A stretch of DNA of 64,000 nt, taken from Minisyncoccia bacterium. GTDB lineage: Bacteria > Patescibacteriota > Minisyncoccia > Phycocordibacterales > Phycocordibacteraceae. Position numbers and translations under genes: made by a program. Location of the stretch: the NCBI GenBank assembly GCA_038912545.1, contig JBCLFD010000001.1, forward strand, positions 18,956 to 82,955, read 5' to 3'. Within the stretch, counting starts at the first letter, position 1; every line of letters begins with the position of its first letter. This document shows positions 1 through 64,000 of the stretch, piece after piece. Under the pieces are notes generated by a model. The model saw only the letters and a list, made by a program, of their open reading frames with translations. It was not told where the DNA came from and searched no databases.

Positions 1-1
1 C

Positions 2-1120
2 GACGAGCTCTCCTCGTTCAAACCTCACCACATCGAGTGGAAAGAGGTGAAAGACGAGAAAGACCTCGACGGCGTTCCGGAGAAGTTCGTCAAGAAAGTC
101 GGCAAGGCGACGCACTACGTCGTGAAAGTGCCGAACGTCTACGACGGCTTAGCCTCTGGCGACACCGTTGCCATGGTGCTCGGCGGCTCGGGCGATTGCT
201 TGGCATACGCCCTTGCCAATCGTGGCGAAGAGCTCGGCGCGCGGGTTCTGCGTCTGCCGCCCTTCGTGCTTTCGAAAAAACGCGATGAGCGGCGTGCGGT
301 GCTTAGCGTAAAGGGGGAAGAGTCGAAAAAGAAAGACGACGACGCCACCTTGCTCGCTGAGCTCGCCTCCGGTCAGCCCCATCTGTTTTACACGGTGGAG
401 CAGGCCGACCGCGATCTTATCTGGCTTCGCGAGTGCCTTCGGGCACGGACGGACGCCATGAAGGCGCGCATCGCCTGCGAGCAACGGCTCCGCCAGCGGG
501 TTATCGGCTCGGTGTTCTGCACCGAAGCCGGAAAATTTCCCGCCGGCGGCATCGAGAAGTTTTTCGACGAGAAGAAAGCAAGCGATGTGATTCTCGTGGC
601 GCTCGAAAAAGAAGAAGCATCTGCCGAACGCTCACTTGCGAAGGCGACCGAAAAACTCGCCATCTACAGCGAAGTACTCGGCAAGGTCGAAGGCTGTGGA
701 GTGATGATTGCCTCGCGCATCATCGCCTCGGTCATCGACATCCGGCGTTTCGAAACGGATGCGAAGCTGAAGGCCTTCATGGGCGCCCACGTGCAGGAAG
801 ATGGCCGTTTCCCGCGCAAGCGCACAGGGACTGTCGCCAACTGGCACAACGACGCGCGGCAGGCGCTCTATCTCATCGGAGATCAGTTCAACAAGCGCCC
901 GAATTCGTACTGGGGAAAATACCAGCGTGCGATGAAGGCAAACTTGCGTGGCCGCCATCCGGAAGTGGTCGTCGAGAACGGCAAGAAACGTTACACCGAC
1001 GCGCACATCCTCAAAATGGCCAGCTGGCGGACGCTTACGCGTTTCATCGAATGGCTTTTCAAAGAGTGGTGGGCGCTGGAGCGGGCGCGTTCCGCGATTC
1101 CGCTTCGCAAGGCGGCGTAA
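2..1120 (+). CDS. IS110-family transposase (5'-partial; the frame is open to the window start)
   Basis: C-terminal region CGVMIASRIIASVIDIRRFETDAKLKAFMGAHVQEDGRF...RQALYLIGDQF matches the IS110/Piv transposase_20 domain pattern. There is no stop between base 2 and the listed Met at 47. Confidence 0.7.
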   Translation, partial: DELSSFKPHHIEWKEVKDEKDLDGVPEKFVKKVGKATHYVVKVPNVYDGLASGDTVAMVLGGSGDCLAYALANRGEELGARVLRLPPFVLSKKRDERRAVLSVKGEESKKKDDDATLLAELASGQPHLFYTVEQADRDLIWLRECLRARTDAMKARIACEQRLRQRVIGSVFCTEAGKFPAGGIEKFFDEKKASDVILVALEKEEASAERSLAKATEKLAIYSEVLGKVEGCGVMIASRIIASVIDIRRFETDAKLKAFMGAHVQEDGRFPRKRTGTVANWHNDARQALYLIGDQFNKRPNSYWGKYQRAMKANLRGRHPEVVVENGKKRYTDAHILKMASWRTLTRFIEWLFKEWWALERARSAIPLRKAA

Positions 1121-1254
1121 GGAAATAGGTTTGGAGCGGGACGATGCCGCAATTGCTTGCAAAAAGCGATCTCTCTACTGTCCCGCCCCACCTTTTTAAT
1201 TAACAGACGATACTGGCGCTGTTACCTCAACGAAAAGTTCTTTGTCTGTTAATT

Positions 1255-1287
1255 GCCCCGCTAGCGATAGCGGGGTTTATTTTTGTA
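1255..1287 (+). terminator. Rho-independent terminator-like hairpin (CCCCGCTAGCGATAGCGGGG + TTTATTTTT)
   Basis: GC stem with a GCGA loop followed by a T-run, downstream of the transposase gene. Confidence 0.45.
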
Positions 1288-1310
1288 ATGTTATAGTTAT
1301 TTCCAATAAC

Positions 1311-2462
1311 ATGCGTACCGTTCGCGATATACGAGTGCTTGAGAATATTCCCGTATTGGTGCGCACGGCATTGAACGTGCCGGTAGAGAATGCGGGCGTC
1401 ATAAATGATTATCGTCTGCGCCGTGCCGTACCGACCATTCAATTTCTTGCGAATAAGGGTGCGCGCGTGGTGCTTATAAGCCACATCGGCGAGCGTGGCA
1501 CCGAGACGCTTGCTCCAGTTGTTGAAGTGCTCAAACGACTCGTGCCAAATGTGTCCTTCTGTCCTGAAACGGTCGGTGAAGGTGCACGCAAAGCGGTGCG
1601 CGAACTGGCACCAGGTTCTATCCTCGTCCTAGAAAATCTCCGGCGACACGCGGGGGAACGAGCAAATGATTCTGCCTTCGCGCGCGAACTCGCCGAGCTC
1701 GCCGACGTATTTGTTCAAGATTCTTTCGATACGTGCCACCGTTCTCACGCATCAATCATCGGCGTCCCTCAATTGCTCCCCTCATATGCTGGCTTTCTGC
1801 TTGAAGAAGAAGTCACCGCGCTCCAAGGAGCTCTCACTCCGCCCACGCCGTCGCTCGCGATTATCGGCGGAGCGAAATCTAGTACGAAAGAAGTCCTGCT
1901 CGCACAACTCATTACGATTTATACGCATGTATTCGTGGGTGGTGCGCTCGCGCATGATTTTTTAAAAGCAGATGGTCAAGAAGTGGGGAAGTCCCTTGTC
2001 TCCAGCACCGACTTTTCACCGCTTACGGCACTTCTTAAGAACAAGAAGCTCATACTCCCTATTGATTCAATAGTCATCCCCGCATCTGCGGAAGGCAAGG
2101 CGGATGCCCGCGGACAGGCGCGCGTGCGCGGACAAGGCGAAGTACAGCCGGACGAAATCATTTTGGACCACGGTCCCGCCACGCGCGCTCTGCTCGTCGA
2201 CTTTGTGAAGAAGTCAAAAGGCATTCTCTGGAACGGCCCGTTAGGGAATTATGAAAATGGATTCATTGATGCGACTGATGCGCTCGCGCGCGCCATCAGT
2301 GTGTCTGGCGCGCATTCGGTCGTCGGCGGGGGCGATACAGTCGCCTCAATTCAGAACCTCGGTCTTCTCTCGCACTTCTCTTTCGTCTCCACGGGCGGGG
2401 GTGCAATGCTTGAATTTCTCGCCAAAGGATCCCTCCCCGGCATTGAAGCATTAGGAAACTGA
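1311..2462 (+). CDS. pgk: phosphoglycerate kinase
   Basis: PGK-like throughout (VLISHIGERG, GGGDTVA, STGGGAMLEFL). Start trimmed to MRTVRDI. Confidence 0.9.
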   Translation: MRTVRDIRVLENIPVLVRTALNVPVENAGVINDYRLRRAVPTIQFLANKGARVVLISHIGERGTETLAPVVEVLKRLVPNVSFCPETVGEGARKAVRELAPGSILVLENLRRHAGERANDSAFARELAELADVFVQDSFDTCHRSHASIIGVPQLLPSYAGFLLEEEVTALQGALTPPTPSLAIIGGAKSSTKEVLLAQLITIYTHVFVGGALAHDFLKADGQEVGKSLVSSTDFSPLTALLKNKKLILPIDSIVIPASAEGKADARGQARVRGQGEVQPDEIILDHGPATRALLVDFVKKSKGILWNGPLGNYENGFIDATDALARAISVSGAHSVVGGGDTVASIQNLGLLSHFSFVSTGGGAMLEFLAKGSLPGIEALGN

Positions 2463-2780
2463 TGTGTCGTTGAACTTCCTTGGAATGAGATGCATATGCA
2501 CGTGCGGGACATCTTTCCCTACAATGGAGAGTTGTACGTAATCGGCATTCATTTTTTCCTTCAATTCCGCTGCGAGTTTTCGTGCGACTTTAAAAAGATC
2601 GTTCGCAACATCGTCAGGCAATTCCCAGAACCACGTATAGTGTGCCGCTGGAACCACAAGTGTATGGCCCGGCCACACCGGATGATAATCGGGAAACGAA
2701 ACAATCTTGTCGTCCTCGTGATGCGCTTTTTCACTTGGAACTTCACCCGCAATTATCTTGCAAAAGATGCATTCTTTCAT
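2451..2780 (-). CDS. HIT-family (histidine triad) hydrolase
   Basis: MKECIFCKII...HVHMHLIP histidine-triad motif. Start trimmed from the long ORF to MKECIFCK. Confidence 0.8.
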   Translation of the reverse strand: MKECIFCKIIAGEVPSEKAHHEDDKIVSFPDYHPVWPGHTLVVPAAHYTWFWELPDDVANDLFKVARKLAAELKEKMNADYVQLSIVGKDVPHVHMHLIPRKFNDTSVS

Positions 2781-2806
2781 TACTAAACAGTATACAATGG
2801 CGTGAC

Positions 2807-4531
2807 ATGTTTCCGTTACACGACTCACTTGATGAAAAGATACGAAAAGAACTGGGCGCATATGACGATCTGACTGCCGCATTACTGTCGCGGCGCGGAG
2901 TGGTGACGAAAGCAGATGCGCAAATGTATTTACAACCGTCATACGATTTGCATCTGCACGATCCACTTATGATGACGGACATGCCGAAAGCCGCCGAGCG
3001 GCTTTCCCGTGCAATTCTTTCAGGAGAAAAAATTGCGGTGTGGAGCGACTACGACTGCGACGGCATTCCGGGCGCGGTCCTGCTCCACGATTTTTTGAAA
3101 AAAGTCGGTGCACAATTTGAAAATTATATTCCGCATCGACACTTAGAAGGGTACGGAATGAATGTGGCCGGCGTGGAGAAGCTGGCAAAAAATGGCGTCA
3201 CATTAATTGTGACGGTTGACTCGGGCATTACCGATGTCGCGCCAGTGACTCGTGCGAATGAGCTTGGTATAGAAGTCATCGTCACTGACCATCACTTGCC
3301 AGGTGAAACATTGCCACCCGCATACGCCGTGGTGAATCCAAATGCTCGCCCCGATGAAAAATATTTGTACAAAAGTTTGTGCGGTTCGGGCGTCGCATGG
3401 AAGCTCGTCTGCGCCGTGCTCGCTACCAATCCGATAGTGCGTGAACGGGTTCCTGTCGGCTGGGAGAAATGGTTGCTGGACATGGTCGGGCTCGCGACTA
3501 TTGCGGACATGGTGCCTCTCACTGGCGAAAACCGTTTACTTGCTACGTATGGACTGCTCGTTATGCGAAAGTCACCGCGGCTCGGTCTACAGAAACTCTG
3601 TCGCGGAGCGCGCGTTGAACAACGAAACATATCAGAAGACGACGTTGGCTTTATGATTGCACCTCGGGTGAATGCTGCGAGCCGTATGGGGGATGCGCGC
3701 GACGTCTTCACGCTCTTCACGACTACCAATGAATCAGAGGCCGACGAGCTTGTTAAAAAATTAGAGAAAGCGAACAGAGAGAGAAAAGCATCTGCTGGTG
3801 CTATCACGCGCGCCGTGCATACGCGAATCAGGGAGAATGGCGCCGTTGCCGATATCATCGTACTCGGCGACCCCGAGTGGCGACCTGGACTGCTCGGCCT
3901 CGTCGCGAACACGATTGCCGAGGAATATGAGCGTCCTGTTTTTCTCTGGGGACGTGAAGGGAATATGAGCATAAAGGGGTCGGTGCGGAGCGGAGAAGTG
4001 CATGCGCTCCACCTTATGCGTTCGGCCGGTGATGTGTTTGTTGAATTCGGCGGACATGCCGCGGCGGGCGGTTTCACTGTGCGTGATGGCGCAGTTTTCT
4101 CTCTAGAAGAGCGCCTGATGAAAGCGCACGCAGAACTTCGCGCGAGGGTGGCAGACGAGGACCCGCTCGTCGCGCGTGCGGATGCGGAACTCAATCTTGA
4201 AGAAATTTCTCCATCGTTCTTTGAGAAGGTCTCTCTGCTCGCCCCCTTCGGCATGGAGAACCCAAAACCTTTGTTTCTGCTCCGCAACGTTGTTGTGAAC
4301 AATATTTCCACATTCGGAAAAGCGAATGAACATCTTAAATTGAATATTGGAACCGAAACGGGCAATCGGTCATTTGACGCCGTGACTTTTTTTGCAAAAG
4401 GAAACATTGCGCGTGTAGCAAAAATGCTGACCCGTGGAGGTCACGCGCATCTGCTCGCACACATAGAACGCGATTCTTTTTCCCGCGCACATCCGATTCG
4501 CCTGCGACTGATTGATATCCGCGCGGTATAA
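2807..4531 (+). CDS. recJ: single-stranded-DNA-specific exonuclease RecJ
   Basis: DHH/DHHA1 motifs (DYDCDG, VTVDSGITD, VTDHH). Start trimmed to MFPLHDSLDEK. Confidence 0.85.
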   Translation: MFPLHDSLDEKIRKELGAYDDLTAALLSRRGVVTKADAQMYLQPSYDLHLHDPLMMTDMPKAAERLSRAILSGEKIAVWSDYDCDGIPGAVLLHDFLKKVGAQFENYIPHRHLEGYGMNVAGVEKLAKNGVTLIVTVDSGITDVAPVTRANELGIEVIVTDHHLPGETLPPAYAVVNPNARPDEKYLYKSLCGSGVAWKLVCAVLATNPIVRERVPVGWEKWLLDMVGLATIADMVPLTGENRLLATYGLLVMRKSPRLGLQKLCRGARVEQRNISEDDVGFMIAPRVNAASRMGDARDVFTLFTTTNESEADELVKKLEKANRERKASAGAITRAVHTRIRENGAVADIIVLGDPEWRPGLLGLVANTIAEEYERPVFLWGREGNMSIKGSVRSGEVHALHLMRSAGDVFVEFGGHAAAGGFTVRDGAVFSLEERLMKAHAELRARVADEDPLVARADAELNLEEISPSFFEKVSLLAPFGMENPKPLFLLRNVVVNNISTFGKANEHLKLNIGTETGNRSFDAVTFFAKGNIARVAKMLTRGGHAHLLAHIERDSFSRAHPIRLRLIDIRAV

Positions 4532-4539
4532 TTCACCCG

Positions 4540-4959
4540 ATGAAATTCACCATCCATGCCGACGGGGGAGCGAGGGGGAATCCGGGGCCCTCCGGAGCGG
4601 GTGCGATGATACGCGATGAGCTCGGCAATTCGGTCAGAGCGGTCTCTGCCTACCTCGGACATCGCACTAATAACTATGCTGAATATGAAGCGGTCATTCG
4701 CGCATTTGATGAATTGCTTAAACTGGTGCCGGCAGGCAAACGTAACAAAACAGAAGTCGCAGTAAAAATGGACAGTGAATTGGTCGTGAAGCAAATGCGT
4801 GGAGAATATAAAGTGAAGCATCCGGTCTTGAAAGAACAGTACGCGCGACTCGTACACAACATCGGTGCATTCGGCAAAGTCACGTTTATGCACGTCTTCC
4901 GCGAAGAAAACTCTGACGCCGACGCCCTCGCGAACGCCGCGATGGATAGGGGAGCATGA
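4540..4959 (+). CDS. rnhA: ribonuclease HI
   Basis: ADGGARGNPGPSG...NNYAEYEA...SDADALAN is the RNase H fold signature. Confidence 0.8.
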   Translation: MKFTIHADGGARGNPGPSGAGAMIRDELGNSVRAVSAYLGHRTNNYAEYEAVIRAFDELLKLVPAGKRNKTEVAVKMDSELVVKQMRGEYKVKHPVLKEQYARLVHNIGAFGKVTFMHVFREENSDADALANAAMDRGA

Positions 4960-6509
4960 TCGGACTTGTTGCTATCGTTACGGGTTTTGCGAGCGGGATA
5001 TTTTCCCGCTCGTTGCTTTTTGAGAGTTGGTGGCCGATATTTTTTGCGCTCTTGCTCGCGCTTATATTTTTTGTCGCAAGTTTTCTAACGACGCGCCGAG
5101 CGTACACGCTCGGCGCGTTGTTTTGTATGTGCCTCGTGCTCGGCGGATTGCGTGCTGGGCTCGCCGAGTCGCCGTTACCGAGCACCTTTCTCGCCGACCT
5201 GAAGCATCGCGTCACGTATGAGGCGCTCGTCGTGGGCGATCCTGACCTGCGCGATACGAATCAGCGTGTCGCACTCTTGGTTACGAAAGGAGATGCAAAA
5301 GTAAAAATGCTCGCGGTCGCGTCGCGCACGTCGGAAGTGAAGGTGGGAGACACGGTCAACGTCTCCGGCACGCTCTCGGTCCCCGAATCGTTTGCTGACG
5401 ACAATGGTCGTATTTTTCGTTACGACAAATATCTGGAGCGCGACGGCATTCGCTTTATGCTGAATTTCGCCTATCTGCGTGTCGTGCAGACGGCTCCACG
5501 ATATTCCATACCTGCTGTGCTTGCGCGAATAAAACATTCATTCCTTGACGGACTCCAAGCATCCTTGCCGGAGCCATACGCATCGCTTGCAGGAGGAGTC
5601 GTGATAGGAGGAAAGTCCGGTCTTGGAAATGAACTGAAAGATGCGTTCACGCGCTCGGGGCTCGTGCATATCGTCGTGCTCTCGGGCCACAACGTAATGA
5701 TTGTTGCGAGTTGGGCGATTGCATTCTTTATTTTCTTCTTCGCCCGAGCCGAAACTATCTTTAGAGTTCGCATCCCGCGCGGTGCAAGCATCGTAGCCGG
5801 AGCACTTGCGCTCATTCTCTTCGTCGGCATCGCGGGATTCTCGGCGACGGCAATCCGCGCGGCGCTCATGGCTCTCATCGCGCTCTATGCTCGGGCGACC
5901 GGCCGGACCTATGCGGCCGGTCGCGCGCTCCTTGTTGTTATTTTTCTTATGCTCCTTTGGAATCCCCTCTATCTCGTTTTTGACCCAGGATTCGGTCTCT
6001 CAGTTGTCGCCACTGCAGGGCTCATCTGGCTTGCGCCTATCATTGATACGTTTTTGCCGATGAGAAATGCTTTCTTGAAAAATATATTGGCAACAGCGCT
6101 CGCGGCGCAAGTCGCCGTTCTCCCTCTTCTTTTGTACTTCACTGGCAATCTCTCACTCGTCGCCATTCCCGCAAATATTGTTGCCGCGCTCGTGGTTCCG
6201 TTTGCCATGGCGTTTTCTTATCTCGCCGGCTTCGGCGGAATACTCTTCGGTTCGACTGCGCTCACCGCAGGCGGCTCCTCTACAGCGTTTCTCGCCATCA
6301 TTCTTGGCATGCCCGCGTATGGTGCGGCGACGGCCCTCATTGAGCTCGCACGAGCGAGCGCAGCGCTTCCATTCGCCGCTGTTATGCTCCCGCCCTTCCC
6401 ATTTTGGCTCGTACTTCTCGCGTATACGGCGCTTATTTATTTCGTTGCGTCGTCGTATCGTTTCTCAACGACTGACCAATTAAGGTTCGCGAAAAATGCA
6501 TCCACGTAA
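4956..6509 (+). CDS. comEC: competence protein ComEC/Rec2 (DUF4131 + Competence domain, no MBL domain)
   Basis: Polytopic membrane protein. LAGGVVIGGKSGLGNELKDAFTRSGLVHIVVLSGHNVMIV matches the ComEC core. Confidence 0.75.
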   Translation: MIGLVAIVTGFASGIFSRSLLFESWWPIFFALLLALIFFVASFLTTRRAYTLGALFCMCLVLGGLRAGLAESPLPSTFLADLKHRVTYEALVVGDPDLRDTNQRVALLVTKGDAKVKMLAVASRTSEVKVGDTVNVSGTLSVPESFADDNGRIFRYDKYLERDGIRFMLNFAYLRVVQTAPRYSIPAVLARIKHSFLDGLQASLPEPYASLAGGVVIGGKSGLGNELKDAFTRSGLVHIVVLSGHNVMIVASWAIAFFIFFFARAETIFRVRIPRGASIVAGALALILFVGIAGFSATAIRAALMALIALYARATGRTYAAGRALLVVIFLMLLWNPLYLVFDPGFGLSVVATAGLIWLAPIIDTFLPMRNAFLKNILATALAAQVAVLPLLLYFTGNLSLVAIPANIVAALVVPFAMAFSYLAGFGGILFGSTALTAGGSSTAFLAIILGMPAYGAATALIELARASAALPFAAVMLPPFPFWLVLLAYTALIYFVASSYRFSTTDQLRFAKNAST

Positions 6510-7039
6510 TTCTTTTTATCTGCCGGCACATAATCAACCATAAAGGCGTGCTCCCACATATCCAGTGCGAGAAGTATCGGGAGCCCGGCAAGCTGGCCGA
6601 TCTCATGATCACCCACGAACACAGTATGTAATGTCTTGCCCACGGCATCGTAGTACACGATGACCCAACCGATACCGCGCGTCCCCGCAACTTCTTTCAC
6701 ATGTCCTTCTAACCCCGCGTCGCCATATTTTTCTTTCGCCATTTTTGCCAGACCGCCTTCTGCTTTCTGCATACTGCCTACTGTTTCTAGCTGTTCAAAA
6801 TAATATTCATGCATGCGCATACCGTCAAACTCAAAAGCGAAACGCCGGCGCAATTCGGCGACGGGGTATGGGTCAAGTTCAAGCGTCCCTGCTCGCACGG
6901 CTCCGAGTTTTTCTGCAATTAGATTCGCATGCTTCACATAGCCCTCATAGAGACCGAGATGCACTTTGATTTGTTTTTCTGAAAGTCCCGTCAGTACGGG
7001 GAGGTTAAATGCTTTTGGTTGGTAGGTCATGGGACGCAT
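6437..7039 (-). CDS. Fe/Mn superoxide dismutase
   Basis: LALDMWEHAFMVDY (DxWEHAYY motif) plus N-terminal PYxLP...HLxxH-like region. Confidence 0.9.
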   Translation of the reverse strand: MRPMTYQPKAFNLPVLTGLSEKQIKVHLGLYEGYVKHANLIAEKLGAVRAGTLELDPYPVAELRRRFAFEFDGMRMHEYYFEQLETVGSMQKAEGGLAKMAKEKYGDAGLEGHVKEVAGTRGIGWVIVYYDAVGKTLHTVFVGDHEIGQLAGLPILLALDMWEHAFMVDYVPADKKNYVDAFFANLNWSVVEKRYDDATK

Positions 7040-7051
7040 TATACTAGAATT

Positions 7052-7642
7052 ATGATTCGCTCGCTCTCGCGAACTATTCTCGTCTTGGTCATTATCGGAT
7101 TGACTGCAATAAATGCGTTGGTGTGGCGCACCGCACTTGCACCGCGCGTTTTGACTGTGACGATATTTGAAACGGGGAAGGGGAAGGCCGTTCTCGCGAC
7201 AACTCCTTCTGGTCGTACGTTGCTAATTGATAACAATTCTGACGCGAGCATTCTGCGTTCTCTCGGTAGTACACTCCCGCCTTGGCGCCGCTCGCTTGAT
7301 GTCGTCATTCCCCTCAAAGTTGGCGCGGGTCTCTCTGAAGTCCAAAATCGCTATCACATCACACGTCTTATGCGCTCGCTCACTCGCGGACAACGCATCA
7401 ACTTTCACGACGGCACTTTCATAGATGTCCTGTGGCCCCCGAACAAAGTGGGCGAGGCTCCAGTATTCCTCTTGTCTTACGGCACCACCTCTTTCCTCAT
7501 CAAGCCGCTTATATCAGCGCGTACCGAAAAATATCTCGCTTCTATTTCTTCATCTCTCCCTTCGCCCTCTTTTGTTATCTCCTCCAGCACCCCTGCTGGC
7601 GTTTTCATCTCAAACGGCGTCACGGTCTCAACCAACAAATAA
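7052..7642 (+). CDS. ComEC-C-terminal-like MBL-fold protein (degenerate, HxHxDH motif absent)
   Basis: VTIFETGKGKAVLATTPSGRTLLIDNNSD resembles the ComEC lactamase_B segment, but the metal-binding His are missing. TM at the N-terminus. Confidence 0.4.
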   Translation: MIRSLSRTILVLVIIGLTAINALVWRTALAPRVLTVTIFETGKGKAVLATTPSGRTLLIDNNSDASILRSLGSTLPPWRRSLDVVIPLKVGAGLSEVQNRYHITRLMRSLTRGQRINFHDGTFIDVLWPPNKVGEAPVFLLSYGTTSFLIKPLISARTEKYLASISSSLPSPSFVISSSTPAGVFISNGVTVSTNK

Positions 7643-7751
7643 ACATATCCCAAATAATCCACGGTCGTAGCATTTATGGGATATATCTCGTGTACCTTAA
7701 TTCACGCTATAGCGTAAATTAAGGTTATGTGGAGTTTGATATAATGGTTTT

Positions 7752-8426
7752 ATGGGAATGGAAGGCGAAAAGATAAATTTGAATCGTAGGGAATTTCTTA
7801 AAGTTCTTGGTGCCACGGCCGTTACTGGGATGTTGCCTATAGAAGATGCTGGAGCCGTTGAAAAAAAGAAACCGATATCACCGAGCTTGAGAGGTTCACC
7901 TGAATCACAGAGGAGACAGAACGAGAAAGCCGACAAAGTGAACCTCTCTCGTATCAAGGATGATGCTCAACTGGAAAAGTTTAAGGAATTGAAATTGCTT
8001 GTTCCAATTCCGCAGAACGAGACAGTTCAGATTGATCCTCGACTAGCAGAAAAGTGGCGCTGGGTTCGTCCGTGGACAACAAAATTTCTCAAAGATATCG
8101 GGCGAGAATACTATAGCCAATTCAAAAAACCGATACAGGTAAATTCTGCGGTGCGAACAGTGGAGCGCCAGAACGAACTGCGGGGTACAAACAGAAATGC
8201 GGCGTCAACTGAAGGAGATAAAAAATCATCCCATCTGACTGGTGCGGCTATTGATATTGCGAAGATAGGAATGTCACCCACAGAGCTTGTGTGGATGCGT
8301 AATCGATTGCTCGCTCTTGAGAAACGCGCATTAATTGAAGCAACCGAGGAGAGAAGGCAGCTTGTTTTTCATATCATGGTGTTCAAAAACTACTCCCGTG
8401 TGGGGAGTGTTTCGAAAACTAAATAA
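7752..8426 (+). CDS. Tat-signal secreted peptidase M15-like / DUF5715-like protein
   Basis: RREFLK twin-arginine motif. SSHLTGAAIDIA fits the SxHxxGxAxD zinc D,D-peptidase motif. Confidence 0.5.
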   Translation: MGMEGEKINLNRREFLKVLGATAVTGMLPIEDAGAVEKKKPISPSLRGSPESQRRQNEKADKVNLSRIKDDAQLEKFKELKLLVPIPQNETVQIDPRLAEKWRWVRPWTTKFLKDIGREYYSQFKKPIQVNSAVRTVERQNELRGTNRNAASTEGDKKSSHLTGAAIDIAKIGMSPTELVWMRNRLLALEKRALIEATEERRQLVFHIMVFKNYSRVGSVSKTK

Positions 8427-8458
8427 CCCCGACTTTTGAGAGCGCGGCAAAGGCACCG

Positions 8459-8740
8459 TTAACGGCGTTTTTCCATCTCTTGGTACACGACAGAACGGTG
8501 AAGAATGGCGAAAATGAGAACTTTGCTAGATTGAATACGAAAAACAACTCGGTAGTCGCCGACACGGAGCTTGCGATATCCCTTCAGAGAACGGCGCAAT
8601 GGTCTGCCAAAGAAGTCAGGGCTCGTGGTGAGCTTTTCATCAATCGCGTCGCGAATCTTTTCTCGCCATGCTGGCGCGAGGTGGGGGATGTCGAACTTAA
8701 CGACGATGTCGCGATAAACAACTTCAAACATTAGCGCCAT
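8459..8740 (-). CDS. RelE/ParE-family type II toxin
   Basis: KLRVGDYRVVFRIQSSKVLIFAILHR matches RelE/StbE. It overlaps the upstream antitoxin gene by 10 nt. Confidence 0.75.
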   Translation of the reverse strand: MALMFEVVYRDIVVKFDIPHLAPAWREKIRDAIDEKLTTSPDFFGRPLRRSLKGYRKLRVGDYRVVFRIQSSKVLIFAILHRSVVYQEMEKRR

Positions 8741-8952
8741 GCCTCTTCGTGAGAAATGAATGTGGCGCCCTTCGTATCACGACTCATTGCAACGAAATTC
8801 AGCACTTCGTCCTCTTCAAGCTCAAGTGCCTTTATCAACAGGTGTTCGGCTTTCGTCGCTTGAGGCATCTGATCGCGTTTCGCGAGCCGTCCAAGCATAG
8901 TATCGAGCTCGCGAGAGACACTGATATTAATACGTTTCTTGGTAGTAGCCAT
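8731..8952 (-). CDS. RHH/RelB-type antitoxin
   Basis: 73 aa, ribbon-helix-helix-like N-terminus (RINISVSRELDTMLGRLA), immediately upstream of and overlapping the toxin. Confidence 0.65.
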   Translation of the reverse strand: MATTKKRINISVSRELDTMLGRLAKRDQMPQATKAEHLLIKALELEEDEVLNFVAMSRDTKGATFISHEEAWR

Positions 8953-8959
8953 ATACTAA

Positions 8960-9018
8960 AGTGTATCAGAAGTGTATCACCTGTGCAACTTCTTCCCTGT
9001 GGACACTAAGTGTCCACA
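8960..9018 (-). promoter_or_regulatory. putative TA operator: tandem direct repeats AGTGTATCA x2 (8960-8979) plus a perfect 10-bp inverted repeat TGTGGACACT-a-AGTGTCCACA (8998-9018)
   Basis: Repeats sit immediately 5' of the antitoxin start on the minus strand, typical of RHH autoregulation. The palindrome could alternatively terminate rpmB. Confidence 0.4.
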
Positions 9019-9021
9019 AAA

Positions 9022-9264
9022 TTAAATACGACCGGCTTTTTTGAGAGCAGCGAAGGCGCCGTTCTTTTTTATCGTTTTAAGGCCGTTCGCCGAGACGTCA
9101 ATGATAATCGTCTTGCCGAGCTCTGGCACATAGATGCGACGGCGCTGAAGATTCGCCTTACGACGCACCTTGCCGGTGGGGTTAAACTGCGTCGCACGAG
9201 TACGGTTAGAATACCGCCCGCCGACTTGCGTGCTCTTACCAGTTATTTCACAAGCGCGTGCCAT
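9022..9264 (-). CDS. rpmB: 50S ribosomal protein L28
   Basis: MARACEITGK...VSANGLKTI matches the L28 family. Confidence 0.85.
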   Translation of the reverse strand: MARACEITGKSTQVGGRYSNRTRATQFNPTGKVRRKANLQRRRIYVPELGKTIIIDVSANGLKTIKKNGAFAALKKAGRI

Positions 9265-9302
9265 AGTCGCAACATGGTAGCATGGGATTCAAAACGAGCA
9301 AA

Positions 9303-9935
9303 ATGACTTTACTTCTCGCCCTCATCGTTCTCATTCTCTCCATTATCCTCCACGAGGTGGCGCACGGCTACGCTGCCGACTCGCTCGGCGACCCGACCGC
9401 GCGTCTCGCCGGTCGCCTGACTCTTAATCCGGTCCCACATATTGATCTTATGGGTTCCATCGTACTTCCGGCATTACTGGTATTCACTCAATCGCCGATT
9501 CTCTTCGGTTGGGCGAAGCCGGTTCCCTATAATCCCTATAATCTGCGCAATAAGCGCTGGGGGGAGGCGCTCGTCGCTGTTGCGGGCTCGGCAACGAACA
9601 TTCTGCTCGCCATTATCTTTGGTCTCATTGTGCGCTATGGGGCGGGGCTTGGCTTTGATGCCACCGCACTTTCTCTGGCTTCCACGATTGCATTCGTCAA
9701 TCTCTTTTTAGGACTCTTTAATCTCATCCCGATACCCCCTTTAGACGGCTTCACGACTCTGCGCGCGCTCCTGCCATGGAATCTCGCCCAGAGTCTTATT
9801 CGTTTTGAAAATCAAATCCGCGCTGGAGGTGCTCTCTCACTCATCCTCTTCCTCCTCATTTTCTACTACGTTCTTGCTGTCCCTTTCTTCAAGCTTGTTA
9901 TGTATCTCTTCGGTCTCCTTATTGGTGGCGTGTAG
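9303..9935 (+). CDS. site-2 protease family (M50) zinc metalloprotease
   Basis: HEVAHG HExxH motif in TM1, LNPxxHxD, multiple TM segments. Start trimmed to MTLLLAL. Confidence 0.7.
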   Translation: MTLLLALIVLILSIILHEVAHGYAADSLGDPTARLAGRLTLNPVPHIDLMGSIVLPALLVFTQSPILFGWAKPVPYNPYNLRNKRWGEALVAVAGSATNILLAIIFGLIVRYGAGLGFDATALSLASTIAFVNLFLGLFNLIPIPPLDGFTTLRALLPWNLAQSLIRFENQIRAGGALSLILFLLIFYYVLAVPFFKLVMYLFGLLIGGV

Positions 9936-9974
9936 TCGTACAGAGAGGCGCGGGCGACTGTTATAATAAAACCG

Positions 9975-10418
9975 ATGGAGTACCAAGTTCCGCAGTTTAT
10001 TGAAGTGGAGGATAAGGTCGTTGGACCACTGACGCTCCGACAATTTATCTATCTCGCCGGCTCTGGCGGTATCTGTGTCATCCTCATCGCCTACCTGCCA
10101 CTCGTTTTCGCGATTCTGCTCTGCATCCCCGTTGTTGCGCTCGGTGCCGCGCTTTCTTTTTATAAAGTAAACGGTAAATCGTTTATAGAAATTCTTGAAG
10201 CGGGCTTCAATTATTACACTGGAGCAAAGATGTTTCTCTGGAAGCGGGAAGCGCCGAAAGCAGAGAAGCCCGGCGCTGCAGCGGCTGCTGCCGCAGCCGC
10301 TGAGGCCGCGCTTCATCCAAAACACGCTCCGCGTCTCACAAGCGGAAAGCTCACCGAGCTCGCGTGGTCGTTAGATATTCAGAAACCAGACACTAACATC
10401 CTAGAGCCAAAATCCTAA
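9975..10418 (+). CDS. PrgI/VirB3-like small membrane protein (T4SS-associated)
   Basis: Two adjacent TM helices after a short N-terminus, poly-Ala/Lys tail, position directly 5' of the VirB4 ATPase. Confidence 0.55.
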   Translation: MEYQVPQFIEVEDKVVGPLTLRQFIYLAGSGGICVILIAYLPLVFAILLCIPVVALGAALSFYKVNGKSFIEILEAGFNYYTGAKMFLWKREAPKAEKPGAAAAAAAAAEAALHPKHAPRLTSGKLTELAWSLDIQKPDTNILEPKS

Positions 10419-10423
10419 TTTGT

Positions 10424-11062
10424 ATGTCTACTCCAACCATCGGCGCCACACAGCATTTCGTTCCCGTTAAAGAGATCCGGAACGGTACCATTATCCTGAA
10501 TGATGGCGGGTATCGCGGTATCCTTATGTGCTCCTCTATCAACTTCGGTCTCAAGTCGGCCGACGAACAGCACGCCATCACGCTTGGATTCCAAAACTTC
10601 TTGAATATGCTTGATTTCTCTATTCAAATCGTTATCAACTCGCGCAAAATGGACCTGCGTCCCTATCTCGCACTCTTAGAGGGGAAATCCGCCGACCAAA
10701 AGACCGAACTAATGCGCATTCAACTGCGTGAATATGTGGAATTCGTCCGTTCGTTCGCCGATCAGGCGAATATTATGACGAAAATGTTTTATATCGTTGT
10801 GCCGTACGCGCCGAGAGCGAGCGTGGCAAATGTTCTGCATACAATCAGCTTTCTCGGCGGGAAGAAAGAAACTCAAGCGGTTCGTGACAGCTCTTTTGAA
10901 GAAGACCGTATCCAGCTTGAACAGCGCCTCTCGCTCGTTGCAGGAGGACTTGAAGGCACCGGCGTGCGCGCGGTCCCTCTCGGCACCGAAGAAGTGATTG
11001 AGCTCCTCTATCGGGCGTTCAATCCGGGCGAGCTGGAGAATCCGATTCGTCTTGATGCATGA
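10424..11062 (+). CDS. VirB4/TraC-type ATPase, N-terminal domain fragment (separate ORF)
   Basis: VPVKEIRNGTIILNDGGYRGILMCSSINFGLKSADEQ matches the start of the CagE_TrbE_VirB N-domain. Ends 36 nt before the ATPase ORF. Confidence 0.6.
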   Translation: MSTPTIGATQHFVPVKEIRNGTIILNDGGYRGILMCSSINFGLKSADEQHAITLGFQNFLNMLDFSIQIVINSRKMDLRPYLALLEGKSADQKTELMRIQLREYVEFVRSFADQANIMTKMFYIVVPYAPRASVANVLHTISFLGGKKETQAVRDSSFEEDRIQLEQRLSLVAGGLEGTGVRAVPLGTEEVIELLYRAFNPGELENPIRLDA

Positions 11063-11098
11063 TTATGATGTGTAAACTTTTAAATATTTAAATATTTT

Positions 11099-12913
11099 AT
11101 GTCCTTACTCGACTTTCTCAACAAAAAGAATCAAGAAACGCCGGAGATTGTGCCGGTCCTGCCGAAAGACATCTACCGACAGGGGACACTGAATCTCGTT
11201 GATACGATAGCGCCAACCGCGCTGAAGATCGGCTCGCGCGAGCTGGAGCTCGGAGAGAAGTTCGTCCGTGCATTTTATACAATCTCCTATCCGCGTTTTC
11301 TAGCGGACAGCTGGTTCTCGCCAGTGGTGAATCTGGATAAAGTGCTGGATGTCTCAATCTTCATCCACCCGATAGACACCGAGCAGGCGCTCCGCAATTT
11401 CCAGAAAAAGGTCGCCGAGGTGGAGAGCCAGATTAATGAACGCGAGACGAAGGGCCTTGTGCGCGATCCGATGCTTGATACCTCCCACCAGGACCTTGAG
11501 TCGCTCCGCAACAATCTCCAACAGGCGCAGGAAAAACTTTTTGATGTCGGTCTTTACCTTGCGCTTTACGGCGACTCCCGAGAAGAAATTGACAAAACCG
11601 AGGGCGATATCCGCGGGATTCTTGATGCGAAGCTCGTTTACACCAAGCCCGCGCTCTTCCAACAGGAACAAGGATTCCGCTCCTGCCTCCCACTCGGCAC
11701 CGATGAACTCTTGGTTAATTCTAAACTGAATTCGTCGCCCCTCTCGTCGTTCTTCCCCTTCGTTTCGTTTGACCTCACGAGCGATCGCGGGATTCTCTAC
11801 GGGATAAATAGGCATAATTCATCCCTCATCCTCTTTGACCGCTTCTCGCTGGAGAATTACAACTCGGTCGTCTTCGCAAAGTCTGGCTCGGGCAAGAGTT
11901 ATGCGACGAAGCTGGAGGTACTTCGTTCGCTTATGTTCGGCACCGACGTCATCGTCATTGACCCAGAGCGCGAATATGAACAGCTCGCCGAGGCCACCGG
12001 CGGTCGTTCCTTCAATATCTCGCTCTCATCCGAACATCACATCAACCCTTTTGACCTCCCTCCGGTAAAGGAGGATGAGGACCCTCGCGATATCCTGCGC
12101 TCTAACATTATCAATCTCGTCGGGCTTTTCCGCCTTATGCTCGGCGGGCTCTCGCCAACCGAGGACGCGATTATTGACCGTGCCATCAGCGAGACGTATG
12201 CACTTAAAGACATCACCGGCGACGCAGACTTCACCGGTGCGGAACCGCCCTTGCTCTCCGACTTTGAACAAGTGCTCTCTGGCATGGAGGGAAGCGAATC
12301 CCTCGTGGAGCGACTCTCCAAATATACACGCGGGACGTGGTCGGGGTTCCTCAACCAGCCGACGAATATCAATATCAATCAGCAGTTCGTCGTCTTCTCG
12401 GTACGTGATATGGAGGATGAGTTGAAACCGATTGCGATGTATATCACGACGCACTACATCTGGAACGCGATACGTCACGAACTGAAGAAACGCCTGCTCA
12501 TTATTGACGAGGCATGGTGGATGATGAAGAGCGAAGACACAGCGAGCTTCCTCTACAGTATGGCAAAGCGCGGACGCAAATATTATCTCGGCGTCTGCAC
12601 CATCACGCAGGACGTGGAGGACTTCTTAAAGAGCCCGTACGGGAGGCCGATTCTCACAAACTCTTCACTTCAGCTCCTCTTGAAACAATCACCGACGACA
12701 ATTGATGTGCTCCAGCAGACATTTAATCTCACCGACGAAGAAAAATATCTCCTGCTGGAAGCGGGTGTGGGGGAGGGGCTCTTCTTCGCAGGGCTGAAGC
12801 ACGTCGCGATAAAGGTCGTCGCGAGCTATACCGAGGATCAAATCATCACCTCCGATCCTTCCCAGCTCATTGCGATTAAACAAGAGAAGGATCGCCATGC
12901 CGCGCAACAATAG
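11099..12913 (+). CDS. VirB4/TraC-type conjugal-transfer ATPase (core)
   Basis: FVRAFYTISYPRF N-domain continuation. Walker A AKSGSGKSY, Walker B LLIIDEAWWMM. Confidence 0.8.
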   Translation: MSLLDFLNKKNQETPEIVPVLPKDIYRQGTLNLVDTIAPTALKIGSRELELGEKFVRAFYTISYPRFLADSWFSPVVNLDKVLDVSIFIHPIDTEQALRNFQKKVAEVESQINERETKGLVRDPMLDTSHQDLESLRNNLQQAQEKLFDVGLYLALYGDSREEIDKTEGDIRGILDAKLVYTKPALFQQEQGFRSCLPLGTDELLVNSKLNSSPLSSFFPFVSFDLTSDRGILYGINRHNSSLILFDRFSLENYNSVVFAKSGSGKSYATKLEVLRSLMFGTDVIVIDPEREYEQLAEATGGRSFNISLSSEHHINPFDLPPVKEDEDPRDILRSNIINLVGLFRLMLGGLSPTEDAIIDRAISETYALKDITGDADFTGAEPPLLSDFEQVLSGMEGSESLVERLSKYTRGTWSGFLNQPTNININQQFVVFSVRDMEDELKPIAMYITTHYIWNAIRHELKKRLLIIDEAWWMMKSEDTASFLYSMAKRGRKYYLGVCTITQDVEDFLKSPYGRPILTNSSLQLLLKQSPTTIDVLQQTFNLTDEEKYLLLEAGVGEGLFFAGLKHVAIKVVASYTEDQIITSDPSQLIAIKQEKDRHAAQQ

Positions 12914-13523
12914 TAGTCCGCCACCACCGCCCGTGATGACGTGGGGCAAAGCATCTCCGATTCTCATCGTCTCCGGCATTTTTGATGCTCTTCGTTATAT
13001 GTTTTTGATGTTTTGGTTTTTCGGACCGGCTCTGGCAGCCCTCTACTGCACCGTCAAAACTAGCGCGGTGGTCGGGACGACTATAGGAGGGTTCGCGTGT
13101 ACAACAGGAGCTGCGGTGGTTGGTTTCTACGGGGCGCCCATCTTTGCCGCCTTTGGTACTATCATGGCGATGGCGACTGCGCTCGCTGGATTCCTCACCG
13201 TATTCCTTCTTCTCGCCATTATGAATAGTCGTGTATTCAAAGAGCCAACGACAATTTTGTGGGCATTGTTCGGCCTTACTATCAGCATCACCGTCACGGT
13301 GTGGCGGCTCTACAGCGCGCAGATTAAAACCGAAAAGGCTGCCTATAAAAAATGGGAAAAGGAAACTGCAGATGCGCGTGCGCGCGAACAACAACAGCGC
13401 GCTCTACAAGCTCAGCAAGCCCAACAAGCCCAGCAGATGCAACAGACGCAAGCGGAGCAAATTGCTGAACAAGAAGAAACACAACAAGAGGAACAAAAGA
13501 GTCGCGCGGAGGCGTTATACTAG
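12897..13523 (+). CDS. polytopic membrane protein with Gln/Glu-rich C-terminal coiled tail (T4SS-cluster protein)
   Basis: 3-4 TM helices, then QQQRALQAQQAQQAQQMQQTQAEQ. ATG at 12897 overlaps the VirB4 stop; an alternative start is at 12936. Confidence 0.5.
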   Translation: MPRNNSSPPPPPVMTWGKASPILIVSGIFDALRYMFLMFWFFGPALAALYCTVKTSAVVGTTIGGFACTTGAAVVGFYGAPIFAAFGTIMAMATALAGFLTVFLLLAIMNSRVFKEPTTILWALFGLTISITVTVWRLYSAQIKTEKAAYKKWEKETADARAREQQQRALQAQQAQQAQQMQQTQAEQIAEQEETQQEEQKSRAEALY

Positions 13524-13527
13524 AGAC

Positions 13528-14505
13528 ATGCGATATGCGCTTCTGATAGGACTTATGCTCGTGGCGCCGATGATGGTGTCGGCGCAGTATATGACGAGTA
13601 CGGATCCATTCAACCTCACGGTCACGCCTCAGTATCCCGTACCGAATAGTTCTGTCACTCTCACCGCACTCTCTGCGGGCATTGATCTCGCGAACGCGAC
13701 AATGGATGTTTCTGCGAACGGTACGTCGGTCTACAAGGGCTCGGTACGCGCGGTTGATGTCCCAGTCCTAGGCGCCGGCGTGCTCATTAATATACGAGTA
13801 GTGATAACGAGCAATGGCGCGAGCGCGAGCCAGACGGTTTCTGTCCGCCCGCAGGACCTCGTGCTTATAACTGAACCGCTCGCGACCGCACCACCGCTCT
13901 ATCTCGGCAAAGCACTTCCGCCTCTCGGCGGGAGTGTGCGCATTGTCGCCGTAGCAGGATTTAAAAATGGAAGCGGTACCGCGCTTGACCCCGCGAAACT
14001 CTCGTATGCGTGGAAGGTGGACGACGCTCTCCAGGCGAATATGTCGGGTATCGGTAAGAGCGCGATTATCGTCGCGACACCGCTTCAATATCGCAATCGC
14101 AGTGTGTCGGTGGTCGTCCAGAGCCAAGACGGCTCTCTCGTGACCGGCGCATCGCTCTCGCTCGCCCCTCACGAACCGACCGTTCGTATTTATGAAAATG
14201 ACCCCCTGCTCGGCATCCGCTTTGACCGCGCACTATCGTCTTCATACTCCATCACTGATGCAGAATCCTCGCTCTATGCTGGCCTCTATTCATTCCCGAC
14301 TGGAGCGGGCACATCCGCGATTAATTGGTATCTAAATGGTGCACTCGCACAGAGCGGTACAACGATAACACTCCGTCCCACGGGGCTAGGGAAGGGGAAT
14401 GCCTCTCTTTCGCTCGTCGCGGCAATAGGCGACCTTGTGAGCGCAACACAATCGCTTCAAATATTATTCGGGGCGAAGCCCACATCTAATTTCTTCGGCT
14501 TATGA
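13528..14505 (+). CDS. secreted protein (signal peptide, Ala/Ser/Val-rich, beta-rich)
   Basis: MRYALLIGLMLVAPMMVSAQ signal peptide. The listed N-terminal extension is basic read-through, so the start is trimmed. Confidence 0.5.
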   Translation: MRYALLIGLMLVAPMMVSAQYMTSTDPFNLTVTPQYPVPNSSVTLTALSAGIDLANATMDVSANGTSVYKGSVRAVDVPVLGAGVLINIRVVITSNGASASQTVSVRPQDLVLITEPLATAPPLYLGKALPPLGGSVRIVAVAGFKNGSGTALDPAKLSYAWKVDDALQANMSGIGKSAIIVATPLQYRNRSVSVVVQSQDGSLVTGASLSLAPHEPTVRIYENDPLLGIRFDRALSSSYSITDAESSLYAGLYSFPTGAGTSAINWYLNGALAQSGTTITLRPTGLGKGNASLSLVAAIGDLVSATQSLQILFGAKPTSNFFGL

Positions 14506-15458
14506 TGAGAAAAACTTTTATAACTTTGTCGCTCTTCGCCATCGCATTTGTGGCAACGTCCGCGCACGCTCAAGAATTCATCCCGCTCGCGCCCATTCCG
14601 GGCCTCACCACAGGAATAACAGCAGATCAGGCGGGTCTCGCGAACTTTTTAAATAATCTTTACAAATATCTCATTGGTCTTGCTGCTGTTATCGCGGTGG
14701 TAGAGATTATCTGGGGCGGTCTCCTCTATTCCACACAGGATGTGCCGGGATCGAAAACGAATGGAAAAGAAAAAATCCAGAATGCACTCCTCGGCCTCGT
14801 CCTCGTCCTCTCCCCCGTCCTTGTCTTCTCCATCATCAATCCAAGCATCCTGAATCTCTCCATCAATCTCCCGGAGCTCGACACAAAATCCGGCGCTCCG
14901 AATCAAACAGGGGGTACGGGAGGAACTGGGACTCAAACTGTTGATGCTACAACTAACTGTACTGTGACGGGCACGATTGGCATCCTCCAGATTGCGACTT
15001 GTCCAACAGAGTCTGCATCAAAAACATGGGGGGCGACGTGTACGTGGGGTAATTTGTCGTCAATTGAACCCCTCACGATTAGTGCTGGTGGTGCCGTTGC
15101 ACAAAATACAATTTCCTGCTCTAACAAAAACAGTTATGTATTCATAGAGACGATAGGTGTAGTAAGCTTTTCGAAAGCAATAAATACTCTTCGTCCATTA
15201 GCCCAGACTGTCGACAATTCCGAGAATGCATCATCTGCAATTTCGTTTGCGAATATTTGTAATGCAGCAGGACGAAAAACATGCATAAGTGACATCCCTA
15301 AGGTTACTTTTTCCGTTGAGTGTTTACCAAAACCAATGACACAAATTCCTGCCTCATCCGGAGGAAGCGGCAAATGCTATAAAGAGACACTTACTTGTGA
15401 AAATGTAAGCGGAAATACAAAGTGTGTTGCAACTCCTGATTGGACACCATTCCAATAA
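14502..15458 (+). CDS. TrbC/VirB2-like pilin-fold protein with Cys-rich C-terminal extracellular domain
   Basis: Signal peptide, two hydrophobic helices (YLIGLAAVIAVVEIIWGGLLY; ALLGLVLVLSPVLVF), then a ~190-aa domain with 12 Cys. Confidence 0.5.
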   Translation: MMRKTFITLSLFAIAFVATSAHAQEFIPLAPIPGLTTGITADQAGLANFLNNLYKYLIGLAAVIAVVEIIWGGLLYSTQDVPGSKTNGKEKIQNALLGLVLVLSPVLVFSIINPSILNLSINLPELDTKSGAPNQTGGTGGTGTQTVDATTNCTVTGTIGILQIATCPTESASKTWGATCTWGNLSSIEPLTISAGGAVAQNTISCSNKNSYVFIETIGVVSFSKAINTLRPLAQTVDNSENASSAISFANICNAAGRKTCISDIPKVTFSVECLPKPMTQIPASSGGSGKCYKETLTCENVSGNTKCVATPDWTPFQ

Positions 15459-15460
15459 AT

Positions 15461-17095
15461 ATGCGACGGACACTTACCATCATCGCAGTTGTGATAGTCC
15501 TCGGAGGACTTGTGGTGTGGGCGTATTTCTCATTCTTCGCAAATCAGGCGGGCATTACGGTCGCGCCAACGGGTACGACGAGCTTGCCGGGAGCAGGGCA
15601 GGCGACTACCCCCACTCAGGGCGAGACGGCGTCTCCGGCGACGACTGCGGTCACTACAGCGGCTGGTGCACGGTTGGTGAAGATAAGTGCGGGGCCGGTG
15701 GTGCCGAGCCCTATTGTTTACAGAAGCACGTCAACAACAACACCAGGATTCTTTGTAAACTACATTGAGCGACAGAGCGGAAACGTTTTCTCCTATTCGT
15801 CTGTCACCCGTTCATCCACGAGAATAAGCAACAAAACCGTTCCGGGAATCCAGTTGGCAGTGTGGCTTCCGAGTGCCCAGACGGCGTTTGTGCGCTATCT
15901 ATCGGGCACTGATTCTACAACTATCAATACGTACGCTCTGAACGCGGACGGTTCCGACGGTTTCTTTTTGGAACAAAATCTCGCTGATATCGCCGTTTCT
16001 TCAACCAGTATTTTGACTCTCGCGTCTGGCGTAACCGGCTCGGTCGCGTCCACCCGCCGCACCGATGGGACGCGCTCGGTTGAAGTGTTTTCTTCGCCAC
16101 TCTCCTCTCTCCGAGTCGCCCTCGCCGGTAAGAATCGTTATTTCGCCTTTACCAATCCTTCGTCATCTCTCGGTGGAGCGGTATTTCTTGTTGATGGTGC
16201 TGGTCGGCTCTCTCGCATCGCCGGTCCTCTAAACGGACTCGTCGCTCTCCCGAGCCCTTCGGGCGCGACCGTGCTCGTGAGCTATGTGGTCGGCGGCGCG
16301 ATGCAGATGGAGCTTGTGAACACCGCGACCGGCGCCGTGACTCAACTCCCGGTCGCTACTATCGCCGACAAATGTGTCTGGGCTGCTGACAACTTGGCGG
16401 TCTATTGTGGTATCCCAATGAACCCTCCGGCGAACTACACCTACCCAGACGACTGGTACCAGAGCGCAATTTCATTCTCTGATCGTATCTGGAAGATTAA
16501 TGTCGCCGGACGCTATGCTGAATTGGTCCTTGATTTCTCAAAAGAAAATGATATCGCTCTTGATGCTGTGGCTCTTTCTATTGATTCTGCCGGAACGGCA
16601 CTCTCCTTCATCAATAAAATAGACGGCTCTCTCTGGGTATATTCACCACAAATATCGTATCAAGAAGCATCGCAAACATCGCCAGCCCCAACCATTCAAG
16701 TGCCAGTTTCACAAAAAACACCATCAATCAATCAAAATACACCCTCCTCAACAAACAATTCAGAAGTAAATACCCCTCCCGTTTCAACAGGAGCACAAAC
16801 TAACAATCAACTAACGCCAAATCCAACAACATCCGTACCGTCAAGCGTTTCTGTAAACATACAAGGTTTTGCGTTTAATCCCTCAACACTGACAATTAAA
16901 AAAGACACAAAGGTTACGTGGACTAATAATGACAGTGTAATTCATACTGTAACTTCTGATTCCGGTAATCTTCTAAATTCGCCAACACTTTCTCCTGGAA
17001 CATCTTTCAGTTTTACTTTCGCCAACACTGGTTCACTAACCTATCATTGTGCTGTTCACCCGACTATGAAAAGCACAATTATTGTTGAAAACTAA
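15461..17095 (+). CDS. membrane-anchored protein with C-terminal amicyanin/plastocyanin-like cupredoxin domain
   Basis: N-terminal TM, Thr/Ser-rich linker. C-terminus KVTWTNNDSVIHTV...YHCAVHPTM carries type-1 Cu ligands His, Cys-x2-His-x2-Met. Confidence 0.65.
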   Translation: MRRTLTIIAVVIVLGGLVVWAYFSFFANQAGITVAPTGTTSLPGAGQATTPTQGETASPATTAVTTAAGARLVKISAGPVVPSPIVYRSTSTTTPGFFVNYIERQSGNVFSYSSVTRSSTRISNKTVPGIQLAVWLPSAQTAFVRYLSGTDSTTINTYALNADGSDGFFLEQNLADIAVSSTSILTLASGVTGSVASTRRTDGTRSVEVFSSPLSSLRVALAGKNRYFAFTNPSSSLGGAVFLVDGAGRLSRIAGPLNGLVALPSPSGATVLVSYVVGGAMQMELVNTATGAVTQLPVATIADKCVWAADNLAVYCGIPMNPPANYTYPDDWYQSAISFSDRIWKINVAGRYAELVLDFSKENDIALDAVALSIDSAGTALSFINKIDGSLWVYSPQISYQEASQTSPAPTIQVPVSQKTPSINQNTPSSTNNSEVNTPPVSTGAQTNNQLTPNPTTSVPSSVSVNIQGFAFNPSTLTIKKDTKVTWTNNDSVIHTVTSDSGNLLNSPTLSPGTSFSFTFANTGSLTYHCAVHPTMKSTIIVEN

Positions 17096-17187
17096 CCTAA
17101 TTGTTTCGCTCTAAATTCCGATTGTCTCATTATTTCTACGGTCGTAAGTAAGTTGTGCTGATTAACATGTTTGGTCTGTTGGGTTGT

Positions 17188-17940
17188 TTACTCGGGAATG
17201 GTAAGAGATTTTGAGGCAGAACCCTTGGCGAGAGAGCGGCGCATATGCAATTCTTGGAGAGATCCGACGAGGTTTGTGGTGATGAAGTACAAAGCGAGGG
17301 CACTTGAAGTTGTATAGGAAATAATGCCAATAAGGAAGGGAAATACATATTTGAGCTGGAGGCCCATAATCTTTTGAAAGTCACCCTGCATACCGCCCGT
17401 GCTGGAGGGTTTCATCGTTCCTGCGAGAGAGAGATGTGCTTGAAGATATTGTGTGAGCCCTGCAAGTACTGCGAGCACAATACTCTTGCCCGTTACCGCA
17501 ATAATACCAAGTAGATTGAGCGATACCTCATCAGGAACTGGAGTAAATGAATATAAAAGTGCCGTATTTGCTCCCGAAAACGGTTCATAAAAGAATACCC
17601 AATAGAGAGCGAGAAGAACAGGGATTTGAATAAACACCATTAAGATACTGGCAAAAGGATTCACTTTTGCCTCTTTATAAAGAGAGAGTGTCGCTAGTGC
17701 TTCTTTTTCTTTATTCCCTTTGTGGATTTCCTTGAGCTCTTTTAGTTTCGGTTCCAAGTCTCTCATAGCGTGCTGTGTGCGCGCTGCAGCGAGAGAGAAT
17801 GGAAGAAGAATAAGCCGAATGACTATCGTGAGGAGGATAACGGCGATGCCGATGTCCGAACCTGGTACAAGCGCCACAAGCGCCACAAGCGCATTGTAGA
17901 TTGGATCATAAAAAACGGCGTGGAAAAATGCAGATATCAT
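17188..17940 (-). CDS. yidC: membrane protein insertase YidC (short form)
   Basis: YidC/Oxa1 core TM pattern, plus synteny with rnpA-rpmH-dnaA. Confidence 0.85.
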   Translation of the reverse strand: MISAFFHAVFYDPIYNALVALVALVPGSDIGIAVILLTIVIRLILLPFSLAAARTQHAMRDLEPKLKELKEIHKGNKEKEALATLSLYKEAKVNPFASILMVFIQIPVLLALYWVFFYEPFSGANTALLYSFTPVPDEVSLNLLGIIAVTGKSIVLAVLAGLTQYLQAHLSLAGTMKPSSTGGMQGDFQKIMGLQLKYVFPFLIGIISYTTSSALALYFITTNLVGSLQELHMRRSLAKGSASKSLTIPE

Positions 17941-17950
17941 GTGGTAAGAA

Positions 17951-18250
17951 TCACGAAATAAGTTTAGTAAGTTCTAATTGCATTTCATCATACCTCATGT
18001 CCTTAACTCCCGCTCGCGGAAAGACAATTAGGCCCTTAGGGAGAGGAAGTGTCCGAAGAACTTCCAGTATTCGCCGTTTGATACGGTGGCGCGTCACTGC
18101 GAGGCGGGCTATCTTCTTCGACACGACGACGGCATAACCGGATTCTGTTTCGGACCGAACGATGGAAAAATGTGTAGAGGAATGGCGTTTGCCTGATTTT
18201 AATGTAGTCTCAAAAACCGTGCGAGAGAGCCGATTTCGGCGCTTAAACAC
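17951..18250 (-). CDS. rnpA: ribonuclease P protein component
   Basis: HFSIV...GYAVVVSKKIARLAVTRHRIKRR. GTG start chosen 7 nt after the rpmH stop; the longer listed ORF runs through rpmH. Confidence 0.7.
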   Translation of the reverse strand: MFKRRNRLSRTVFETTLKSGKRHSSTHFSIVRSETESGYAVVVSKKIARLAVTRHRIKRRILEVLRTLPLPKGLIVFPRAGVKDMRYDEMQLELTKLIS

Positions 18251-18257
18251 AGGACAT

Positions 18258-18395
18258 TCAGGCGGTGAGCTGGGTACGGCTGGCGCGACGCCGGCGGCGT
18301 ACAATCTTACGCCCAGAACTCGTCTTCGCACGCACCCGAAATCCGTGGGTCTTCGCGCGTTTTCTCTTTTTTGGTTGATAGGTTCGTTTAGCCAT
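18258..18395 (-). CDS. rpmH: 50S ribosomal protein L34 (not in the ORF track, under 60 aa)
   Basis: Manual translation of the minus strand gives [45 protein letters not shown]. Confidence 0.8.
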
Positions 18396-18486
18396 GATGA
18401 AATATAGTTATACACACCATACTAACAGGTTCTCCCCAAAACGCTAGAGTGCTTGTCTTTTTGAGAAGCGTATAATCAAGAACACT

Positions 18487-19839
18487 ATGGATAAAAGAAA
18501 TACGAAGGAGCTCTGGGAATATATCCTCGCCCAGGTTGAGCTCTCTGTTTCTCCTGCCAACTTCAATACCTGGTTCCACAACAGTTTTATCGTTAAAATC
18601 GGCGATGATGGAGTCGTCCATCTTGGGGTGCCAAGTCAGTTCTTCAAAGATTGGTACACAAAAAAATTTCATTCGCTCTTGCTCAAAATCCTGCGCGACA
18701 TTTCTTATGAATTCCGAAACATAGAGTATGTAATCATTAAGGATGAGCGCCGAAAGGCGTCCAGGGAGGTTAAGAATACGTGGGGGGCGCTTGAGCTTCC
18801 GCTAGATGAGTTCTATATCAACCGAGCAGATAATTTAAATCCGCGATACACCTTTGACACGTTCGTCGTGGGCGACTTTAACAGTCTCGCGCACGCGGCG
18901 TCTCAGGCGGTGATTAATCGTCCGGGTATTACCTACAATCCTCTTTTTGTGTACGGCGACACCGGCAGAGGGAAGACCCATCTCATACAGGCGATCGGGA
19001 ATCAATTTAAAAAACAGTATCCGGGCCGAAAAGTATTTTATCTCACTTCGGAAAAATTTACCGTTGATTACACCGACTCGGTGCAGGCGGGGACCGCTAA
19101 CCGTTTTAAAGATAAGTATCGACAGTACGATCTTCTTATTATGGACGATGTTCAGTTCTTATCAAAAAAAGAAAAAACTGAGGAGGAACTATTTCATCTC
19201 TTCAATGCGCTTCATGATGCAAATAAACAGATAATTTTCTCTTCGGATCGCCCCCCAATCGCAATCCCCGATATCGCCGAACGGCTGAAGGGGCGCTTGG
19301 CGAGCGGAATGTCAGTAGATATTGGCGAACCGGATTCTGAAAGCCGTATGGCGATCGCACGGAAGAAGGCCGCCTCGCATGGAGTTATGCTTTCCGACGA
19401 AGTAATAGAGTACGTCGCGGTCTCTCTTTCGGGCTCAATACGTGAATTGGAGGGTTTGGTGAATAATCTTATTTGTAGTGCTCAAGTCAAGGGTGTTGCT
19501 CCGGATATTGCGGAGGTGCGTAAATCACTCCGTTCGTTCACTCGTCCGCAGAAAAACATCTCTGTAAAAAATATTGTGGATAAGGTTGCGGAGTTCTATG
19601 GTATTAATGAAGAGAGTATTTATGAAAAAACCCGTAGAAGGGAGGTGGTGCGCCCTCGCCAAGTTATTATGTATCTTCTAAGGGAAGATTTTAATATTTC
19701 ATATCCAACTATTGGTTCAAAAATCGGCGGTCGCGACCACACAACAGTTATCCACTCATGTGAGAAGATAAAGCGTGAGGTGCTTGTGGATAACGTCTTA
19801 GCAAAAGAGATTCAGAATATACGAAGTCTTCTTGTATGA
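18487..19839 (+). CDS. dnaA: chromosomal replication initiator DnaA
   Basis: AAA+ GDTGRGKTHL, and C-terminal DNA-binding domain (RDHTTVIHSCEKI). Confidence 0.95.
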   Translation: MDKRNTKELWEYILAQVELSVSPANFNTWFHNSFIVKIGDDGVVHLGVPSQFFKDWYTKKFHSLLLKILRDISYEFRNIEYVIIKDERRKASREVKNTWGALELPLDEFYINRADNLNPRYTFDTFVVGDFNSLAHAASQAVINRPGITYNPLFVYGDTGRGKTHLIQAIGNQFKKQYPGRKVFYLTSEKFTVDYTDSVQAGTANRFKDKYRQYDLLIMDDVQFLSKKEKTEEELFHLFNALHDANKQIIFSSDRPPIAIPDIAERLKGRLASGMSVDIGEPDSESRMAIARKKAASHGVMLSDEVIEYVAVSLSGSIRELEGLVNNLICSAQVKGVAPDIAEVRKSLRSFTRPQKNISVKNIVDKVAEFYGINEESIYEKTRRREVVRPRQVIMYLLREDFNISYPTIGSKIGGRDHTTVIHSCEKIKREVLVDNVLAKEIQNIRSLLV

Positions 19840-19951
19840 AAACTTCTCATTCTCTTATCCACACAATGTGTTTGGTATATACTAAAAAATATCCTTATAA
19901 CCATTCGTATATTAAGTTTTTCCACTTATACACAGGACTAATAGCATCTAT
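19840..19951 (+). promoter_or_regulatory. candidate oriC / DnaA-box region (TTATCCACA at about 19855-19863; TTATACACA at about 19926-19934; AT-rich stretch between them)
   Basis: A perfect consensus DnaA box and a one-mismatch box in the dnaA-dnaN spacer. Another TTATACACA lies upstream of dnaA (about 18404-18412). Confidence 0.5.
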
Positions 19952-21052
19952 ATGAATATTTCAATAGAAAAAAAGAAATTTATAGAGTCTGTGCATATCG
20001 TCGCGCGATTTGCACAACGCAAGGAGGGGACGCTCGCTGCACTTTCGTCCATTCTCATTATCGCCAGTGATGATGGAATTAAAATGCGCGCCACTAATCT
20101 TGAGACCGGTATTGATCTCACTTTAGAAGGGAAACATACAACAAATGGCGCAGTAGCGATCCCCGCAACCATTCTCGGACAAATTGCACACTCTATTTCT
20201 GGAGAAGGATTCATTACACTTGAACACATTGGCGACGTCGCCACTCTTAAAAGCGGAACTGGAAAAAGCTCTATTAAAACAGTCCCGTACGAGGATTTTC
20301 CATCTATTCCTTTCCCCGAGAATCCAAAAAACAGGATTGTTATTTCAGGAACTCTCCTTAAAAATCTTTTTAGTTCCATAGCACCTTGTGCATCCACATC
20401 AACCATTCGTCCAGAATTGGCGAGTGTGTATCTCTCTATTGAGGGCGGAATACTCACTATCGCCGCAACTGACTCTTTTCGTCTTGCTGAGAAAAGGGTC
20501 CCATTAAGCAACAATGGAATACAAGGAAAATTTCTCATCCCAGCAAAAAACGCACTTGATATATCACAGGCGCTCCCAGATGAAGATATTATTATGTCGT
20601 TTGACGAGCATCAATGCGCTTTTATTTCGCCAAGCAGTATGATCGTCTCTCGTCTTACAAGCTCTGTATATCCAGACTATCACCAAATTATTCCAAAAGA
20701 ATCAATCGTTGATGCTGTCATTCTACGCAAAGATTTTGAATCGGCATTGAAGTGCACATCCATCTTCTCCGATACGTATCAGAAGGTGCGCATAAATTTT
20801 GATCCAAAAAAGAATCAATTCAGTATTTATGCACACAATACCAATATTGGAGAATCACTAGAAACACTCTCAGCACAAACACACGGCAGTCCTCTAGACC
20901 TTTCGTTTAATCACCGCTACCTATCAACAATACTCTCACTCACTTCTGCAGAGAGTATTTCGTTCACCGCTGCTGGTATAGGCCGACCACTTATAATTAA
21001 AGGTGTCGGCGACGCCTCACTCCTCTATCTCGTCTCACCAATGAATCAGTAA
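19952..21052 (+). CDS. dnaN: DNA polymerase III beta sliding clamp
   Basis: Three-domain beta-clamp pattern, position after dnaA. Confidence 0.9.
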   Translation: MNISIEKKKFIESVHIVARFAQRKEGTLAALSSILIIASDDGIKMRATNLETGIDLTLEGKHTTNGAVAIPATILGQIAHSISGEGFITLEHIGDVATLKSGTGKSSIKTVPYEDFPSIPFPENPKNRIVISGTLLKNLFSSIAPCASTSTIRPELASVYLSIEGGILTIAATDSFRLAEKRVPLSNNGIQGKFLIPAKNALDISQALPDEDIIMSFDEHQCAFISPSSMIVSRLTSSVYPDYHQIIPKESIVDAVILRKDFESALKCTSIFSDTYQKVRINFDPKKNQFSIYAHNTNIGESLETLSAQTHGSPLDLSFNHRYLSTILSLTSAESISFTAAGIGRPLIIKGVGDASLLYLVSPMNQ

Positions 21053-22056
21053 CGGATAATGGTAGATGTTGAGACTGGTTGCTGTGGAGCTTCACTAAGC
21101 TCGTTGTAGGATATGTTTTTAGTATACAACTCTGTCGCAAGAGGTATGCCAAAATAACGCCAATGCCATGGTTCATATATATATTCATTAGCACTTCCGG
21201 ATTGAAATGTTGCTGGATATGAGAGATTGAAACCATAACGCCACGCATTCTGAGTGAGCCACACAGACTCTAGAGTTGAAGCGAAATTATCAGTGGAACA
21301 ACTATACTCAACCGACGATCCAGTAAGATCAATCGCCGTACCAATCTGATGTTCGGAGTGGTAAGGCTGTGCCACCTCATTAAATGCCAATGTTCCTTTT
21401 ATAGCTAACCACTGATTTAAAACATAATTCTGTATATTGGGACCACGGTATCCTGAACAGACTCTCAAAGAAATGCCATCTGTGCGAGCGGCACGAAAGA
21501 GGTTGACTAATGCATCTGCGGTAGACTGCTGAACACAAATGATTCCACTCGTCCTCACTAATGCAGAGATATCTACCAAGCCAGTTGGGATATAGGACTG
21601 TGGCAGACCGTTCTTGCGCGTAACATGTATAAGCGAGAGATCGGGCGACGAAGTATCCGCAACAGGACAGAGTTGTTGATAAAACAACCGGTTCAAAATT
21701 TCACGTGTCGCCGCATCAAATATTCCTGTTTGAGCGAGCTGATACTCATTTTGGAAACGGAGGAAAGCGCTTTGGGTAAACGAACCCCAATAACCACTCA
21801 CAATTCCTTGGGGATAGATACTGGGGTCAGTTGCGAATGAACGCTGCACAAGACTTACATCAGTTCCACTTGAACCGCCGACCAACGTTCTGACAAACCC
21901 TCCCAGGCTCTGCCATAGCCGAAGCGTTGGAATATCAATCTGGCCGATAGCCGCTCCAAGAAACCGCAATGGGGTTAATAATTCTTTTGGAAATAGTAAT
22001 CCGAGTCCGAGAATAAGAAAGACGACTCCTCCAAGTGCGAGCGACCACATCTTCAT
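21046..22056 (-). CDS. D-alanyl-D-alanine carboxypeptidase (peptidase M15B/VanY) with peptidoglycan-binding domain
   Basis: PG_binding_1-like LRFQNEYQLAQTGIFDAATREIL. VanY motifs SGYRG, HSEHQIGTAIDL, EPWHWRY. Confidence 0.75.
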   Translation of the reverse strand: MKMWSLALGGVVFLILGLGLLFPKELLTPLRFLGAAIGQIDIPTLRLWQSLGGFVRTLVGGSSGTDVSLVQRSFATDPSIYPQGIVSGYWGSFTQSAFLRFQNEYQLAQTGIFDAATREILNRLFYQQLCPVADTSSPDLSLIHVTRKNGLPQSYIPTGLVDISALVRTSGIICVQQSTADALVNLFRAARTDGISLRVCSGYRGPNIQNYVLNQWLAIKGTLAFNEVAQPYHSEHQIGTAIDLTGSSVEYSCSTDNFASTLESVWLTQNAWRYGFNLSYPATFQSGSANEYIYEPWHWRYFGIPLATELYTKNISYNELSEAPQQPVSTSTIIRY

Positions 22057-22078
22057 AAGAATATAATACCAGTTTTAG

Positions 22079-24268
22079 TTAGGTAGAGGTCGCAATGGGC
22101 TCAGTTGGTACAGGAACAGAAAGTGGAACAGGAAGCATCACTCCGCCGGAGAAAAGTTCCGGACGAGAGGAGTACAACGCACTGACGCCATATTCCCAAG
22201 CGGCGAACTGGGGATCTTGTTCGGGATTCGCCAGTGGCGGGCCTTGTGGATTATTTTTATCTGTCCAATATAAAAGACTATGTGGAATGATTTGGCCGGA
22301 CGCATCAATGATACGCCAATTCCCCTGAAGAATTGGTGGTACCGACGAGAATATAGGACTCGGCTGACTGAAATATGTCCGCGGATACTTAGAGAGAGCA
22401 TATGCCATCGACTCATTCCACATCGGTGCGGCAATAAGTCCCGCGGTCGATTTTGCTGGTGTATTCTCGTTATTGCCGACCCAAACACCAAGCGCGATGG
22501 ATGGGGCGTAGCCGATCGTCCACGCATCCCGAGAATTATCTGTCGTACCAGTTTTGACCGCCACATCGTATCCCGGAATAGTGAGAATACCATTAAGAGG
22601 ATATTCAGGAACACGCGCGGGATCGTCGGAGAGCATTGCTGATATATCACGCGCGATATTTTCAGGAAGTACACGCGATGGATTATTGGTGAATGATTGA
22701 AGGACGCTTCCTTGTGCATCGGCAACTTCTAGGATGCCGGTGGGGATGTTCTTCACACCATCATTCGCGAAAGCCGCATACGCGCCGACCATATCAAGTA
22801 GACGCACCTCGCCACCTCCAAGGACGACCGTGAGACCATATTGCGAAGCGCTCCCAAGAGTAGTGAGACCCATAGACTTCGCCAGATCAATCGCTTTTTG
22901 TATGCCGACGAGGTAGAGAACTTTGACGGCGGGTACGTTAACAGATTGTGCAAGCGCAGTCTCAAACGTCATTGGACCGCGATATTTATTATCATAATTC
23001 CTTGGTGCATAGCAGGGTGCCGTTCTATTGAAGGTGTCGGAGGGTTGGCAGCTGGTGGAGAATTGTGTGGGAACATCAAAGATGACGGTGTTGCGCGTAT
23101 ATCCACTCATTAATGCGAGAGAATAGATAAACGGCTTCATGGTGGAGCCCGGTTGGCGAAGTGCGAGCGCCGCATTATATTGACCATCAATTTTTTTATC
23201 AAAAAAATCGCGTGAGCCGACCATCGCCAAAATCTGTCCAGTCGCAGGATCAATAGCGACAAGGGATCCATTCTTTGCCCCACCACCCGCTTCGTTTTTA
23301 AGTGCATACTTATTTACAATAGATTCAGCTTTCACTTCCAGGTCTGCATCAAGCGTCGTCGTCACTTTCAATCCAGAGACGAGCGCGCTCGTGCCATACT
23401 TCATTTCAAGTTGACTTAAGATGTAGAACACGAAGTGTGGCGCTACAATGGTGTTCCGGCCGGTCGGCGCAAAGGAGACCTTCTTAGTCTTCGCTGTCGC
23501 GTAATCGTCGTCACTGATGAATCCGAGCATGCGCATACGTTCCAGTACGAGATTCTTGCGCGCGTCCAACTCATCGCGGTTAGGGCCATAGGGAGAGAGG
23601 CGACTCGGCGCCTGGATCATCGCCGCGAGGTACGACGACTCCGCGACCGGTAGGTCTTTCGCTGACATGCCGAAGTGTGACTCGGCCGCCGCCTCAATGC
23701 CGTAAAGAGTACCACCATATGGAGCACTATTTAGATAGGTCTCAAGAATTTGGTCTTTTGAATACACTTGTTCCAATTTGATAGCGAGTATGAGCTCGTG
23801 AATTTTCCGGATGATGCTTTTTTTGCTCGTAAGAAGAGTGTTTTTCACTATCTGCTGGGTGATGGTTGATCCACCTTGTGCCAAGGACCCGCCGAGGGCG
23901 TCGGCGAGCATTGCGCGGATGATGGAAGTGATACGGATGCCACCATGCCCGTAGAAACTGGAATCCTCTATAGCAATAGTTGCGTTAATCGCGCTTGGCG
24001 ACACAGCAGCAAGCGGCACCACTTCGCGCCTACTGTCACGATTGTAGTCGTAGAGCAATACCTGGCCGGTGCGGTCGTAGATCTTGGTGGACTGATTCAC
24101 TTGGCGATTGGCAAACGATCCAATACTCGGCACGGGCGTAATTGCAACAGTAATGAGAAGCGCCCCAGCGAGAAAGAATCCGACGCCAAGGAGAGTAAAA
24201 ACCACAATAAGAATAATATGGTGCGTTGGTCCGCGCCGGCGGGGGAACATTAGAGCGTATGCTACCAC
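22079..24268 (-). CDS. class A penicillin-binding protein (transglycosylase/transpeptidase, PBP1A)
   Basis: GT51 motifs (EDSSFYGHGGI), transpeptidase SxxK/SxN/KTG (STMKP, KTGTT), N-terminal TM. Confidence 0.85.
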   Translation of the reverse strand: MVAYALMFPRRRGPTHHIILIVVFTLLGVGFFLAGALLITVAITPVPSIGSFANRQVNQSTKIYDRTGQVLLYDYNRDSRREVVPLAAVSPSAINATIAIEDSSFYGHGGIRITSIIRAMLADALGGSLAQGGSTITQQIVKNTLLTSKKSIIRKIHELILAIKLEQVYSKDQILETYLNSAPYGGTLYGIEAAAESHFGMSAKDLPVAESSYLAAMIQAPSRLSPYGPNRDELDARKNLVLERMRMLGFISDDDYATAKTKKVSFAPTGRNTIVAPHFVFYILSQLEMKYGTSALVSGLKVTTTLDADLEVKAESIVNKYALKNEAGGGAKNGSLVAIDPATGQILAMVGSRDFFDKKIDGQYNAALALRQPGSTMKPFIYSLALMSGYTRNTVIFDVPTQFSTSCQPSDTFNRTAPCYAPRNYDNKYRGPMTFETALAQSVNVPAVKVLYLVGIQKAIDLAKSMGLTTLGSASQYGLTVVLGGGEVRLLDMVGAYAAFANDGVKNIPTGILEVADAQGSVLQSFTNNPSRVLPENIARDISAMLSDDPARVPEYPLNGILTIPGYDVAVKTGTTDNSRDAWTIGYAPSIALGVWVGNNENTPAKSTAGLIAAPMWNESMAYALSKYPRTYFSQPSPIFSSVPPILQGNWRIIDASGQIIPHSLLYWTDKNNPQGPPLANPEQDPQFAAWEYGVSALYSSRPELFSGGVMLPVPLSVPVPTEPIATST

Positions 24269-24277
24269 GCATCCTGC

Positions 24278-24754
24278 TTATGAGTGGGGAAGGCTGATGG
24301 AGAGGCCGGCGATGCCCACCGCGATAGCATCTAACTCATCATCCATCCGCTTCTTTTTTGATAGAGCGACAAGATGCGGAATCATTCGGGCGATAGCTTT
24401 TTTATCCGCTCCACCGTGGCCGGTGACGGCAAGCTTCACTTGTTGGGGCGAGCATTCAATGATGGGGATTTTTTTGCTACCCACTGCAGCGAGAATGGCA
24501 CCGCGAGCTTCAGCAACACCAAGAGCGGTACGTACATTCGTACTAAAAAAGAGTGTCTCTATGGCGAGAGCATCAGGAGAATATTTCTTAATAGCTTTTA
24601 CCACCGCTTCATACACGCACGCGAGGCGTGCCTCGCGTGCGCCCGAGGGAGGTTGAATACAGTCGCTCATAACAACCGTCGGCCGCGACGGATCTCCTTC
24701 AACCACCGCCACTCCAAGCCGGTCGTATCCCGGGTCAATCGCCAGTATTCTCAT
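24278..24754 (-). CDS. ruvC: Holliday junction resolvase RuvC
   Basis: MRILAIDPGYDRLGVAVV. Start trimmed from the longer ORF. Confidence 0.85.
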   Translation of the reverse strand: MRILAIDPGYDRLGVAVVEGDPSRPTVVMSDCIQPPSGAREARLACVYEAVVKAIKKYSPDALAIETLFFSTNVRTALGVAEARGAILAAVGSKKIPIIECSPQQVKLAVTGHGGADKKAIARMIPHLVALSKKKRMDDELDAIAVGIAGLSISLPHS

Positions 24755-25292
24755 ATCCACGCGCATTGGTGTAGACGCACTGCACCTCGTCGTGTTCATC
24801 AAGTGCATTCAGAATCATTCCCAATTTTTCGCCGTCCTCGTCAGAGAGATCCATAAGTGGCTCGTTCGGCTCATAGGCGCCTTCGTAATCCTTCGTGAAT
24901 GCCCAGCTCGCGGCACCTGGATTCGCGAGCTCCACGCCGTTTAAAACAAGGAGGTGTTTTATTTCTTGGGTCGTACGGTTTTTGTTATCAGTGAAAGCAT
25001 CCACAATAAACGCGGTGCCACCTGGGCCGTATGCTTCATAGATAACTTGTTCTAGAGTGCCCGCGTCCTTTGACGTGCCTTTCGCGACCGCGCGTTCAAT
25101 GTTGTTTTTAGGCATATTCGCGGCCTTCGCGCGCGCGATAACTGCTGAGAGGCCGGGTGAGGTCAATATTCCATTCGCTTTTTTAGACTCAACAGTGATG
25201 GTGCGCGCGAAGCGCGCGAAGATACGGCTCTTCGCCGCATCAGTGACGCCCTTCTGGCGCTTAATCTGTGACCATTTGTTGTGTCCGGACAT
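24735..25292 (-). CDS. YebC/PmpR-family transcriptional regulator (short form)
   Basis: MSGHNKWSQIKRQKG...YEAYGPGGTAFIV. The long upstream extension was rejected. Confidence 0.8.
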   Translation of the reverse strand: MSGHNKWSQIKRQKGVTDAAKSRIFARFARTITVESKKANGILTSPGLSAVIARAKAANMPKNNIERAVAKGTSKDAGTLEQVIYEAYGPGGTAFIVDAFTDNKNRTTQEIKHLLVLNGVELANPGAASWAFTKDYEGAYEPNEPLMDLSDEDGEKLGMILNALDEHDEVQCVYTNARGYENTGD

Positions 25293-25347
25293 AAGATAGT
25301 AAGAAGTAAGCAGTAAGCAGTTTGCAGTAGGCAAAGAGTAAATGCAA

Positions 25348-26367
25348 TCAGAATAATTCTGTTGACTCACCCTGAAGATATTCGCGGCCTTTTGAAGTGA
25401 GGATGCGTCCGCGCGAGGAACGTTCAATGAATCCAAGGCGAAGCAGGTACGGCTCGTAGACGTATTCAATTGTGTCGGGGTCTTCGTGGAGCGCGGCCGC
25501 GAGCGCGCGGATGCCCGCCGGCCCGCCACGGAAGCTCTTTTGGAGCGTCTCCAGATAGCGCCGATCGTCTTTCGTGAACCCAAGCGCGTCAATGCCAAAG
25601 AGTTCGCACGCTTCGTCGCAGAGTTCTGCCGAGAGCGGGCGATTATGAACCTCGGAAAAGTCGCGGACGCGCTTCAGGAGTGAGTTGGCAACGCGCGGAG
25701 TAGCACGGCTCCGCGCAGCGACTCGCTCAATGACCTCTTCGGGCGCCTTAAGCTTCAGGAGTTTCGCAGATCGCCGTAGGATGTCGCGAATGTCGGCGTC
25801 TTCATAAAAATCCAGTTGGAAGATACCACCGCCGAAGCGCGAACGGAGAGGGCCGGATAGATCTGCGACGCGCGTCGTCGCGCCAACGAGCGTGAAGGGT
25901 GGGAGTGCGAGTTCCACTGTTCGCGCCGACGGGCCCTTCCCGAGGATGAGGTCCAAATGAGAACTCTCCAGCGCGGGATACAGAAGTTCTTCAATCTTAT
26001 GCGACAGCCGATGGATTTCATCTATAAAAAGTACGGTTCCCGGTTCTAGATTGGTGAGAATAGCGGCGAGGTCGCCCGCGCGTTCAATAGCGACACCTGA
26101 GGTGCTCTTCAGTGGGGTGCCGAGCGTTACGGCGACCAAGTACGCAAGCGTCGTCTTACCAACCCCTGGTGGTCCATAAAAAAGAATGTGTTCGGGCATC
26201 CCTCCGCGCTTCTTAGCGGCATCAATAGCGATGCGGACATTCGCCTTTACCTGCTTCTGTCCGACATATTCGTCCCAGTGCGATGGGCGTAGGGCGGCGT
26301 CCAAGTTTTGTGGCGAAACATAAGAGACGGAGGGGCCTTGGCCCGAGCTTTGTCGAGGGGTTGACAT
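25348..26367 (-). CDS. ruvB: Holliday junction branch-migration ATPase RuvB
   Basis: GPPGVGKTTLA Walker A, RuvB sensor regions. Confidence 0.9.
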   Translation of the reverse strand: MSTPRQSSGQGPSVSYVSPQNLDAALRPSHWDEYVGQKQVKANVRIAIDAAKKRGGMPEHILFYGPPGVGKTTLAYLVAVTLGTPLKSTSGVAIERAGDLAAILTNLEPGTVLFIDEIHRLSHKIEELLYPALESSHLDLILGKGPSARTVELALPPFTLVGATTRVADLSGPLRSRFGGGIFQLDFYEDADIRDILRRSAKLLKLKAPEEVIERVAARSRATPRVANSLLKRVRDFSEVHNRPLSAELCDEACELFGIDALGFTKDDRRYLETLQKSFRGGPAGIRALAAALHEDPDTIEYVYEPYLLRLGFIERSSRGRILTSKGREYLQGESTELF

Positions 26368-26570
26368 AAAATGTGACTATGCTAGCATTCTATCATAGAT
26401 TTTTGATCCTGTTCATACTCCTCTAGGCAAGGCTTGACGGCTTCGGGCGTTTCCCCAAGGACTTTCTGGTCCGCTCCTTGAGAGCGGCAGCTGGAATCAT
26501 CCTCAGGTGATTCGTTCACCCCACTTCATTGTGGGTTATTGCCTTGAGGACTATGGACGGGATTTTGTAT

Positions 26571-28223
26571 TTAATGGGGGAGGTCAACCGTAGAGGCGAC
26601 TTCGGAGAGGGAGGTGATGCCGGCGAGGGCTTTGACGATGCCGTCCTGCGCCATCGTGAGATACCCCTGTTTCGCTGCCATTTTTGCGATGTCATTTGAA
26701 GAGGGATTGTCGCGGAGGAATTGTGCGAGCTCATCGTCCATAAATATCGCTTCGTAGAGGCCGACACGGCCTTTGTAACCCGTTTCGTCTGCACTCGCGG
26801 GGGCTGGTTCCCACACCGTTTCTATTTTTTCTGGTATCAAACTCTTATCGGCAAGTGGTTCAAAAACTTTTGCAATCATTTTTTTCTCTTCGTCGGTAAG
26901 CGGGCGTTCTTTTTTCTGTTCCGGATGCAGGCGGCGCACAAGTCGCTGTGCCATAGAGACCGTGATGGAGGAGCCGAAGGATTTCGGGTCCGCGCCGAGG
27001 TCTGCGAGGCGCGGATAGGTGCCTGAGGCATCATTAGTGTGGAGCGTAGAGAAGACGAAGTGCCCCGTAAGCGCGGCTTGAATAGCGATGTTCGCGGTCT
27101 CGCCGTCGCGGATTTCTCCGACCATAATCACATCCGGGTCCTGGCGCACTATTGAGCGGAGCCCTTCGGCGAAGGTATATTTCTTAGCATCCACCTGCGT
27201 CTGCACAATGCCGTCCAAGTGATATTCAATCGGATCTTCTATTGTAATCACTTTTATTTCGGGCGATTGAATCTCGCGAAGGAAAGAATAGAGAGTGGTT
27301 GTCTTACCGCTTCCCGTAGGCCCCGTGGTGAGCAACATCCCGTTCGGTCGTCTAATCTCGGTCTCTAACCGCGCAAGGAGTTTCGCATTAATACCAAGCT
27401 CAGCATACGACACCTTAGTACTCTTAGGGTCCAAGATACGCAGGACGACCGACTCTCCGTAATTGCCTGGGATGAATGAGGAGCGCATTTCGATCTCAGT
27501 GTCGCCACGCGCGACAGAGAAGCGTCCGTCCTGCGCACGATTTGAAATGTTGAGCTTCACCCCGGATAGCAGTTTGATGCGCGAATTCAGTTGATGATAC
27601 ATAGCGGGCTCAAAAAAATAAATATCAGTGAGGAGACCGTCAATGCGCATCCGAAGACGCGTTTTATCTTCTTCGGGCTCAAAGTGGATGTCGGATGCGC
27701 GAAGCTCAAAAGCGCCGGCGAGCACGGTTTCTAGGATGTGAGTGACGCGGTCAAGCGACTTCAGTGCGGCGCCGGCCTCCAATTCTGCAACGAAGGCATT
27801 GCGAGACGCGAACGTTGTGTGTGGCAGGACGAAGACCCCCGGCTTTGATTCAACCGCGTGCGAGAGGTCGGCGTAGCGAGCGAAAGCGCGGTCCAGCGAC
27901 TTTTGCGAGACAAGAAATTCTTTAAGTACGAAACCGCGCACCACAAGGTCTTCACGGAGTTTCGCGAGCGCTTCGTTGTTCGGATTATGAATAGCAAGTG
28001 ACAACATCTTTGCGGTACGGGCGAATGCCACCACCTCTGCAGCGCGCGCGCCTGCTTCAGGGATAACGCGGATTGCTTCGGCGTCAATATCCGCCATAGA
28101 GAGATCGGCATACTCCATACCGTACTTCTCGGAGAGGATGTGCGCGACGTCTTCTTCTTCGCGTCCGCGCACTTCGTTCAACTTGCGATTTTCCGCGTCG
28201 GTATCAAAAAGTGGGTCTGCCAT
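26571..28223 (-). CDS. type II/IV secretion-system ATPase (PilB/GspE family)
   Basis: T2SSE_N-like N-terminus, Walker A TGPTGSGKTT, Asp/His boxes. Start chosen at MADPLFD. Confidence 0.8.
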   Translation of the reverse strand: MADPLFDTDAENRKLNEVRGREEEDVAHILSEKYGMEYADLSMADIDAEAIRVIPEAGARAAEVVAFARTAKMLSLAIHNPNNEALAKLREDLVVRGFVLKEFLVSQKSLDRAFARYADLSHAVESKPGVFVLPHTTFASRNAFVAELEAGAALKSLDRVTHILETVLAGAFELRASDIHFEPEEDKTRLRMRIDGLLTDIYFFEPAMYHQLNSRIKLLSGVKLNISNRAQDGRFSVARGDTEIEMRSSFIPGNYGESVVLRILDPKSTKVSYAELGINAKLLARLETEIRRPNGMLLTTGPTGSGKTTTLYSFLREIQSPEIKVITIEDPIEYHLDGIVQTQVDAKKYTFAEGLRSIVRQDPDVIMVGEIRDGETANIAIQAALTGHFVFSTLHTNDASGTYPRLADLGADPKSFGSSITVSMAQRLVRRLHPEQKKERPLTDEEKKMIAKVFEPLADKSLIPEKIETVWEPAPASADETGYKGRVGLYEAIFMDDELAQFLRDNPSSNDIAKMAAKQGYLTMAQDGIVKALAGITSLSEVASTVDLPH

Positions 28224-28247
28224 ATGCGCAAATGGTACCATGCACAC

Positions 28248-28697
28248 ATGCAGACGCTCACTACTCTTGCGGACCTTGTTGGCGAAGCAAAGCATTTTGT
28301 AGCGTCTCTCGTTCCGGCGCCCTCCGGCGCGACCCTCGTGACTCTCTCGGGCGAGCTCGGGGCCGGTAAGACGGCTTTCGTCCAAGAGGTCGCCCGCGCG
28401 CTCGGCGTTGAAGAAGTCGTAACAAGCCCTACTTTTGTATTAGAAAAAATCTACGCTCTTCCAAATTATGAACACCGTAAGTCCCTATTTGAACGATTGG
28501 TGCACATAGACGCGTATCGCCTTGAGTCCGGCAAAGAGCTTATCCCGCTCGGCTTTGACGAACTTATGGAAGATACCGACAACTTAATCCTGCTTGAATG
28601 GCCAGAAAAAGTTGCCGATATGCTTCCCGAGCCATCGGTACGTATTTCACTCAAAGCGTTCGTGGGCGGTTCACATTCTATTTCTTATGCGCGGTAA
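28248..28697 (+). CDS. tsaE: tRNA threonylcarbamoyladenosine biosynthesis protein TsaE
   Basis: LSGELGAGKTAFV, SPTFVL, HIDAYRL. Start trimmed to MQTLTT. Confidence 0.75.
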   Translation: MQTLTTLADLVGEAKHFVASLVPAPSGATLVTLSGELGAGKTAFVQEVARALGVEEVVTSPTFVLEKIYALPNYEHRKSLFERLVHIDAYRLESGKELIPLGFDELMEDTDNLILLEWPEKVADMLPEPSVRISLKAFVGGSHSISYAR

Positions 28698-31074
28698 ATT
28701 GGGTAAAAAGCGATTAGTGCTCTTGGACACGCACGCGATTATTCATCGCGCGTATCACGCGATACCCGATTTCACCAGCCCTTCGGGGGAGCCGACGGGC
28801 GCTCTTTATGGTCTCGTCTCTATGCTTCTTAAAATCATTGCCGATTTGAAACCCGATTATATCGCTGCTTGTTACGATTTGCCGGGACCAACGATGCGTC
28901 ACGAAGCGTATGCCGAATATAAAGGCACACGAGCAAAGACCGATGATGCATTGGTATCGCAAATTAAACGCTCGCCCAAAGTCTTTGAGGCATTCGGCAT
29001 CCCCACCTATGAACGCGAAGGATTTGAAGCCGACGACCTTCTCGGTACTATCGCGCACGAGATGGCGGTGGAAAAAAATATTGATGTGATTATTGCATCG
29101 GGTGATATGGACATGCTTCAGTGTGTTGACGATGCGCGCGTGCGCGTCTACACGCTGAAGAAAGGCATAAACGATACGATTTTGTACGACGAAAAGGCGG
29201 TAAAAGAGCGATTCGGCTTCGGACCCGAACTTATTCCCGACTACAAGGGCTTGCGCGGGGACCCCTCGGACAATATTAAGGGCGTGCCCGGCATTGGTGA
29301 AAAAACAGCGACCGAACTTATCACGAACTTCGGCTCTATTGAAAAGATGTACGACGCTCTTAAAAAGGATGAAAAGAAATTTGCAGAAAAAGGCATTAAA
29401 CCAAGAATCGTCGCTCTGCTAAAAGAGCACGAAGAAGATGCGCGATTCTCTAAAGCGCTCGCCACTATCCGCACCGATGCACCCATCGCATTTACTCTGC
29501 CAGAAAAAACGTGGAGTGAGAATGTGGATGCAGGGAAAGTATTCGCGCTCTTTGACGAATTCGGCTTCAGATCACTGCGGGAGCGGGCTCGGAGCGTCCT
29601 CATAAAGTCCTCGGGAAAAGAAGAATCTCTAGAAGTCCAGCAGGAACTTATTCCTGAAGAAGTCATTGACCCTACACGTTTAAGTGAGGCACAAGTAAAA
29701 CTGTGGTTGCTGGCTTCTGATTTCACAAATCCGACTCTAGATGACATCCTCGCATATACAAAGAAAACATCATTTGCCGAGGCAGACGCCGAGCTGACCA
29801 AGCTTATCCGCGCCGCGGAGCGAGTGAATAACGTGTATGAGCAGATAGAAAAACCGCTTATTCCCATCGTGCGCCTTATGGGAACGCATGGCGTACTCAT
29901 TGACTCAAAGCTGTTAGCCGGTCTCGCGAAGACCTATACTGCTGAGCTAAAGCAAATAGAAAAAAGTATTTATGCGCATGCGGGACGCGAGTTCAATGTC
30001 AGCTCGCCCAAACAGCTGGGCGAAGTGCTTTTTGACGAATTGCAGATTATTCCAGAACGACAGAAGAAGACCGCAGGCGGGGCTCGCTCTACGCGCGAGA
30101 GTGAGCTGGAAAAGATTCGCGACGCACATCCGATTGTGGCTGACATCTTAGAGTATCGCGAGTTGAAGAAACTTCTCGGCACCTATATTGAAAATCTCCC
30201 CCTAATGCTTGATAAAGAAAATCGCCTTCATGCAGAATTTCTCCAATCAGGCACGACCACCGGTCGCATGGCCTCACAGAATCCGAATCTGCAGAATATC
30301 CCCATTCAGTCAGAGCGCGGACGCGCTATTCGTCACGCCTTCATCGCCCCCCGTGGGTTTGAACTCGTTGCGTTGGATTATTCGCAGATAGAACTACGCA
30401 TCGCCGCAATACTCTCTGGCGACGAGAAACTCTGCGCCATTTTTAAGAATGGTAGGGACGTACATACCGAAGTGGCGGCGCAGGTATTTCATGTTGCGCC
30501 AGAGACAGTGGACTATGAAATGCGTCGGCGAGCAAAGGTTATTAACTTCGGCATCCTCTATGGTATGGGCATCAATGCCTTGCGCCAGCAACTCGGTACG
30601 ACAACTGCCGAGACACACGCCTTTTATGAAGAATACTTCGGACAGTTCAAGACGCTTTCTGAATATCTAGAAAAGACAAAAGGATTCGCACGCAAAAACG
30701 GCTACACCGAAACCCTTTTTGGCAGACGCAGACAGTTTCCAGAAATGAAGTCGGCACTCCCGTATGTTAGAGCACAGGCGGAGCGCATGGCGATTAATGC
30801 GCCGATACAGGGCACGCAGGCAGACATCATTAAGCTCGCTATGGTGCGCGTGGATGAAATGCTAACGAAAGAAGGCGCAAAAGATGACACACATTTGATT
30901 CTTCAAGTACACGATGAACTTGTGTATGAGATACGCGAATCGCGCGTGAAAGAACTCACCAGTAAGATTCAGCACATTATGGAAAATGTATTGCCGGAGA
31001 AAGAGAGAAGAGGTGTGCCGATTGTCGCAGTGCCAAAAGTAGGAAGTAACTGGGGAGAATTGAAACAGATATGA
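28687..31074 (+). CDS. polA: DNA polymerase I (5'-3' exonuclease + polymerase domains)
   Basis: 5' nuclease LLLDTHAIIHRAYHA. Polymerase motifs A (DYSQIELR), B (RRRAKVINFGILYG) and C (QVHDEL). Confidence 0.9.
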   Translation: MRGKLGKKRLVLLDTHAIIHRAYHAIPDFTSPSGEPTGALYGLVSMLLKIIADLKPDYIAACYDLPGPTMRHEAYAEYKGTRAKTDDALVSQIKRSPKVFEAFGIPTYEREGFEADDLLGTIAHEMAVEKNIDVIIASGDMDMLQCVDDARVRVYTLKKGINDTILYDEKAVKERFGFGPELIPDYKGLRGDPSDNIKGVPGIGEKTATELITNFGSIEKMYDALKKDEKKFAEKGIKPRIVALLKEHEEDARFSKALATIRTDAPIAFTLPEKTWSENVDAGKVFALFDEFGFRSLRERARSVLIKSSGKEESLEVQQELIPEEVIDPTRLSEAQVKLWLLASDFTNPTLDDILAYTKKTSFAEADAELTKLIRAAERVNNVYEQIEKPLIPIVRLMGTHGVLIDSKLLAGLAKTYTAELKQIEKSIYAHAGREFNVSSPKQLGEVLFDELQIIPERQKKTAGGARSTRESELEKIRDAHPIVADILEYRELKKLLGTYIENLPLMLDKENRLHAEFLQSGTTTGRMASQNPNLQNIPIQSERGRAIRHAFIAPRGFELVALDYSQIELRIAAILSGDEKLCAIFKNGRDVHTEVAAQVFHVAPETVDYEMRRRAKVINFGILYGMGINALRQQLGTTTAETHAFYEEYFGQFKTLSEYLEKTKGFARKNGYTETLFGRRRQFPEMKSALPYVRAQAERMAINAPIQGTQADIIKLAMVRVDEMLTKEGAKDDTHLILQVHDELVYEIRESRVKELTSKIQHIMENVLPEKERRGVPIVAVPKVGSNWGELKQI

Positions 31075-31787
31075 TTTACCTTTTTTACGGCAGTGACAGC
31101 GAGAAAGCGCGGCGTAAGGCGTTTGAGTGGGTGGCGAAAGCGAGAGAGAAAGAGCCGAATCTGACGTATGTGCGTCTCGCACGCGAAGATTTAAGCGCGG
31201 GTGCGCTTCTGGAAGCCGTGACCTCTAACAGTTTATTCGCGAAGCGCACGCTCACGCTCATTGACGACCCATATGTTGGACGTACGACGTCCCACAATGA
31301 AGAAATAGAAGGAGAGGGGAGCGAATCGCCATCGAGCTCGGTGCTGGACGATTATATAGATATGCTCGCAGAGTCAGAAAATGCAATCGTGATTCTCGCA
31401 CCTTCCGCCAGAGGCGGATCCGCCTCTGGCGGAAAACTAAAGAGGCTAGCGGACTTGGCTGAAAAAGTATATAAATTTGACGCGCCCGTCACGCAAGAAT
31501 TTAAGCGAGGTTTTAATTCAGGACTGGTGGATGCGCTCGGCGCGAAGAACCGTGAGAAACTCTGGCTCGAAGTCGTCCGCGCGCTCCGCGCCGGCGACGC
31601 GCCCGAGAAGCTCCATGGTCTCTTGCACTGGAAAGCGCGTGATTTAATGGATAAAGGTAGTCGCGCCTGGAAGCCGGAAGAATCGCGAGCTCTTTCTCTC
31701 AATCTCATCGGCCTCCTCCAATCCTCCCGCCGCAAGGGACTGGACCTCTCCGAATCTCTGGAGCGATTTGCGCTACATGTAACTTAG
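31071..31787 (+). CDS. DNA polymerase III delta-subunit-like protein
   Basis: MIYLFYGSD...LFAKRTLTLIDDP resembles the HolA N-terminus. Weak match. Confidence 0.4.
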   Translation: MIYLFYGSDSEKARRKAFEWVAKAREKEPNLTYVRLAREDLSAGALLEAVTSNSLFAKRTLTLIDDPYVGRTTSHNEEIEGEGSESPSSSVLDDYIDMLAESENAIVILAPSARGGSASGGKLKRLADLAEKVYKFDAPVTQEFKRGFNSGLVDALGAKNREKLWLEVVRALRAGDAPEKLHGLLHWKARDLMDKGSRAWKPEESRALSLNLIGLLQSSRRKGLDLSESLERFALHVT

Positions 31788-31814
31788 CAATTCTTAGGTA
31801 GGTTTAAGAAGTAA

Positions 31815-32237
31815 ATGAAAATCGGCTTGGTTTGTAGCGCGTTTGATATGCTTCATGCAGGTCATATGCTCATGTTGAAAGACGCAAAGGATCATTGTGA
31901 TGTTCTTATTGTAGGTCTGCAAGATGATCCATCGGTCACCCATGCTTCTTATCGGGGGAAAGTAAAAGAACAACCCATTTTATCTCTGGAGGAGAGAAGA
32001 ATTATCCTCGAAGGCACTCGGTACATCGATAAAATCTTCGAATACGATACCGAAGAGAATCTTTTTGAAATAATAAGGAATCTAGAGCCGCACATCAGGA
32101 TCTTAGGGAGCGATTGGCGAGGGAAGCATGCTACCGGGCAAGAGTTTGCACAAACTATGTATTACCATGAACGAACCCATGGTTATTCGACGACAGAAAT
32201 AAAAAGACGAATTCACGAACGCTACTCTAGCAAGTAA
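31815..32237 (+). CDS. adenylyl/cytidylyltransferase-family protein (HxGH nucleotidyltransferase)
   Basis: GLVCSAFDMLHAGHMLML is the (H/T)xGH motif of the cytidylyltransferase-like fold. Confidence 0.6.
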   Translation: MKIGLVCSAFDMLHAGHMLMLKDAKDHCDVLIVGLQDDPSVTHASYRGKVKEQPILSLEERRIILEGTRYIDKIFEYDTEENLFEIIRNLEPHIRILGSDWRGKHATGQEFAQTMYYHERTHGYSTTEIKRRIHERYSSK

Positions 32238-32270
32238 CTTACACACTGGGACGGTGGTACTCATTCACAT

Positions 32271-34094
32271 ATGTGTGGAATCGTCGGCTACATCGGTAAA
32301 AAAGATGCAACTCCATTTCTTATTGAAGGATTACGAGCGCTTGAGTACCGCGGGTATGATTCGGCAGGACTCTATGTTGTCGGTTCCGGTGTCATAAAAC
32401 GCGCTGGAAAAGTTGAAGTGCTTGCGTCAGTTATTCCGAAAGATTTTATTGGGCACGTCGGGATCGCACATACCCGATGGGCAACACACGGACCTCCCAC
32501 AGAAGCGAATGCTCATCCGCACAGCGACAGCACCGAAACTATTTGGTTGGTGCACAACGGCATTATAGAAAACTATGCCGAGATACGAGAGGCACTCATT
32601 CAAAAAGACATCACCTTTTCGTCGGACACAGATACTGAAGTTCTCGCAAAATTAATTGGAGAAAAATATAAAACTAATGTTCTTCTCGAACACGCCGTTG
32701 AAAAAGCGCTTGAAGAAGTGCGCGGTACCTATGGCATCGCGGTCGTCTCGACACGAGAACCCGAGAAAATAGTCGCGACCCGTATGGGGAGCCCACTGCT
32801 TATAGGAGTGGGCCCCGATGGTTATTATCTCGCCTCGGACGCGACTCCTATTCTCCCGCATACGCGTGACGTTATCTATTTAGATGATGGCGAAATAGCG
32901 ATCCTCACACCGACCACGTATAGCATTCGCATACGAGCTGGAGATCAGGTGCAGAAAACCATAGAGACCCTCGAGTGGGATTCTGAAGCGACCAAGAAAC
33001 AAGGATACGAGCATTTCATGCTGAAAGAAATCATGGAGGTGCCCGAGGTTATCCGAAACACGCTTCGCGGACGTCTGGACTCAAAAGAGGGAACCGCCGT
33101 ACTCGGTGGCCTTCGTGATGTAGCAAACCGCCTTGTTGATGTACGACGCATCATCATTACCGGATGCGGAAGTGCGTATTATGCCGGACTTGTGGGGCAG
33201 GAGCTTATTGAAGAATTCTCTAGTATCCCGGTTGAAGTAGAGGTGGCGTCAGAATTACGGTATCGGCGTTTTACCGCGGATCAGGAGCACACGATTCTTA
33301 TCGCGGTCTCACAGTCGGGTGAGACCGCAGACACGCTTGAAGCCATTCGTATCGCAAAAAAACACGGAATGCTCACTCTCGGAATCGTAAATGTCGTTGG
33401 ATCTTCGATCGCACGCGAGACCGACGCCGGAGTGTATAACCACGCTGGTCCAGAAATAGGCGTCGCCTCAACCAAAGCGTTTGTCTCGCAAGTTGTCGTC
33501 CTCTCCTTAATTGCACTTATTCTCGGCCGTACTCATGGAATGAAAAAAGAAGAAAGACTAAAAATAATACAGGCGCTCTCTAAACTTCCGGAGAAAGCAG
33601 AGTTGGTCCTCGGCTCGAGAGATTCCATCGCGGCTCTCGCAAAAAAATATTCGCATGTGCAGAACGCATTGTATATCGGACGGAAATATCAGTGCCCGGT
33701 TGCCTATGAAGGAGCTCTGAAGCTTAAAGAGATTTCCTATATCCACGCGGAGGGCTACGGAGCGGGCGAAATGAAGCACGGCCCCATTGCGCTTATTGAT
33801 CCATCGTTCCCCACCATCGCTCTGGCTCCCAGAGATTCGCTTTACGAAAAAATGTGCTCCAACATAGAAGAAATCAGAGCGCGTGGCGGGGAGGTGCTCG
33901 CGGTGACCACCGAAGGTAATGAAGACATCAAACGGCTTACCCAGGATGTTATGTATATACCCGAGACGCACGAAGCCCTCTTACCGGTACTCACCACGAT
34001 ACCGCTCCAGCTTTTTGCTTACTATGTGGCGAAAGAACGCGGGCTTCCTATCGACAAGCCACGCAATCTCGCAAAATCTGTCACAGTGGAATAA
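32271..34094 (+). CDS. glmS: glutamine--fructose-6-phosphate aminotransferase
   Basis: N-terminal MCGIVGYIG Ntn Cys, two SIS domains, C-terminal SVTVE. Confidence 0.95.
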   Translation: MCGIVGYIGKKDATPFLIEGLRALEYRGYDSAGLYVVGSGVIKRAGKVEVLASVIPKDFIGHVGIAHTRWATHGPPTEANAHPHSDSTETIWLVHNGIIENYAEIREALIQKDITFSSDTDTEVLAKLIGEKYKTNVLLEHAVEKALEEVRGTYGIAVVSTREPEKIVATRMGSPLLIGVGPDGYYLASDATPILPHTRDVIYLDDGEIAILTPTTYSIRIRAGDQVQKTIETLEWDSEATKKQGYEHFMLKEIMEVPEVIRNTLRGRLDSKEGTAVLGGLRDVANRLVDVRRIIITGCGSAYYAGLVGQELIEEFSSIPVEVEVASELRYRRFTADQEHTILIAVSQSGETADTLEAIRIAKKHGMLTLGIVNVVGSSIARETDAGVYNHAGPEIGVASTKAFVSQVVVLSLIALILGRTHGMKKEERLKIIQALSKLPEKAELVLGSRDSIAALAKKYSHVQNALYIGRKYQCPVAYEGALKLKEISYIHAEGYGAGEMKHGPIALIDPSFPTIALAPRDSLYEKMCSNIEEIRARGGEVLAVTTEGNEDIKRLTQDVMYIPETHEALLPVLTTIPLQLFAYYVAKERGLPIDKPRNLAKSVTVE

Positions 34095-34106
34095 TCTCTC
34101 CTTGAT

Positions 34107-35954
34107 CTACCGCCCTCTATTCTGATAATTGTTTTGAATTTTTTCTTTAACTTGATAACCATAATTATTTTCATTTTGTCTGCGTGATTCAGAATTACTT
34201 TCGGTATGATCAGAAGGCTTCCTGGTATACGGAAGAGTTATAGGTAATGTGATAGGTAGTATAATTGGTTTTATAATGGTTGGAATTGGGGAAAATGTTG
34301 GCAAAGGAAGTATTGTTGGTGCTGGCATTATGATGGGCGTAGGATCTGGAGATAAAACTGGCACAGTAGTTGTGGGTGTGGTTGTTATAGGAGTTGTTGT
34401 AACTGGTGCAATTGTGGTTGGTGGTGTTGTAGTAGCAACAGGCGTGGTAATTGGGGTTGGGTATAGTTGATTCGCCATAGTGATTGCTTTGTCAGCTTTA
34501 ACCAAACCATAACCGTGCCATTTATCATACCCAACTGTTCCAATATCTATGGCGGAACTATCAAGAATATTTCTAATTTCATCATTTATTCTTCCGTTAC
34601 CATTTGAGTCAGTGATGTTCATTCCCATAAGTAACGCTGCTACACCGGTAACATGAGGAGCTGCCATAGATGTTCCATTGTATAAAATATTACCTCCACC
34701 AAGTTTTGTTGAGTTAATATTTACTCCAGGTGCTGATAGTTCTATTTTATTACCCGTTGCGGAAAAACAGGGACGAGCATTTGATGAATCAATTGCAGCC
34801 ACAGCAATTACTGAAGAATACATCGCTGGATACTCTGTAGTATTTGTATCGCCAAGACAAGTTCCAGAATTACCAGCCGAGGCCACATTGATAATTCCCT
34901 TGGCTTCTAATGCGGTAAAAGCTGACTCAAGTCCATTGCCAGGATTGGTTGGTGTACCATAACTACTATTTGTAATTTGTATACCGTTATTGACTGACCA
35001 TTGTAACGCTGCAATAATATCACTCGTATATCCCTTTCCTTGAGCATCTAAAACTTTCAAAGCATAAATTTTTACATCAGGTGCTACACCAATAACACCA
35101 ACATTGTTTTTTATAGCCGCAATAGTTCCAGCAATGTGTGTACCATGCCCATTATCATCAAGTGGATCCGCTGTACCATTTACGAAATTAAACCCACCAG
35201 CATAATTTAAATTTAAATCCGTATGGTTGTAGTCAATACCAGTATCTAGGACTGCCACTTTAATTGTCTTTCCTGTTTGACCAGAAGCATGCGCAGAATC
35301 AGATCCAATGTGCAAAACACCCCAAGTATTTGTGTATTCTTGAACAGCACGAATGTAAACTAACTCGTCTATTTCAACAGAAGCAACATTAGGATCTTTA
35401 GAAAGATTTATTACTTCTGAATCAGAAACTTCTGCAGCAATAGCTGGAATAATGTTAAACGTGTGTTTTCTTTTTCCACCTCTAGAAAAAATAAAATCCT
35501 CGTCTGCTTTAATTGGGTTTCTTTTATAGTTAATGATGACTCTTTTTGTAGTTGTAGGTGTAGAGGACACTGCAACATTTGTGGTTTGAGAATTAATTGG
35601 GCGATTTTCTAAAAATGAAGGAGACTCTAATTTGGCAATGGGGTTAGCATTAGTAGATTTAGTTAACGTATTTAATATACTTAAAGTTTTTGGACCGACT
35701 ACACCAACGGTTTCAACGCCATATTTTTTTTGAAAAGCTGTAACAGCTTTTTTTGTTAGTAGGCCATAATAACCAGTAACCAGACCTTCTGGATATATAG
35801 AAATATCTGTAGACAAAAGTTTTTGTAAATTTGAAACATCTTCACCTCTAGATCCAAGAGTAAGATTTCTTGTAAAGGTTGCAGAATCTGCCAAAACTGA
35901 TGAGGTAAATAAAAATGGAACTACTAATAAAAATGGTAATAATTTTTTTTTCAT
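34107..35954 (-). CDS. subtilisin-family (S8) serine protease with N-terminal peptidoglycan-binding domain and Thr/Pro-rich C-terminal linker; the gene is AT-rich
   Basis: Signal peptide. PG_binding_1 (LQKLLSTDISIYPEGLVTGYYGLLTKKAVTAFQ). Asp/His/Ser triad (DTGIDYNH, HGTHIAG, GTSMAAPHV). TTPPTTIAPVTTTP repeats. Confidence 0.8.
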   Translation of the reverse strand: MKKKLLPFLLVVPFLFTSSVLADSATFTRNLTLGSRGEDVSNLQKLLSTDISIYPEGLVTGYYGLLTKKAVTAFQKKYGVETVGVVGPKTLSILNTLTKSTNANPIAKLESPSFLENRPINSQTTNVAVSSTPTTTKRVIINYKRNPIKADEDFIFSRGGKRKHTFNIIPAIAAEVSDSEVINLSKDPNVASVEIDELVYIRAVQEYTNTWGVLHIGSDSAHASGQTGKTIKVAVLDTGIDYNHTDLNLNYAGGFNFVNGTADPLDDNGHGTHIAGTIAAIKNNVGVIGVAPDVKIYALKVLDAQGKGYTSDIIAALQWSVNNGIQITNSSYGTPTNPGNGLESAFTALEAKGIINVASAGNSGTCLGDTNTTEYPAMYSSVIAVAAIDSSNARPCFSATGNKIELSAPGVNINSTKLGGGNILYNGTSMAAPHVTGVAALLMGMNITDSNGNGRINDEIRNILDSSAIDIGTVGYDKWHGYGLVKADKAITMANQLYPTPITTPVATTTPPTTIAPVTTTPITTTPTTTVPVLSPDPTPIIMPAPTILPLPTFSPIPTIIKPIILPITLPITLPYTRKPSDHTESNSESRRQNENNYGYQVKEKIQNNYQNRGR

Positions 35955-36076
35955 ATATTAATTATATCATACATTACTCCACTCCACGCGTCAGACCCGA
36001 ATGTCTTGCCTTGCCTCGAAAAAACGAATGAAGACATTCATTTGTTACTCGGCTCGTTAGGTAGTAGGGTGGCGGG

Positions 36077-37528
36077 ATGGGCAAAGAAGAAAGCGTTATA
36101 CGATTTGAAGGGGTTTCCTTCGGATACGGAGTGAATAAGCCGATATTGGATGCGGTGGATTTTCCTATTCGCAGAGGAATGAAGATAGCGGCGATGGGCC
36201 AGAATGGCGCGGGGAAGTCCACTCTCTTCGGTCTCATGACCGGCGAACTCTCGCCCGACGCTGGAGAGATACATCGCGCGACAGGACTCACAGTCGCAAC
36301 TGCTGTACAGACGATACCGCGTGGCGACTTGGAACTCACGGTTCGTGAATTCTTTGAGGAATGTTTTAAGGAGAAAGTGTATGACATTGATCCGAAGATA
36401 GATGCGGTGCTGGAGGCGGTGAACTTGAAGGCGCCCAACGACCGCACCGTGAAGAGTTTCTCGGGCGGCCAGCAAGCACGACTTCTCCTGGCCTCGGCGC
36501 TCATCCAGAATCCTGACCTGCTTCTCTTGGACGAGCCCACAAATAATTTGGATACCGCAGGCATTGAACACCTCACGAATTTTTTGATTGAATATCCGAA
36601 GTCAGTCATCGTTATCTCGCACGACGCAGACTTCTTAAATGCATTCACTTCGGGCGTGCTGTATCTGGATGTCTTTACACGGAAGATAGAGCAGTATTCA
36701 GGGAACTATACCGACGTGCAGGCGGATATTCTTGCGCGTATTGATCGTGAGAATAGAAAGAATGCGCAGTTAGAGAAAAAGATCCAAGAAAATAAAGATA
36801 AAGCGAACTTCTTCGCGCAGAAGGGCGGGAAGATGCGTCTCGTTGCGAAGAAAATGCGTACGGAGGTTGAAGAAATGGAAGAAGCGAAGGTGGATGTTCG
36901 GAAGGAGGACAGGACGATTCGACCATTTATTATTCCGGCACAGCCAGCATTGAGCGGTACGGTGCTTTCGCTTACGTCATATACCGTGCACAAGAATCAT
37001 AAGCCGGTCACGAAGAAGGCGAACATCTCACTACGAAAGAATCAACACCTGCTTTTGAAAGGTCCGAACGGCATCGGCAAGAGCACACTCTTGGAGCGCA
37101 TCGTGCTCGGAACACCGGAAGGGTCAAAGATTACGGCAGGAGTGAAGGTTGGTTATTATCGACAAGACTTCTCCACTCTGGACTTTGACGCCACCGTTTA
37201 CGACGCACTACGCAAGGCGATGGGGAAACCCGACGACGAGCGCATGCGCGCGACCGCTGCTGGATTTCTAATCACCGCAGATGTCATTCATACAAAAATC
37301 GGGAGTTTGTCAGAAGGGCAGAAGGGCTTGGTGGCCTTCTGCTCGCTCGTGCTAGAAAGGCCGGGACTTTTAATATTAGACGAGCCGACGAATCACATCA
37401 ACTTCCGTCACCTGCCCATCATCGCGAAGGCGCTCTCTGCGTATGAAGGCGCGATGATACTCGTTTCACACGTGCCTGAATTTGTGTCCAAAATCCGCAT
37501 CGACGACACGCTGGATCTCGGCGCTTAA
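36077..37528 (+). CDS. ABC-F family ATPase (tandem ABC domains, no TMD)
   Basis: Two Walker A sites (GQNGAGKST; GPNGIGKST), two signature motifs (FSGGQQ; LSEGQKG), inter-domain linker. Confidence 0.8.
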   Translation: MGKEESVIRFEGVSFGYGVNKPILDAVDFPIRRGMKIAAMGQNGAGKSTLFGLMTGELSPDAGEIHRATGLTVATAVQTIPRGDLELTVREFFEECFKEKVYDIDPKIDAVLEAVNLKAPNDRTVKSFSGGQQARLLLASALIQNPDLLLLDEPTNNLDTAGIEHLTNFLIEYPKSVIVISHDADFLNAFTSGVLYLDVFTRKIEQYSGNYTDVQADILARIDRENRKNAQLEKKIQENKDKANFFAQKGGKMRLVAKKMRTEVEEMEEAKVDVRKEDRTIRPFIIPAQPALSGTVLSLTSYTVHKNHKPVTKKANISLRKNQHLLLKGPNGIGKSTLLERIVLGTPEGSKITAGVKVGYYRQDFSTLDFDATVYDALRKAMGKPDDERMRATAAGFLITADVIHTKIGSLSEGQKGLVAFCSLVLERPGLLILDEPTNHINFRHLPIIAKALSAYEGAMILVSHVPEFVSKIRIDDTLDLGA

Positions 37529-37908
37529 ACATTCTTTCTTTTTTGTTCGCGGTCGCGGACTTCGTGCTCGTCCATGCCGAAGTGGTGCGCGAATTCGTGC
37601 CAAATCGTATCGGCGACTACGTCGCGCACGTCCTCGTCGTCCTCGCGCGCCGCCTCCTCAATCGGTTTCTGATAGAGCGTGATGGTGTCTGGTAGCGAGA
37701 GGTCGTCGCCATAATTGCGTGCAGTGAGTGGGACACCCTGATAGAGCCCGAGAAGGGTCTCGCCCTGCCCGAGCTGTTCCAGCTCGCGCACCTCTGCCGA
37801 CGGCTCGTCCTCGATGAGGATGGCGACATTCTTAATCTTCTCGCGGACCCAGTTGGGCAATCGCTTAACGCCCTCGCGAACTAGCTGTTCAAATTCTATA
37901 CGGTTCAT
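37525..37908 (-). CDS. metallopeptidase-family protein (Zincin_1-like, HEFAHH motif)
   Basis: NVAILIEDEP...LGLYQGVPL...TIWHEFAHHFG. The listed N-terminus is the translated tRNA-Lys and was trimmed. Confidence 0.6.
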   Translation of the reverse strand: MNRIEFEQLVREGVKRLPNWVREKIKNVAILIEDEPSAEVRELEQLGQGETLLGLYQGVPLTARNYGDDLSLPDTITLYQKPIEEAAREDDEDVRDVVADTIWHEFAHHFGMDEHEVRDREQKRKNV

Positions 37909-37919
37909 GTATCTTGTTG

Positions 37920-37992
37920 TGCGCCCGGTTGGGATCGGACCAACGACCTCATCCTTAAAAGGGATTTGCTCTACCAACTGAGCTACGGGCGC
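37920..37992 (-). tRNA. tRNA-Lys (anticodon TTT)
   Basis: Cloverleaf folded by hand. 7-bp acceptor, GTAGCTCAGTTGGTAGAGC D-arm, anticodon loop CTTTTAA, T-arm GTTGG/CCAAC. Confidence 0.85.
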
Positions 37993-38102
37993 GAAGTGAG
38001 GTCAGGAACATGATGTATTTAATCATATTCCTGCGCCGAACGAGCGGCCGTATGTAATCATACGGGCGCGTAGGTATAACTTACTCTATTTCTGTAGTTT
38101 AT

Positions 38103-39047
38103 CTAGTACGAGAATGCATCAACTGTGTTACCGAGCGTGTCCACAAGTTTTACGATTTCGTGCTTGGTGCGCCACATGCTCGTGGAGCGACCGAGATAAA
38201 TGCGCCACGTGTCGCCCATAAAGTCGACATCATTTTTGTGCGTTTCTACGCACCCGTTATAATTCAGATATTTAACGAGGAATGCTTGGCAGGAACCGCT
38301 TAACCCCACGGGCGGAGAGAGTGTGACCTGACAGCGCGAAAGCCTATTCACATACTCAATGCATGCCACATCGCGTATGTAATTGTTGCCGTAGAGCGCA
38401 GGAAGTTCGTCGGCTGGCACGGGACAGTTTTGTGGGAGAGACGGCGAGAATTTCTGGAACGTGCTGAAGTAGCCGATACATTTATTCTCGCGGAAGGAGG
38501 CACCGATGGGCGACTGACCGCTCACGATAATCGCGCGCTTGCCGGGCGCGAGCACAATGTCTTGTATCGCATTCACGACGCCCGAGGTCGGCACCTCGGT
38601 ACCTTTCGGTATGATTGAAGATGCACCGGTCGCTTCGCTCATAATCCTCCATCCTGAGATATTAATCGGAACTCTGGAGTTGTAGGAGGCCTGAAGTTCA
38701 ATCATTTCGTTTGCCGGATTGCTTGAGCCCGCGCTACTCACCGAACGGCTCATCGTGACGAGTCCGCGATATTCCGAAGGAGGACCGAAAACGCCTCCTA
38801 TAATCGTTGGGAGCGCTTGGTTTGGAACAGTCCCGCCACCGCTTGAGGAGTCGGACAGAGAAACATTAGAGCCACCAATAGTGAATGGCGCGCGCGGGAG
38901 CGAGAGATAAGTTCCACCACCGAGCACGCCAGGTTGAGCGAGCCGAGGACCGGTGAATGCGAGCGGATGAGTCGGACCGCCGGTTGCTATCCAAATGAGA
39001 AAGATGAAGGCGAATACTCCGACGAAGAACCACGCATCATGTTCCAT
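38103..39047 (-). CDS. membrane-anchored secreted protein (possible lamin-tail-like beta domain)
   Basis: N-terminal TM. Gly/Ser-rich. ISGWRIMSEATGASSIIPKG resembles LTD domains. Weak match. Confidence 0.4.
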   Translation of the reverse strand: MEHDAWFFVGVFAFIFLIWIATGGPTHPLAFTGPRLAQPGVLGGGTYLSLPRAPFTIGGSNVSLSDSSSGGGTVPNQALPTIIGGVFGPPSEYRGLVTMSRSVSSAGSSNPANEMIELQASYNSRVPINISGWRIMSEATGASSIIPKGTEVPTSGVVNAIQDIVLAPGKRAIIVSGQSPIGASFRENKCIGYFSTFQKFSPSLPQNCPVPADELPALYGNNYIRDVACIEYVNRLSRCQVTLSPPVGLSGSCQAFLVKYLNYNGCVETHKNDVDFMGDTWRIYLGRSTSMWRTKHEIVKLVDTLGNTVDAFSY

Positions 39048-39066
39048 ACTTTAAATAGTAGCAGTA

Positions 39067-39612
39067 TTAATTAGAGAGCGAGAGTGCCGCTTTCAGCCGT
39101 GCCTCCTTCCCGCGTGTGGAGGGAGGGAGTGCGGAGAGCGCGCGGCGCGCCTCGCGCTCGGTGTAGCCGAGCGCGACAAGTGTATCAAACACTTCACCGT
39201 CGGCATTGTCGTGTGCGGCGTCGCCCACCTTTTCAGAGAGTTCCACCAGCATCTTCTCGGCGCTCTTCTTGCCGAGCCCGACAACCTTGGTGAGATATTC
39301 CAAATCGCGCTTTCCAATCGCTCCCTCGAGCGCCTCGCGCGGCGCTCGGCGCAAGACCGAGAGCGCCGTCTTCGGTCCCACTCCCGAGACGGTGAGCATA
39401 AGCTCAAAGAAATCGCGGTCGGCGGTCGTGGTAAAGCCGTAGAGCTCCATACCGTCTTGGCGGACGACGAGGTGCGTCGCGAGCGTCGTCTCGTGTCCGA
39501 CGGTGAGGTCGTCGGTCGCGGTCATTCGCACTTCAAGACCGAGACCGGCGACTTCAATAACGGCGCTCGTCACTCCCGTCTCCAGCACCCTCCCACGTAT
39601 CTGCTGAATCAT
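39067..39612 (-). CDS. ruvA: Holliday junction DNA helicase RuvA
   Basis: MIQQIRGRVLE...LYGF...FELMLTVSGVGPKTAL. Start trimmed. Confidence 0.85.
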   Translation of the reverse strand: MIQQIRGRVLETGVTSAVIEVAGLGLEVRMTATDDLTVGHETTLATHLVVRQDGMELYGFTTTADRDFFELMLTVSGVGPKTALSVLRRAPREALEGAIGKRDLEYLTKVVGLGKKSAEKMLVELSEKVGDAAHDNADGEVFDTLVALGYTEREARRALSALPPSTRGKEARLKAALSLSN

Positions 39613-39666
39613 TCGCTTATGATACAGGTTTGCGAAGTTAGAACCAATACAGTAGTATGCGCTCAC

Positions 39667-39933
39667 ATGGCAATCACCAGTTCCGCGAAGAAGGCGATAC
39701 GCTCCTCGGCAAGGAAGCACGTCTTCAACCTGCGCCGTAAGAACGTGCTCACTGACACGACCAAGGCGTTTATGAAGGCACTTGTAGCGAAAGACATCGC
39801 TGGTGCGACGAAGATTCTCCCCACGGCGTATAAGGCAATAGATAAAGCCATGAAGACCGGAGTTATTAAAAAGAATACGGCGGCGCGCAAGAAGTCCCGC
39901 CTCGCCCTCTCCCTCAAACGCGCTCGCGCATAA
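39667..39933 (+). CDS. rpsT: 30S ribosomal protein S20
   Basis: MAITSSAKKAIRSSARKHVFNLRRK. Start trimmed from the long antisense-of-ruvA ORF. Confidence 0.85.
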   Translation: MAITSSAKKAIRSSARKHVFNLRRKNVLTDTTKAFMKALVAKDIAGATKILPTAYKAIDKAMKTGVIKKNTAARKKSRLALSLKRARA

Positions 39934-40036
39934 CTTTTTCCAGAACGCAAAACGTCAATCGCCCGTAAGGGCGATTGACGTTACTGTGCGTCAGGCATAG
40001 AGTGGCGGTTGGTTCTTTTATAGAAAGGGGTTCCAA

Positions 40037-40699
40037 GTGAAAAACGGACATTTCAAATCGTGTGTTACACCACATGACTGCTGGTGTGAGATGTGGCTGT
40101 ATGGAGGCGTACTTAGCCTCGGAGTTGGAGTCCTTATCGTACAGATTGTTGGAGGGCTTCTCTCGGGGAGTCTTGCCCTTCTTGCGGACTCCGGACATGT
40201 GGCGGTCGACAACCTCGTCCTCGTTGGTGTCCTCGTCATCGCCTACTTAGTGAAGAAGTACCGACACCAAGAGAAGATGATTAGGATGTGGGGTGGCTAT
40301 GCTAATGCGTTTCTTATGCTCGGCATCGGTGTGTGGGTGTTGGTAGAAGCCATCGACCGATGGCAGTACCCTCTGCCTATCCAGAGTCCAACACTCATTG
40401 TGTTCGCGACACTTGGAGGATTTGGTAACTGGTTACAGTACTCGCTACTTGCCACATTAGCATCCGCCCGGCATACGGTGACCAGCAAGAGCGCACGGCT
40501 ACACGTTCTGTCAGATCTGTGGCAAAGCGTAGCGGTAGTTATTGGCGGTGTGGTTGTGTATGTGACGGACTGGTCGAGGGTCGACACGGTACTGTCTTTC
40601 ATCATTAGTGCCGTCATGTTCTATTGGGCCGGCCAGATCTTCTGGTGGAGCAAGAAGGGAGTTCTTTCTGCGGGGCATCATGGGCACCATCACCACTAG
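40037..40699 (+). CDS. cation diffusion facilitator-family transporter (TMD only, His-rich tail)
   Basis: SLALLADSGH...D motif, 5-6 TM segments, natural HHGHHHH C-terminus. Confidence 0.7.
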   Translation: MKNGHFKSCVTPHDCWCEMWLYGGVLSLGVGVLIVQIVGGLLSGSLALLADSGHVAVDNLVLVGVLVIAYLVKKYRHQEKMIRMWGGYANAFLMLGIGVWVLVEAIDRWQYPLPIQSPTLIVFATLGGFGNWLQYSLLATLASARHTVTSKSARLHVLSDLWQSVAVVIGGVVVYVTDWSRVDTVLSFIISAVMFYWAGQIFWWSKKGVLSAGHHGHHHH

Positions 40700-40714
40700 C
40701 ACCTGTGTGCATTT

Positions 40715-40745
40715 GAGACCGGACTTGTTCCGGTCTCTTTTTATA
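40715..40745 (+). terminator. Rho-independent terminator (GAGACCGGA-cttgt-TCCGGTCTC + TTTTTAT)
   Basis: Perfect 9-bp GC stem plus a T-run right after the CDF gene. Confidence 0.6.
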
Positions 40746-40784
40746 CTACTTTTGTACGCGCACTACGAAGCTTTAGCGAAGTAG

Positions 40785-40856
40785 TGCTCTCGGTCAGAAT
40801 CGAACTGACATTGGCCCCTTCGGAGGGGGCTATCCTATCCGTTGAATGACGAGAGC
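40785..40856 (-). tRNA. tRNA-Arg (anticodon CCG)
   Basis: Hand fold. Acceptor GCTCTCG/CGAGAGC, anticodon stem GCCCC/GGGGC, loop CTCCGAA, T-arm GTCAG-TTCGATT-CTGAC. Confidence 0.8.
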
Positions 40857-40939
40857 ATTCTTTCTCCATATTACTCCTCATTAGATTTGGCACAGGCGGG
40901 GAGCCGCATTGGTGCTTGCCCCGTAGCTAACGCGAAGCG

Positions 40940-41488
40940 TTATGGTACTGGGGACAATGCATTCTTGATTTTTTCTTTAACTTGTATAGGAACGTCTTTA
41001 TCCTCAGCAAGTTTTGTGAAAAATGGATATAGGTAACGCCGATTATTTTTTGAGATTAGCAACTGAAAAAATTTATCTGTATAGAAATATGTGTCAGAAG
41101 CATCAAAATCATACATTACAAGTTTTGAAACATTGATATCATCGTAATCATTGATAGAAATCCAACCAATTTTACTCCCATATTTTATACCGGTCGCCCT
41201 GCTGAAAAAACAGCCCGCGGGGCAATCTCGAGCCTCGCCATAATTTATTTTAAAAACTTTCAGATTTTGTGTCGGAACATTGACAAGAATATTAACCCGT
41301 TGACTTTTGGGGAAATCAGCACTTTTAACAAAATTATTAATAACATCGTCGGAACCTATAGATGCTAGAAAATATGGCAAAATTATGTCTCCCTGTTTTT
41401 GTATAAAAATATAACCAACCACACCAAGAATGATAATGATTATTCCAATCAAAATTATATTCACAAATCCTTTTTGATTTATTTTCAT
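40940..41488 (-). CDS. membrane-anchored protein of unknown function (AT-rich gene)
   Basis: MKINQKGFVNIILIGIIIIILG TM anchor. The listed N-terminus overlaps tRNA-Arg(GCG) and was trimmed. C-terminus ...IQVKEKIKNALSPVP. Confidence 0.5.
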   Translation of the reverse strand: MKINQKGFVNIILIGIIIIILGVVGYIFIQKQGDIILPYFLASIGSDDVINNFVKSADFPKSQRVNILVNVPTQNLKVFKINYGEARDCPAGCFFSRATGIKYGSKIGWISINDYDDINVSKLVMYDFDASDTYFYTDKFFQLLISKNNRRYLYPFFTKLAEDKDVPIQVKEKIKNALSPVP

Positions 41489-41597
41489 AGATTTATTAGT
41501 TATAATTTTCGACTTTATGATTAAAAAATTTTCTTCCCCCAAAATTAAAATACGGTTCAAGCCGATGTTTCCCGAGCCTATTCTACCATATCCTATT

Positions 41598-41672
41598 TGG
41601 TGCTCTCGACAGGAATCGAACCTGTATTGGTAGCTCCGCAAGCTACTGTCCTATCCGTTGAACGACGAGAGC
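41598..41672 (-). tRNA. tRNA-Arg (anticodon GCG), CCA encoded
   Basis: Hand fold. Same acceptor/D-arm as the CCG isoacceptor, anticodon stem GTAGC/GCTAC, loop TTGCGGA, T-arm ACAGG-TTCGATT-CCTGT. Confidence 0.75.
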
Positions 41673-41705
41673 AATATCGTGACTCTACCGTGTCTGCTCA
41701 TTTTT

Positions 41706-42179
41706 TCAAAACCCGACCCACGCGGCGACGACGTCCGACATCGCGTGGTGGTGTTCGCCCTCATCTACTTTCTCTAAGAAGTATTCGTACACCGCGTCTG
41801 CGTCCACACCGTCAAGCGGTATCATCAAGTGTGGCGAGAGCCAGCTGTCAGTTTTGATAGAAAGAAGAGGAGGAAGCCGGTCCTCAATATCTTCAAGTGC
41901 TGAGAATGAGGTCATCCGCTCAAAAGGGTGGAGCTCTTCGCCAATCATCAATCCTTGTTCAATGATGCGAAAGGTGTGGGTCGGCGGATGCTTCGTGCTG
42001 TGAAGCGCGATAACGACCGTCGCGATGACGATGAGTACCGCGAAGAGATAGTTGCTGAATAAGATAGAAGCGATTGTCCCGGCGACCGCGATGATGCCGA
42101 GCGCCCAGTACCAGTCGGCGCTCTTCGGATTCGGGTCGTATTCTCTGCCTTCCCATTCAAAAAGGACCTTTTGAGCCAT
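41706..42179 (-). CDS. small two-TM membrane protein of unknown function
   Basis: MAQKVLFEWEGREYD...WYWALGIIAVAGTIASILF...LFAVLIVIATVVIAL. Upstream extension rejected because a sigma70 promoter for the opposite strand lies there. Confidence 0.45.
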   Translation of the reverse strand: MAQKVLFEWEGREYDPNPKSADWYWALGIIAVAGTIASILFSNYLFAVLIVIATVVIALHSTKHPPTHTFRIIEQGLMIGEELHPFERMTSFSALEDIEDRLPPLLSIKTDSWLSPHLMIPLDGVDADAVYEYFLEKVDEGEHHHAMSDVVAAWVGF

Positions 42180-42234
42180 GGAAAAATGATAGCATAAAGA
42201 CAGAACAGCTTGTTGTGACGTCTTGCACAAGTCC

Positions 42235-42263
42235 TTGACAAAACAAGATGTTGGGTGTATACT
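42235..42263 (+). promoter_or_regulatory. sigma70-type promoter (TTGACA - 17 nt - TATACT)
   Basis: Consensus -35, exact 17-nt spacer, near-consensus -10, about 55 nt upstream of the lipoprotein gene. Confidence 0.55.
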
Positions 42264-42320
42264 ATTCAAGTTAGCTTGTCCTTTTCACTCTGAATTACTT
42301 GGCTCAAGGAGGGCCCAAAT

Positions 42321-42752
42321 ATGTTCAAAACTATCATCGCTTTGTTGTTCGTCGCGTTTGTTGCGGCAGGTTGTGTGTCTGTGCCGGTCGATGATCGACC
42401 GGTGGTTGCGGGCTTGCATCTCGGCAAGAATATTTTGTCGAGACCACTTGCTGCTGATGCACGACTGCCTCGTGGCTGCACGTACGATAACGACGGGACA
42501 AAGTACGGTTCCGTGCTCTGCGAGCAGGCACGCGCACCGGTTCGACAATACGTCGAGACGCCCGTCTACGTAGCGCCGGTTTGCGGGCCGTATGGATGTC
42601 CCGTTGTGGCGCCCGCGTACTCGAGCGTACAGATCTGGCGCGGGGGATTTGCAGTTCAATCGGGGCCCATGTATGGGCCAATGTTCGGACCCGCATACGT
42701 TCCCGTTCGGCAGTGCAACATGTGGTGGCCGTACAACTGCTGGTACCGATAA
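42321..42752 (+). CDS. Cys/Pro/Tyr-rich lipoprotein
   Basis: Lipobox LLFVAFVAAGC, 9 Cys, repeated PxY(G)P motifs, terminator immediately after. Confidence 0.5.
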   Translation: MFKTIIALLFVAFVAAGCVSVPVDDRPVVAGLHLGKNILSRPLAADARLPRGCTYDNDGTKYGSVLCEQARAPVRQYVETPVYVAPVCGPYGCPVVAPAYSSVQIWRGGFAVQSGPMYGPMFGPAYVPVRQCNMWWPYNCWYR

Positions 42753-42778
42753 AACTATCGCCCTCCGATAGTTCGCAA

Positions 42779-42808
42779 CGCTAAAGGGCATCCGATGGAT
42801 GCCCTTTT
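42779..42808 (+). terminator. Rho-independent terminator (AAAGGGCATCC-gatg-GATGCCCTTT + TTC)
   Basis: Perfect 10-bp stem with flanking A/T runs; could act bidirectionally. Confidence 0.6.
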
Positions 42809-42921
42809 TCTATTGTAGGATTGTGGTTGCCATATTTGACTTATTATCTCAATAATATCATTTTTCAGCTCACTAAACCATTGCATTAATTTTATACCTT
42901 GTGTATACTATAGTTATCACT

Positions 42922-43614
42922 ATGAAATCAACACAGCAACAAAATATGTTCGGTTTATCTAATAAACAGACTGGTTATTCTGTTTATAACGAGGATGCAA
43001 AAAAACGAGCAAAGCAAAATACACTCTCGGAACTTTATCCTAAATTGCCGAACAAAAAATTTGATGTAATTTATGCTGATCCACCTTGGGATTATAATGG
43101 TAAGTTGCAATTTGATAAAAGTAGTACAAATGTAGAAAATCTGGATTTGTCGCGGAAGATATTTATCAGTTCGGCTTCATTTAAATATCCGACACTAAAA
43201 ACAACTGAACTAATGAAATTACCTGTTCAAGAAATTGCAAAAGGTGATTGCTTATTATTCATGTGGACATCAAATCCACATTTGGCTCAAGCGATAGAAC
43301 TTGGTAATGCCTGGGGTTTTGATTATAAAACTGTTGCTTTTGTTTGGGATAAAATGAATCACAATCCTGGGCAATACACACTTTCAAATTGTGAGATATG
43401 TCTAGTATTCAAAAGAGGCAAGATACCAAGACCACGCGGAGCAAGAAATATAAAACAGTTGGTTAGAAGTCCGAGAAAAAAACACAGCGAGAAACCAATG
43501 GAGGTAATTCAAGCAATAGAAAAAATGTTTCCTAATCAAGAACGCATCGAATTATTTGCAAGACGAAAAACGGACGGTTGGTCAGTTTGGGGATTAGATG
43601 TGTTTAACGAGTAA
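42922..43614 (+). CDS. MT-A70-family N6-adenine DNA methyltransferase (R-M system M subunit)
   Basis: DVIYADPPWDYNGK (DPPW motif IV), MT-A70-like fold order. AT-rich. ATG at 42922 preferred over the listed GTG at 42901. Confidence 0.75.
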   Translation: MKSTQQQNMFGLSNKQTGYSVYNEDAKKRAKQNTLSELYPKLPNKKFDVIYADPPWDYNGKLQFDKSSTNVENLDLSRKIFISSASFKYPTLKTTELMKLPVQEIAKGDCLLFMWTSNPHLAQAIELGNAWGFDYKTVAFVWDKMNHNPGQYTLSNCEICLVFKRGKIPRPRGARNIKQLVRSPRKKHSEKPMEVIQAIEKMFPNQERIELFARRKTDGWSVWGLDVFNE

Positions 43615-43624
43615 AACAAATAGT

Positions 43625-44236
43625 CTACATCAGCAAACGCTTCAATTTCTTATTGAAATGGTCAACTAGAGATTTTCCATTTAACGAATTACTCCACATA
43701 AAGAAATGGCCAGAATGGCCTGTATACCAACAGTGAATTTCTCTTACTCTTTTTGGATCTCTAGCAATATCACCTTGAAATACGACCCAAAAAGGTAAAA
43801 CATTCTGACCAAGTTTTCCTTGTTCTCTTAATATCTTCAATAGACCCGGGGTAAAAAACTTATTGGATCTTTCATGGGCATTTCCTCTACCAGCTTTTCT
43901 TGGCTTTCCTTCTACCCACCCGTCTTGTCTTTTAACTTCCACATAAAGAGTCTTTTTAGTCTTTAGATTATCAATAGCAAAATCTGGCACTACTCCATGA
44001 ACCCAAGTTTCGTTCGGATTATAAATTGCAGATAAAGTTTCTTTGCTGAGTTTTATTTTTGAATAGATATCTTTGAATTCTCGTGGTTTAGAACGAACTC
44101 TAAAATCGGTACCCTTGAATTCTTTTGAGAGTATTTCATAAAAATTTTTCTCAGCAATCCCAGCCTTACCTCCGCTAGCATTTTGCCAATTCTCTCTTTT
44201 TCGTAATGCTTTTGTTCCCATAAATTTATTTTTCAA
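43625..44236 (-). CDS. putative Type II restriction endonuclease (PD-(D/E)xK)
   Basis: VPDFAIDNL...YVEVKRQ fits PD...ExK. Convergent with the MTase, directly downstream of and overlapping a C-protein gene. Confidence 0.55.
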   Translation of the reverse strand: MKNKFMGTKALRKRENWQNASGGKAGIAEKNFYEILSKEFKGTDFRVRSKPREFKDIYSKIKLSKETLSAIYNPNETWVHGVVPDFAIDNLKTKKTLYVEVKRQDGWVEGKPRKAGRGNAHERSNKFFTPGLLKILREQGKLGQNVLPFWVVFQGDIARDPKRVREIHCWYTGHSGHFFMWSNSLNGKSLVDHFNKKLKRLLM

Positions 44237-44444
44237 AAATCATTAGTTTATCAAGTGAGATCTCAAGAGCTTTAGCAATTTTTTCTATGTTTTGGAGTGT
44301 GATATTTTTTTCTGCACGCTCAATCATTCCAACATAGGTTCGATGGACACCTGCTCGTGAAGCTAATTCTTCCTGAGACAAATCTAAGGATAATCGTTTT
44401 TCGCGTACTTTATTTCCAAACTTTACCAACACATCTTTTTTCAT
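44226..44444 (-). CDS. controller (C) protein, XRE-family HTH regulator
   Basis: 72-aa HTH_3 (LSQEELASRAGVHRTYVGMIERAEKNITLQNIEKIAKAL); overlaps the R gene start by 11 nt. Confidence 0.7.
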   Translation of the reverse strand: MKKDVLVKFGNKVREKRLSLDLSQEELASRAGVHRTYVGMIERAEKNITLQNIEKIAKALEISLDKLMIFEK

Positions 44445-44448
44445 AATG

Positions 44449-44462
44449 ATAACTATAGTATA
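44449..44462 (-). promoter_or_regulatory. C-box-like operator/promoter element TATACTATAGTTAT, 5 nt 5' of the C-protein ATG (second copy 42904-42917 5' of the M gene)
   Basis: Identical 14-mer (21-nt near-identity including ATGAAA) in the same orientation relative to both genes. Contains the palindrome ACTATAGT and a TATAGT/TAGTTAT -10-like hexamer. Confidence 0.45.
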
Positions 44463-44574
44463 TGCTCTTGCTAATTTAAGCTCTACATACTACAGTTAGC
44501 ATATATGTTAATCTAATTATTAGACGACGCTTCGCGCCGACCCCATTTCGGCTTCCAATTCCGATTTCCAATTT

Positions 44575-44661
44575 TGGCGGAAGGGGTGGGACTCGAACCC
44601 ACAAGGGCTTGTGACCCGCCAGTTTTCAAGACTGGTTCCTTACCATTCGGAGCACCCTTCC
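44575..44661 (-). tRNA. tRNA-Ser (anticodon TGA), class II, CCA encoded
   Basis: Hand fold. Acceptor GGAAGGG/CCCTTCC, anticodon stem CCAGT/ACTGG, loop CTTGAAA, long variable arm, T-arm GTGGG-TTCGAGT-CCCAC. Confidence 0.85.
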
Positions 44662-44690
44662 AAGTAGTAATTGTACGCTACACTTATACC

Positions 44691-45104
44691 ATGAGATATC
44701 TCGGTATTGACTATGGGAGCCAAAAAGTCGGCCTCGCGCTCTCGGACGAAACGGGAGTTATGGGCTTCCCGCACAGCATCGTCCCGAACACCCCTCGGCT
44801 TGTTGATGATGTGTGCAAGCTTATTGCTAAAGAGAATGTTGGCGCGGTAGTGATAGGGGAGTCACGAACGCTCGCGGGCGGAGAAAATGCGATTGCCAAA
44901 GACGCGGTCGCGTTCGGCGACCTACTCGCCGAACGCGCGGGCGTGCCGATTTTTTACGAATCAGAAGTATTCACGACGGCAGAAGCGCGTCGCCAGCATG
45001 AACCGAGCGGGAAAACGCGCGCACCTAAAAAACATGTAAACGTGGACGATTCCGCCGCCGCGCTTATTTTAACGAGTTATCTCGCGCGGGCGCGCTATAC
45101 TTAA
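44691..45104 (+). CDS. ruvX: Holliday-junction-resolvase-like nuclease YqgF/RuvX
   Basis: MRYLGIDYGSQKVGLALSD. The listed N-terminus is translated tRNA-Ser antisense and was trimmed. Confidence 0.8.
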   Translation: MRYLGIDYGSQKVGLALSDETGVMGFPHSIVPNTPRLVDDVCKLIAKENVGAVVIGESRTLAGGENAIAKDAVAFGDLLAERAGVPIFYESEVFTTAEARRQHEPSGKTRAPKKHVNVDDSAAALILTSYLARARYT

Positions 45105-45108
45105 ATGC

Positions 45109-46206
45109 ATGACCGTCGCTTTCGGTGAACTGATACGCACGGCGTTTGAGCCCCCGCGTTATTTGTCGTTCCCGTTTTCTGGAATTGACCTCTCAACGAG
45201 CGGGGTGAAAGTTGTGCGGTTGAAAGAAACGATGCATGGATTCATCCTCGCGAACTATGCGCAGACGCGCATGCCGGTAGGCGCATATGTGAACGGCGAC
45301 ATCGTTGACCACGCGGGTATTGTTGATGCGGTGAAAACGACATGCAAGAAGGCCGACGTCACAAAAGCGAATGCAACACTCCCTGAATCCAAGTCATATC
45401 TCTTTGAGACCGAGGCCGTCGGAACGGGGAAATCACAGTGGCGCATCGCCGTAGAACAGCACATTGATGAATTCGTACCTCTCCCGCCCCAAGAAATCGC
45501 TTTTGACATTGTCGACGTCGGACGAACGAAGGATGGCAATACGCAGATTGCGGGCGTTGGCTTCGCTCGCCGTGTAGTGGGGGACATCCTTTCAGTATTT
45601 GACGATGCTCGTATCTCCATACGCGCACTTGAGGGCGAGGTCTTCGCTATCGCGCGGGCGCTCCTGCCACCGGGCGATGACTCTACCGTGCTCATTATTG
45701 ATGTCGGGAAAACGACGACAAAGGTTTCAATTGTGGAACGGCGTATCCCGCGCTTCGCGACCACGGTCGGCATCGGTGGCCACGCGCTCACACTCGCCGT
45801 ACAGAAATATTTCGGTGTCACCGAGATTGAGGCGCGGAAGGTGAAGGTAGAACACGGTATCGTTCCCGCTCCGGGGAATGAAGAATATCTCGCTGCGATG
45901 CTTTCCTCAGTTTCTGCCATTCGCGATGAGATTGTACGCCGGCTTGAGTACTGGCAGAGTCGCGCTGCTCTCACCGGACTCCATAAGCCCATTGAACGGG
46001 CAATTCTTGTTGGTGGGAACGCGTCGGTGCGCGGGCTCCCAGAATATTTGGAAGGCGCGCTCCACATTCCGGTGATAACCGGTGATGTATTCACCAATCT
46101 TGCATCGCGCGATCGGTGGGTGCCGGAGCTTGATTATACCGAGTCACTCGCGTACGCGACTGCCATCGGTCTCGCGCTCTACGACCGCAACCAACCCTAT
46201 GCGTAA
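45109..46206 (+). CDS. pilM: type IV pilus assembly protein PilM (actin-like ATPase)
   Basis: FGIDLSTSGVKVV, paired actin-fold segments, followed by PilN/PilO-like genes. Confidence 0.75.
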   Translation: MTVAFGELIRTAFEPPRYLSFPFSGIDLSTSGVKVVRLKETMHGFILANYAQTRMPVGAYVNGDIVDHAGIVDAVKTTCKKADVTKANATLPESKSYLFETEAVGTGKSQWRIAVEQHIDEFVPLPPQEIAFDIVDVGRTKDGNTQIAGVGFARRVVGDILSVFDDARISIRALEGEVFAIARALLPPGDDSTVLIIDVGKTTTKVSIVERRIPRFATTVGIGGHALTLAVQKYFGVTEIEARKVKVEHGIVPAPGNEEYLAAMLSSVSAIRDEIVRRLEYWQSRAALTGLHKPIERAILVGGNASVRGLPEYLEGALHIPVITGDVFTNLASRDRWVPELDYTESLAYATAIGLALYDRNQPYA

Positions 46207-46753
46207 CGGACTCACCAATCTCGTTCCGATTGAACGCCAGCGCATATTCTCACGCGACTATCTCCTACGGCTCGGTGTCGTGAGTGTCGTACTCGCGAAT
46301 GTGCTCGTCGTCGTGGCGGGAATTCTTCTTATACCGACCTATGTATATCTGGTGGCAACCACTGACGCCAAGACGATTCGTCTGGCGAACATCGAGACGG
46401 TACTCGCTTCTGGAGATGAAAAACAACTTTCTGATAGGCTCGCTGTGCTCGCGAACGATGCAGACATTTTAATCACGCTTCAGACACTGCCCTCAGCGAG
46501 CGCTACCGCGCGCGCACTGCTCGGCATCTCGCGTCCGGGCATCACGCTCACGGGGATTACGTATGCGCCCGCCGACGAGACGAAGAAGTGGGTCCTCGCG
46601 ATTACCGGCATTGCCGTCACGCGTGACGCACTCCGAAATTATCAACTCGCTCTTACGAGTGCTTCATTTTCGCGCGGAGCCGATCTACCGATCTCGGTGT
46701 ATGCGAAAGATTCAAATATTCCGTTTACAATCACCGTCACTCTTGCGCCATGA
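46199..46753 (+). CDS. PilN-like pilus assembly protein
   Basis: Single N-terminal TM plus periplasmic domain. Overlaps the pilM stop by 8 nt. Confidence 0.5.
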   Translation: MRNGLTNLVPIERQRIFSRDYLLRLGVVSVVLANVLVVVAGILLIPTYVYLVATTDAKTIRLANIETVLASGDEKQLSDRLAVLANDADILITLQTLPSASATARALLGISRPGITLTGITYAPADETKKWVLAITGIAVTRDALRNYQLALTSASFSRGADLPISVYAKDSNIPFTITVTLAP

Positions 46754-47277
46754 AAACATCACTCATTCATTTCAGCATCGCATTAATTGTTTTCATCACG
46801 ACATTCTCGGTCTACGGATTCTGGTACTCAGCCATCGCGAAGAAGAGCACCACCGTCGCAATGATGGAAAGTCAGATTAAAACGAAAACGGAAACGGCGA
46901 GCCGTATTGCGGCGGCGCGCGTAGCACTCGCCGACATTTTAGGAAGCGAAACGAAGATGCAGAATTATTTCGTTTCTGAAAGCGAGATTGTCGCATTTAT
47001 CAATGATCTAGAAGCGCGCGGACGCGCACAGGGGACACGTGTGGCAGTGCTCTCGGTCTCTACCGCGAGCGAGGACGGGCATCCGACGCTCACGCTCACG
47101 CTCAAGGTGATAGGAACTTTTGAAGCGGTCATGCGTACGCTCGGGTCAATTGAATATGCTCCCTACTATCTGCGCGTAGGGACGCTCTCCCTCGGTCTTG
47201 AAACAAAAGATGAGTGGCATGCCGACCTGTCCATTGTGGTTGGATCCACAGCGCCTCTTGCAATCGCGGTCCCATAA
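46750..47277 (+). CDS. PilO-like pilus assembly protein
   Basis: N-terminal TM, coiled segment, ferredoxin-like C-domain; 4-nt overlap with the upstream gene. Confidence 0.5.
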   Translation: MKTSLIHFSIALIVFITTFSVYGFWYSAIAKKSTTVAMMESQIKTKTETASRIAAARVALADILGSETKMQNYFVSESEIVAFINDLEARGRAQGTRVAVLSVSTASEDGHPTLTLTLKVIGTFEAVMRTLGSIEYAPYYLRVGTLSLGLETKDEWHADLSIVVGSTAPLAIAVP

Positions 47278-47283
47278 CTATCT

Positions 47284-47589
47284 ATGACTTTTGATTCTTT
47301 AAAAATATATCTGAAGAAAATGTTCTCTGGCGTGCGACTTGATCCGATGCGTGATTGGCTTGTCCTCATCACTCTTTCTGCGATGGTGCTTGCGGGTATT
47401 ATTGTGTGGAATGTATGGGCCTTTGATACGGTGGCCGACGGTGGGGTTATCGGAGGACAAGCGGCAAGCTCGCCACCACTCCTCAGCCAATCGTCCATTG
47501 ACCGCATTCATACGATTTTTACGAATCGCGCCGAGGAAGAATTGAAGTATCAGACCGGTGTGTATCGCTTCAGCGACCCTTCGCTTTAA
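47284..47589 (+). CDS. small single-TM protein (pilus-cluster, unknown)
   Basis: LVLITLSAMVLAGIIVW TM, co-directional with pilMNO. Confidence 0.3.
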   Translation: MTFDSLKIYLKKMFSGVRLDPMRDWLVLITLSAMVLAGIIVWNVWAFDTVADGGVIGGQAASSPPLLSQSSIDRIHTIFTNRAEEELKYQTGVYRFSDPSL

Positions 47590-47617
47590 TCAGTTAAATG
47601 CGCTAGATTTTCAGTAC

Positions 47618-47692
47618 GCCCTCATAGCACAATGGATAGTGCAAGAGACTTCTAAGCTCTTGATGTAGGTTCGATTCCTGCTGGGGGCACCA
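47618..47692 (+). tRNA. tRNA-Arg (anticodon TCT), CCA encoded
   Basis: Hand fold. Acceptor GCCCTCA/TGGGGGC, D-arm GCAC/GTGC, loop CTTCTAA, T-arm GTAGG-TTCGATT-CCTGC. Confidence 0.8.
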
Positions 47693-47698
47693 AGTGTA

Positions 47699-47724
47699 AA
47701 AAGTGAACTGCTTCACTTTTTTAA
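47699..47724 (+). terminator. Rho-independent terminator (AAAAAGTGAA-ctgc-TTCACTTTTTT)
   Basis: Hairpin flanked by A-run and T-run, symmetric, so possibly bidirectional. A second perfect palindrome AATTCAATTGC-gacg-GCAATTGAATT at about 47839-47866 lies 3' of the response-regulator gene. Confidence 0.5.
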
Positions 47725-47890
47725 ACATTGGTGCCAGCCGCAGCGATGTTTTGTGAGCGACCAAAATCTCTTGAGCGAAGCGATTAGAGATTGGAAGTAC
47801 TCTTGTGGTGCAAGCAAAACTGCGAGGCGGGGTCGCGAAAATTCAATTGCGACGGCAATTGAATTATTCGTGACCACCAACGAGCGAATG

Positions 47891-48706
47891 TTAAATCCGA
47901 CCTTTCTTTTTTAACAAAGTATTTATTCTTTCGGCCACCTCTTTAAGGGTGACCTTGGCTTTGATGAAATAGTCGTCTGCTCCGAGTTTCTTGCCGTCTT
48001 CTATTTCGTTATCTTGACCAAGGTTTGAGAAAATGATAACCGATATGTCTTTGGTGCGTGGATCAGCCTTCATTTTCTTCAGCACTTCTAAACCGTTTAT
48101 ACCTGGCATCAAAATGTCCATAAGAACAACGTCAGGAATAGTACTCTCAAAAAATTTAAGAGCCTGCTCACCGTCTGATGCTAACGATACAGAGTACCCC
48201 TCCTTACTCAGGCGAGTAACGGCGATAGACGAAAGGAATGAGTCGTCCTCGACAATCAGTATTTTTACCCCGTTCAGCGACTTTTTAGTTTCTTCCTGAA
48301 CGATTGATTTATTCTTTAAGAACCTTCGCATCTTCTCGAGTACCTCTTCGGGGCTGAACTGGGCCTTGACGATATAGTCCTTGGCGCCCAGTTGCAGGAT
48401 TCTATCGATCTCCATTGTCTGTCCAGAGTTCGAAATAACGATAACGGGGATTTTCTTGAGCTCCTCATCTTTGTTCATTGTTTCTAAAACCTCGTATCCG
48501 TTCATTTTAGGCATCACGATGTCGAGCAAGACAATGTCTGGCTTCACCTTGCGCATTTTCGCGAGCCCTGCTTCACCATCTTTTTCCCAAAATGCATTGT
48601 AGCCCTCGGATGTTATCTTGCTCAACAGTATTTCCCCGAGGATATTCTCATCCTCAATTATGAGGACCGTCTCGCCGTCTAGGGGAATCACATTGTTATT
48701 GTTCAT
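47891..48706 (-). CDS. response regulator with two tandem receiver (REC) domains, no output domain
   Basis: Two copies of the D...D...K receiver pattern (LLDIVMPKMNG; LMDILMPGING). Confidence 0.8.
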   Translation of the reverse strand: MNNNNVIPLDGETVLIIEDENILGEILLSKITSEGYNAFWEKDGEAGLAKMRKVKPDIVLLDIVMPKMNGYEVLETMNKDEELKKIPVIVISNSGQTMEIDRILQLGAKDYIVKAQFSPEEVLEKMRRFLKNKSIVQEETKKSLNGVKILIVEDDSFLSSIAVTRLSKEGYSVSLASDGEQALKFFESTIPDVVLMDILMPGINGLEVLKKMKADPRTKDISVIIFSNLGQDNEIEDGKKLGADDYFIKAKVTLKEVAERINTLLKKKGRI

Positions 48707-48742
48707 GAAGACAGTGTATCAGATTAATGACATAGATATTCT

Positions 48743-50482
48743 CTATGGTATCACAGAAACCGGTACCGTGAAATGGAAAGTCGTCCCCACATGCTCGACG
48801 CTTTCGAACCACATAGCACCGCCGTGCTTCTCCACAATGCTCTTCGCGATGAAGAGCCCAAGTCCTGAACCGTTAGTTTGGATTTTCAGGGCGTTATCAG
48901 CACGGAAAAACTTATTGAAGATGCTTGTTTGCTGAAGCTTCGGTATCCCCACTCCATTGTCCTGTATTGCTACCTCAATCGTACCTGGAGTAAAGGAACA
49001 CGACACCGTTATTTCACCGCCGTCATTTGTATATAACATCGCGTTCTCCATCAGGTTTTGGATGACAGAACGTATTTTGTCAGGGTCCGCATACATAAAC
49101 GGCAGGGTAGGGGTCGGCTTATTGAAGACGAGTTTAATCTTGCGAGTCCCAGCCGGCCCAACGAAGTCCATGAGGGCGCTCTCTATGATGTCTTCGATGT
49201 GAACGGGAACTTTCTTGTATTCTACCTTGCCTGATTCTATGCGCGTCACCACCAGCATGTCATTAATGAGTCGAATGATGCGCTCATTGCTTTCATACCC
49301 CCTCATGAGTAAAGTACGCTGCTCGGTTGTGAGGTTTTCGATACTCTCTTTCTCCATAAGAATTGAGAGCGTCCATTTTATGGCAGAGAGCGGAGTACGG
49401 AGCTGGTGCGCAGCGACTGAAATGAAATCGGATTTTGCATTATCGAGCTGTTGCAACCGTTCGTTCGCCATTTTTAGATTATCGACAGTATGCGCTAATT
49501 CTTTCGTCCGTTTTGCTACGTCAGTCTCGAGCTTTTCCGTGTTGAACATAATGCGCTCAGCCATCTGATTGAAGACGGTTCCCAATTCGCCTATTTCATC
49601 TCTGCTATCAATGCTTGCGTGCATTGAAAAGTCACCCTCCGCAAGCCTGCGCGCGACGGTACGGAGCCGTGTGATTGGCCTAATAATGACATAGCGAGCG
49701 AAGAAAATGCTCACTAAGAGCGATAAGATGAAACCGACTAACATAATCGTACTGGTCGCAAAACGGACATCACTTTCGATCTTCTTGAGCGCACTCGTAG
49801 CTGCTTTCGTTTCGTCATTTGACGTAGCTACCATCTCACGCAGATTTACTATAACGAGATCTGCATAATAACGCGCGATAGTCATATGCTTCTTTGATTC
49901 GACCCTTGCGACTTCGGCCTGCTTTATATTTCCAGCACGTAAGGACGTAAGGTACTCTCTATGACTTTTGGTCGCCAGTGTAACATGATTGACGAACCCT
50001 TCATAATAGAGAGTTGCCTGAGCGGCGAAGTCGGTCTGTTTAGGCGACGACTCTCTCAGCACCAATGTGCCTTGGAGCGCGTTCTGTACCCATGCATCGT
50101 GATTCTGCCCACCACCGGATTTCTTGAATGCTTCTGTCTCGCTACCCCAAGTAATCGCCGACATAAACATTTTGAAGTGAACGGCCGAGGCATTGAAGTC
50201 GTTTTGGAGCGTATTCAGCTTGCCGATAAGTGCAGAATCGTCGATGTCGAGCGCTTGCTCTGCGGTAGATTGTCCAGTCACCATCAACGACAATGCCTCT
50301 TGAATGCTGCGGACCAGGGGCGTTTGTTCCAGCGTGATGATGTCAGAACTTTCTCCAATTCGTACCAATCCATAAAAAGATACTGCGGCGATTGCAATCA
50401 AGAAACATGACACAAACGCCAGCAGAAGAGTCATCTTCCACTGTATCCCGAAACGTAACAAAGAAGGTGCAGATGGCTTCAC
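48743..50482 (-). CDS. sensor histidine kinase (TM-periplasmic-TM, HAMP, HisKA, HATPase_c)
   Basis: H-box SVAAHQLRTPL; N, G1 and G2 boxes (NLMENAMLYT, QDNGVGI, GSGLGL). Confidence 0.8.
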   Translation of the reverse strand: MKPSAPSLLRFGIQWKMTLLLAFVSCFLIAIAAVSFYGLVRIGESSDIITLEQTPLVRSIQEALSLMVTGQSTAEQALDIDDSALIGKLNTLQNDFNASAVHFKMFMSAITWGSETEAFKKSGGGQNHDAWVQNALQGTLVLRESSPKQTDFAAQATLYYEGFVNHVTLATKSHREYLTSLRAGNIKQAEVARVESKKHMTIARYYADLVIVNLREMVATSNDETKAATSALKKIESDVRFATSTIMLVGFILSLLVSIFFARYVIIRPITRLRTVARRLAEGDFSMHASIDSRDEIGELGTVFNQMAERIMFNTEKLETDVAKRTKELAHTVDNLKMANERLQQLDNAKSDFISVAAHQLRTPLSAIKWTLSILMEKESIENLTTEQRTLLMRGYESNERIIRLINDMLVVTRIESGKVEYKKVPVHIEDIIESALMDFVGPAGTRKIKLVFNKPTPTLPFMYADPDKIRSVIQNLMENAMLYTNDGGEITVSCSFTPGTIEVAIQDNGVGIPKLQQTSIFNKFFRADNALKIQTNGSGLGLFIAKSIVEKHGGAMWFESVEHVGTTFHFTVPVSVIP

Positions 50483-50505
50483 GTCAGTACATTCGTCACG
50501 AGCGA

Positions 50506-51204
50506 TTACAGCTCGCTCTTTATCGAAGACACGTCAAACACTCCCTTCAAGACACCGATGACATTCTGCGTGGAGGGATCAATAATCGGGAGATAGATGG
50601 ATATTGCTTCTGTCTGAGAGCTCTTGTCAAACTCGATGTTCCCGTGGAACGTCATCCCGACGCCACCATTAAAACTATTTACCCACCAAGCTTCGTCCGC
50701 TTGGTAGTAGTCACTGGTCTTACCGGTCTGTCCCACATTCAGTCCGTAGATGTCTGTCACAAAGAGCTCGTTCAATCCTGGGGTGCTCTTTTTGTATGCA
50801 TTTAACTCGCTAGAAATTTTATTATTAAGGATTTTCTCAATAAAAGGCGTTATGCTTTTTGAAGCTATCCAAGCATCGTCGAGAACGGTAATGTCAGACA
50901 TCGATAGATTTTTATTCGTTTCATTGACAGCCAGAATCTCAGACGGCGCTGCCGAAGCAGATAAGAACTTCGTCAGCCCCTCCATTTTCTTTGCGAGAAT
51001 TCGTTCCACCTCTGGAGCGAGCGGTATCTCTTTGACCTTGGCTGCTTGCTCTCGAGTCATCGGCTGTCTCGGAGTGAGTCGAATCTCATTCATTGCCTTT
51101 TCCGAAACAGCAGACGGGGCTGAGACCGGCGTCCGACTTATATAGTAATAGAATCCCACACCAACGATAATCAAGACCGAGACAAAAAGTAATAATTTGT
51201 TCAT
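50506..51204 (-). CDS. membrane-anchored periplasmic protein (Cache/PAS-like sensor fold, unknown)
   Basis: N-terminal TM. Co-directional and 24 nt upstream of the kinase gene. Confidence 0.35.
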   Translation of the reverse strand: MNKLLLFVSVLIIVGVGFYYYISRTPVSAPSAVSEKAMNEIRLTPRQPMTREQAAKVKEIPLAPEVERILAKKMEGLTKFLSASAAPSEILAVNETNKNLSMSDITVLDDAWIASKSITPFIEKILNNKISSELNAYKKSTPGLNELFVTDIYGLNVGQTGKTSDYYQADEAWWVNSFNGGVGMTFHGNIEFDKSSQTEAISIYLPIIDPSTQNVIGVLKGVFDVSSIKSEL

Positions 51205-51436
51205 AAATTTAGGTGAGTGCGTATTAAGACCCGCAGTGAGTCAAGTTAATTATACACAATAGTACCGAAGGGAGCCGTTCCCTCTGTGGATATTCGCAAA
51301 ACATAAGAACGACCACAAATCAAACCCCAGACCGAAAGGCTTCAATCTGGTATGCTGAAACTCGCCAGAAGGCCTTTATGGGGCCTTCCACGGACCGAGC
51401 CGTGGCACAGCTGGCATGAGGCGAGCGTAGTAATAT

Positions 51437-51520
51437 GGGCATGTGGCGGAACGGTATACGCGCACGGTTCAGAACCGTGTCCCGAAAGGGTTGGAGGTTC
51501 AAATCCTCTCATGCCCACCA
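51437..51520 (+). tRNA. tRNA-Leu (anticodon CAG), class II, CCA encoded
   Basis: Hand fold. Acceptor GGGCATG/CATGCCC, loop TTCAGAA, long variable arm, T-arm GGAGG-TTCAAAT-CCTCT. Confidence 0.85.
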
Positions 51521-51521
51521 C

Positions 51522-51594
51522 GCGCGGTTAGCTCAGCTGGTAGAGCGCTTCGTTTACACCGAAGATGTCGCAGGTTCGAGTCCTGCACCGCGCA
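51522..51594 (+). tRNA. tRNA-Val (anticodon TAC)
   Basis: Hand fold. GCGCGGT/ACCGCGC acceptor, GCTCAGCTGGTAGAGC D-arm, loop TTTACAC, T-arm GCAGG-TTCGAGT-CCTGC. Confidence 0.85.
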
Positions 51595-51633
51595 CTTGAA
51601 ACCAAAAGTCATGGTATACCAGTTGATACGTAT

Positions 51634-52332
51634 ATGAATGAACGCGCAGACAACGTGATACCGGCTTGCGTCGGCATCATTATGGACGGCAATCGCCGTT
51701 GGGCGAAGGCGAAGGGTCTGCCAACATTAGAAGGACATACTGCCGGTTTCGCGAAAGCGAAAGAAATCGTTCAACACGCATTTGACCGTGGTGTGCAGAC
51801 CGTTGTCGTCTATGCCTTCTCTACCGAGAACTGGAATCGCGCGGCTGAAGAAGTTGGCTATCTGATGGACTTGTTCGCAAAGGCACTTGAGCGAGAGCTC
51901 GCTGAGCTCTCACGCGAAGGAGTTCGCGTACATTTTATTGGGGATCTTTCATATCTTCCCGAAAAACTGCGCAGTGCGGTAGAAAAGTTTGAAAAAGAAT
52001 GCGCGCAGAATGCGCGCGGTAAAACACTTGGTGTCGCGCTCTCCTACGGCGGCCGCGCCGAGATCGTTGCCGCGACAAACAAACTACTCCACGCGGGGAA
52101 GGAGGAGGTGAATAAAGAAGAGGTACATGCGGCGCTCTGGAGCGCAGACGTACCGGAGTTCGACCTCATCGTCCGCACCGGAGGCGCGAGACGTCTCTCC
52201 AACTTCTTCCCTTGGCAATCGGCATATAGCGAACTCTTTTTTGTTGATAAATACTGGCCTGATTTCACAACCGAAGATTTTGACACCATCCTCGCCGAAT
52301 ATGCCGAACGCGAACGACGTAATGGAAAATAA
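51634..52332 (+). CDS. uppS: undecaprenyl-diphosphate synthase
   Basis: IIMDGNRRWA, YAFSTENWNR. The listed N-terminus overlaps tRNA-Val and was trimmed. Confidence 0.85.
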   Translation: MNERADNVIPACVGIIMDGNRRWAKAKGLPTLEGHTAGFAKAKEIVQHAFDRGVQTVVVYAFSTENWNRAAEEVGYLMDLFAKALERELAELSREGVRVHFIGDLSYLPEKLRSAVEKFEKECAQNARGKTLGVALSYGGRAEIVAATNKLLHAGKEEVNKEEVHAALWSADVPEFDLIVRTGGARRLSNFFPWQSAYSELFFVDKYWPDFTTEDFDTILAEYAERERRNGK

Positions 52333-52969
52333 TCTTCCGATTCTATACGAAGACGCAGATGTAATCGCAATAGCGAAGCCATCTGGTATTCTCACAACCG
52401 AACTTCACTACGGTGTTGGGTACGTCCATCGGCTTGATCGCGACACTTCGGGCGTGCTCGTCTTCGCGAAGAATCAGATCGCGTATGACTATTTGCGAAA
52501 AGCATTTCACGACCGGGACGTGAAGAAAACGTATCTCGCATTCGTATATGGCGTACCGAAGGAGAAGAAAGGGACGATTGATTTCGATATCGGCCGTTCA
52601 CGCAAGGACTTCCGTCTCCGTTCGGCACAGCCGAAGGCGAAAGGGCGCCTGCGCGACGCGCTCACACGCTACGAAGTAATCGGGAAGACTCCGGACTTCG
52701 CCTTACTTAAAATGAACCCCGAAACAGGACGGACGCACCAGATTCGTGTACACCTAAAGGCGATTCACCACCCGATTGTATGCGATCCTCTCTACGCCCC
52801 GAACCAGAAACCAGCTCTCGGCATCTCGCGCCTCGGCCTCCATGCGTATCAATTAGATCTTCCACTCCCATCAGGCGGGCGCACGGATATCACGGCTCCC
52901 ATCCCCACCGACCTCGCCACAGCATTCGTTCACTTTACCGATTTGAAAGAAAAATTTGCTCTCGCATAG
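52322..52969 (+). CDS. RluA-family pseudouridine synthase
   Basis: HRLDRDTSGVLVFAK catalytic-Asp motif, TYLAFVYG, HQIRVHL. Start trimmed to MENNLPIL. Confidence 0.8.
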   Translation: MENNLPILYEDADVIAIAKPSGILTTELHYGVGYVHRLDRDTSGVLVFAKNQIAYDYLRKAFHDRDVKKTYLAFVYGVPKEKKGTIDFDIGRSRKDFRLRSAQPKAKGRLRDALTRYEVIGKTPDFALLKMNPETGRTHQIRVHLKAIHHPIVCDPLYAPNQKPALGISRLGLHAYQLDLPLPSGGRTDITAPIPTDLATAFVHFTDLKEKFALA

Positions 52970-52994
52970 TAGAGATGCTACAGTGCGCCGATAT

Positions 52995-53498
52995 ATGCAA
53001 AAGGTTAAACAGATGATAATGACGTCAGTAAATGTGGACGGGCGCGCGAATCTCGGCATTCGCGCGGGTGATACCGTGCGCGTCATCCAGAACATCGTTG
53101 AGCTCAAGAAGGGTCGCGGGACCGATAAGAAGGAGAAGACGATTAAGAATGCGCGCAAACAGACCTTTGAAGGTCTTGTCATATCTATGAAGCACGGCAG
53201 GGAGGCGGGCGCGACCTTCACGGTCCGTACGACGCTTTCCGGAATTGGCGTAGAGAAGACCTTTCCACTCTACTCGCCGATGATTGACTCTATTGAAATA
53301 GTGAAGCGCTCCAAGGTTCGTCGCGCGAAGCTCTACTTCATCCGCGAGAAGGCGACCAAGGCAGTGCGCCGCCAGCTACGCAATGCGCGTATGATGAATC
53401 AGAAGAGTGACGAAACGCTCCCCGTCGCGGCAGTTCCTGAAGAAGAGGACGCCGGTGAGGCTCCAGTAACAGAGACGAAAGAAGCGGTCGCAGTGTAG
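52995..53498 (+). CDS. rplS: 50S ribosomal protein L19
   Basis: GDTVRV...FEGLVIS...TFTVR...GVEKTFPLYSP...VRRAKLYFIR. Confidence 0.85.
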   Translation: MQKVKQMIMTSVNVDGRANLGIRAGDTVRVIQNIVELKKGRGTDKKEKTIKNARKQTFEGLVISMKHGREAGATFTVRTTLSGIGVEKTFPLYSPMIDSIEIVKRSKVRRAKLYFIREKATKAVRRQLRNARMMNQKSDETLPVAAVPEEEDAGEAPVTETKEAVAV

Positions 53499-53532
53499 AC
53501 ACTAGTTTGTTATAGTTTCCGAGTGCGCATCT

Positions 53533-53617
53533 GCCCGGGTGGCGAAATTGGTAGACGTATCACCTTGAGGTGGTGACGCCTGTAATGGGCATGGAGGTTC
53601 AAGTCCTCTCCCGGGCA
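53533..53617 (+). tRNA. tRNA-Leu (anticodon GAG), class II
   Basis: Hand fold. GCCCGGG/CCCGGGC acceptor, loop TTGAGGT, long variable arm, T-arm GGAGG-TTCAAGT-CCTCT. Confidence 0.85.
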
Positions 53618-53650
53618 CAAAAAGAACGCCGAAAGGCGTTTTCTTTTTGT
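53618..53650 (+). terminator. Rho-independent terminator (GAACGCC-gaaa-GGCGTT + TTCTTTTT)
   Basis: GNRA-loop hairpin plus T-run directly after the tRNA-Leu. Confidence 0.55.
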
Positions 53651-53708
53651 GCTGTAATTTAGCTTGTCATGAGCGAAGTCGAAATCGGAATTAAAACTGC
53701 TATAGTAA

Positions 53709-54086
53709 TTGCATATGGAAACAAATAAAAACAATGTACTTATTATTGGTCTTCTTACCCTCATGCTCGGTCTCGTCATCGGATACTTTGTCGGTACAAG
53801 TCGTCCTAATGGAATGATGGGTTACAACACCAACGCTCCGACTACTATGCACGGTGCAATGGGTGGAATGATGGCTGGCTTGGAGGGCAAGACGGGAGAC
53901 GCTCTTGGTTTAGCATTCCTTGATGGAATGATTATTCACCACGAAGGAGCAGTGGAGATGGCAACCGTAATTCTTCAAGACACAAAACGACCAGAACTTT
54001 TCAAGCTCGCCAACGACATTATCACTGCTCAAACGCAAGAGATTGGAATGATGGAACAGTGGCGTAAGGATTGGTTCAACAAATAA
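53709..54086 (+). CDS. DUF305-domain protein (metal/copper-resistance-associated)
   Basis: N-terminal TM; HHEGAVEMA and later Q..EI..M motifs typical of DUF305. Confidence 0.65.
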   Translation: MHMETNKNNVLIIGLLTLMLGLVIGYFVGTSRPNGMMGYNTNAPTTMHGAMGGMMAGLEGKTGDALGLAFLDGMIIHHEGAVEMATVILQDTKRPELFKLANDIITAQTQEIGMMEQWRKDWFNK

Positions 54087-54107
54087 TTCTATGCAGAAAA
54101 ACTACTT

Positions 54108-54497
54108 ATGAACAATTCAAAAATCATAGAATGGGTTTTGCGAATCGCCGTATTCGGTACATTTTTTGGACACGGCGTATTTGCGTTACAGGGAAAAGAA
54201 AAGTGGATTCAGTGGATAATGGACTTTGGTGGCTGGGACATAGTTCTAGCTACACAGCTTTTGTTTGCCGTTGGACTTCTTGATGTAGTGGTTGGTCTGA
54301 TTGTGCTCTTTAGGCCAATTCGTGCAGTTTTGCTTTGGGCTATAATATGGGCATCTTGGACCGCATTTATGCGTGTTCTACCTTTTATTGGAGATCCCGT
54401 CTGGGATTTCGTGGAACGATGGGCAAATATAGGCGCGCCATTGGCCCTACTCCTTCTTCTTGGTTGGCCAAAAAACTGGAGAGAATGGTTCAAATAA
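54108..54497 (+). CDS. DoxX-family membrane protein
   Basis: 4 TM segments, RIAVFGTFFGHGVFAL N-terminal helix characteristic of DoxX. Confidence 0.6.
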   Translation: MNNSKIIEWVLRIAVFGTFFGHGVFALQGKEKWIQWIMDFGGWDIVLATQLLFAVGLLDVVVGLIVLFRPIRAVLLWAIIWASWTAFMRVLPFIGDPVWDFVERWANIGAPLALLLLLGWPKNWREWFK

Positions 54498-54570
54498 GAA
54501 ATAACGGCACATATATTAAGGGCTCGAAACGCATAGCGTTTCGAGCCCTTGCCGACCCCAAATCTTGGGG

Positions 54571-54741
54571 TCAACGGAGTCCGAAGACCCAGTTCCAATC
54601 AATGTTGATGTAGAGAGTGGCGAGAACGATGCCCACTACGACCAACATCAAGTCATTTCGGGTCATCCTCCCCAGGCATGGGACCTTCTGGTCCCACCAG
54701 TTCTGACGGAACTGGTTTTCACGATAGTCTCTCATATCCAT
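54571..54741 (-). CDS. small (56 aa) membrane protein not in the ORF track
   Basis: Manual minus-strand translation gives MDMRDYRENQFRQNWWDQKVPCLGRMTRNDLMLVVVGIVLATLYINIDWNWVFGLR. GGAGGAG RBS 4 nt upstream; hairpin terminator downstream. Confidence 0.4.
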   Translation of the reverse strand: MDMRDYRENQFRQNWWDQKVPCLGRMTRNDLMLVVVGIVLATLYINIDWNWVFGLR

Positions 54742-54834
54742 AACTCCTCCAAATGTTGAACCAGAAGTTATATGATAGCACTATCCGTATAAGAAGTCAA
54801 TAGCACCTAAAAACGAGGTGTATACTAGGGTTCT

Positions 54835-55371
54835 ATGGCTTTATTTACTGGCAAAGGCGATGGAGGTACGACAAAGGTTTTTGGCTGTAACCAACAGAGG
54901 ATTTCTAAATCGTCAGAATTACCCGAGGCGCTCGGCGCGTTGGATGAGTTGAATACCTATCTTGGATTTGTAAAAATGCGTGCAACGGGGTCGCTACACA
55001 TTGCAAAAGAAGTTCGCGCGGTGCAAGAAAATCTTTTTATCATCCAAGCGCAAACGGCGGGCGCGGATAAAAAATTAGCACCCACGATAGTGGGGGAGAT
55101 GGAAAAGTTTATTGGAGACATAGAAAAAGAAATTCCGCCGATTACCGGTTTCTCTATTGCCGGCGGTACCGAACTCTCTGCGATTCTAGACGTTGCGCGC
55201 ACTATTTCTCGACGCGCTGAACGCCGACTCATCGCGGTAGAAGAGAGCGGGTTGCGCACTATGCCACCCGAGACCAAAGCATATATGAACCGCCTTTCCT
55301 CACTCCTCTTCGCACTCGCCCGCCTCGCGAATCACGAGCAGGGCGTGAAAGAGGAAAACCCGCGGTATTAG
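54835..55371 (+). CDS. PduO-type ATP:cob(I)alamin adenosyltransferase
   Basis: MALFTGKGDGGTTKVFG...ALDELNTYLGF matches Cob_adeno_trans. Confidence 0.8.
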   Translation: MALFTGKGDGGTTKVFGCNQQRISKSSELPEALGALDELNTYLGFVKMRATGSLHIAKEVRAVQENLFIIQAQTAGADKKLAPTIVGEMEKFIGDIEKEIPPITGFSIAGGTELSAILDVARTISRRAERRLIAVEESGLRTMPPETKAYMNRLSSLLFALARLANHEQGVKEENPRY

Positions 55372-56084
55372 TGATTCGTGTGCTCCGCGTGCAAGCCGAT
55401 TTCGTGGATAGAACGGTTGCGATGCACTAACTCATCGTTACGAACCGAACAGAAGAATTCATATTCGGAACGTGGGTGTCGCCCGTACCACGCGAGGAAT
55501 TCGCTCGTGATAGAACGTTCTCGTAACGTGTGTTCATTTTCCTTAAGGAAGCGCGAATATTGATCAAAAGCATGCTGCTCAAAGAGATAGTTCGTTTCAA
55601 GCGACCAGCGCGGACAGACGAGGTAAAGCAGGTACGAAATCCAGAAATAGAAGAACGCAAAGAACATCGGAACGAAGGTATAACGGAAGAACCCAGTGCG
55701 CGAGTGTGTGCGGGCGAGTGCAGATATTACCACCACATGCATCGTCTCGTTGTCGCCAGCGAAACGGACGAAACGCGAAACGGTTGAAAGTCGTAGTGCC
55801 CGCGTCTCGTCCGCGTAAAAGAGTGTAAGCAAGGTAAAGATTGCTGAGTCCCACGAGTGGTAGGGGACACGCGCAATCACCTCTATGGCACGAAACTTCA
55901 GATACGAGGGTTTGTTACCATAGAAAATATTTCCGCACGCTATAAGGAATCCGCCGAACAGGCGCGGGAAGAGTGCGGGATGATAATTATCATACGGCGC
56001 TGCATAGTCGGCGCGTGCCGTATCGTCGTTGAGCGACTCTACAAGCTGTTCGAAATCGGCCTGTTCATGAAGCATCAGATGCAC
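55368..56084 (-). CDS. alternative-oxidase-like di-iron carboxylate protein (AOX/PTOX family)
   Basis: Four-helix ExxH-type ligands: IEVIARVPYH, GDNETMHVVV (compare NERMHL), LETNYLFEQHAFDQY, LHAEHTNH. Confidence 0.55.
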   Translation of the reverse strand: MHLMLHEQADFEQLVESLNDDTARADYAAPYDNYHPALFPRLFGGFLIACGNIFYGNKPSYLKFRAIEVIARVPYHSWDSAIFTLLTLFYADETRALRLSTVSRFVRFAGDNETMHVVVISALARTHSRTGFFRYTFVPMFFAFFYFWISYLLYLVCPRWSLETNYLFEQHAFDQYSRFLKENEHTLRERSITSEFLAWYGRHPRSEYEFFCSVRNDELVHRNRSIHEIGLHAEHTNH

Positions 56085-56157
56085 AATACCACGGAACGAG
56101 AGCGTAATCGTAGTATTCGTGTTATAAAAATTGAGTCTGCCAGCTGGCGGATAACAT

Positions 56158-56230
56158 GGCGGCTATGGTGTAACGGTTAACACTGGAGCTTGTGGAGCTC
56201 TCAATTCGGGTTCAATTCCCGATAGCCGCC
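56158..56230 (+). tRNA. tRNA-His (anticodon GTG) with encoded G-1
   Basis: Hand fold. Extra 5' G pairs with discriminator C73; loop TTGTGGA; T-arm TCGGG-TTCAATT-CCCGA. Confidence 0.85.
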
Positions 56231-56271
56231 CTAAACGTTTGTGTTAGCATAGCGCTACAATGCTTTCGCAT

Positions 56272-56913
56272 ATGAAAACACTTTTTTACGGCACTCTGCT
56301 TATTATTCTCATCGGATTCGGCGGGTTCATGTACCGCAACGCCGTGGAGCGCTCTTCACAACCGATTGCCTGTCCGATGGATGCAAAAAAGTGTCCAGAC
56401 GGCACTGAGGTCGCACGCATCGGTCTTTCCTGTACGTTCTCTGCATGCCAGCCGCCGAATGTAACACTGCCGGACGTTGGCATTTCTTATGCCATACCCG
56501 AAGGATTCGTGCTGACGACACTGTCGGACGGCGCGAGCGTTGTTGAGTACGAAATGCCCGGCCAGACTCCAGAGGAACCGTCCGGCATCGTGGTCCGCCG
56601 ATACGCGATTCCCGCATCGTCAACGGCACTCGCGACTATCCAACAAACCGCAATCGGGGGCGCCTCCGGCGAGCCAGTACCAGCCACGTTATTCTCGTCA
56701 TCAATCATAGATGGACGCCGCTTCACCGTTGTTTCTATAGAGCGGTTTGAAGGAGTGATTACCACATCCTATTATCTTGCGCGCGGAACCGACGTACTCC
56801 GCTTTGACGCGATTGATCGCGGTACCGATTGGACCAATCCGCAATTGGATATTTCAACGCTCCCCGCGCACAAGGCACTGGTGAAGCTACTTGGTGGACT
56901 GCAAGGCATATAG
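56272..56913 (+). CDS. membrane-anchored protein of unknown function
   Basis: MKTLFYGTLLIILIGFGGFMY TM anchor, Cys-containing extracytoplasmic domain. Confidence 0.4.
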   Translation: MKTLFYGTLLIILIGFGGFMYRNAVERSSQPIACPMDAKKCPDGTEVARIGLSCTFSACQPPNVTLPDVGISYAIPEGFVLTTLSDGASVVEYEMPGQTPEEPSGIVVRRYAIPASSTALATIQQTAIGGASGEPVPATLFSSSIIDGRRFTVVSIERFEGVITTSYYLARGTDVLRFDAIDRGTDWTNPQLDISTLPAHKALVKLLGGLQGI

Positions 56914-56933
56914 GGAAGTGGTATGATGACCTT

Positions 56934-57716
56934 ATGCATGACTTCTTCGGTAATAACGGCGCCCGCATCGCCATCGTCGGCACGCTCGCTATCCTCTCGC
57001 TCTTTCTTCTTGCGCAGACGGTGAATATCGCGCAGACCTTCGGTCGTCCTGGTGTGCCTGCCACCGATACGATTACGGTGACCGGACAGGGCGAGGCAAC
57101 CTTGGCGCCAGACGTCGCGCGCGTCTCCTTCTCGGTAGAGAACACTGCCGAAACCGTCTCTGACGCACAGACGGCGACGACTAAGCAGGCGAATTCCGCG
57201 ATTGACCTCGTGAAAAAGCAGGGCGTCGCGGATAAGGACGTGAAGACGCTCTCGTATAACATCTCGCCACAGTATTCATATTCAGATTGTCCTTCGGGCG
57301 CATATTGCCCAACACGCTCGCCGAAAGTGACGGGCTACACGGTGTCCGAGACAGTGCAGGTGACGGTGCGCGACTTGACGAAAGTCGGCGACCTCTTGGT
57401 AGGACTCGGGAAGCTGGAAGTGCAGAACCTGAACGGCCCCGCATTCGCGCTTGATGATTCAAGCGTCGGTTACGACGCCGCGCGCGCCGACGCAATCGCG
57501 AAGGCGAAAGCGCAGGCAGGACTCCTCGCGAAACAACTCGGCGTGCGTCTCGGCAAGATTGTGAACTTCAGCGAATCCTCGGGCGGATATTCGTATCCGA
57601 TGATGTACGGCCTTGGCGCCAGTATGTCCGAAAAATCATCTGGACCAACACCAGACATCCAACCGGGCGAGAACACCTACAACGCTTCGGTCTCCATCAC
57701 CTACTCAATTCGTTAA
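56934..57716 (+). CDS. SIMPL-domain (DUF541) periplasmic protein
   Basis: TVTGQGEATLAPDVARVSFSVE...ADAIAKAKAQAGLLAKQLGVRLGKIVNFSES matches SIMPL. Confidence 0.7.
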   Translation: MHDFFGNNGARIAIVGTLAILSLFLLAQTVNIAQTFGRPGVPATDTITVTGQGEATLAPDVARVSFSVENTAETVSDAQTATTKQANSAIDLVKKQGVADKDVKTLSYNISPQYSYSDCPSGAYCPTRSPKVTGYTVSETVQVTVRDLTKVGDLLVGLGKLEVQNLNGPAFALDDSSVGYDAARADAIAKAKAQAGLLAKQLGVRLGKIVNFSESSGGYSYPMMYGLGASMSEKSSGPTPDIQPGENTYNASVSITYSIR

Positions 57717-57749
57717 AGTTAGGACATCCGATGTCCTAACTTTCAGCGC

Positions 57750-57808
57750 TTGACGTGCAGAGCAGGGCATACTATATTAGGGCTATTAGAGCCCGCAGGG
57801 GCTTTTTA
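57750..57808 (+). promoter_or_regulatory. candidate sigma70 promoter (TTGACG-17-TATATT) immediately followed by GGGCT/AGCCC/GGGCT alternative hairpins + U-run, upstream of secE
   Basis: -35/-10 spacing exact. The three 5-nt elements allow mutually exclusive stems, the 3' one followed by TTTTTATTT. Confidence 0.35.
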
Positions 57809-57827
57809 TTTACCAACATACTTCAAT

Positions 57828-58013
57828 ATGACCTCACCTTTCACCTACTTGAAGCACGTTCGCGAAGAGTTCACCCACATCGTGTGGCCTTCTAATCGCA
57901 CGGCCACAGGGCACACACTCGTCGTCATCTTCATTGCGATTGTTATCGCGATTATAGTCGGTCTCTTGGACTATGTGTTCAGCTCTCTGGTGAGCCGTAT
58001 CGCGGGCGGATAA
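57828..58013 (+). CDS. secE: preprotein translocase subunit SecE
   Basis: 61 aa; VREEFTHIVWPS + single TM; immediately 5' of nusG. Confidence 0.8.
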   Translation: MTSPFTYLKHVREEFTHIVWPSNRTATGHTLVVIFIAIVIAIIVGLLDYVFSSLVSRIAGG

Positions 58014-58017
58014 TAGT

Positions 58018-58629
58018 ATGGACGAAAACCAAGATGAAATGGGCATGGCAGATATCGCGCCGTCTGTCATTAAAGAAGTGCGTGACGAAACAGCGCCGAA
58101 AGAAGAAGATGCTCGCTGGTACACCATTCACACGTACGCCGGCTATGAGAATGCGGTGGAGCGCAATTTGAAACAGCGTATTGAATCGCTTGGTATGGAG
58201 AATAAGATTTTTGATGTCATCGTCCCGACCGAGAAGAAAATCCGCGTGAAGGGCGGGAAGCGCTTTGTTGAGGAGGAGAAGATTTATCCGGGCTACATCC
58301 TCGTGCGGATGATAGTGGATGACGATTCGTGGTTCGTGGTGCGCAATACGCCAAGAGTTACCGGATTCGTCGGGAGCGGTAACACGCCGGTGCCGATGGA
58401 GGAGGGCGAGGTCGCGACACTCACGAAACGCATGCATGCAGAGGCACCGAAGCACCGCATTGATCTTGTGAAGGACGATCCTGTCGTCATTGCCGACGGC
58501 CCGTTTAAAGATCTTGAGGGTAAAGTTGGAGAGATAGATGAGGACCGCGGGAAGGTGAAGGTTATGGTCTCTATGTTCGGTCGCGAAACTCCCGTTGAAT
58601 TAGACTTTTTGCAAATTAGGAAACTCTAG
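58018..58629 (+). CDS. nusG: transcription termination/antitermination factor NusG
   Basis: WYTIHTYAGYENAV NGN domain, C-terminal KOW (GPFKDLEGKVGEIDEDRGKVKVMVSMFGRETPVEL). Confidence 0.9.
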   Translation: MDENQDEMGMADIAPSVIKEVRDETAPKEEDARWYTIHTYAGYENAVERNLKQRIESLGMENKIFDVIVPTEKKIRVKGGKRFVEEEKIYPGYILVRMIVDDDSWFVVRNTPRVTGFVGSGNTPVPMEEGEVATLTKRMHAEAPKHRIDLVKDDPVVIADGPFKDLEGKVGEIDEDRGKVKVMVSMFGRETPVELDFLQIRKL

Positions 58630-58647
58630 CGTAAAGTCACATTCATC

Positions 58648-59064
58648 ATGGCAACTGTAGTAAAAAAGATTAAACTCCAAATCCCCGGTGGGAAGGCGAC
58701 GCCTGCGCCTCCTGTCGGTACCGTTCTCGGACCCGCCGGCGTGAACATCGGTCAGTTCGTGAGCCAGTTCAATGAACAAACCAAAGATAAGCAGGGAATG
58801 ATTATCCCCGTAGACCTCTCGGTCTATGACGACCGCTCGTTCACTTTCGTTCTCAAGAATCCGCCGGCGTCGCGTCTCATATTGAAGGCAGTCGGTATTG
58901 AAAAGGGTTCGGGCAAGGCACCGTCAAAGGTGGGCGAGATTACCAAGGCGCAGATATCGGCGATTGTGGACGAGAAGATTCCGGACATGAATGCCTCGTC
59001 AAAAGAAGCAGCCGCGCGCACCATCGCGGGCACCGCGCGAAGCATGGGCGTGGAAGTGAAATAA
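58648..59064 (+). CDS. rplK: 50S ribosomal protein L11
   Basis: [28 protein letters not shown] matches L11. Confidence 0.9.
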
Positions 59065-59095
59065 ATAAATAATTAAGTTTAATATAAAAGGGAAT

Positions 59096-59125
59096 CGCGA
59101 CGACCGGTGGTCGTCGCGATTTTCA
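59096..59125. terminator. bidirectional terminator hairpin (ATCGCGACGACC-ggtg-GTCGTCGCGAT) between rplK(+) and folA(-)
   Basis: 12-bp perfect stem flanked by A/T-rich runs on both sides. Confidence 0.45.
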
Positions 59126-59623
59126 TTTCCGCTCCAGCGTTACAAAGCGATGTGACGGGTCGCCCACGCCAATCTCGTCAGAGATTATTTTGAAATCGTT
59201 TTCATACGGCGGAAAAAATACATCACCATCAGCATTGTCATCAACAAGGGTAAGGTACAGGCGGTCTGCGAAGGGGAGAGCGACGGCGTAGATCTCACCT
59301 CCGCCGATGACAAAGATTTCATCGGATCCTTCCGCATGCGCCGCAACGGTGAATGCGTCTGACAGCGAACGTGCGAGCGTAGTGCCTTGCGTCGTGTAAT
59401 CCTTCTGACTCGAGACAACGATATTTGTCCTCCCCGTGAGCGGGCGGAATCGTTCAGGGATAGATTCCCACGTTTTGCGCCCCATGATGACCGGGTGGCT
59501 CATAGTCAGTGCCTTGAATCTCTGCATGTCGTCCGGCAGATGCCAGAGCAGCTTCCCGCCCTTCCCGAGAGCATAGTTTTCTCGTCCCAGTACGGCGATG
59601 ATTGAAACGATTGAGTTGTTCAT
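59123..59623 (-). CDS. folA: dihydrofolate reductase
   Basis: IIAVLGRENYALGKGGKLLWHLPDDMQRFKALTMSHPVIMGRKTWES. Confidence 0.85.
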   Translation of the reverse strand: MNNSIVSIIAVLGRENYALGKGGKLLWHLPDDMQRFKALTMSHPVIMGRKTWESIPERFRPLTGRTNIVVSSQKDYTTQGTTLARSLSDAFTVAAHAEGSDEIFVIGGGEIYAVALPFADRLYLTLVDDNADGDVFFPPYENDFKIISDEIGVGDPSHRFVTLERK

Positions 59624-59749
59624 AATTTCTCCTAAAGATCACGGCAAATTGCCGCCTGTATGAAACACTACACCATCGGTTTGCTTTTTGCTTATTCGGC
59701 GCGTACAGTTCGTCTGGGTTAGAAGTTCTCTGGCAGTTTAATTTTATCA

Positions 59750-60685
59750 ATGGAGGCAGTGATGTCTAAGAAAATCGTAGTGGTAGTAGGAAAGTGGGTC
59801 AATAACCCAAATGAGGCGCAATATCTCGAAGCCCTTTACGACACTCTCGTGTATGGCGATGTTCGGAAGACACGAAACGGAAATACCCGAGCAATATTTG
59901 CTCGGCACATGCGTTTCAATCTCCCCGATGGATTTCCTGCTCCTTCGACGAAACAACTTGCGTTCAACTCAGTGTTGGCGGAACTCATATGGTTTATTGA
60001 GGGCGGGAAAGATTCTCCCACCCCATCCCGTCTTTCGATTGGTCGGCTCAATCAGCTGATGGGGCTTCCCGAAGACGCGCACAACCCTATGTGGTCTCAC
60101 GATCAACAACGATTTGTCGCGAGCGGTAAGGCACAGTTCCCGGGCGACTGCGGCGTAATTTACGGTTCGCAATGGCGCAACTTCAACGGTAAGGGTGTTG
60201 ACCAGCTCACAACGGTGATTGAAGCGCTCAAAAAAGATCCGTTCAGCCGGTATCATGTCATCACCGCGTGGAATCCGCTCGAGATGGGGAACATGTGCCT
60301 GCCTCCGTGCCATATGAAGATGCAGTTCTTCGTGCGACACTCACGTCGCAAAGACGGGAAGAAGTATCTCTGCGTAGCGATGGATCAGCGGTCATGTGAC
60401 ATGTTCCTTGGCGTGCCATTCAACATCGCTTCGTATGCGATATTGGTGCATATCATCGCGCAATGTGTGGGGATGCTTCCGGGCGAGCTCATCATAACCC
60501 TGAACGATTGCCACATTTACAGTTCGCACCTGAAGCAGGTGCGGAAGCAGTTGGAGCGCGACACGTATGTAGCTCCGAAGCTGTGGGTCAATCCCGAGAT
60601 CAAGTGTATTGATGATTTCGGAATGAACGACGTCAAATTGATTGACTACAAACACCAAGGACGTATTCAGGCGAAATTGCAGTGA
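59750..60685 (+). CDS. thyA: thymidylate synthase (ThyA type, with N-terminal extension)
   Basis: RTGTGT-like NGNTRAIF, LPPCHMKMQFFV active-site Cys, DMFLGVPFNIASYA. Confidence 0.9.
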   Translation: MEAVMSKKIVVVVGKWVNNPNEAQYLEALYDTLVYGDVRKTRNGNTRAIFARHMRFNLPDGFPAPSTKQLAFNSVLAELIWFIEGGKDSPTPSRLSIGRLNQLMGLPEDAHNPMWSHDQQRFVASGKAQFPGDCGVIYGSQWRNFNGKGVDQLTTVIEALKKDPFSRYHVITAWNPLEMGNMCLPPCHMKMQFFVRHSRRKDGKKYLCVAMDQRSCDMFLGVPFNIASYAILVHIIAQCVGMLPGELIITLNDCHIYSSHLKQVRKQLERDTYVAPKLWVNPEIKCIDDFGMNDVKLIDYKHQGRIQAKLQ

Positions 60686-60813
60686 GACATCGGAAGAAGG
60701 TTCATTTGCGACGGTTTCGGCCGTCGCTTTATTTTTGTTAACGCAATTTGCTTTTTATATTGTACGCGCGTAGCATTCTTACTGGAACAACAACCAAACG
60801 AAAGGGGCACATT

Positions 60814-61419
60814 ATGCCATTTATGATCTTTGAAGGTGGGGAAGGGTCTGGGAAGGATACCCAGATTGATTTACTCAAACAGAAACTCAATCCTAAACAT
60901 ACTGTTTTTACCCGTGAGCCGGGCGGAACGGATGTCGGCGAGAAGTTGCGCAGTATTGTTCTCGGTACGCAGATGGAACCCGAGACCGAATTACTTGTCT
61001 TTCTCGCGGCGCGTGCCGAGCTCGTACGAACGGTCATACGGCCGGCGCTTGAAGCGAGGAAACTGGTGATCTCAAACCGTTTTGGACTTTCCACGATTGC
61101 GTATCAGATTTACGGTCGCAATCGTCCGCACCTTCTGCCTTTTCTCATGGATATATCCAAACAGGTTTTTGGCGACATCGAATCGCCCTACTGCCTCCTG
61201 CTTGATATCCCTCCTGAAATTGGGTTGGAACGCGTCAAAAGACGTGGCGATGGCAAAACGCGCTTTGATGCAGAGAAGCTCGCCCTTCATCGCCGCGTTC
61301 GTCAAGGATATCTTAATCACCACAATGACGACGGCCGCGGAGAGTGTATTAATGCTCTCGCTAGTAAAGAGCATGTCACTCTTGCAATCGCGAGTCAGAT
61401 GAAACGGTGGAACTTGTAA
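60814..61419 (+). CDS. tmk: thymidylate kinase
   Basis: MPFMIFEGGEGSGKDTQ P-loop, TREPGGT. Start trimmed. Confidence 0.85.
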   Translation: MPFMIFEGGEGSGKDTQIDLLKQKLNPKHTVFTREPGGTDVGEKLRSIVLGTQMEPETELLVFLAARAELVRTVIRPALEARKLVISNRFGLSTIAYQIYGRNRPHLLPFLMDISKQVFGDIESPYCLLLDIPPEIGLERVKRRGDGKTRFDAEKLALHRRVRQGYLNHHNDDGRGECINALASKEHVTLAIASQMKRWNL

Positions 61420-61447
61420 TTCTCGCGACGGCTCCGGTCGTCGCTTT

Positions 61448-62122
61448 TTATTTCTTAATATCTCGATCAAGATACAAGCGCGGAAGCATTTGTTCGGGTC
61501 GCCACTCTTTCTTTAATTTCTTCATGTCCTGCGTTGATTGATATTTCCCAGAAACAGCGTAATCGCTATCAAGAATTGGTCCAGTTTCAAAAAAAACGAT
61601 TTGTGCGATACGACGACCGACCACGAGTGGAATGAGATAATTTTTAGAATTATTCGTTATTTCCATTGTCCAACGGTTCATGTAGCCGACATCGCCCCAG
61701 CCGGCGCATTTGCAGACTTCAATAAAATTTCGCCCGAGCGACGAGCGCGCCTTCATCATCGTGGTGATGTGATCTCTTCCGCCGATGAATTCATTCGTAT
61801 GCGCAAGAATCGTTTCGCCTGGTCGAAGTAGAATTACTTTGTCTCTCGGACTGATACCGTCCCATTCAAAATTGTACTTTTCAAACGCTTTTTTTGCTGA
61901 CACTGCTCGTTCCGGTCTCTTAGCACCCCAGACATGCTCTACGTGCGCTTTGCTCCAAATATTGTACAAGCCGTGGTTGTAGTTCGGTGACTGTTCGCGA
62001 AAGTACCACTCGCCGAGTGTTACGTCATAGCTGGACGTCGCGAGATTCTTCTTATTGAAAGGATCAATGACGATAGATCCTTTTTTCATTTCTTCCAGGA
62101 TTCGCCGGTCGGAGAGTGCCAT
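61448..62122 (-). CDS. dcd: dCTP deaminase (dUTPase superfamily)
   Basis: MALSDRRILEEMKKGSIVIDPF; trimeric dUTPase-fold motifs. Confidence 0.75.
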   Translation of the reverse strand: MALSDRRILEEMKKGSIVIDPFNKKNLATSSYDVTLGEWYFREQSPNYNHGLYNIWSKAHVEHVWGAKRPERAVSAKKAFEKYNFEWDGISPRDKVILLRPGETILAHTNEFIGGRDHITTMMKARSSLGRNFIEVCKCAGWGDVGYMNRWTMEITNNSKNYLIPLVVGRRIAQIVFFETGPILDSDYAVSGKYQSTQDMKKLKKEWRPEQMLPRLYLDRDIKK

Positions 62123-62164
62123 AGGTGGTGTGAATGGTAGCACAAGTGATGCTACACTCGTTTT

Positions 62165-63781
62165 GTGGAAGAGAAGATTACAGAGGCGATACAGAGCGCG
62201 CTTGAGGGAGCGGGCGTGATGGGAGCGACCGTTGCCCTGAAGCGGCCGCCAGATCCCGCCTTCGGCGATTATGCGGTCTTTATCGGGATGGAACAGGCGC
62301 CGGTGATTGCCGAAAAAATTAAAGAAACACTAAAAGGAACTGTTTTTAGTGTTGATGTAGTTAAGCCAGGATTTCTTAACATTAAGCTCTCGCAGGGGGC
62401 TGTAGCGTCTGTCGTTGCCGAAGCAGATGTGAAAGGTGATGAATGGGGGAAGAGCATTACAGAAGAAGGCAAGCGCGTGATGATTGAATATTCAAACCCG
62501 AACGCTTTTAAGGAGATGCATATCGGGCACCTCGTCGGCACTATTATTGGGGAATCTCTAGCACGACTTATTGAAAATGAGGGCGCAACGGTTGTGCGCG
62601 ATACCTTCGGCGGGGACGTCGGACCGAACGTCGCAAAAGCGCTCTGGGGATTACAGAGTGCCGGCATTACCGAGCCGACGAGTTCGAAAGAAATCGGCGA
62701 GGCGTATGCCGAAGGCGCTCGAATGTATGAGGAAGACGAAAAAGTAAAAGCTGAGATAGATGCGCTCAATCAGCAGGTGTATGCAGGAATTGACACGGTA
62801 CTTATGAACCTATGGCGTACGGGCCGGGAAATTTCTATGAAAGAGTTTCGCCGGATTTGGAAATTGCTCGGCACGCATTTTGATTATGAATTTTTTGACA
62901 GTGACACTGTTGAAAACGGCATGCGACTCGTCCGCGATGGATTGGAAAAAGGAATATTCAAAAAGAGCGATGGCGCAATTATTTATGACGGCGAGAGTAA
63001 AGGCGTGCACACGATGGTCTTCATCACCTCACACGATACACCGACGTATGAGGCAAAAGACATCGGCCTCGCATTCCTGCGCGAAGAGCGGTGGCCCTCC
63101 GATCAAGTGATTATCATTACAGGGAATGAACAAACAGGGCGTTTCAAGACGATTCTCGCGGCGCTCGCGGAGCTCGCCCCGCATCTGGCAAAGAAAACAT
63201 CGCACGTCGCGACCGGATTTCTAAAACTAACGACAGGCAAGATGTCATCGCGCGAAGGGTATGTCATTACCGCCGCAGAATTTATTACGGACATCATCAC
63301 GAAAGCGATGGAGAAAAATTCTGACCCCTTAATTGCTGAACAGGTCGCTATTGGGGCGATTAAATATATGGTGCTGCGACAGGCGCCCGGACAGGACATC
63401 CTTTTTGACCCGGAGAAATCGTTATCGCTTGAAGGCGATTCGGGTTCGTATCTGCAGTATGCGCTCGTACGTGCGCGCAAAATTCTCACGTATGGAGCGA
63501 CGGGTGAGGGCGGCACTGAGACACCACCTACGCCTTACACTATCGAACGACTCATTATCCATTTCCCCGCAGTCGTCGCGCGCGCAACGCGTACGCAGAC
63601 ACCGAGCACGCTCGTGACCTATTTGACTGAGCTCGCCGCCGAGTGGAATTCTTTTTATGCGAGAGAACAGATTCTCGGCAGTCCTGAAGAAGCGTACAAA
63701 CAGCGTGTCGCACGCGCCTTCGCGAACACAATGAGCAACGGCCTTCGCCTTCTCGGCATTCCTGCACCTGAGAAAATGTGA
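62165..63781 (+). CDS. argS: arginine--tRNA ligase
   Basis: Class I HIGH (EMHIGHLVG), anticodon-binding DALR-type C-terminus. Confidence 0.9.
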   Translation: MEEKITEAIQSALEGAGVMGATVALKRPPDPAFGDYAVFIGMEQAPVIAEKIKETLKGTVFSVDVVKPGFLNIKLSQGAVASVVAEADVKGDEWGKSITEEGKRVMIEYSNPNAFKEMHIGHLVGTIIGESLARLIENEGATVVRDTFGGDVGPNVAKALWGLQSAGITEPTSSKEIGEAYAEGARMYEEDEKVKAEIDALNQQVYAGIDTVLMNLWRTGREISMKEFRRIWKLLGTHFDYEFFDSDTVENGMRLVRDGLEKGIFKKSDGAIIYDGESKGVHTMVFITSHDTPTYEAKDIGLAFLREERWPSDQVIIITGNEQTGRFKTILAALAELAPHLAKKTSHVATGFLKLTTGKMSSREGYVITAAEFITDIITKAMEKNSDPLIAEQVAIGAIKYMVLRQAPGQDILFDPEKSLSLEGDSGSYLQYALVRARKILTYGATGEGGTETPPTPYTIERLIIHFPAVVARATRTQTPSTLVTYLTELAAEWNSFYAREQILGSPEEAYKQRVARAFANTMSNGLRLLGIPAPEKM

Positions 63782-63804
63782 CGAAAATGTTAGAATAGGA
63801 AGAT

Positions 63805-64000
63805 ATGGCAGAAAAGTCAGAGGCAGCAAAAAGGGAAGAGAAGATTCTTGAATTCTGGGAGCGCGAACGCATCTTTGAGAAGTCGCTCGCGAAACATTCT
63901 CCGAAAGGCGAGTTCGTGTTTTATGAGGGTCCGCCGACGGCTAATGGCAAGCCGGGTATCCATCATCTTGCCTCGCGAGCATTCAAGGATGCTATTCCGC
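63805..64000 (+). CDS. class I aminoacyl-tRNA synthetase, probably isoleucine--tRNA ligase (3'-partial)
   Basis: Manual translation gives [27 protein letters not shown]...[26 protein letters not shown] (PxxANG..HxGH); the frame runs off the window. Confidence 0.5.

Follow-up and report, generated by a model that had tools for sequence, protein, structure and literature searches.

The 64,000-nucleotide stretch of DNA analysed here (the window) originates from a Minisyncoccia bacterium and contains a T4SS-like gene module whose last gene encodes a membrane-anchored protein with a C-terminal blue-copper domain. This raises the question whether a blue-copper carrier cooperates with a secretion apparatus or whether the two have met by accident. 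The comparisons described below point to the second answer: The protein looks like the product of a single event, in which two ordinary parts were joined in an ultra-small, Kaiserbacteria-like bacterium, and not like a conserved new system. All coordinates are compiled in Table 1.

Table 1. Features of the window that are discussed in the text (aa, amino acids; TM, transmembrane).
Feature	Position	Strand	Basis or remark
PrgI (VirB3-like) gene	9975-10418	+	Pfam PrgI
TraC-like gene	10424-11062	+	PF26593 on the orthologue in L001
VirB4-like ATPase gene	11099-12913	+	Pfam P-loop_TraG, AAA_10, DUF87; cluster members named VirB4
Uncharacterised polytopic membrane protein gene	12870-13523	+	ORF; same position in L002 and L040; no Pfam match
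Uncharacterised secreted protein gene (~325 aa)	13528-14505	+	ORF; same position in L002 and L040; no Pfam match
T4SS pilin-like gene (VirB2/TrbC-like)	14502-15458	+	Pfam T4SS_pilin PF18895, E 8.5e-10
Fusion gene (544 aa plus stop)	15461-17095	+	ORF list
N-terminal TM signal-anchor, aa 2-26	15464-15538	+	AF2 helix; hydrophobic stretch kept across the propeller family
Beta-propeller, aa 72-395, about seven blades	15674-16645	+	AF2 pLDDT ~90, 27 strands
Ser/Pro/Thr/Gln/Asn-rich flexible linker, aa 396-462	16646-16846	+	Composition; alignment with stand-alone cupredoxins
Cupredoxin (type-1 copper) domain, aa 463-544	16847-17092	+	Pfam, ligands, AF2/Foldseek, PDB profile
Codon of ligand His495	16943-16945	+	
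Codon of ligand Cys530	17048-17050	+	
Codon of ligand His533	17057-17059	+	
Codon of ligand Met536	17066-17068	+	
Compositionally foreign insert (~0.55 kb)	16637-17227 (outer limits); ~16648-17190		blastn (outer limits); protein reasoning
yidC, convergent	17188-17940	-	60KD_IMP synteny annotation; last residues altered at right edge of the insert
DUF305 gene	53709-54086	+	
AOX-like gene	55368-56084	-	

Architecture of the fusion protein and its copper site

The fusion protein comprises, in this order, an N-terminal TM anchor, a disordered stretch, a beta-propeller, a linker and a C-terminal cupredoxin domain. The ATG at 15461 (MRRTLT...) is the start position common to all homologues. An alternative start (TTG) is located at 15440, and the public annotation of the protein (P0477) uses a GTG start and yields 527 aa. 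The preliminary description of this DNA had read from the letters a membrane anchor, a beta-rich domain behind it and a low-complexity linker in front of the copper domain, and all three were recovered. In AF2 models, for which the propeller and cupredoxin halves were predicted separately, the anchor forms a TM helix, and the beta-rich domain folds into a propeller whose last strand (aa 390-394) is kept before the linker. The latter consists of 67 aa (S12 P11 T11 Q8 N8) with a pLDDT of 52-68 and is encoded by DNA with a GC content of 0.42 (GC3 0.24). Alignment reveals that it is the same in kind as the post-TM linker of stand-alone cupredoxins from Patescibacteria. The protein includes the chimera-specific peptide stretch ...SLWVYSPQISYQEA....

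The C-terminal domain had been proposed to contain a complete amicyanin-type type-1 copper site (His, Cys-x2-His-x2-Met), and this was confirmed by several lines of evidence. Both Pfam profiles Copper-bind (PF00127; 33.6 bits, cut-off 21.2, E 5e-8) and Cupredoxin_1 (PF13473; 32.6 bits, cut-off 27) match aa 462-543 above their curated thresholds. The four ligands are invariant in 49 aligned relatives with the spacing C-x2-H-x2-M, and in the profile alignment they fall on the amicyanin ligand positions 'MPH' and 'YHCTxHPFM'. A comparison of the family profile with amicyanin in the PDB yielded an E value of 1.6e-21. The AF2 model of the domain (pLDDT 93-98, 7 strands) displays a Greek-key beta-sandwich, and Foldseek superimposes it on amicyanin with a probability of 1.00 and an rmsd of 1.3-1.4 Å over 86 residues; plastocyanin is matched, too. 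The predicted fold is amicyanin-like, and the ligand geometry was judged by superposition and alignment. The domain deviates from its family at one of 35 conserved columns compared to a family median of 2. One substitution, Gly482Asp, is unique, since the other 48 relatives have Gly at this position. Judged by sequence and model, the domain looks undamaged and has probably retained its capacity to bind copper outside the cell.

Relationship to known copper proteins

Amicyanin and plastocyanin have the same fold and ligand set as the domain of the window (identity ~28-32%), and the C-x2-H-x2-M loop has the length of that in amicyanin. Both proteins are soluble, whereas the domain of the window is tethered via a long linker to another protein and has neither a mau-type operon nor a methylamine dehydrogenase or photosystem context. 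As an amine dehydrogenase was found neither within the 64-kb window nor in seven distinct neighbourhoods of stand-alone relatives, the domain should be considered amicyanin-like in structure, but not as amicyanin proper.

A type-1 domain on the outer face of the membrane, attached by an anchor and a flexible low-complexity linker, is found in halocyanin, sulfocyanin, auracyanin and Laz of Neisseria. These proteins of other monoderms, archaea and Neisseria are anchored by a lipid or a single TM helix. The fusion protein resembles them in the way in which its type-1 domain would be held outside the cell. To our knowledge, none of them has a beta-propeller as fusion partner, and none has its gene in a secretion cluster.

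The best sequence match in the PDB is the C-terminal cupredoxin of 9cck, a multicopper oxidase or NirK-like protein from Nitrosopumilus (E 1.5e-28). Together with NirK 6hbe, it provides a precedent for a carrier domain at the C-terminus of a larger protein. However, the fusion partner is a redox enzyme in both cases, whereas the partner in the window is a His-free propeller lacking a recognisable cofactor site. Two other enzyme architectures were considered and rejected. In the NosZ type, a seven-bladed CuZ propeller is combined with a C-terminal CuA cupredoxin. The propeller of the window is devoid of any His, the single Cys of its cupredoxin belongs to a mononuclear type-1 motif and not to a binuclear CuA site, and NosZ is absent from the top 50 fold matches of the propeller. 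A MADH-like reading of propeller plus cupredoxin failed, too: There is no cofactor motif, and only generic propellers are matched.

The propeller is the constant last gene of a T4SS-like module

The position of the fusion gene as the last gene of a T4SS-like module was corroborated: It closes a packed row of genes for PrgI, a TraC-like protein, VirB4, two unknown proteins and the pilin, and starts 2 nt behind the latter. The module adjoins yidC-rnpA-dnaA, and with VirB4, VirB3/PrgI, a TrsD/TraC-like protein and a VirB2-like pilin near dnaA it has all components that characterise this type of cluster. A Patescibacteria MPF-FATA-like T4SS cluster composed of PrgI/VirB3, TrsD/TraC-like, VirB4 and VirB2-like pilin genes next to rnpA-dnaA-dnaN has been reported (PMC12102498). 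As far as the gene-repertoire and chromosomal-context results of that paper are concerned, the module of the window has the same gene set at the same position, and these results describe neither a terminal beta-propeller protein nor a copper domain.

The propeller protein itself is a conserved component of the module in Paceibacteria with ~400 aa. Its gene is the last one of the cluster at four other loci (L001, L002, L040, L038) at identities from 91% down to 29%. The propeller matches only generic propellers in fold searches (~10% identity), and the family has no invariant His, whereas Cys305 and Cys316 are invariant. The recognition that the T4SS-like cluster of Paceibacteria always closes with this propeller gene may be of more general use. 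Among close relatives, the distal end of the module, i.e. the C-termini of pilin and propeller, varies.

The copper domain is missing in the orthologues listed

The copper domain is not a conserved member of the T4SS cluster among the orthologues listed and the syntenic loci. A word-indexed protein search revealed that all of the best 120 orthologues lack it; they are ~400 aa long, cover 67-78% of the query and end with ...SLW(S/V)Y(E/S/G)L and the stop. The same holds true for three full-length members of its own 90% cluster (P0001, P0475 and P0476; 396 aa) and for six syntenic loci, which represent three more distant lineages (77%, 58% and 29% identity) and one member of the 90% cluster. The syntenic propeller genes (91%, 77%, 58% and 29% identity) all end at the yidC stop. 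An exhaustive phmmer search of 1.84 billion cluster representatives did not reveal the same fusion within its best 150 matches, and a junction-spanning query did not detect it in GTDB species genomes or JGI metagenomes either. These searches cover cluster representatives, and the protein of the window is itself a non-representative member. Since fusions can hide as such members, 'unique' has to be read as a lower bound on rarity.

The DNA that encodes the domain is different, too. According to blastn, the window and its closest relative (L001) are 90-94% identical at the nucleotide level, and their collinearity is interrupted only by the insert and at two further variable positions. The insert replaces ~36 nt of the relative, precisely at the place where the stop codon of the propeller gene overlaps with that of yidC. 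It has a GC content of 0.39 (GC3 0.25) versus 0.55 (GC3 0.57) in the propeller part, and this foreign composition indicates a recent arrival. At its right edge, comparison of the YidC C-termini yielded ...ASKSLTIPE versus ...ASKTLTKV, each followed by the stop. A search for target-site duplications, terminal inverted repeats and mobile-element signatures around the insert yielded short repeats at chance level only, and the new intergenic spacer contains no predicted terminator.

A model for the origin of the fusion

The closest relatives of the copper domain are common stand-alone cupredoxins of Patescibacteria with 65-75% identity over the domain. They go by the name 'cupredoxin family copper-binding protein' and are encoded in low-GC genomes, and the GC content of donor-type loci amounts to 0.35-0.41. 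These proteins share the ligands and the kind of N/T/S/P-rich linker with the fusion protein. However, they comprise 125-150 aa and have their own TM helix, whereas the fusion uses a 395-aa propeller protein as anchor instead. Their MKK-TM helix aligns at the fusion junction, and the extension matches along linker and domain; the best DNA match is 73%.

The orthologues without the domain, the foreign composition, the site at the stop overlap and the stand-alone relatives together make this look like a recent, lineage-specific insertion. Hence, the probable origin is a recent fusion in this lineage, in which a 5'-truncated cupredoxin gene from a low-GC donor was joined to the propeller gene. 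The donor would have been an ordinary gene for a membrane-anchored cupredoxin from Patescibacteria. The incoming piece may have consisted of the linker, the copper domain and ~90 nt of downstream DNA without own start or TM anchor. It would have entered the 4-nt stop-codon overlap between the propeller gene and the convergent yidC in frame, whereby the last codon and the stop of the propeller gene were presumably lost. As a result, the copper domain would now be attached to the propeller protein by a 67-aa flexible tether, and the propeller protein would take over from the lost signal-anchor of the cupredoxin. As the globular parts of both parents are predicted to lie outside the membrane, their topology would be preserved.

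Possible function: electron transfer or copper handling

Most likely, the fused domain binds one type-1 copper and acts at the cell surface in the same way as the stand-alone cupredoxins. Candidate roles are one-electron transfer to NirK or a multicopper oxidase, or copper handling. It appears rather unlikely that the domain and its stand-alone relatives serve copper handling or tolerance, either by sequestration or as partner of a multicopper oxidase (CopI-type-like), instead of acting as a respiratory shuttle. This reading is about function alone and does not conflict with a recent fusion. It draws on one relative (L007) that has a CsoR-type repressor, a P-type ATPase and two multicopper oxidases as neighbours, on another one (L005) with an HMA/DsbD_2 protein and two more cupredoxins nearby, and on the DUF305 and cation-efflux genes in the window. 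However, the His/Cys/His/Met set in amicyanin loop spacing constitutes a classic electron-transfer site, and a role as NirK donors has been suggested for cupredoxins of Parcubacteria (Kaiserbacteria, Harrisonbacteria; PMC5581439). Furthermore, the contexts are heterogeneous, as three other relatives are coupled to a small 4-TM protein instead.

Redox partners were sought in the window. It encodes no nitrite reductase, multicopper oxidase or cytochrome, and a second cupredoxin was not found. The AOX-like and DUF305 genes mentioned in the preliminary description do exist, but they are located 37-39 kb away and are unlinked to the fusion gene.

Is there a functional link to secretion?

The idea that a blue-copper carrier is functionally coupled to the secretion apparatus was not upheld, as the domain is missing in orthologues, resides on a foreign insert and stems from a common stand-alone source. 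One could still imagine an adaptive new fusion, in which the copper domain is integrated with the T4SS-like apparatus, e.g. as a redox module presented by the propeller at the host-contact surface. The tight packing of the gene behind the pilin gene, the intact domain with all its ligands and the long flexible tether would agree with this, as would the variable distal end of the module, which is expected for surface-exposed parts. Nevertheless, such an integration is quite unlikely: Every orthologue listed lacks the domain, including those with at least 90% identity, the composition points to a recent arrival, and none of the seven distinct neighbourhoods inspected has a stand-alone relative next to T4SS genes. 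In addition, a literature search yielded no cupredoxin-T4SS link or cupredoxin role in T4SS function and nothing relevant on blue copper in Patescibacteria or on AOX in CPR. If a domain has been acquired recently, its intact state is a poor indicator of selection. We infer that the link of the fusion to the T4SS is incidental; by itself, the fusion reveals no new respiratory or secretion mechanism. It would be bolder still, and is hardly to be expected, that the fusion has been selected because the propeller-borne domain exchanges electrons or copper directly with the envelope of a host cell. If true, a CPR episymbiont would be connected with its host by a redox link that depends on contact.

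Reliability of the junction

The fusion is known from a single sequence, so that its left junction has to be regarded as provisional. A second public contig (P0474; 5.4 kb) from a 98%-identical strain has a fold-back or inversion junction in the insert region, which suggests that misassembly or rearrangement occurs easily here. Consequently, the extension might be a chimeric join caused by assembly or binning so that no such protein exists, and the singleton sequence and the abrupt composition shift would fit this, too. We regard an artefact as very unlikely, as the sequences on either side of the extension belong to one syntenic genome, with unchanged orientation and within 0.6 kb of each other, so that two precise misjoins would be needed. 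Moreover, the junction is in frame and coincides exactly with the border between TM helix and linker in the donor. The tail of P0474, an independent assembly with 2 differences in 66 aa, contains the right end of the insert beside yidC. By contrast, a copper-less adhesin domain, for which the surface-protein context and the existence of cupredoxin folds without metal sites might speak, can practically be dismissed, since the homologues keep all four ligands, which are invariant in 49 relatives and align with those of amicyanin.

If the recent fusion is real, it provides a clean natural example of how a new surface protein can be made in ultra-small, gene-poor bacteria: A truncated foreign gene at a stop-codon overlap would borrow the export signal and the membrane anchor of the resident. 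In that case, the propeller C-terminus would lie outside the cell and tolerate cargo, which could be useful for tagging or localising this component.

Translational coupling with a 124-aa 4-TM protein is frequent among the stand-alone cupredoxins; at the fusion, this partner is missing. In low-GC Patescibacteria, this small protein with two invariant His, His30 and His103, and the anchored cupredoxin form a conserved two-gene cassette, which may likewise be of more general use and could represent a minimal trans-membrane path for electrons or copper.

The fusion protein and its genomic setting

The target protein, a membrane-anchored protein of 544 aa with a C-terminal copper domain, is best described as a recent and apparently strain-specific fusion made by insertion of foreign DNA. 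Its gene lies in the replication-origin region of a Kaiserbacteria-like chromosome (Paceibacteria, CPR/Patescibacteria), and close homologues carry the names Candidatus Kaiserbacteria, Paceibacterota or Minisyncoccota. It is indeed, as the preliminary description had it, the last gene of a T4SS-like module (see table), and is directly followed by yidC, rnpA, dnaA and dnaN. According to a published survey, such MPF-FATA-like T4SS clusters adjoining dnaA are known from Patescibacteria and mostly lack a relaxase (PMC12102498).

Features of the window and of related loci
Feature	Position	Strand	Remark
M50 peptidase	9282-9935		first of a tightly spaced row ending in the target
PrgI/VirB3-like	9975-10418		same row
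TraC/TrsD-like	10424-11062		same row
VirB4	11099-12913		same row
Polytopic membrane protein	12870-13523		same row
Divergent stretch past VirB4	13397-13512		
Secreted protein	13528-14505		same row
T4SS pilin	14502-15458		same row
Cys-rich C-terminal half of pilin-like protein	14884-15460		
Target	15461-17095	+	last in row; start 2 nt past pilin stop
Beta-propeller	15674-16645		part of target
Insert	16637-17227		
S8 subtilase island	34107-35954	-	GC 0.37 vs about 0.50
MunI-type restriction enzyme, MT-A70 methyltransferase	42901-44236		
DUF305 protein	53709-54086	+	
AOX-like di-iron protein	55368-56084	-	
Four-TM/cupredoxin pair, locus L003	6633-7417		4-nt overlap
Four-TM/cupredoxin pair, locus L004	6606-7417		4-nt overlap
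Four-TM/cupredoxin pair, locus L043	5627-6402		4-nt overlap
Four-TM/cupredoxin pair, locus L044	5633-6420		4-nt overlap

The target ORF is real: Its ATG start at 15461 (MRRTLT...) is common to all homologues. The public gene call P0477 (527 aa) begins at an internal GTG (window position 15512) that cuts into the TM anchor. This means that with automated annotation the anchor would go unnoticed. The two halves of the protein were modelled separately with AlphaFold2. The N-terminal half starts with a TM helix (aa 2-26) and a disordered region rich in Thr, Ala and Pro (aa 27-70). The beta-propeller that follows (aa 72-395) was modelled with confidence (pLDDT about 90) and has 27 strands in about seven blades. 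A linker of 67 aa (Ser/Pro/Thr/Gln/Asn) connects it to the cupredoxin domain, the last 82 aa. Anchor, beta-rich domain and low-complexity linker, all predicted from the sequence beforehand, were thus recovered.

For the propeller, a fold search returned generic propellers only, with about 10% identity (e.g. oligogalacturonate lyase, TolB and WD40 proteins). It contains no histidine; Cys305 and Cys316, its only cysteines, are invariant throughout the family. Such a TM-anchored protein of about 400 aa closes the T4SS-like cluster of Paceibacteria in the window and in the syntenic loci L001, L002, L038 and L040, and it is the constant last cluster gene down to 29% identity. No Pfam family covers it, and the gene-repertoire and chromosomal-context sections of the cluster survey do not mention it (PMC12102498).

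The copper domain

Sequence, fold and ligands alike place the copper domain among the genuine cupredoxins of the amicyanin/plastocyanin type. The proposed complete type-1 site with amicyanin spacing is borne out by two of the checks suggested at the outset, a search with copper profiles and structure prediction. On the C-terminus, the scores of Pfam Copper-bind and Cupredoxin_1 exceed the curated cut-offs of both families. The model (pLDDT 93-98) superimposes on amicyanin with 1.3-1.4 A over 86 residues; plastocyanins and Nitrosopumilus cupredoxins are further fold matches. His495, Cys530, His533 and Met536 are invariant in 49 relatives and align on the amicyanin ligand positions, with a C-x2-H-x2-M loop of identical length. 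At only one of 35 well-conserved columns does the domain depart from the family consensus (family median: two), by Gly482Asp, which is found in no other of the 49 sequences. Hence, there is no sign of decay, although a recent arrival would show none yet. The last propeller strand (aa 390-394) is kept ahead of the linker, and topology is preserved, since both parents place their globular part outside the membrane. It can be inferred that the fused domain is exported, binds copper and behaves as its stand-alone relatives do.

Separate histories of the two halves

Propeller part and copper part have separate histories. The 120 listed of 683 homologues measure 392-449 aa, cover only 67-78% of the target and terminate in ...SLW(S/V)Y(E/S/G)L. 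The 90%-identity cluster of the target has five members: three of 396 aa without the extension, an aberrant one of 370 aa and the window's own protein, present as the 527-aa GTG-start call on an 89,120-bp NCBI contig. At loci with 91%, 77%, 58% and 29% protein identity the gene order is identical, and at all four the propeller gene either stops at the 3' end of the convergent yidC or overlaps with it. Compared to the closest locus, L001, the window is collinear with 90-94% nucleotide identity, save for two variable spots and the insert, which stands in place of about 36 nt. The insert has a GC content of 0.39 and a GC3 of about 0.25 versus 0.55 and 0.57 in the target gene's propeller part. At its right edge, the YidC C-terminus is kept but for the last few residues (...ASKSLTIPE vs. 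...ASKTLTKV).

The Cys-rich C-terminal half of the pilin-like protein (full length 318 aa in the window, 243 aa in L001, 297 aa in the second syntenic locus, L002) and the stretch past VirB4 diverge between relatives otherwise 90-94% identical in nucleotides. The surface-exposed end of the T4SS-like module appears to be a replacement hot spot.

Origin of the fusion

Used as sole query, the copper domain retrieved 116 proteins, almost all of 125-150 aa and the best 65-75% identical. Several are named cupredoxin or plastocyanin and come from Paceibacterota, Nomurabacteria or 'Patescibacteria group' bacteria. They consist of MKK, a TM helix, an Asn/Thr/Ser/Pro-rich linker and the cupredoxin. The extension of the target aligns to them from the linker on, with the fusion junction at the place of their TM helix. 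The GC content of their contigs (0.35-0.41) agrees with that of the insert; the best DNA match is 73%. Transposon-like repeats flanking the insert were not found. In the simplest history, a 5'-truncated stand-alone cupredoxin gene with about 90 nt of downstream DNA would have been inserted in frame at the stop-codon overlap of the convergent propeller and yidC genes, whereby the propeller gene would have lost its last codon and stop.

A search of 1.84 billion cluster representatives gave no other propeller-cupredoxin fusion in its best 150, and junction-spanning queries run against 185,579 species genomes and JGI metagenomes yielded no second one. The window's own protein sat hidden as a non-representative cluster member, so rare further fusions may exist. 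The single case is unlikely to be an assembly artefact: Within 0.6 kb, the sequence is back in the same syntenic genome with unchanged orientation, and the junction keeps the reading frame and falls on a domain boundary. Independent support, for the right junction only, comes from P0474, a 370-aa product on a 5,435-bp NCBI contig of a 98%-identical strain (a second public assembly), whose tail holds the right end of the insert beside yidC. P0474 tracks the propeller gene to window nt 16432, then switches strand and runs from 17362 back to 17165. This fold-back (16424-16432 joined to 17362-17165) has only 5 nt of microhomology (CCTCC) and would disrupt yidC. It resembles a chimera or a minority variant with a rearrangement; the alternatives for the join are a fold-back chimera and an inversion polymorphism of the insert-carrying segment of roughly 0.9 kb. 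If real, the insertion-born fusion is a neat example of how a reduced genome captures a domain, and shows that the propeller C-terminus is an exposed site tolerating cargo.

Possible function and known relatives

The first observation is confirmed wherever computation can test it, and its interpretation is partly supported. The part left without support is the implied functional coupling of a blue-copper carrier to the secretion apparatus: The copper domain is absent from the 120 listed homologues and the insert is foreign in composition. The evidence offers no reason to think that the apparatus uses a blue-copper centre, and a selected fusion serving as contact-dependent redox link to a host is highly improbable. 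Within the 64-kb window, no nitrite reductase, multicopper oxidase, amine dehydrogenase or cytochrome is encoded.

The domain lacks an amine dehydrogenase context, so it was not regarded as a functional amicyanin. A NosZ-like propeller plus cupredoxin was likewise rejected: The propeller is His-free, the mononuclear motif of the cupredoxin has a single Cys and the 50 best fold matches include no NosZ. Type-1 copper domains held on the external side of the membrane by an anchor and a low-complexity linker are familiar from halocyanin, sulfocyanin, auracyanin and Neisseria Laz. The copper domain of the target belongs to the common but little studied membrane-tethered cupredoxins of Patescibacteria. 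Its best PDB sequence match, the cupredoxin at the C-terminus of 9cck (a Nitrosopumilus multicopper oxidase), is a precedent for C-terminal fusion onto a larger protein. Only the fusion partner is new, the terminal beta-propeller protein of a Patescibacteria T4SS-like cluster.

In Kaiserbacteria and Harrisonbacteria, Parcubacteria cupredoxins were proposed to act as NirK electron donors (PMC5581439). Among the stand-alone relatives, seven distinct gene neighbourhoods were inspected. In one, a CsoR-type repressor, a P-type ATPase and two multicopper oxidases adjoin the cupredoxin, and another has an HMA/DsbD_2 protein and two more cupredoxins nearby. In three, the cupredoxin is translationally coupled to a 124-aa four-TM protein; T4SS genes adjoin it in none of the seven.

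This four-TM protein (about 124 aa, without Pfam match) lies upstream of the stand-alone cupredoxins closest to the insert. Its family comprises 59 clusters, all on Patescibacteria-type contigs, with D26, H30, W36, P39, Y42, K46, Q83, Y86 and H103 invariant. At least eight further cupredoxin/four-TM cluster pairs were found on contigs equal in size; the window has no homologue. Together, the two proteins may form a minimal trans-membrane electron or copper path. In addition, many proteins of 500-1150 aa carry 3-10 tandem cupredoxin copies, 32-46% identical to that of the target (e.g. the database proteins P0241 with 1154 aa, P0254 and P0260).

Other genes in the window

The AOX-like and DUF305 genes that had been noted beforehand are both present, but 37-39 kb away and unlinked. 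In the AOX-like protein (Pfam AOX 29.6 bits; cut-off 22.7), the C-terminal half alone matches; the DUF305 protein is short. Both occur in a bacterium whose group is expected to lack a respiratory chain, and a literature text search on AOX in CPR found no paper. In a low-GC island lies the gene for an S8 subtilase with a peptidoglycan-binding domain; it is probably one more surface or secreted gene gained by horizontal transfer. The genes for a MunI-type restriction enzyme and an MT-A70 methyltransferase are located in a second low-GC stretch (40-44 kb, GC 0.42-0.46).

Follow-up and report, generated by a model that had tools for sequence, protein, structure and literature searches.

A 17-nt string shared by the 3' ends of two AT-rich genes is very probably a coincidence

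The DNA analysed here is a stretch of 64 kb (the window), in which a gene for a secreted subtilase and an orphan gene end in nearly the same nucleotides. The initial annotation took this for an identical 24-nt 3' end, and read it as a recombination-derived module or a short sorting or recognition tag on horizontally acquired secreted proteins. Was a piece of DNA exchanged between the two genes, do their products share a signal, or did the same letters arise twice? A shared tag or module, if true, would mean that an uncultured lineage with reduced genomes has a new kind of sorting signal or of cassette mechanism; coincidence at the background level removes a false lead. The evidence below makes coincidence very probable, rather than an exchanged module or a common tag.

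The two genes and the extent of the shared string

Both ORFs were confirmed on the minus strand, with ends at 34107 and 40940 (Table 1). The subtilase begins with a signal-peptide-like N-terminus, followed by PG_binding_1 (residues 36-94), an Inhibitor_I9-like domain (157-201) and Peptidase_S8 (228-468), and it finishes with a Pro/Thr-rich linker and a polar basic tail. The match to Peptidase_S8 (PF00082) has an E-value of 9.4e-53 and scores 179.8 bits, where the curated threshold is 21.8, and the catalytic residues D237, H270 and S429 are invariant across the family alignment.

The orphan gene lies between two tRNA-Arg genes, as annotated, and likely starts at 41488 because the longer ORF, 40940-41641, overlaps one of them. 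Its product has an N-terminal hydrophobic anchor and a conserved DCPxGCF core, and twelve homologues were found in Patescibacteria-type metagenome assemblies. Profile searches against Pfam, NCBIfam and the PDB gave no match. The AlphaFold model (pLDDT 45.6) is too poor for a fold search; only a predicted helix at residues 168-178, which holds the shared motif, reaches a pLDDT of ~70. The N-terminus, QKGF-x-N-I followed by a hydrophobic helix, resembles a prepilin cleavage/methylation motif, and one homologue has a faint match to archaeal Pilin_N (E=0.14). Assignment as a type IV (prepilin-type) pilin was rejected, as there is no Pfam or NCBIfam N_methyl match and position +5 is not Glu. A HEAT-like repeat in the tail was also rejected, Pfam scans of the long-form homologues having given nothing.

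The AT-richness noted initially holds for both (36.6% GC in the subtilase gene, 32.1% in the orphan), against a window mean of 49.8% and immediate flanks of ~51%, not the ~55% then assumed. Both genes use A/T-ending codons nearly exclusively (CAA, GTT, AAA, GAA), and both proteins have at the N-terminus a hydrophobic segment for export or anchoring, as read from their sequences. When the subtilase was compared with the orphan by BLASTP, they aligned best over the 8-residue motif (E=0.24). A comparison of the family alignments with hhalign reached a probability of 0.1% and did not match the tails. By both comparisons the genes are unrelated, in agreement with the initial annotation.

The exact match is 17 nt long, ATTTTTTCTTTAACTTG, or CAAGTTAAAGAAAAAAT on the coding strand, and encodes the six residues QVKEKI; the proteins end in ...YGYQVKEKIQNNYQNRGR (subtilase) and ...VPIQVKEKIKNALSPVP (orphan). 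Twenty-four matched positions can be reached only by adding two single-base indels. In frame, only three of the 7 nt past the 17-mer match, and an ungapped scan with the 24-mer, allowing 3 mismatches at most, returned the query alone. The similarity does end abruptly on either side, as had been noted, and without gaps the flanks are random. Across 33900-41800, a search for repeats found, besides the 17-mer, only the two homologous tRNA-Arg genes, with no boundaries and no repeat or hairpin context. The defined block with recognisable boundaries that is expected of a shared cassette is thus absent: 17 nt are identical and random flanks follow.

Table 1. Coordinates of the features in the window
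Feature	Position	Strand	Remarks
Secreted subtilase gene	34107..35954	-	615 aa; 36.6% GC
Transferred subtilase unit	34102..35971	-	high nucleotide identity (92-94%) to other genomes
17-nt exact string, subtilase copy	34138..34154	-	residues 601-606, 9 residues before the C-terminus
Orphan gene	40940..41488	-	182 aa; 32.1% GC
17-nt exact string, orphan copy	40968..40984	-	residues 169-174 of 182 aa, 8 residues before the C-terminus; predicted C-terminal helix
tRNA-Arg(CCG)	40784..40856	-	downstream neighbour of the orphan
tRNA-Arg(GCG)	41598..41672	-	adjoins the orphan on its upstream side; shares bases with the 5' extension of mechanical ORF 40940-41641
Control 17-mer	30109..30125	+	within the DNA polymerase I gene
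Control 17-mer, identical partner copy	8646..8662	-	in frame in the ParE-toxin gene (8459-8740, minus strand)

Short shared strings expected in the window

A 17-mer chosen in advance would have an expected count of 0.03 and would be apparently significant, but this is not the right test because the 17-mer was chosen after being seen. Any dispersed exact repeat of at least 17 nt was counted instead, in the window and in 200 shuffles that keep the local dinucleotide composition. The shuffles contain 0.30 such repeats each on average, and 25.5% of them (n=200) contain at least one. The real window contains two, the QVKEKI pair and a control pair, GAAAAGATTCGCGACGC (EKIRDA), shared by the DNA polymerase I and ParE-toxin genes. 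At the protein level, 16 hexapeptides are common to different proteins of the window where residue shuffles predict 9.6, and KEKIQN of the subtilase tail also occurs in a pilin-like protein of the window. With their own codon usages, the two genes would spell one and the same peptide in identical codons at a probability of ~0.08. In length, in-frame nature and frequency, the QVKEKI 17-mer is at the background level of the window. As a calibration, these 64 kb contain at least two cases of unrelated genes that are identical in frame over 17 nt and six residues.

On the reading as coincidence, two unrelated low-GC genes, each with a lysine- and glutamate-rich C-terminal tail, would both contain QVKEKI by chance, and the same six residues would be spelled by the same 17 nt because nearly all codons of both genes end in A or T. 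Nothing would have been exchanged between them.

What stands out is the position. Both copies are on the same strand, fewer than 10 residues from the C-terminus, and no other gene for an exported protein in an 8-kb stretch is as AT-rich as the two that hold them. By a rough estimate, the chance that at least one of the 16 shared hexapeptides lies within 20 residues of both C-termini is ~8%, and lower if codon identity is required. The near-C-terminal position of both copies is therefore unlikely to a degree, though it was noticed post hoc.

History of the motif and of the genes

In each family the motif belongs to a tail of the family's own, inherited vertically, and it decays independently in the two. 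Among the subtilase orthologues the decay is graded, from QVKEKI (P0015) through QVKERI (P0016) and EVKEKS (P0017) to QVKEIK (P0018), the last already at 61% identity. More distant orthologues have unrelated polar tails, and only the four or five relatives nearest to the subtilase have the polar tail with QVKEKI. L001, another genome, has the same 17-mer at the same place in its subtilase. In the orphan family, seven of 13 sequences carry DKDVPxQVKEKI[KN]N (e.g. DKDVPxQVKEKIKNLR) and the remainder VPRNVLLKIANG, so that NVLLKI replaces the motif in about half of the family; the orthologue L002 matches 16 of the 17 nt and has a synonymous AAG codon. Orthologues that predate an exchange should be without the block, yet orthologues of each gene elsewhere already bear the motif. 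Since they do so in other genomes, the motif predates the co-residence of the two genes; the hexapeptide would have been inherited inside each family before both came to share a genome.

The initial annotation had held that a string present only twice, with its motif at non-conserved positions in homologues, would indicate chance or local duplication. This is largely what was found: the string occurs only twice in the window and the motif is not conserved past the closest homologues.

Acquisition from outside, proposed initially for secreted proteins in both cases, holds up for the subtilase, and export segments are present in both proteins. The subtilase is horizontally acquired, as a gene-sized unit moving between Patescibacteria-type genomes, because the unit has a nucleotide identity of 93.7% to L001 in a different gene neighbourhood whereas core genes common with L001 are merely ~73% identical. 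Identity to L004, also with different neighbours, is 91.8%. The unit begins 17 nt ahead of the ATG (TATGATATAATTAATAT, which contains TGnTATAAT) and continues to 5 nt past the stop. Viral contigs scanned for a phage vehicle contained no relatives of the subtilase or of the orphan family. The 5' junction of the subtilase unit, TATGATATAATTAMTATATGAA, had 19 matches in metagenome contigs, none encoding a subtilase; the string is AT-rich, promoter-like and generic. Searches with the subtilase tail, a 42-residue biased query of low power, gave no candidates in an index of 5.8 billion proteins and, with HMMER, nothing at E<=0.001 among 1.84 billion representatives.

A tag could still have arisen by convergence, if QVKEKIxN formed a C-terminal amphipathic helix read by a common export, anchoring or processing factor in the mobile exported proteins of the lineage. 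The export or anchor segments, the place of the motif 8-9 residues from each C-terminus, its retention by the orthologues nearest to each gene and the predicted helix of the orphan agree with such a role, but the rapid loss within each family (QVKEIK, NVLLKI) and the failure of the two family profiles to align do not. No other protein of the window has the motif at its C-terminus; the 64 kb hold no further copy apart from a V-R-EKIKN, encoded at 37828-37848 within a zincin-like gene that is GC-rich. Across one genome per species from 185,579 species, 108 sites encode QVKEKI[KQ]N; they lie in unrelated proteins, mostly internally, and in neither family. Sorting-signal models in Pfam and NCBIfam match neither protein, and the residues after the motif form no hydrophobic stretch. 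A common tag is thus very unlikely.

An ancient micro-recombination or gene conversion, in which a patch of ~18-24 nt was copied between the family ancestors in a low-GC donor and then inherited, is just as improbable. It would account for the shared frame and orientation of the 17 nt and for the 24 positions matched in the initial gapped alignment, and the low GC of both families (32-40%) at any host GC fits a common low-GC donor pool. A patch of 17 nt is, however, at the chance level for the window, has neither junction features nor extended similarity, and is so short as to be indistinguishable from coincidence. The differing codon of L002 is expected from the peptide and codon bias, not from shared DNA ancestry. 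The proposed module thus comes down to 17 nt without boundaries, in a motif that orthologues of each family already have.

A broader proposal, that QVKEKIxN is a short C-terminal helix, independently selected or anciently exchanged, in low-GC mobile exported proteins of Patescibacteria and recognised by a lineage-specific surface-attachment or processing system, is less credible still. A functional DNA or RNA element near the gene 3' ends, such as a regulatory or slippage site, is the least probable of all: the orientation is the same in both genes and an A6 run is present, but there are only two copies, the run as read is not a canonical in-frame X XXY YYZ heptamer, orthologues alter the string by synonymous and non-synonymous substitutions, and the surroundings have no repeat or hairpin.

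With coincidence as the preferred explanation, the actual content of the locus is a pair of AT-rich genes for exported proteins, each acquired independently. One encodes a PG-binding subtilase and moves between genomes as a gene-sized unit; the other encodes a small membrane-anchored protein and lies between two tRNA-Arg genes.

Comparison with known systems

The shared string is most like the short exact matches that arise by chance from compositional and codon bias. Like the EKIRDA string of the Pol I and ParE genes, it has 17 nt and six codons in frame; it differs in that both copies lie near the C-termini encoded by AT-rich genes for exported proteins.

Known C-terminal sorting signals (LPXTG/sortase, PEP-CTERM, GlyGly-CTERM and the T9SS C-terminal domain) are also found near the C-terminus of exported proteins, and in the subtilase a Pro/Thr-rich linker precedes the motif and basic residues follow it. 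The motif differs from them in having no signature, transmembrane stretch, Pfam or NCBIfam match, or recurrence in the proteome sampled.

Low-GC islets beside tRNA genes offer a parallel in the sharp drops of GC (32-37% against ~51%), the tRNA neighbours of the orphan and the differing genomic contexts. Integrase, direct repeats and attachment-site duplication were not seen, and the subtilase unit is just the gene with 17 nt ahead of it and 5 nt behind it.

The subtilase itself, its QVKEKI polar tail of four or five closest relatives apart, resembles the Peptidase S8 proteins with N-terminal PG_binding_1 that are wide in Patescibacteria/CPR metagenome assemblies: it has the same order of PG_binding_1, I9-like and S8 domains, the same catalytic D/H/S, and hundreds of homologues in the databases.

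Positions and composition of the two genes

The first gene product is a secreted subtilase. It begins with a signal-peptide-like N-terminus read from the sequence (MKKKLLPFLLVVPFLFTSSVLA). D237, H270 and S429, its catalytic residues, do not vary across the family alignment. Beyond the S8 domain the chain continues as a Pro/Thr-rich linker and ends in a tail that is polar and basic. No match in Pfam, NCBIfam or PDB was obtained for the second gene, an orphan between two tRNA-Arg genes; its product carries a hydrophobic anchor at the N-terminus and a core with the conserved sequence DCPxGCF. Its start at 41488 is preferred because a longer mechanical ORF runs into the tRNA-Arg(GCG) gene. Both genes lie where the initial annotation placed them and are AT-rich as it described (36.6% and 32.1% GC, compared to 49.8% for the whole window and ~51% for the immediate flanks).

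Features in and around the two genes (window coordinates unless indicated)
Feature	Position	Strand	Details
Subtilase ORF	34107-35954	-	615 aa
PG_binding_1	subtilase residues 36-94		domain match
Inhibitor_I9	subtilase residues 157-201		weak match
Peptidase_S8	subtilase residues 228-468		E=9.4e-53
Subtilase unit	34102-35971		compared with L001 7984-9907, L004 7984-9827 and L005 (loci of other genomes)
Other genes common with L001	56995-59551, 62146-63779
Orphan ORF	40940-41488	-	182 aa; start biologically plausible
17-mer ATTTTTTCTTTAACTTG	34138-34154, 40968-40984		codes QVKEKI
Second 17-mer GAAAAGATTCGCGACGC	30109-30125	+
Its reverse complement	8646-8662	-
Third motif site NWVREKIKNVAIL	37828-37848
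Pilin-like ORF	14502-15458
tRNA-Arg(CCG)	40784-40856
tRNA-Arg(GCG)	41598-41672
Restriction-modification islet	42901-44574		~35% GC
MT-A70 methyltransferase	to 43614	+	in islet
MunI-family endonuclease	43625-44236	-	in islet
HTH_3 controller-like ORF	44226-44444	-	72 aa, in islet
Inverted repeat TATACTATAGTTATCA	42904-42919, 44449-44464		16 nt, perfect

A coincident match at the gene ends

The proteins end in ...NNYGYQVKEKIQNNYQNRGR (subtilase) and ...DKDVPIQVKEKIKNALSPVP (orphan). An identical 24-nt end had been claimed; the exact identity is 17 nt, and two single-base indels are required to reach the 24 positions. A search for the 24-mer with up to three mismatches found no match besides itself. 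When the two genes are aligned without gaps from the 17-mer outward, the next in-frame bases agree at 3/7 and the flanks are random, confirming the reported abrupt stop of similarity. The view that the genes do not share ancestry also holds: BLASTP of the subtilase against the orphan protein gave nothing beyond an 8-residue match (E=0.24), and comparing the family alignments as profiles gave no tail match (probability 0.1%).

The sequence match is real, yet it is an ordinary coincidence and no biological feature. A test of the pre-selected string looks significant, with an expectation of 0.03, but this value applies to a string picked after being seen. The more suitable question is the frequency of dispersed exact repeats of 17 nt or more, whatever their sequence. 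In 200 shuffles that keep dinucleotide content within 500-nt blocks the mean was 0.30 per shuffle, with at least one in 25.5%; the real window has two. The second lies in frame in the DNA polymerase I and ParE toxin genes, which have no evident relation, and gives the common hexapeptide EKIRDA; it is a chance match of equal size and type that serves as an internal control. Among proteins, a rough set of 65 genes (18,895 aa) has 16 hexapeptides that recur in different proteins, where shuffling the residues gives 9.6. QVKEKI is one of the 16, and KEKIQN of the subtilase tail also occurs in a third protein, a pilin-like ORF. For equal peptides, codon usage as found in each gene would yield identical codons for Q-V-K-E-K with a probability of ~0.08: AAA accounts for 29/33 and 16/17 of the Lys codons, and CAA for 12/13 and 5/7 of the Gln codons. 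Thus, codon bias in both genes together with a coinciding peptide produced identical DNA.

The family history of the motif is the decisive evidence on its origin. Subtilases of the clade have inherited the tail, which erodes as they become more distant: the homologues P0015 to P0018, at 91%, 87%, 80% and 61% identity, have the tails YGYQVKEKIQNNHQNRGQ, QVKERI, EVKEKS and SQVKEIKES, respectively, and farther homologues have unrelated tails rich in K/E/N/S/R. In the L001 orthologue the same 17 nt occupy the corresponding position. In the orphan family, 7/13 members end in DKDVPxQVKEKI[KN]N and the remainder continue from VPRNVLLKIANG... into a longer tail; one orthologue spells the motif CAAGTTAAGGAAAAAATT, a synonymous difference within the 17-mer, whose nucleotide identity is itself not conserved. 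Since the motif is present in each family's own tails, each version predates the co-residence of the genes, and exchange within this genome is excluded.

A functional or ancient-exchange origin, taken jointly, is improbable. In its favor, both copies lie fewer than 10 residues from the C-terminus. With 16 hexapeptides in common and proteins of typical length, at least one such pair is estimated to arise ~8% of the time, and less often if codon identity is demanded, for a pattern itself spotted post hoc; no explanation other than chance is at hand for this position. The proposed shared module or sorting tag did not hold up. Six-frame translation of the window has three [VI][KR]E[KR]I[KQ]N sites: the two copies above and a third within a zincin-like metallopeptidase gene that is GC-rich. 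QVKEKI[KQ]N, searched as a degenerate DNA pattern in one genome per species, gave 108 sites in 185,579 species, mostly internal, in many unrelated proteins and phyla; where a stop codon is near, the frame is mostly a short and spurious one, and none of the sites belongs to the subtilase or orphan family. Sorting-signal models matched neither protein, no hydrophobic stretch follows the motif, and tail-only queries of large protein libraries, which have low power, found nothing. A poor AlphaFold model of the orphan (pLDDT 45.6) shows residues 168-178, with the motif, as a C-terminal helix.

The subtilase gene as a transferred unit

The subtilase gene behaves like a gene-sized transferred unit with sharp borders. 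Its nucleotide identity is 93.7% to L001 and 91.8% to L004, compared to only ~73% for other genes common with L001, and it is found in four different neighborhoods, in hosts of 32-50% GC; the suggested horizontal acquisition is thus upheld for this gene. Identity starts exactly 17 nt upstream of the ATG (TATGATATAATTAATAT, which includes an extended -10-like TGnTATAAT) and stops 5 nt past the stop codon (ATCAA); only 12 nt separate the subtilase and glmS stops. Neither an integrase nor flanking repeats turned up around the unit.

In L005 (1-3528) the subtilase is rearranged: 1-286 is homologous to the N-terminal part (window 35687-35971) but inverted, and a 573-aa opposite-strand gene stands between it and the S8 part (2114-3523). 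Most PG_binding_1 + S8 homologues (P0020-P0034) have a Pro/Thr-rich linker and then a polar stretch, which finishes in Arg/Lys (...GRGR, ...RKR, ...LRR); several have an LPAPAL-like motif ~15-20 residues before the C-terminus. This C-terminus might be a lineage-specific feature.

The orphan family and neighboring elements

The AT-rich restriction-modification islet adjoins tRNA-Ser. Of the two arms of its inverted repeat, one directly precedes the methylase ATG and the other the controller ATG; the repeat is probably a shared operator (C-box), not a mobile-element end.

The orphan has 12 homologues, the named ones from Patescibacteria-group assemblies; family GC is ~32-33% in hosts of 41-52%, and contexts differ. 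An AT-rich element, AAAATTTTTTAATC, is common to family genes ~20-35 nt upstream of the start codon (compared in window 41489-41597, L002 1-82 and L006 1430-1469). A conserved downstream sequence common to L002 and L006 is missing from the window. The N-terminus (residues 1-30 of the orphan and its aligned homologues) reads M-N-Q-K-G-F-x-N-I, then ~20 hydrophobic residues. It resembles a prepilin-type (class III) signal, without Glu at +5 and with no N_methyl model match; in one homologue the archaeal Pilin_N model matches faintly (E=0.14). Both in the window, with tRNA-Arg(GCG), and in L006, with tRNA-Leu, the family gene lies directly 3' of a tRNA gene. The two tRNA-Arg genes on either side of the AT-rich orphan are 74% identical; one has the anticodon GCG, where the corresponding tRNA-Arg of most bacteria has ACG.

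Follow-up and report, generated by a model that had tools for sequence, protein, structure and literature searches.

The window, a 64,000-nucleotide stretch of DNA from a Patescibacteria (candidate phyla radiation) genome of Paceibacteria/Kaiserbacteria-like affinity, contains an AT-rich islet that is very probably a complete and compact Type IIP restriction-modification (R-M) cassette of the MunI family, spanning about 1.65 kb with its promoters included and occupying, as DNA foreign to the host, a variable site that is bounded by a host gene on one side and by the 3' end of tRNA-Ser(TGA) on the other. The cassette is an ordinary member of the well-known MunI type of R-M system and as a feature it is not new. 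Its layout, in which a controller gene (C, 72 aa) is followed after a 4-nt gap by an endonuclease gene (R, 198 aa) that faces a convergent methyltransferase gene (M), recurs in a Deltaproteobacteria MAG, in Falkowbacteria contigs and in metagenome loci. The positions of all features are collected in the table.

The GC content, scanned in 300-nt windows from 42800 to 44450 and compared with both sides, is 0.31-0.39 in the islet, which is about 1.7 kb long, and 0.52-0.61 in its flanks (0.34 for the islet and 0.53 for the host), and the bin 43001-44000 (GC 0.357) is among the two lowest 1-kb bins of the 64-kb window. Synteny of the window with its relatives L005 and L006 is interrupted between about 42707 and 44567. 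The part of the islet that is conserved with related cassettes extends from about 42875 to 44505; the similarity begins some 40 nt ahead of the M -10 and stops just upstream of the C-box. Host DNA is limited on the left by the intrinsic terminator of a 143-aa ORF (42321-42752), and the terminator hairpin is also kept after the homologous gene in L005. On the right the islet is abutted by the 3' end of tRNA-Ser(TGA), which is intact and host-like and lies upstream of ruvX and pilM, a position kept in 44 related loci. The gene content of the islet is restricted to M, R and C, as all other ORFs are at most 51 aa long and nested inside these. The original prediction of a self-contained three-gene defence islet, with a sharp fall in GC between a terminator and a tRNA-Ser(TGA) whose 3' end points inwards, was thus confirmed in its outline, and the three ORFs exist as described and are all intact.

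Features of the MunI-type islet and its flanks, with positions in the 64,000-nucleotide window
Feature	Position	Strand	Description
Intrinsic terminator of upstream host gene	42783..42807	+	11-bp stem with 6 GC pairs, then T-run
AT-rich inserted islet	42810..44512	.	Delimited by GC contrast, synteny break and similarity to other cassettes
Predicted M promoter	42881..42909	+	TTGCAT 42881-42886, 17-nt spacer, TATACT 42904-42909; read from sequence
O_M (candidate operator)	42904..42919	+	Operator-like site TATACTATAGTTATCA over -10 and predicted +1 of M gene
M gene	42922..43614	+	230-aa MT-A70 / M.MunI-like N6-adenine DNA methyltransferase, DPPW
R gene	43625..44221	-	198-aa (probable start) MunI-family Type IIP PD-(D/E)xK restriction endonuclease
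C gene	44226..44444	-	72-aa controller protein, HTH_3
O_prox (candidate operator)	44447..44462	-	TATACTATAGTTATCA, same 16-mer as O_M, 2 nt upstream of C ATG
C-box	44469..44501	-	33-bp near-palindrome TGCTAACTGTAGT-ATGTAGA-GCTTAAATTAGCA upstream of C
tRNA-Ser(TGA)	44575..44661	-	ARAGORN; host DNA, right anchor of variable site

The three genes and their starts

The M protein matched the Pfam family MT-A70 at 8.1e-24 (84.9 bits, cut-off 23.9; profile positions 1-171 of 172) and the PADLOC model MTase_II at 5.5e-65. Among solved structures it is closest to proteins of the MT-A70 family, and its translation contains the DPPW catalytic motif as ADPPWDY, all in agreement with the m6A methyltransferase of this family that had been called from the sequence. 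M.MunI-like enzymes constitute the bacterial root of MT-A70 (PMC7145601). The start of M is most likely ATG 42922, which gives 230 aa, rather than GTG 42901. The stop codons of the convergent M and R genes are 10 nt apart, and M and R converge likewise in 80 of the 85 related loci; M was undetected in the other five, whose contigs are short or stop too near to R. For C, the called XRE-HTH controller was corroborated by Pfam HTH_3 (2.6e-17), by PADLOC Control_protein (9.6e-23) and by the top solved relatives, which are C.AhdI (4.7e-13), C.BclI (1.1e-12) and C.Esp1396I (2.6e-8). The NCBIfam search returned only generic HTH matches for C, every one below its cut-off, and no model matching M or R.

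R was matched by the Pfam family RestrictionMunI (PF11407) at 5.4e-68 (229 bits, cut-off 25; profile positions 3-191 of 193), by PADLOC REase_II at 8e-64 and by the MunI structure 1D02 in the PDB at 1.1e-60 (51% identity, 101 of 197 positions). The original prediction named R as a PD…ExK endonuclease candidate of 203 aa, a call that a lack of support for a nuclease fold would have weakened. The full-length match to the MunI profile and the match to 1D02 provide that support, the latter being close enough to decide the fold, and it is only the length that changes. R probably starts at ATG 44221 and not at TTG 44236, where the 203-aa ORF begins, because MunI aligns from that Met, because a length of 198 aa is shared by a protein already in NCBI that is 100% identical to R and by nearly all of the homologues listed (117 of 120 are 197-200 aa long, out of 1668 homologues in total), and because the R ATG sits 4 nt past the C stop in four related loci (L001-L004). 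Since R most likely begins there, the proposed 11-nt overlap of C with the start of R gives way to the same 4-nt gap here, with the C stop at 44226-44228; the overlap probably came from a mechanical ORF call. The C-R operon layout itself stands, with C directly upstream of R, tightly linked and on one strand.

Promoters and candidate operators

Two boxes can be distinguished in the C-box, a strong O_L with the core ACTGTAGT at 44496-44489 and a weaker O_R at 44482-44473, and their centres are 15 bp apart. The C-box was aligned across 41 C-carrying loci, 32 of them unique. Allowing at most 3 mismatches, GCTAACTATAGTATGTAG was present upstream of C in every locus with a C gene detected by tblastn and in no C-less locus. 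Published C-boxes consist of O_L and O_R in 35 bp, with trinucleotides flanking a central TATA, and the geometry and AC-TATA-GT cores found here fit this grammar (PMC3488213; PMC2632904). The binding sites of C.MunI have been identified experimentally (PMC2632904). The C-box also resembles those of the AhdI, BclI and PvuII types, the first two of which supply the closest solved relatives of C: all have a double-box palindrome with a strong 5' and a weak 3' box, and a leader that is very short or absent, as is predicted here. It differs from them in its distance to the ATG, which is 25 nt against a typical 17-18 nt (34-54 nt in 13 listed relatives), and in its central spacer, which is ATGT/TGTA against the canonical GTG.

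From the sequence we infer a promoter for M whose layout of a TTG-type hexamer, a 17-nt spacer and TATACT recurs in L002, L084, L097 and L143. This promoter was omitted by the consensus promoter scan because its -35 hexamer matches the consensus at 3 of 6 positions. A promoter that the scan did report upstream of C (TTAGCA, 17 nt, TATCAT) was rejected because its -10 would end 1 nt before the ATG and the transcription start would fall inside the C ORF; the hexamer conserved across loci upstream of C is TATACT.

An inverted repeat of 24 nt (96%, 42904-42927 and 44439-44462), with O_M in one arm and O_prox in the other, places one and the same 16-mer before both the M ATG and the C ATG. The core AC-TATA-GT is found at 42907-42914 in O_M and at 44459-44452 in O_prox, which further contains a -10-like TATACT (44462-44457) and is located at a fixed distance, 7 nt past the C-box, in most C-carrying loci. 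Of the C-carrying loci, 30 have sufficient sequence ahead of M; O_M was present with at most 2 mismatches in 24 of these and with 3 mismatches in one more, and it was present in one of 25 C-less loci (L072), counts that are not independent as the loci are related. O_M and O_prox are taken as putative operators because of this conservation and of the co-occurrence with the C gene, and part of the conservation of the 16-mer may reflect promoter function, since it includes the -10 hexamer.

M would be transcribed from a sigma70-like promoter and would methylate the adenine in CAATTG, and R, acting as a homodimer, would cut C^AATTG where it is unmethylated. If the sites described above act as operators, the C/R operon, which has a poor -35, would be activated by a C dimer bound to the strong left box O_L, centred at about -42 from the predicted start. 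At higher levels of C the weak O_R (about -27) and O_prox, over the -10 and +1, would be filled and the C/R operon would be turned off, and through O_M, the identical site over the -10 and +1 of the M promoter, C would lower M once the host is protected, following a logic of the Esp1396I type. Both the C/R and the M messages, with predicted starts near 44450 and 42916, would be nearly leaderless, with leaders of 6 nt that lack a Shine-Dalgarno sequence.

In Esp1396I the controller regulates both R and M of a convergent system (PMC3488213). Likenesses to that system include a C-R operon convergent with M, O_L and O_R upstream of C (35 bp in Esp1396I), a separate single operator at the M promoter, which is a candidate here, and the relatedness of the two C proteins. 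The differences concern the R and M families and the specificity, the trinucleotides, which are AAC/GTA or TAC/GTT here and GAC/GTC in Esp1396I, and the extra copy of the M-type site, a putative operator, over the -10 and +1 of the C/R promoter. We put forward, tentatively and as one joint proposal, that a four-site control circuit (O_L, O_R and one extra operator, identical in the C/R and M promoters, where it covers the -10/+1) may time both genes via C in this MunI-type clade, and that the p157-tRNA-Ser 3' flank of this Patescibacteria clade may repeatedly receive small islets that lack an integrase and are moved in trans, some of them with att-like tRNA repeats.

A rather doubtful account of the shared 16 nt is that they are a duplicated core promoter and initial transcribed region with no operator for C, which would then govern only its own C/R operon via the 33-bp C-box, as in PvuII or AhdI. 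Such a duplication would suit a 16-mer that opens with the -10-like TATACT, is less conserved than O_L, is absent upstream of M in 5 of the 30 C-carrying loci and is present in the single C-less locus. Its conservation, however, runs 10 nt beyond the -10 hexamer, its core AC-TATA-GT is followed by TTA(G/T)C as in the C-box half-site consensus, it is nearly absent from the C-less relatives of the same M family, and a single symmetric operator at an M promoter has a precedent in Esp1396I (PMC3488213).

Predicted specificity and integrity of the system

The specificity of the R-M system is predicted to be CAATTG from the 51% identity of R to MunI and from an identical recognition motif. MunI itself is from a Mycoplasma sp. 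and cuts C^AATTG, with MfeI as isoschizomer. The two endonucleases belong to one fold family (PF11407), have similar lengths (198 aa here and 202 aa in MunI) and share the PD..ExK and RGNAHER motifs: the catalytic residues D80, E95 and K97 of R align to D83, E98 and K100 of MunI, where 1D02, being the D83A mutant, has an Ala at position 83, and R112-GNAHE-R118 is identical to MunI R115-R121, as is the whole segment A-G-R-G-N-A-H-E-R-S to MunI 113-122. In the MunI structure of Deibert et al. 1999, the segment with R115 and R121 reportedly reads the outer G and the inner bases. Both systems also have a C protein, and M here falls in the M.MunI-like / MT-A70 group. They differ in that R is only 51% identical to MunI and that the host here is represented by a Patescibacteria MAG.

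CAATTG occurs 12 times in 62 kb of host DNA, and each of these sites would need protection. This number looks significantly low against dinucleotide shuffles (21.3 +/- 3.8), but under a 4th-order Markov model (15.8 expected; O/E 0.76, rank 8 of 64 palindromes) the depletion is weak and non-significant, and relatives without the system have an O/E of 0.93. Avoidance of CAATTG was for this reason not retained as a sign of activity.

That a MunI-type cassette should here have another recognition sequence, be it a different AATT-core site, as in EcoRI or MluCI, or one with an altered outer base pair, is unlikely. Possible mosaicism among EcoRI, MunI and MluCI has been raised in a review (PMC4081073), and the identity to MunI of just 51% and the weak depletion of CAATTG in the host would be compatible with such a change; against it are the identity of the recognition segment, R115 and R121 included, and a Pfam match that spans the profile from end to end. 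It is very unlikely that the cassette is a decaying or silenced remnant that has lost its defence function, for example with an active M and an inactive R. The reduced genomes of Patescibacteria and the lack of clear CAATTG avoidance in the host could be read in that way, yet none of the three ORFs (72, 198 and 230 aa) is truncated by comparison with its homologues, R retains its catalytic and recognition residues and M its DPPW, and the promoters and the C-box are near the family consensus.

The tRNA-Ser flank as a variable site

The cassette was acquired by insertion at a site of variable content, because among 44 relatives the interval from p157 to tRNA-Ser measures no more than 120 nt in 18, 120-500 nt in 8 and over 500 nt in the other 18, and because M, R and C are absent from all 65 host relatives. 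The host context was drawn from cluster mates of PilM. The close relatives L005 and L006, in which pilM is 95-99% identical at the protein level, harbour other cargo at the same site. In L006 this is a 1.37-kb islet at whose borders 23 nt of the tRNA-Ser 3' end are perfectly repeated, and a tRNA 3'-end repeat is present in L005 as well. Horizontal acquisition at the tRNA, which had been considered probable from composition and location, is therefore supported by relatives in which the site is empty or differently occupied. Among the matches listed, R proteins with 72-88% identity are found in records of Deltaproteobacteria, Falkowbacteria, Aenigmarchaeota and Nitrososphaera, and the GC of the cassette family, with a median of 0.366, is independent of that of its flanks, which varies between 0.28 and 0.68.

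The original prediction had proposed a search of the islet edges for a direct repeat of the 3' end of tRNA-Ser, and such a repeat is absent here: comparison of the tRNA with 42300-44574 gave no match of more than 9 nt, and the left islet edge did not align with the tRNA 3' end. Two short repeats (D15 and D17) are inside the M gene and at chance level, and were discarded. No integrase, recombinase or transposase gene was found in the islet. The islet thus shares with integrase-mediated tRNA islands the location at a tRNA 3' end, the atypical GC and a content that varies among relatives, and differs from them in lacking both an integrase and a direct repeat of 10 nt or more. The Falkowbacteria copies of the cassette in L002 and L004 adjoin a phage-type integrase. 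The viral collection yielded a single distant locus with 54% identity and without C, and no sign of a phage-borne cassette. That the AT-rich segment is native DNA of odd composition is almost certainly wrong, as the missing att repeat, integrase and transposase that might suggest it are set against a site that is short in 18 of the 44 relatives and filled with unrelated cargo in others, the absence of the three genes from all 65, the similarity of R across distant hosts and a cassette GC of about 0.37 that does not follow the flanks.

The value of these observations lies mainly in annotation, with the starts of R and M corrected and the candidate operators and promoters mapped. The predicted m6A motif CAATTG can be checked against the methylome of an uncultured lineage. 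The four-site circuit, if true, would be a variant of the Esp1396I scheme not described for the MunI family. The 3' flank of tRNA-Ser(TGA) is a variable insertion site in Kaiserbacteria/Paceibacteria-like genomes, and knowledge of it helps in finding defence and accessory genes in these reduced genomes.

Composition and coding content of the islet

The AT-rich islet beside tRNA-Ser (about 1.7 kb, 42810-44512) had a GC content of 0.31-0.39 in 300-nt windows over 42800-44450, against 0.52-0.61 in both flanks, which confirms the sharp drop of the original prediction; the bin 43001-44000 (GC 0.357) was among the two lowest of the 64-kb window at 1-kb resolution. The terminator expected to the left was recovered as a hairpin with a T-run, and the minus-strand ARAGORN call for the tRNA means that its 3' end faces the islet, as had been stated. 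Directly to the left lies a GC-rich 143-aa ORF (42321-42752, plus strand) with a lipoprotein-like N-terminus and a composition rich in Pro, Val and Tyr. It shares 63-64% identity with its counterparts in L005 and L006, the two closest relatives of the host, versus 90-96% for the neighbours p157 and RuvX, and is either fast-evolving or part of the variable region.

Features of the islet and its borders (positions within the window unless stated otherwise)
Feature	Position	Strand	Remark
Terminator-like hairpin	42783-42807		11 pairs, then T-run
M, methyltransferase	42922-43614	+	
R, restriction endonuclease	43625-44221	-	
C, controller protein	44226-44444	-	
C-box (predicted)	44501-44469	-	33-bp near-palindrome, aligned with C-carrying loci
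O_L, left site (predicted)	about -42 from predicted start		class II activator position
O_R, right site (predicted)	about -27 from predicted start		
O_prox, third site (predicted)	about -5 from predicted start		
tRNA-Ser(tga)	44575-44661	-	ARAGORN

All three ORFs named originally (M, R and C) were found in the window, and each defining feature of their families that is open to in silico examination was present. The candidate PD…ExK endonuclease R proved to match Pfam RestrictionMunI from end to end (5.4e-68) and the solved MunI-DNA structure 1D02 (1.1e-60), to which it is identical at 101 of 197 aligned positions. Its residues D80, E95 and K97 align with MunI D83, E98 and K100, position 83 being Ala in 1D02 because the crystal is that of the D83A mutant. 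The segment AGRGNAHERS is identical between R and MunI and includes MunI R115 and R121, the arginines that in the 1999 structure of Deibert et al. reportedly read the CAATTG site, which makes C^AATTG the likely specificity of R. M carries an MT-A70 domain and the DPPW motif (Pfam 8.1e-24; PADLOC MTase_II 5.5e-65), in keeping with the m6A methyltransferase proposed. Published work places the origin of MT-A70 in the bacterial group of M.MunI-like enzymes (PMC7145601; PMC4738411), so that an M of this kind is what one would expect beside a MunI-type nuclease. The 72-aa HTH protein C likewise answers to its description as a controller, its best solved relatives being C.AhdI, C.BclI and C.Esp1396I and its match to the PADLOC control-protein models reaching 9.6e-23. 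By homology, the cassette is thus classified as a MunI-type, C-controlled Type IIP restriction-modification system, and the original prediction is correct but ordinary.

The C-R operon layout also stands, while the 11-nt overlap of the two genes is probably an artefact of a mechanical ORF call, because the MunI alignment begins at R Met 44221 and not at TTG 44236, 117 of the 120 R homologues among the matches listed are 197-200 aa long, and R ATG follows the C stop by 4 nt in four related loci, the same spacing as in the window (TAA 44228-44226, ATG 44221-44219). A protein 100% identical to R, 198 aa in length, is already present at NCBI. For M, the most probable start codon is ATG 42922. None of the three ORFs is truncated, and neither the catalytic motifs nor the cis elements are disrupted. 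The host part of the window contains 12 copies of CAATTG, the islet 0. Depletion of the site is only weak, with an O/E of 0.76 under a Markov model and the 8th rank among 64 palindromes, versus 0.93 in relatives without the cassette, and speaks neither for nor against activity.

Candidate operator elements and a proposed control circuit

The arms of the region's longest inverted repeat are 42904-42927 and 44439-44462 (24 nt, 96%), which puts TATACTATAGTTATCA(C/T)TATGAAA ahead of M and C alike, with the ATG of each inside it. In a comparison of 85 related R loci, obtained from exact-protein look-ups, one viral contig and 80 metagenome contigs, GCTAACTATAGTATGTAG (≤3 mismatches) was found upstream of C in every C-carrying locus and in none of the C-less loci. 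Alignment of 41 C-carrying loci, 32 of them unique, gave the consensus ataTGCTAACTATAGTATGTAGaACTAaAaTTAGCaAg..taTATACTa.agttagc, whose first 33 bp form a near-palindrome of two boxes with cores AC-TATA-GT and AC-TAAA-GT and centres 15 bp apart, the 5' box being far better conserved than the 3' box. This putative operator follows the layout of published C-boxes, in which O_L and O_R together span 35 bp, recognition trinucleotides flank a central TATA, and the 5' copy is strong and the 3' copy weak (PMC2632904; PMC3488213).

The common 16-mer sits 7 nt downstream of the C-box and contains a -10-like TATACT and, after it, ATAGTTA(T/G)C, a half-site identical to that of the C-box; TATACT was taken as the -10 element for the site positions tabulated. 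The C/R promoter has a poor -35 hexamer (TAGAGC). At M, TTGCAT / 17 nt / TATACT, with the 16-mer covering -10/+1, is plausibly a constitutive promoter, and the arrangement is repeated in the related loci L002, L084, L097 and L143. Of the C-carrying loci, about 24 of 30 had the M-promoter site (≤2 mismatches), against 1 of 25 C-less loci; these counts are not phylogenetically independent. The metagenome locus L072 (774-2075) has the 16-nt site with 0 mismatches and yet is C-less: the 773 nt ahead of R show neither a C gene nor a C-box, perhaps because C was lost recently. That an operator-like 16-mer is common to both promoters is the sole mildly unusual point of the cassette.

From C-box, 16-mer and promoter layout, the standard controller circuit is the most likely mechanism. 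M would be expressed first, and C would build up slowly, its message being weak and almost without a leader. By presumed binding to O_L, C would then switch on C/R, and through O_R and O_prox it would shut C/R off. Repression of M by C is probable as well, as in Esp1396I (PMC3488213).

The tRNA-Ser site and the origin of the cassette

PilM homologues place the host within the Patescibacteria, as a member of the Kaiserbacteria/Paceibacteria kind. In its relatives p157, tRNA-Ser(tga) (both on the minus strand), ruvX and pilM follow one another in a conserved order. The start of p157 and the tRNA 3' end are ≤120 nt apart in 18 of 44 related loci; a further 8 loci have an interval of 120-500 nt, and the other 18 one of >500 nt, reaching 4.1 kb and holding unrelated cargo. 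Synteny with L005 and L006 (PilM 95-99% identical) breaks exactly at the islet site, and M, R and C were encoded by none of the 65 relatives in which they were sought. R proteins of 72-88% identity occur, among the matches listed, in records of Deltaproteobacteria, Falkowbacteria, Aenigmarchaeota and Nitrososphaera, and the Falkowbacteria cassette copies adjoin a phage-type integrase. Median GC of the cassette is 0.366 over 66 loci with flanks of 0.28-0.68. Variable interval, broken synteny, absence from relatives, distant R homologues and steady GC together support the horizontal acquisition at the tRNA envisaged originally, the site in relatives being empty or holding other cargo. At the DNA level even the nearest cassette shares only about 77% identity, too little for a recent donor. 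A repeat of the tRNA-Ser 3' end, for which a search of the islet edges had been proposed, was absent from the window islet, as was an integrase, and the islet is therefore better described as an insertion into a variable site next to a tRNA than as an integrative island.

At the same site in L006, perfect 23-nt repeats of the tRNA-Ser 3' end (1846-1868 and 3217-3239) bound a 1.37-kb lower-GC islet with a single 417-aa ORF and no integrase; it looks att-flanked and in need of a recombinase supplied in trans. L005 has three tandem tRNA-3'-end-like copies there (7989-8027, 8363-8401 and 8459-8497), the second of which is a closer match to the 3' half of the window tRNA-Ser than is the intact L005 tRNA, and an HNH-domain gene (8563-9048) inserted between tRNA-Ser and ruvX. 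Between ruvX and pilM, both relatives carry a 124-aa tRNA_bind (PF01588) gene (L005:9520-10001; L006:3753-4234), which the window lacks, with ruvX ending at 45104 and pilM beginning at 45109.

A second AT-rich islet (40857-41597, GC 0.29-0.38) separates tRNA-Arg(ccg) (40784-40856) from tRNA-Arg(gcg) (41598-41672) in the window. Its one minus-strand ORF (40940-41641 as called), which probably includes a membrane anchor, had no Pfam match. At this site L005 has a different AT-rich insert between two tRNA-Arg(ccg) copies and L006 only about 220 nt. A third low-GC segment (34107-35954, minus strand, GC 0.34-0.40) codes for a 615-aa secreted protein that, judged by eye, resembles a protease of the subtilisin type carrying a peptidoglycan-binding repeat; its neighbours are glmS and the gene for an ABC-F ATPase, which in L005 are adjacent, about 65 nt apart.

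LexA-fused methyltransferases in C-less relatives

Outside the window, C-less relatives of the same restriction-modification family often carry a complete LexA fused to the methyltransferase N-terminus. In L105 (3604-4902, minus strand), a 432-aa fusion joins LexA_DNA_bind (1.6e-13) and Peptidase_S24 (2.5e-28) to the MT-A70 domain. The fusion also occurs in L085, L096, L106, L115, L120, L129 and L133, and L137 and L138 have both the fusion and C. Classifiable loci had C only (26), the fusion only (8), both (2) or neither (15). A full-text literature search found no description of a LexA-methyltransferase fusion in a restriction-modification context. A self-cleaving repressor fused to the methylase of such a system would suggest DNA-damage-linked control.
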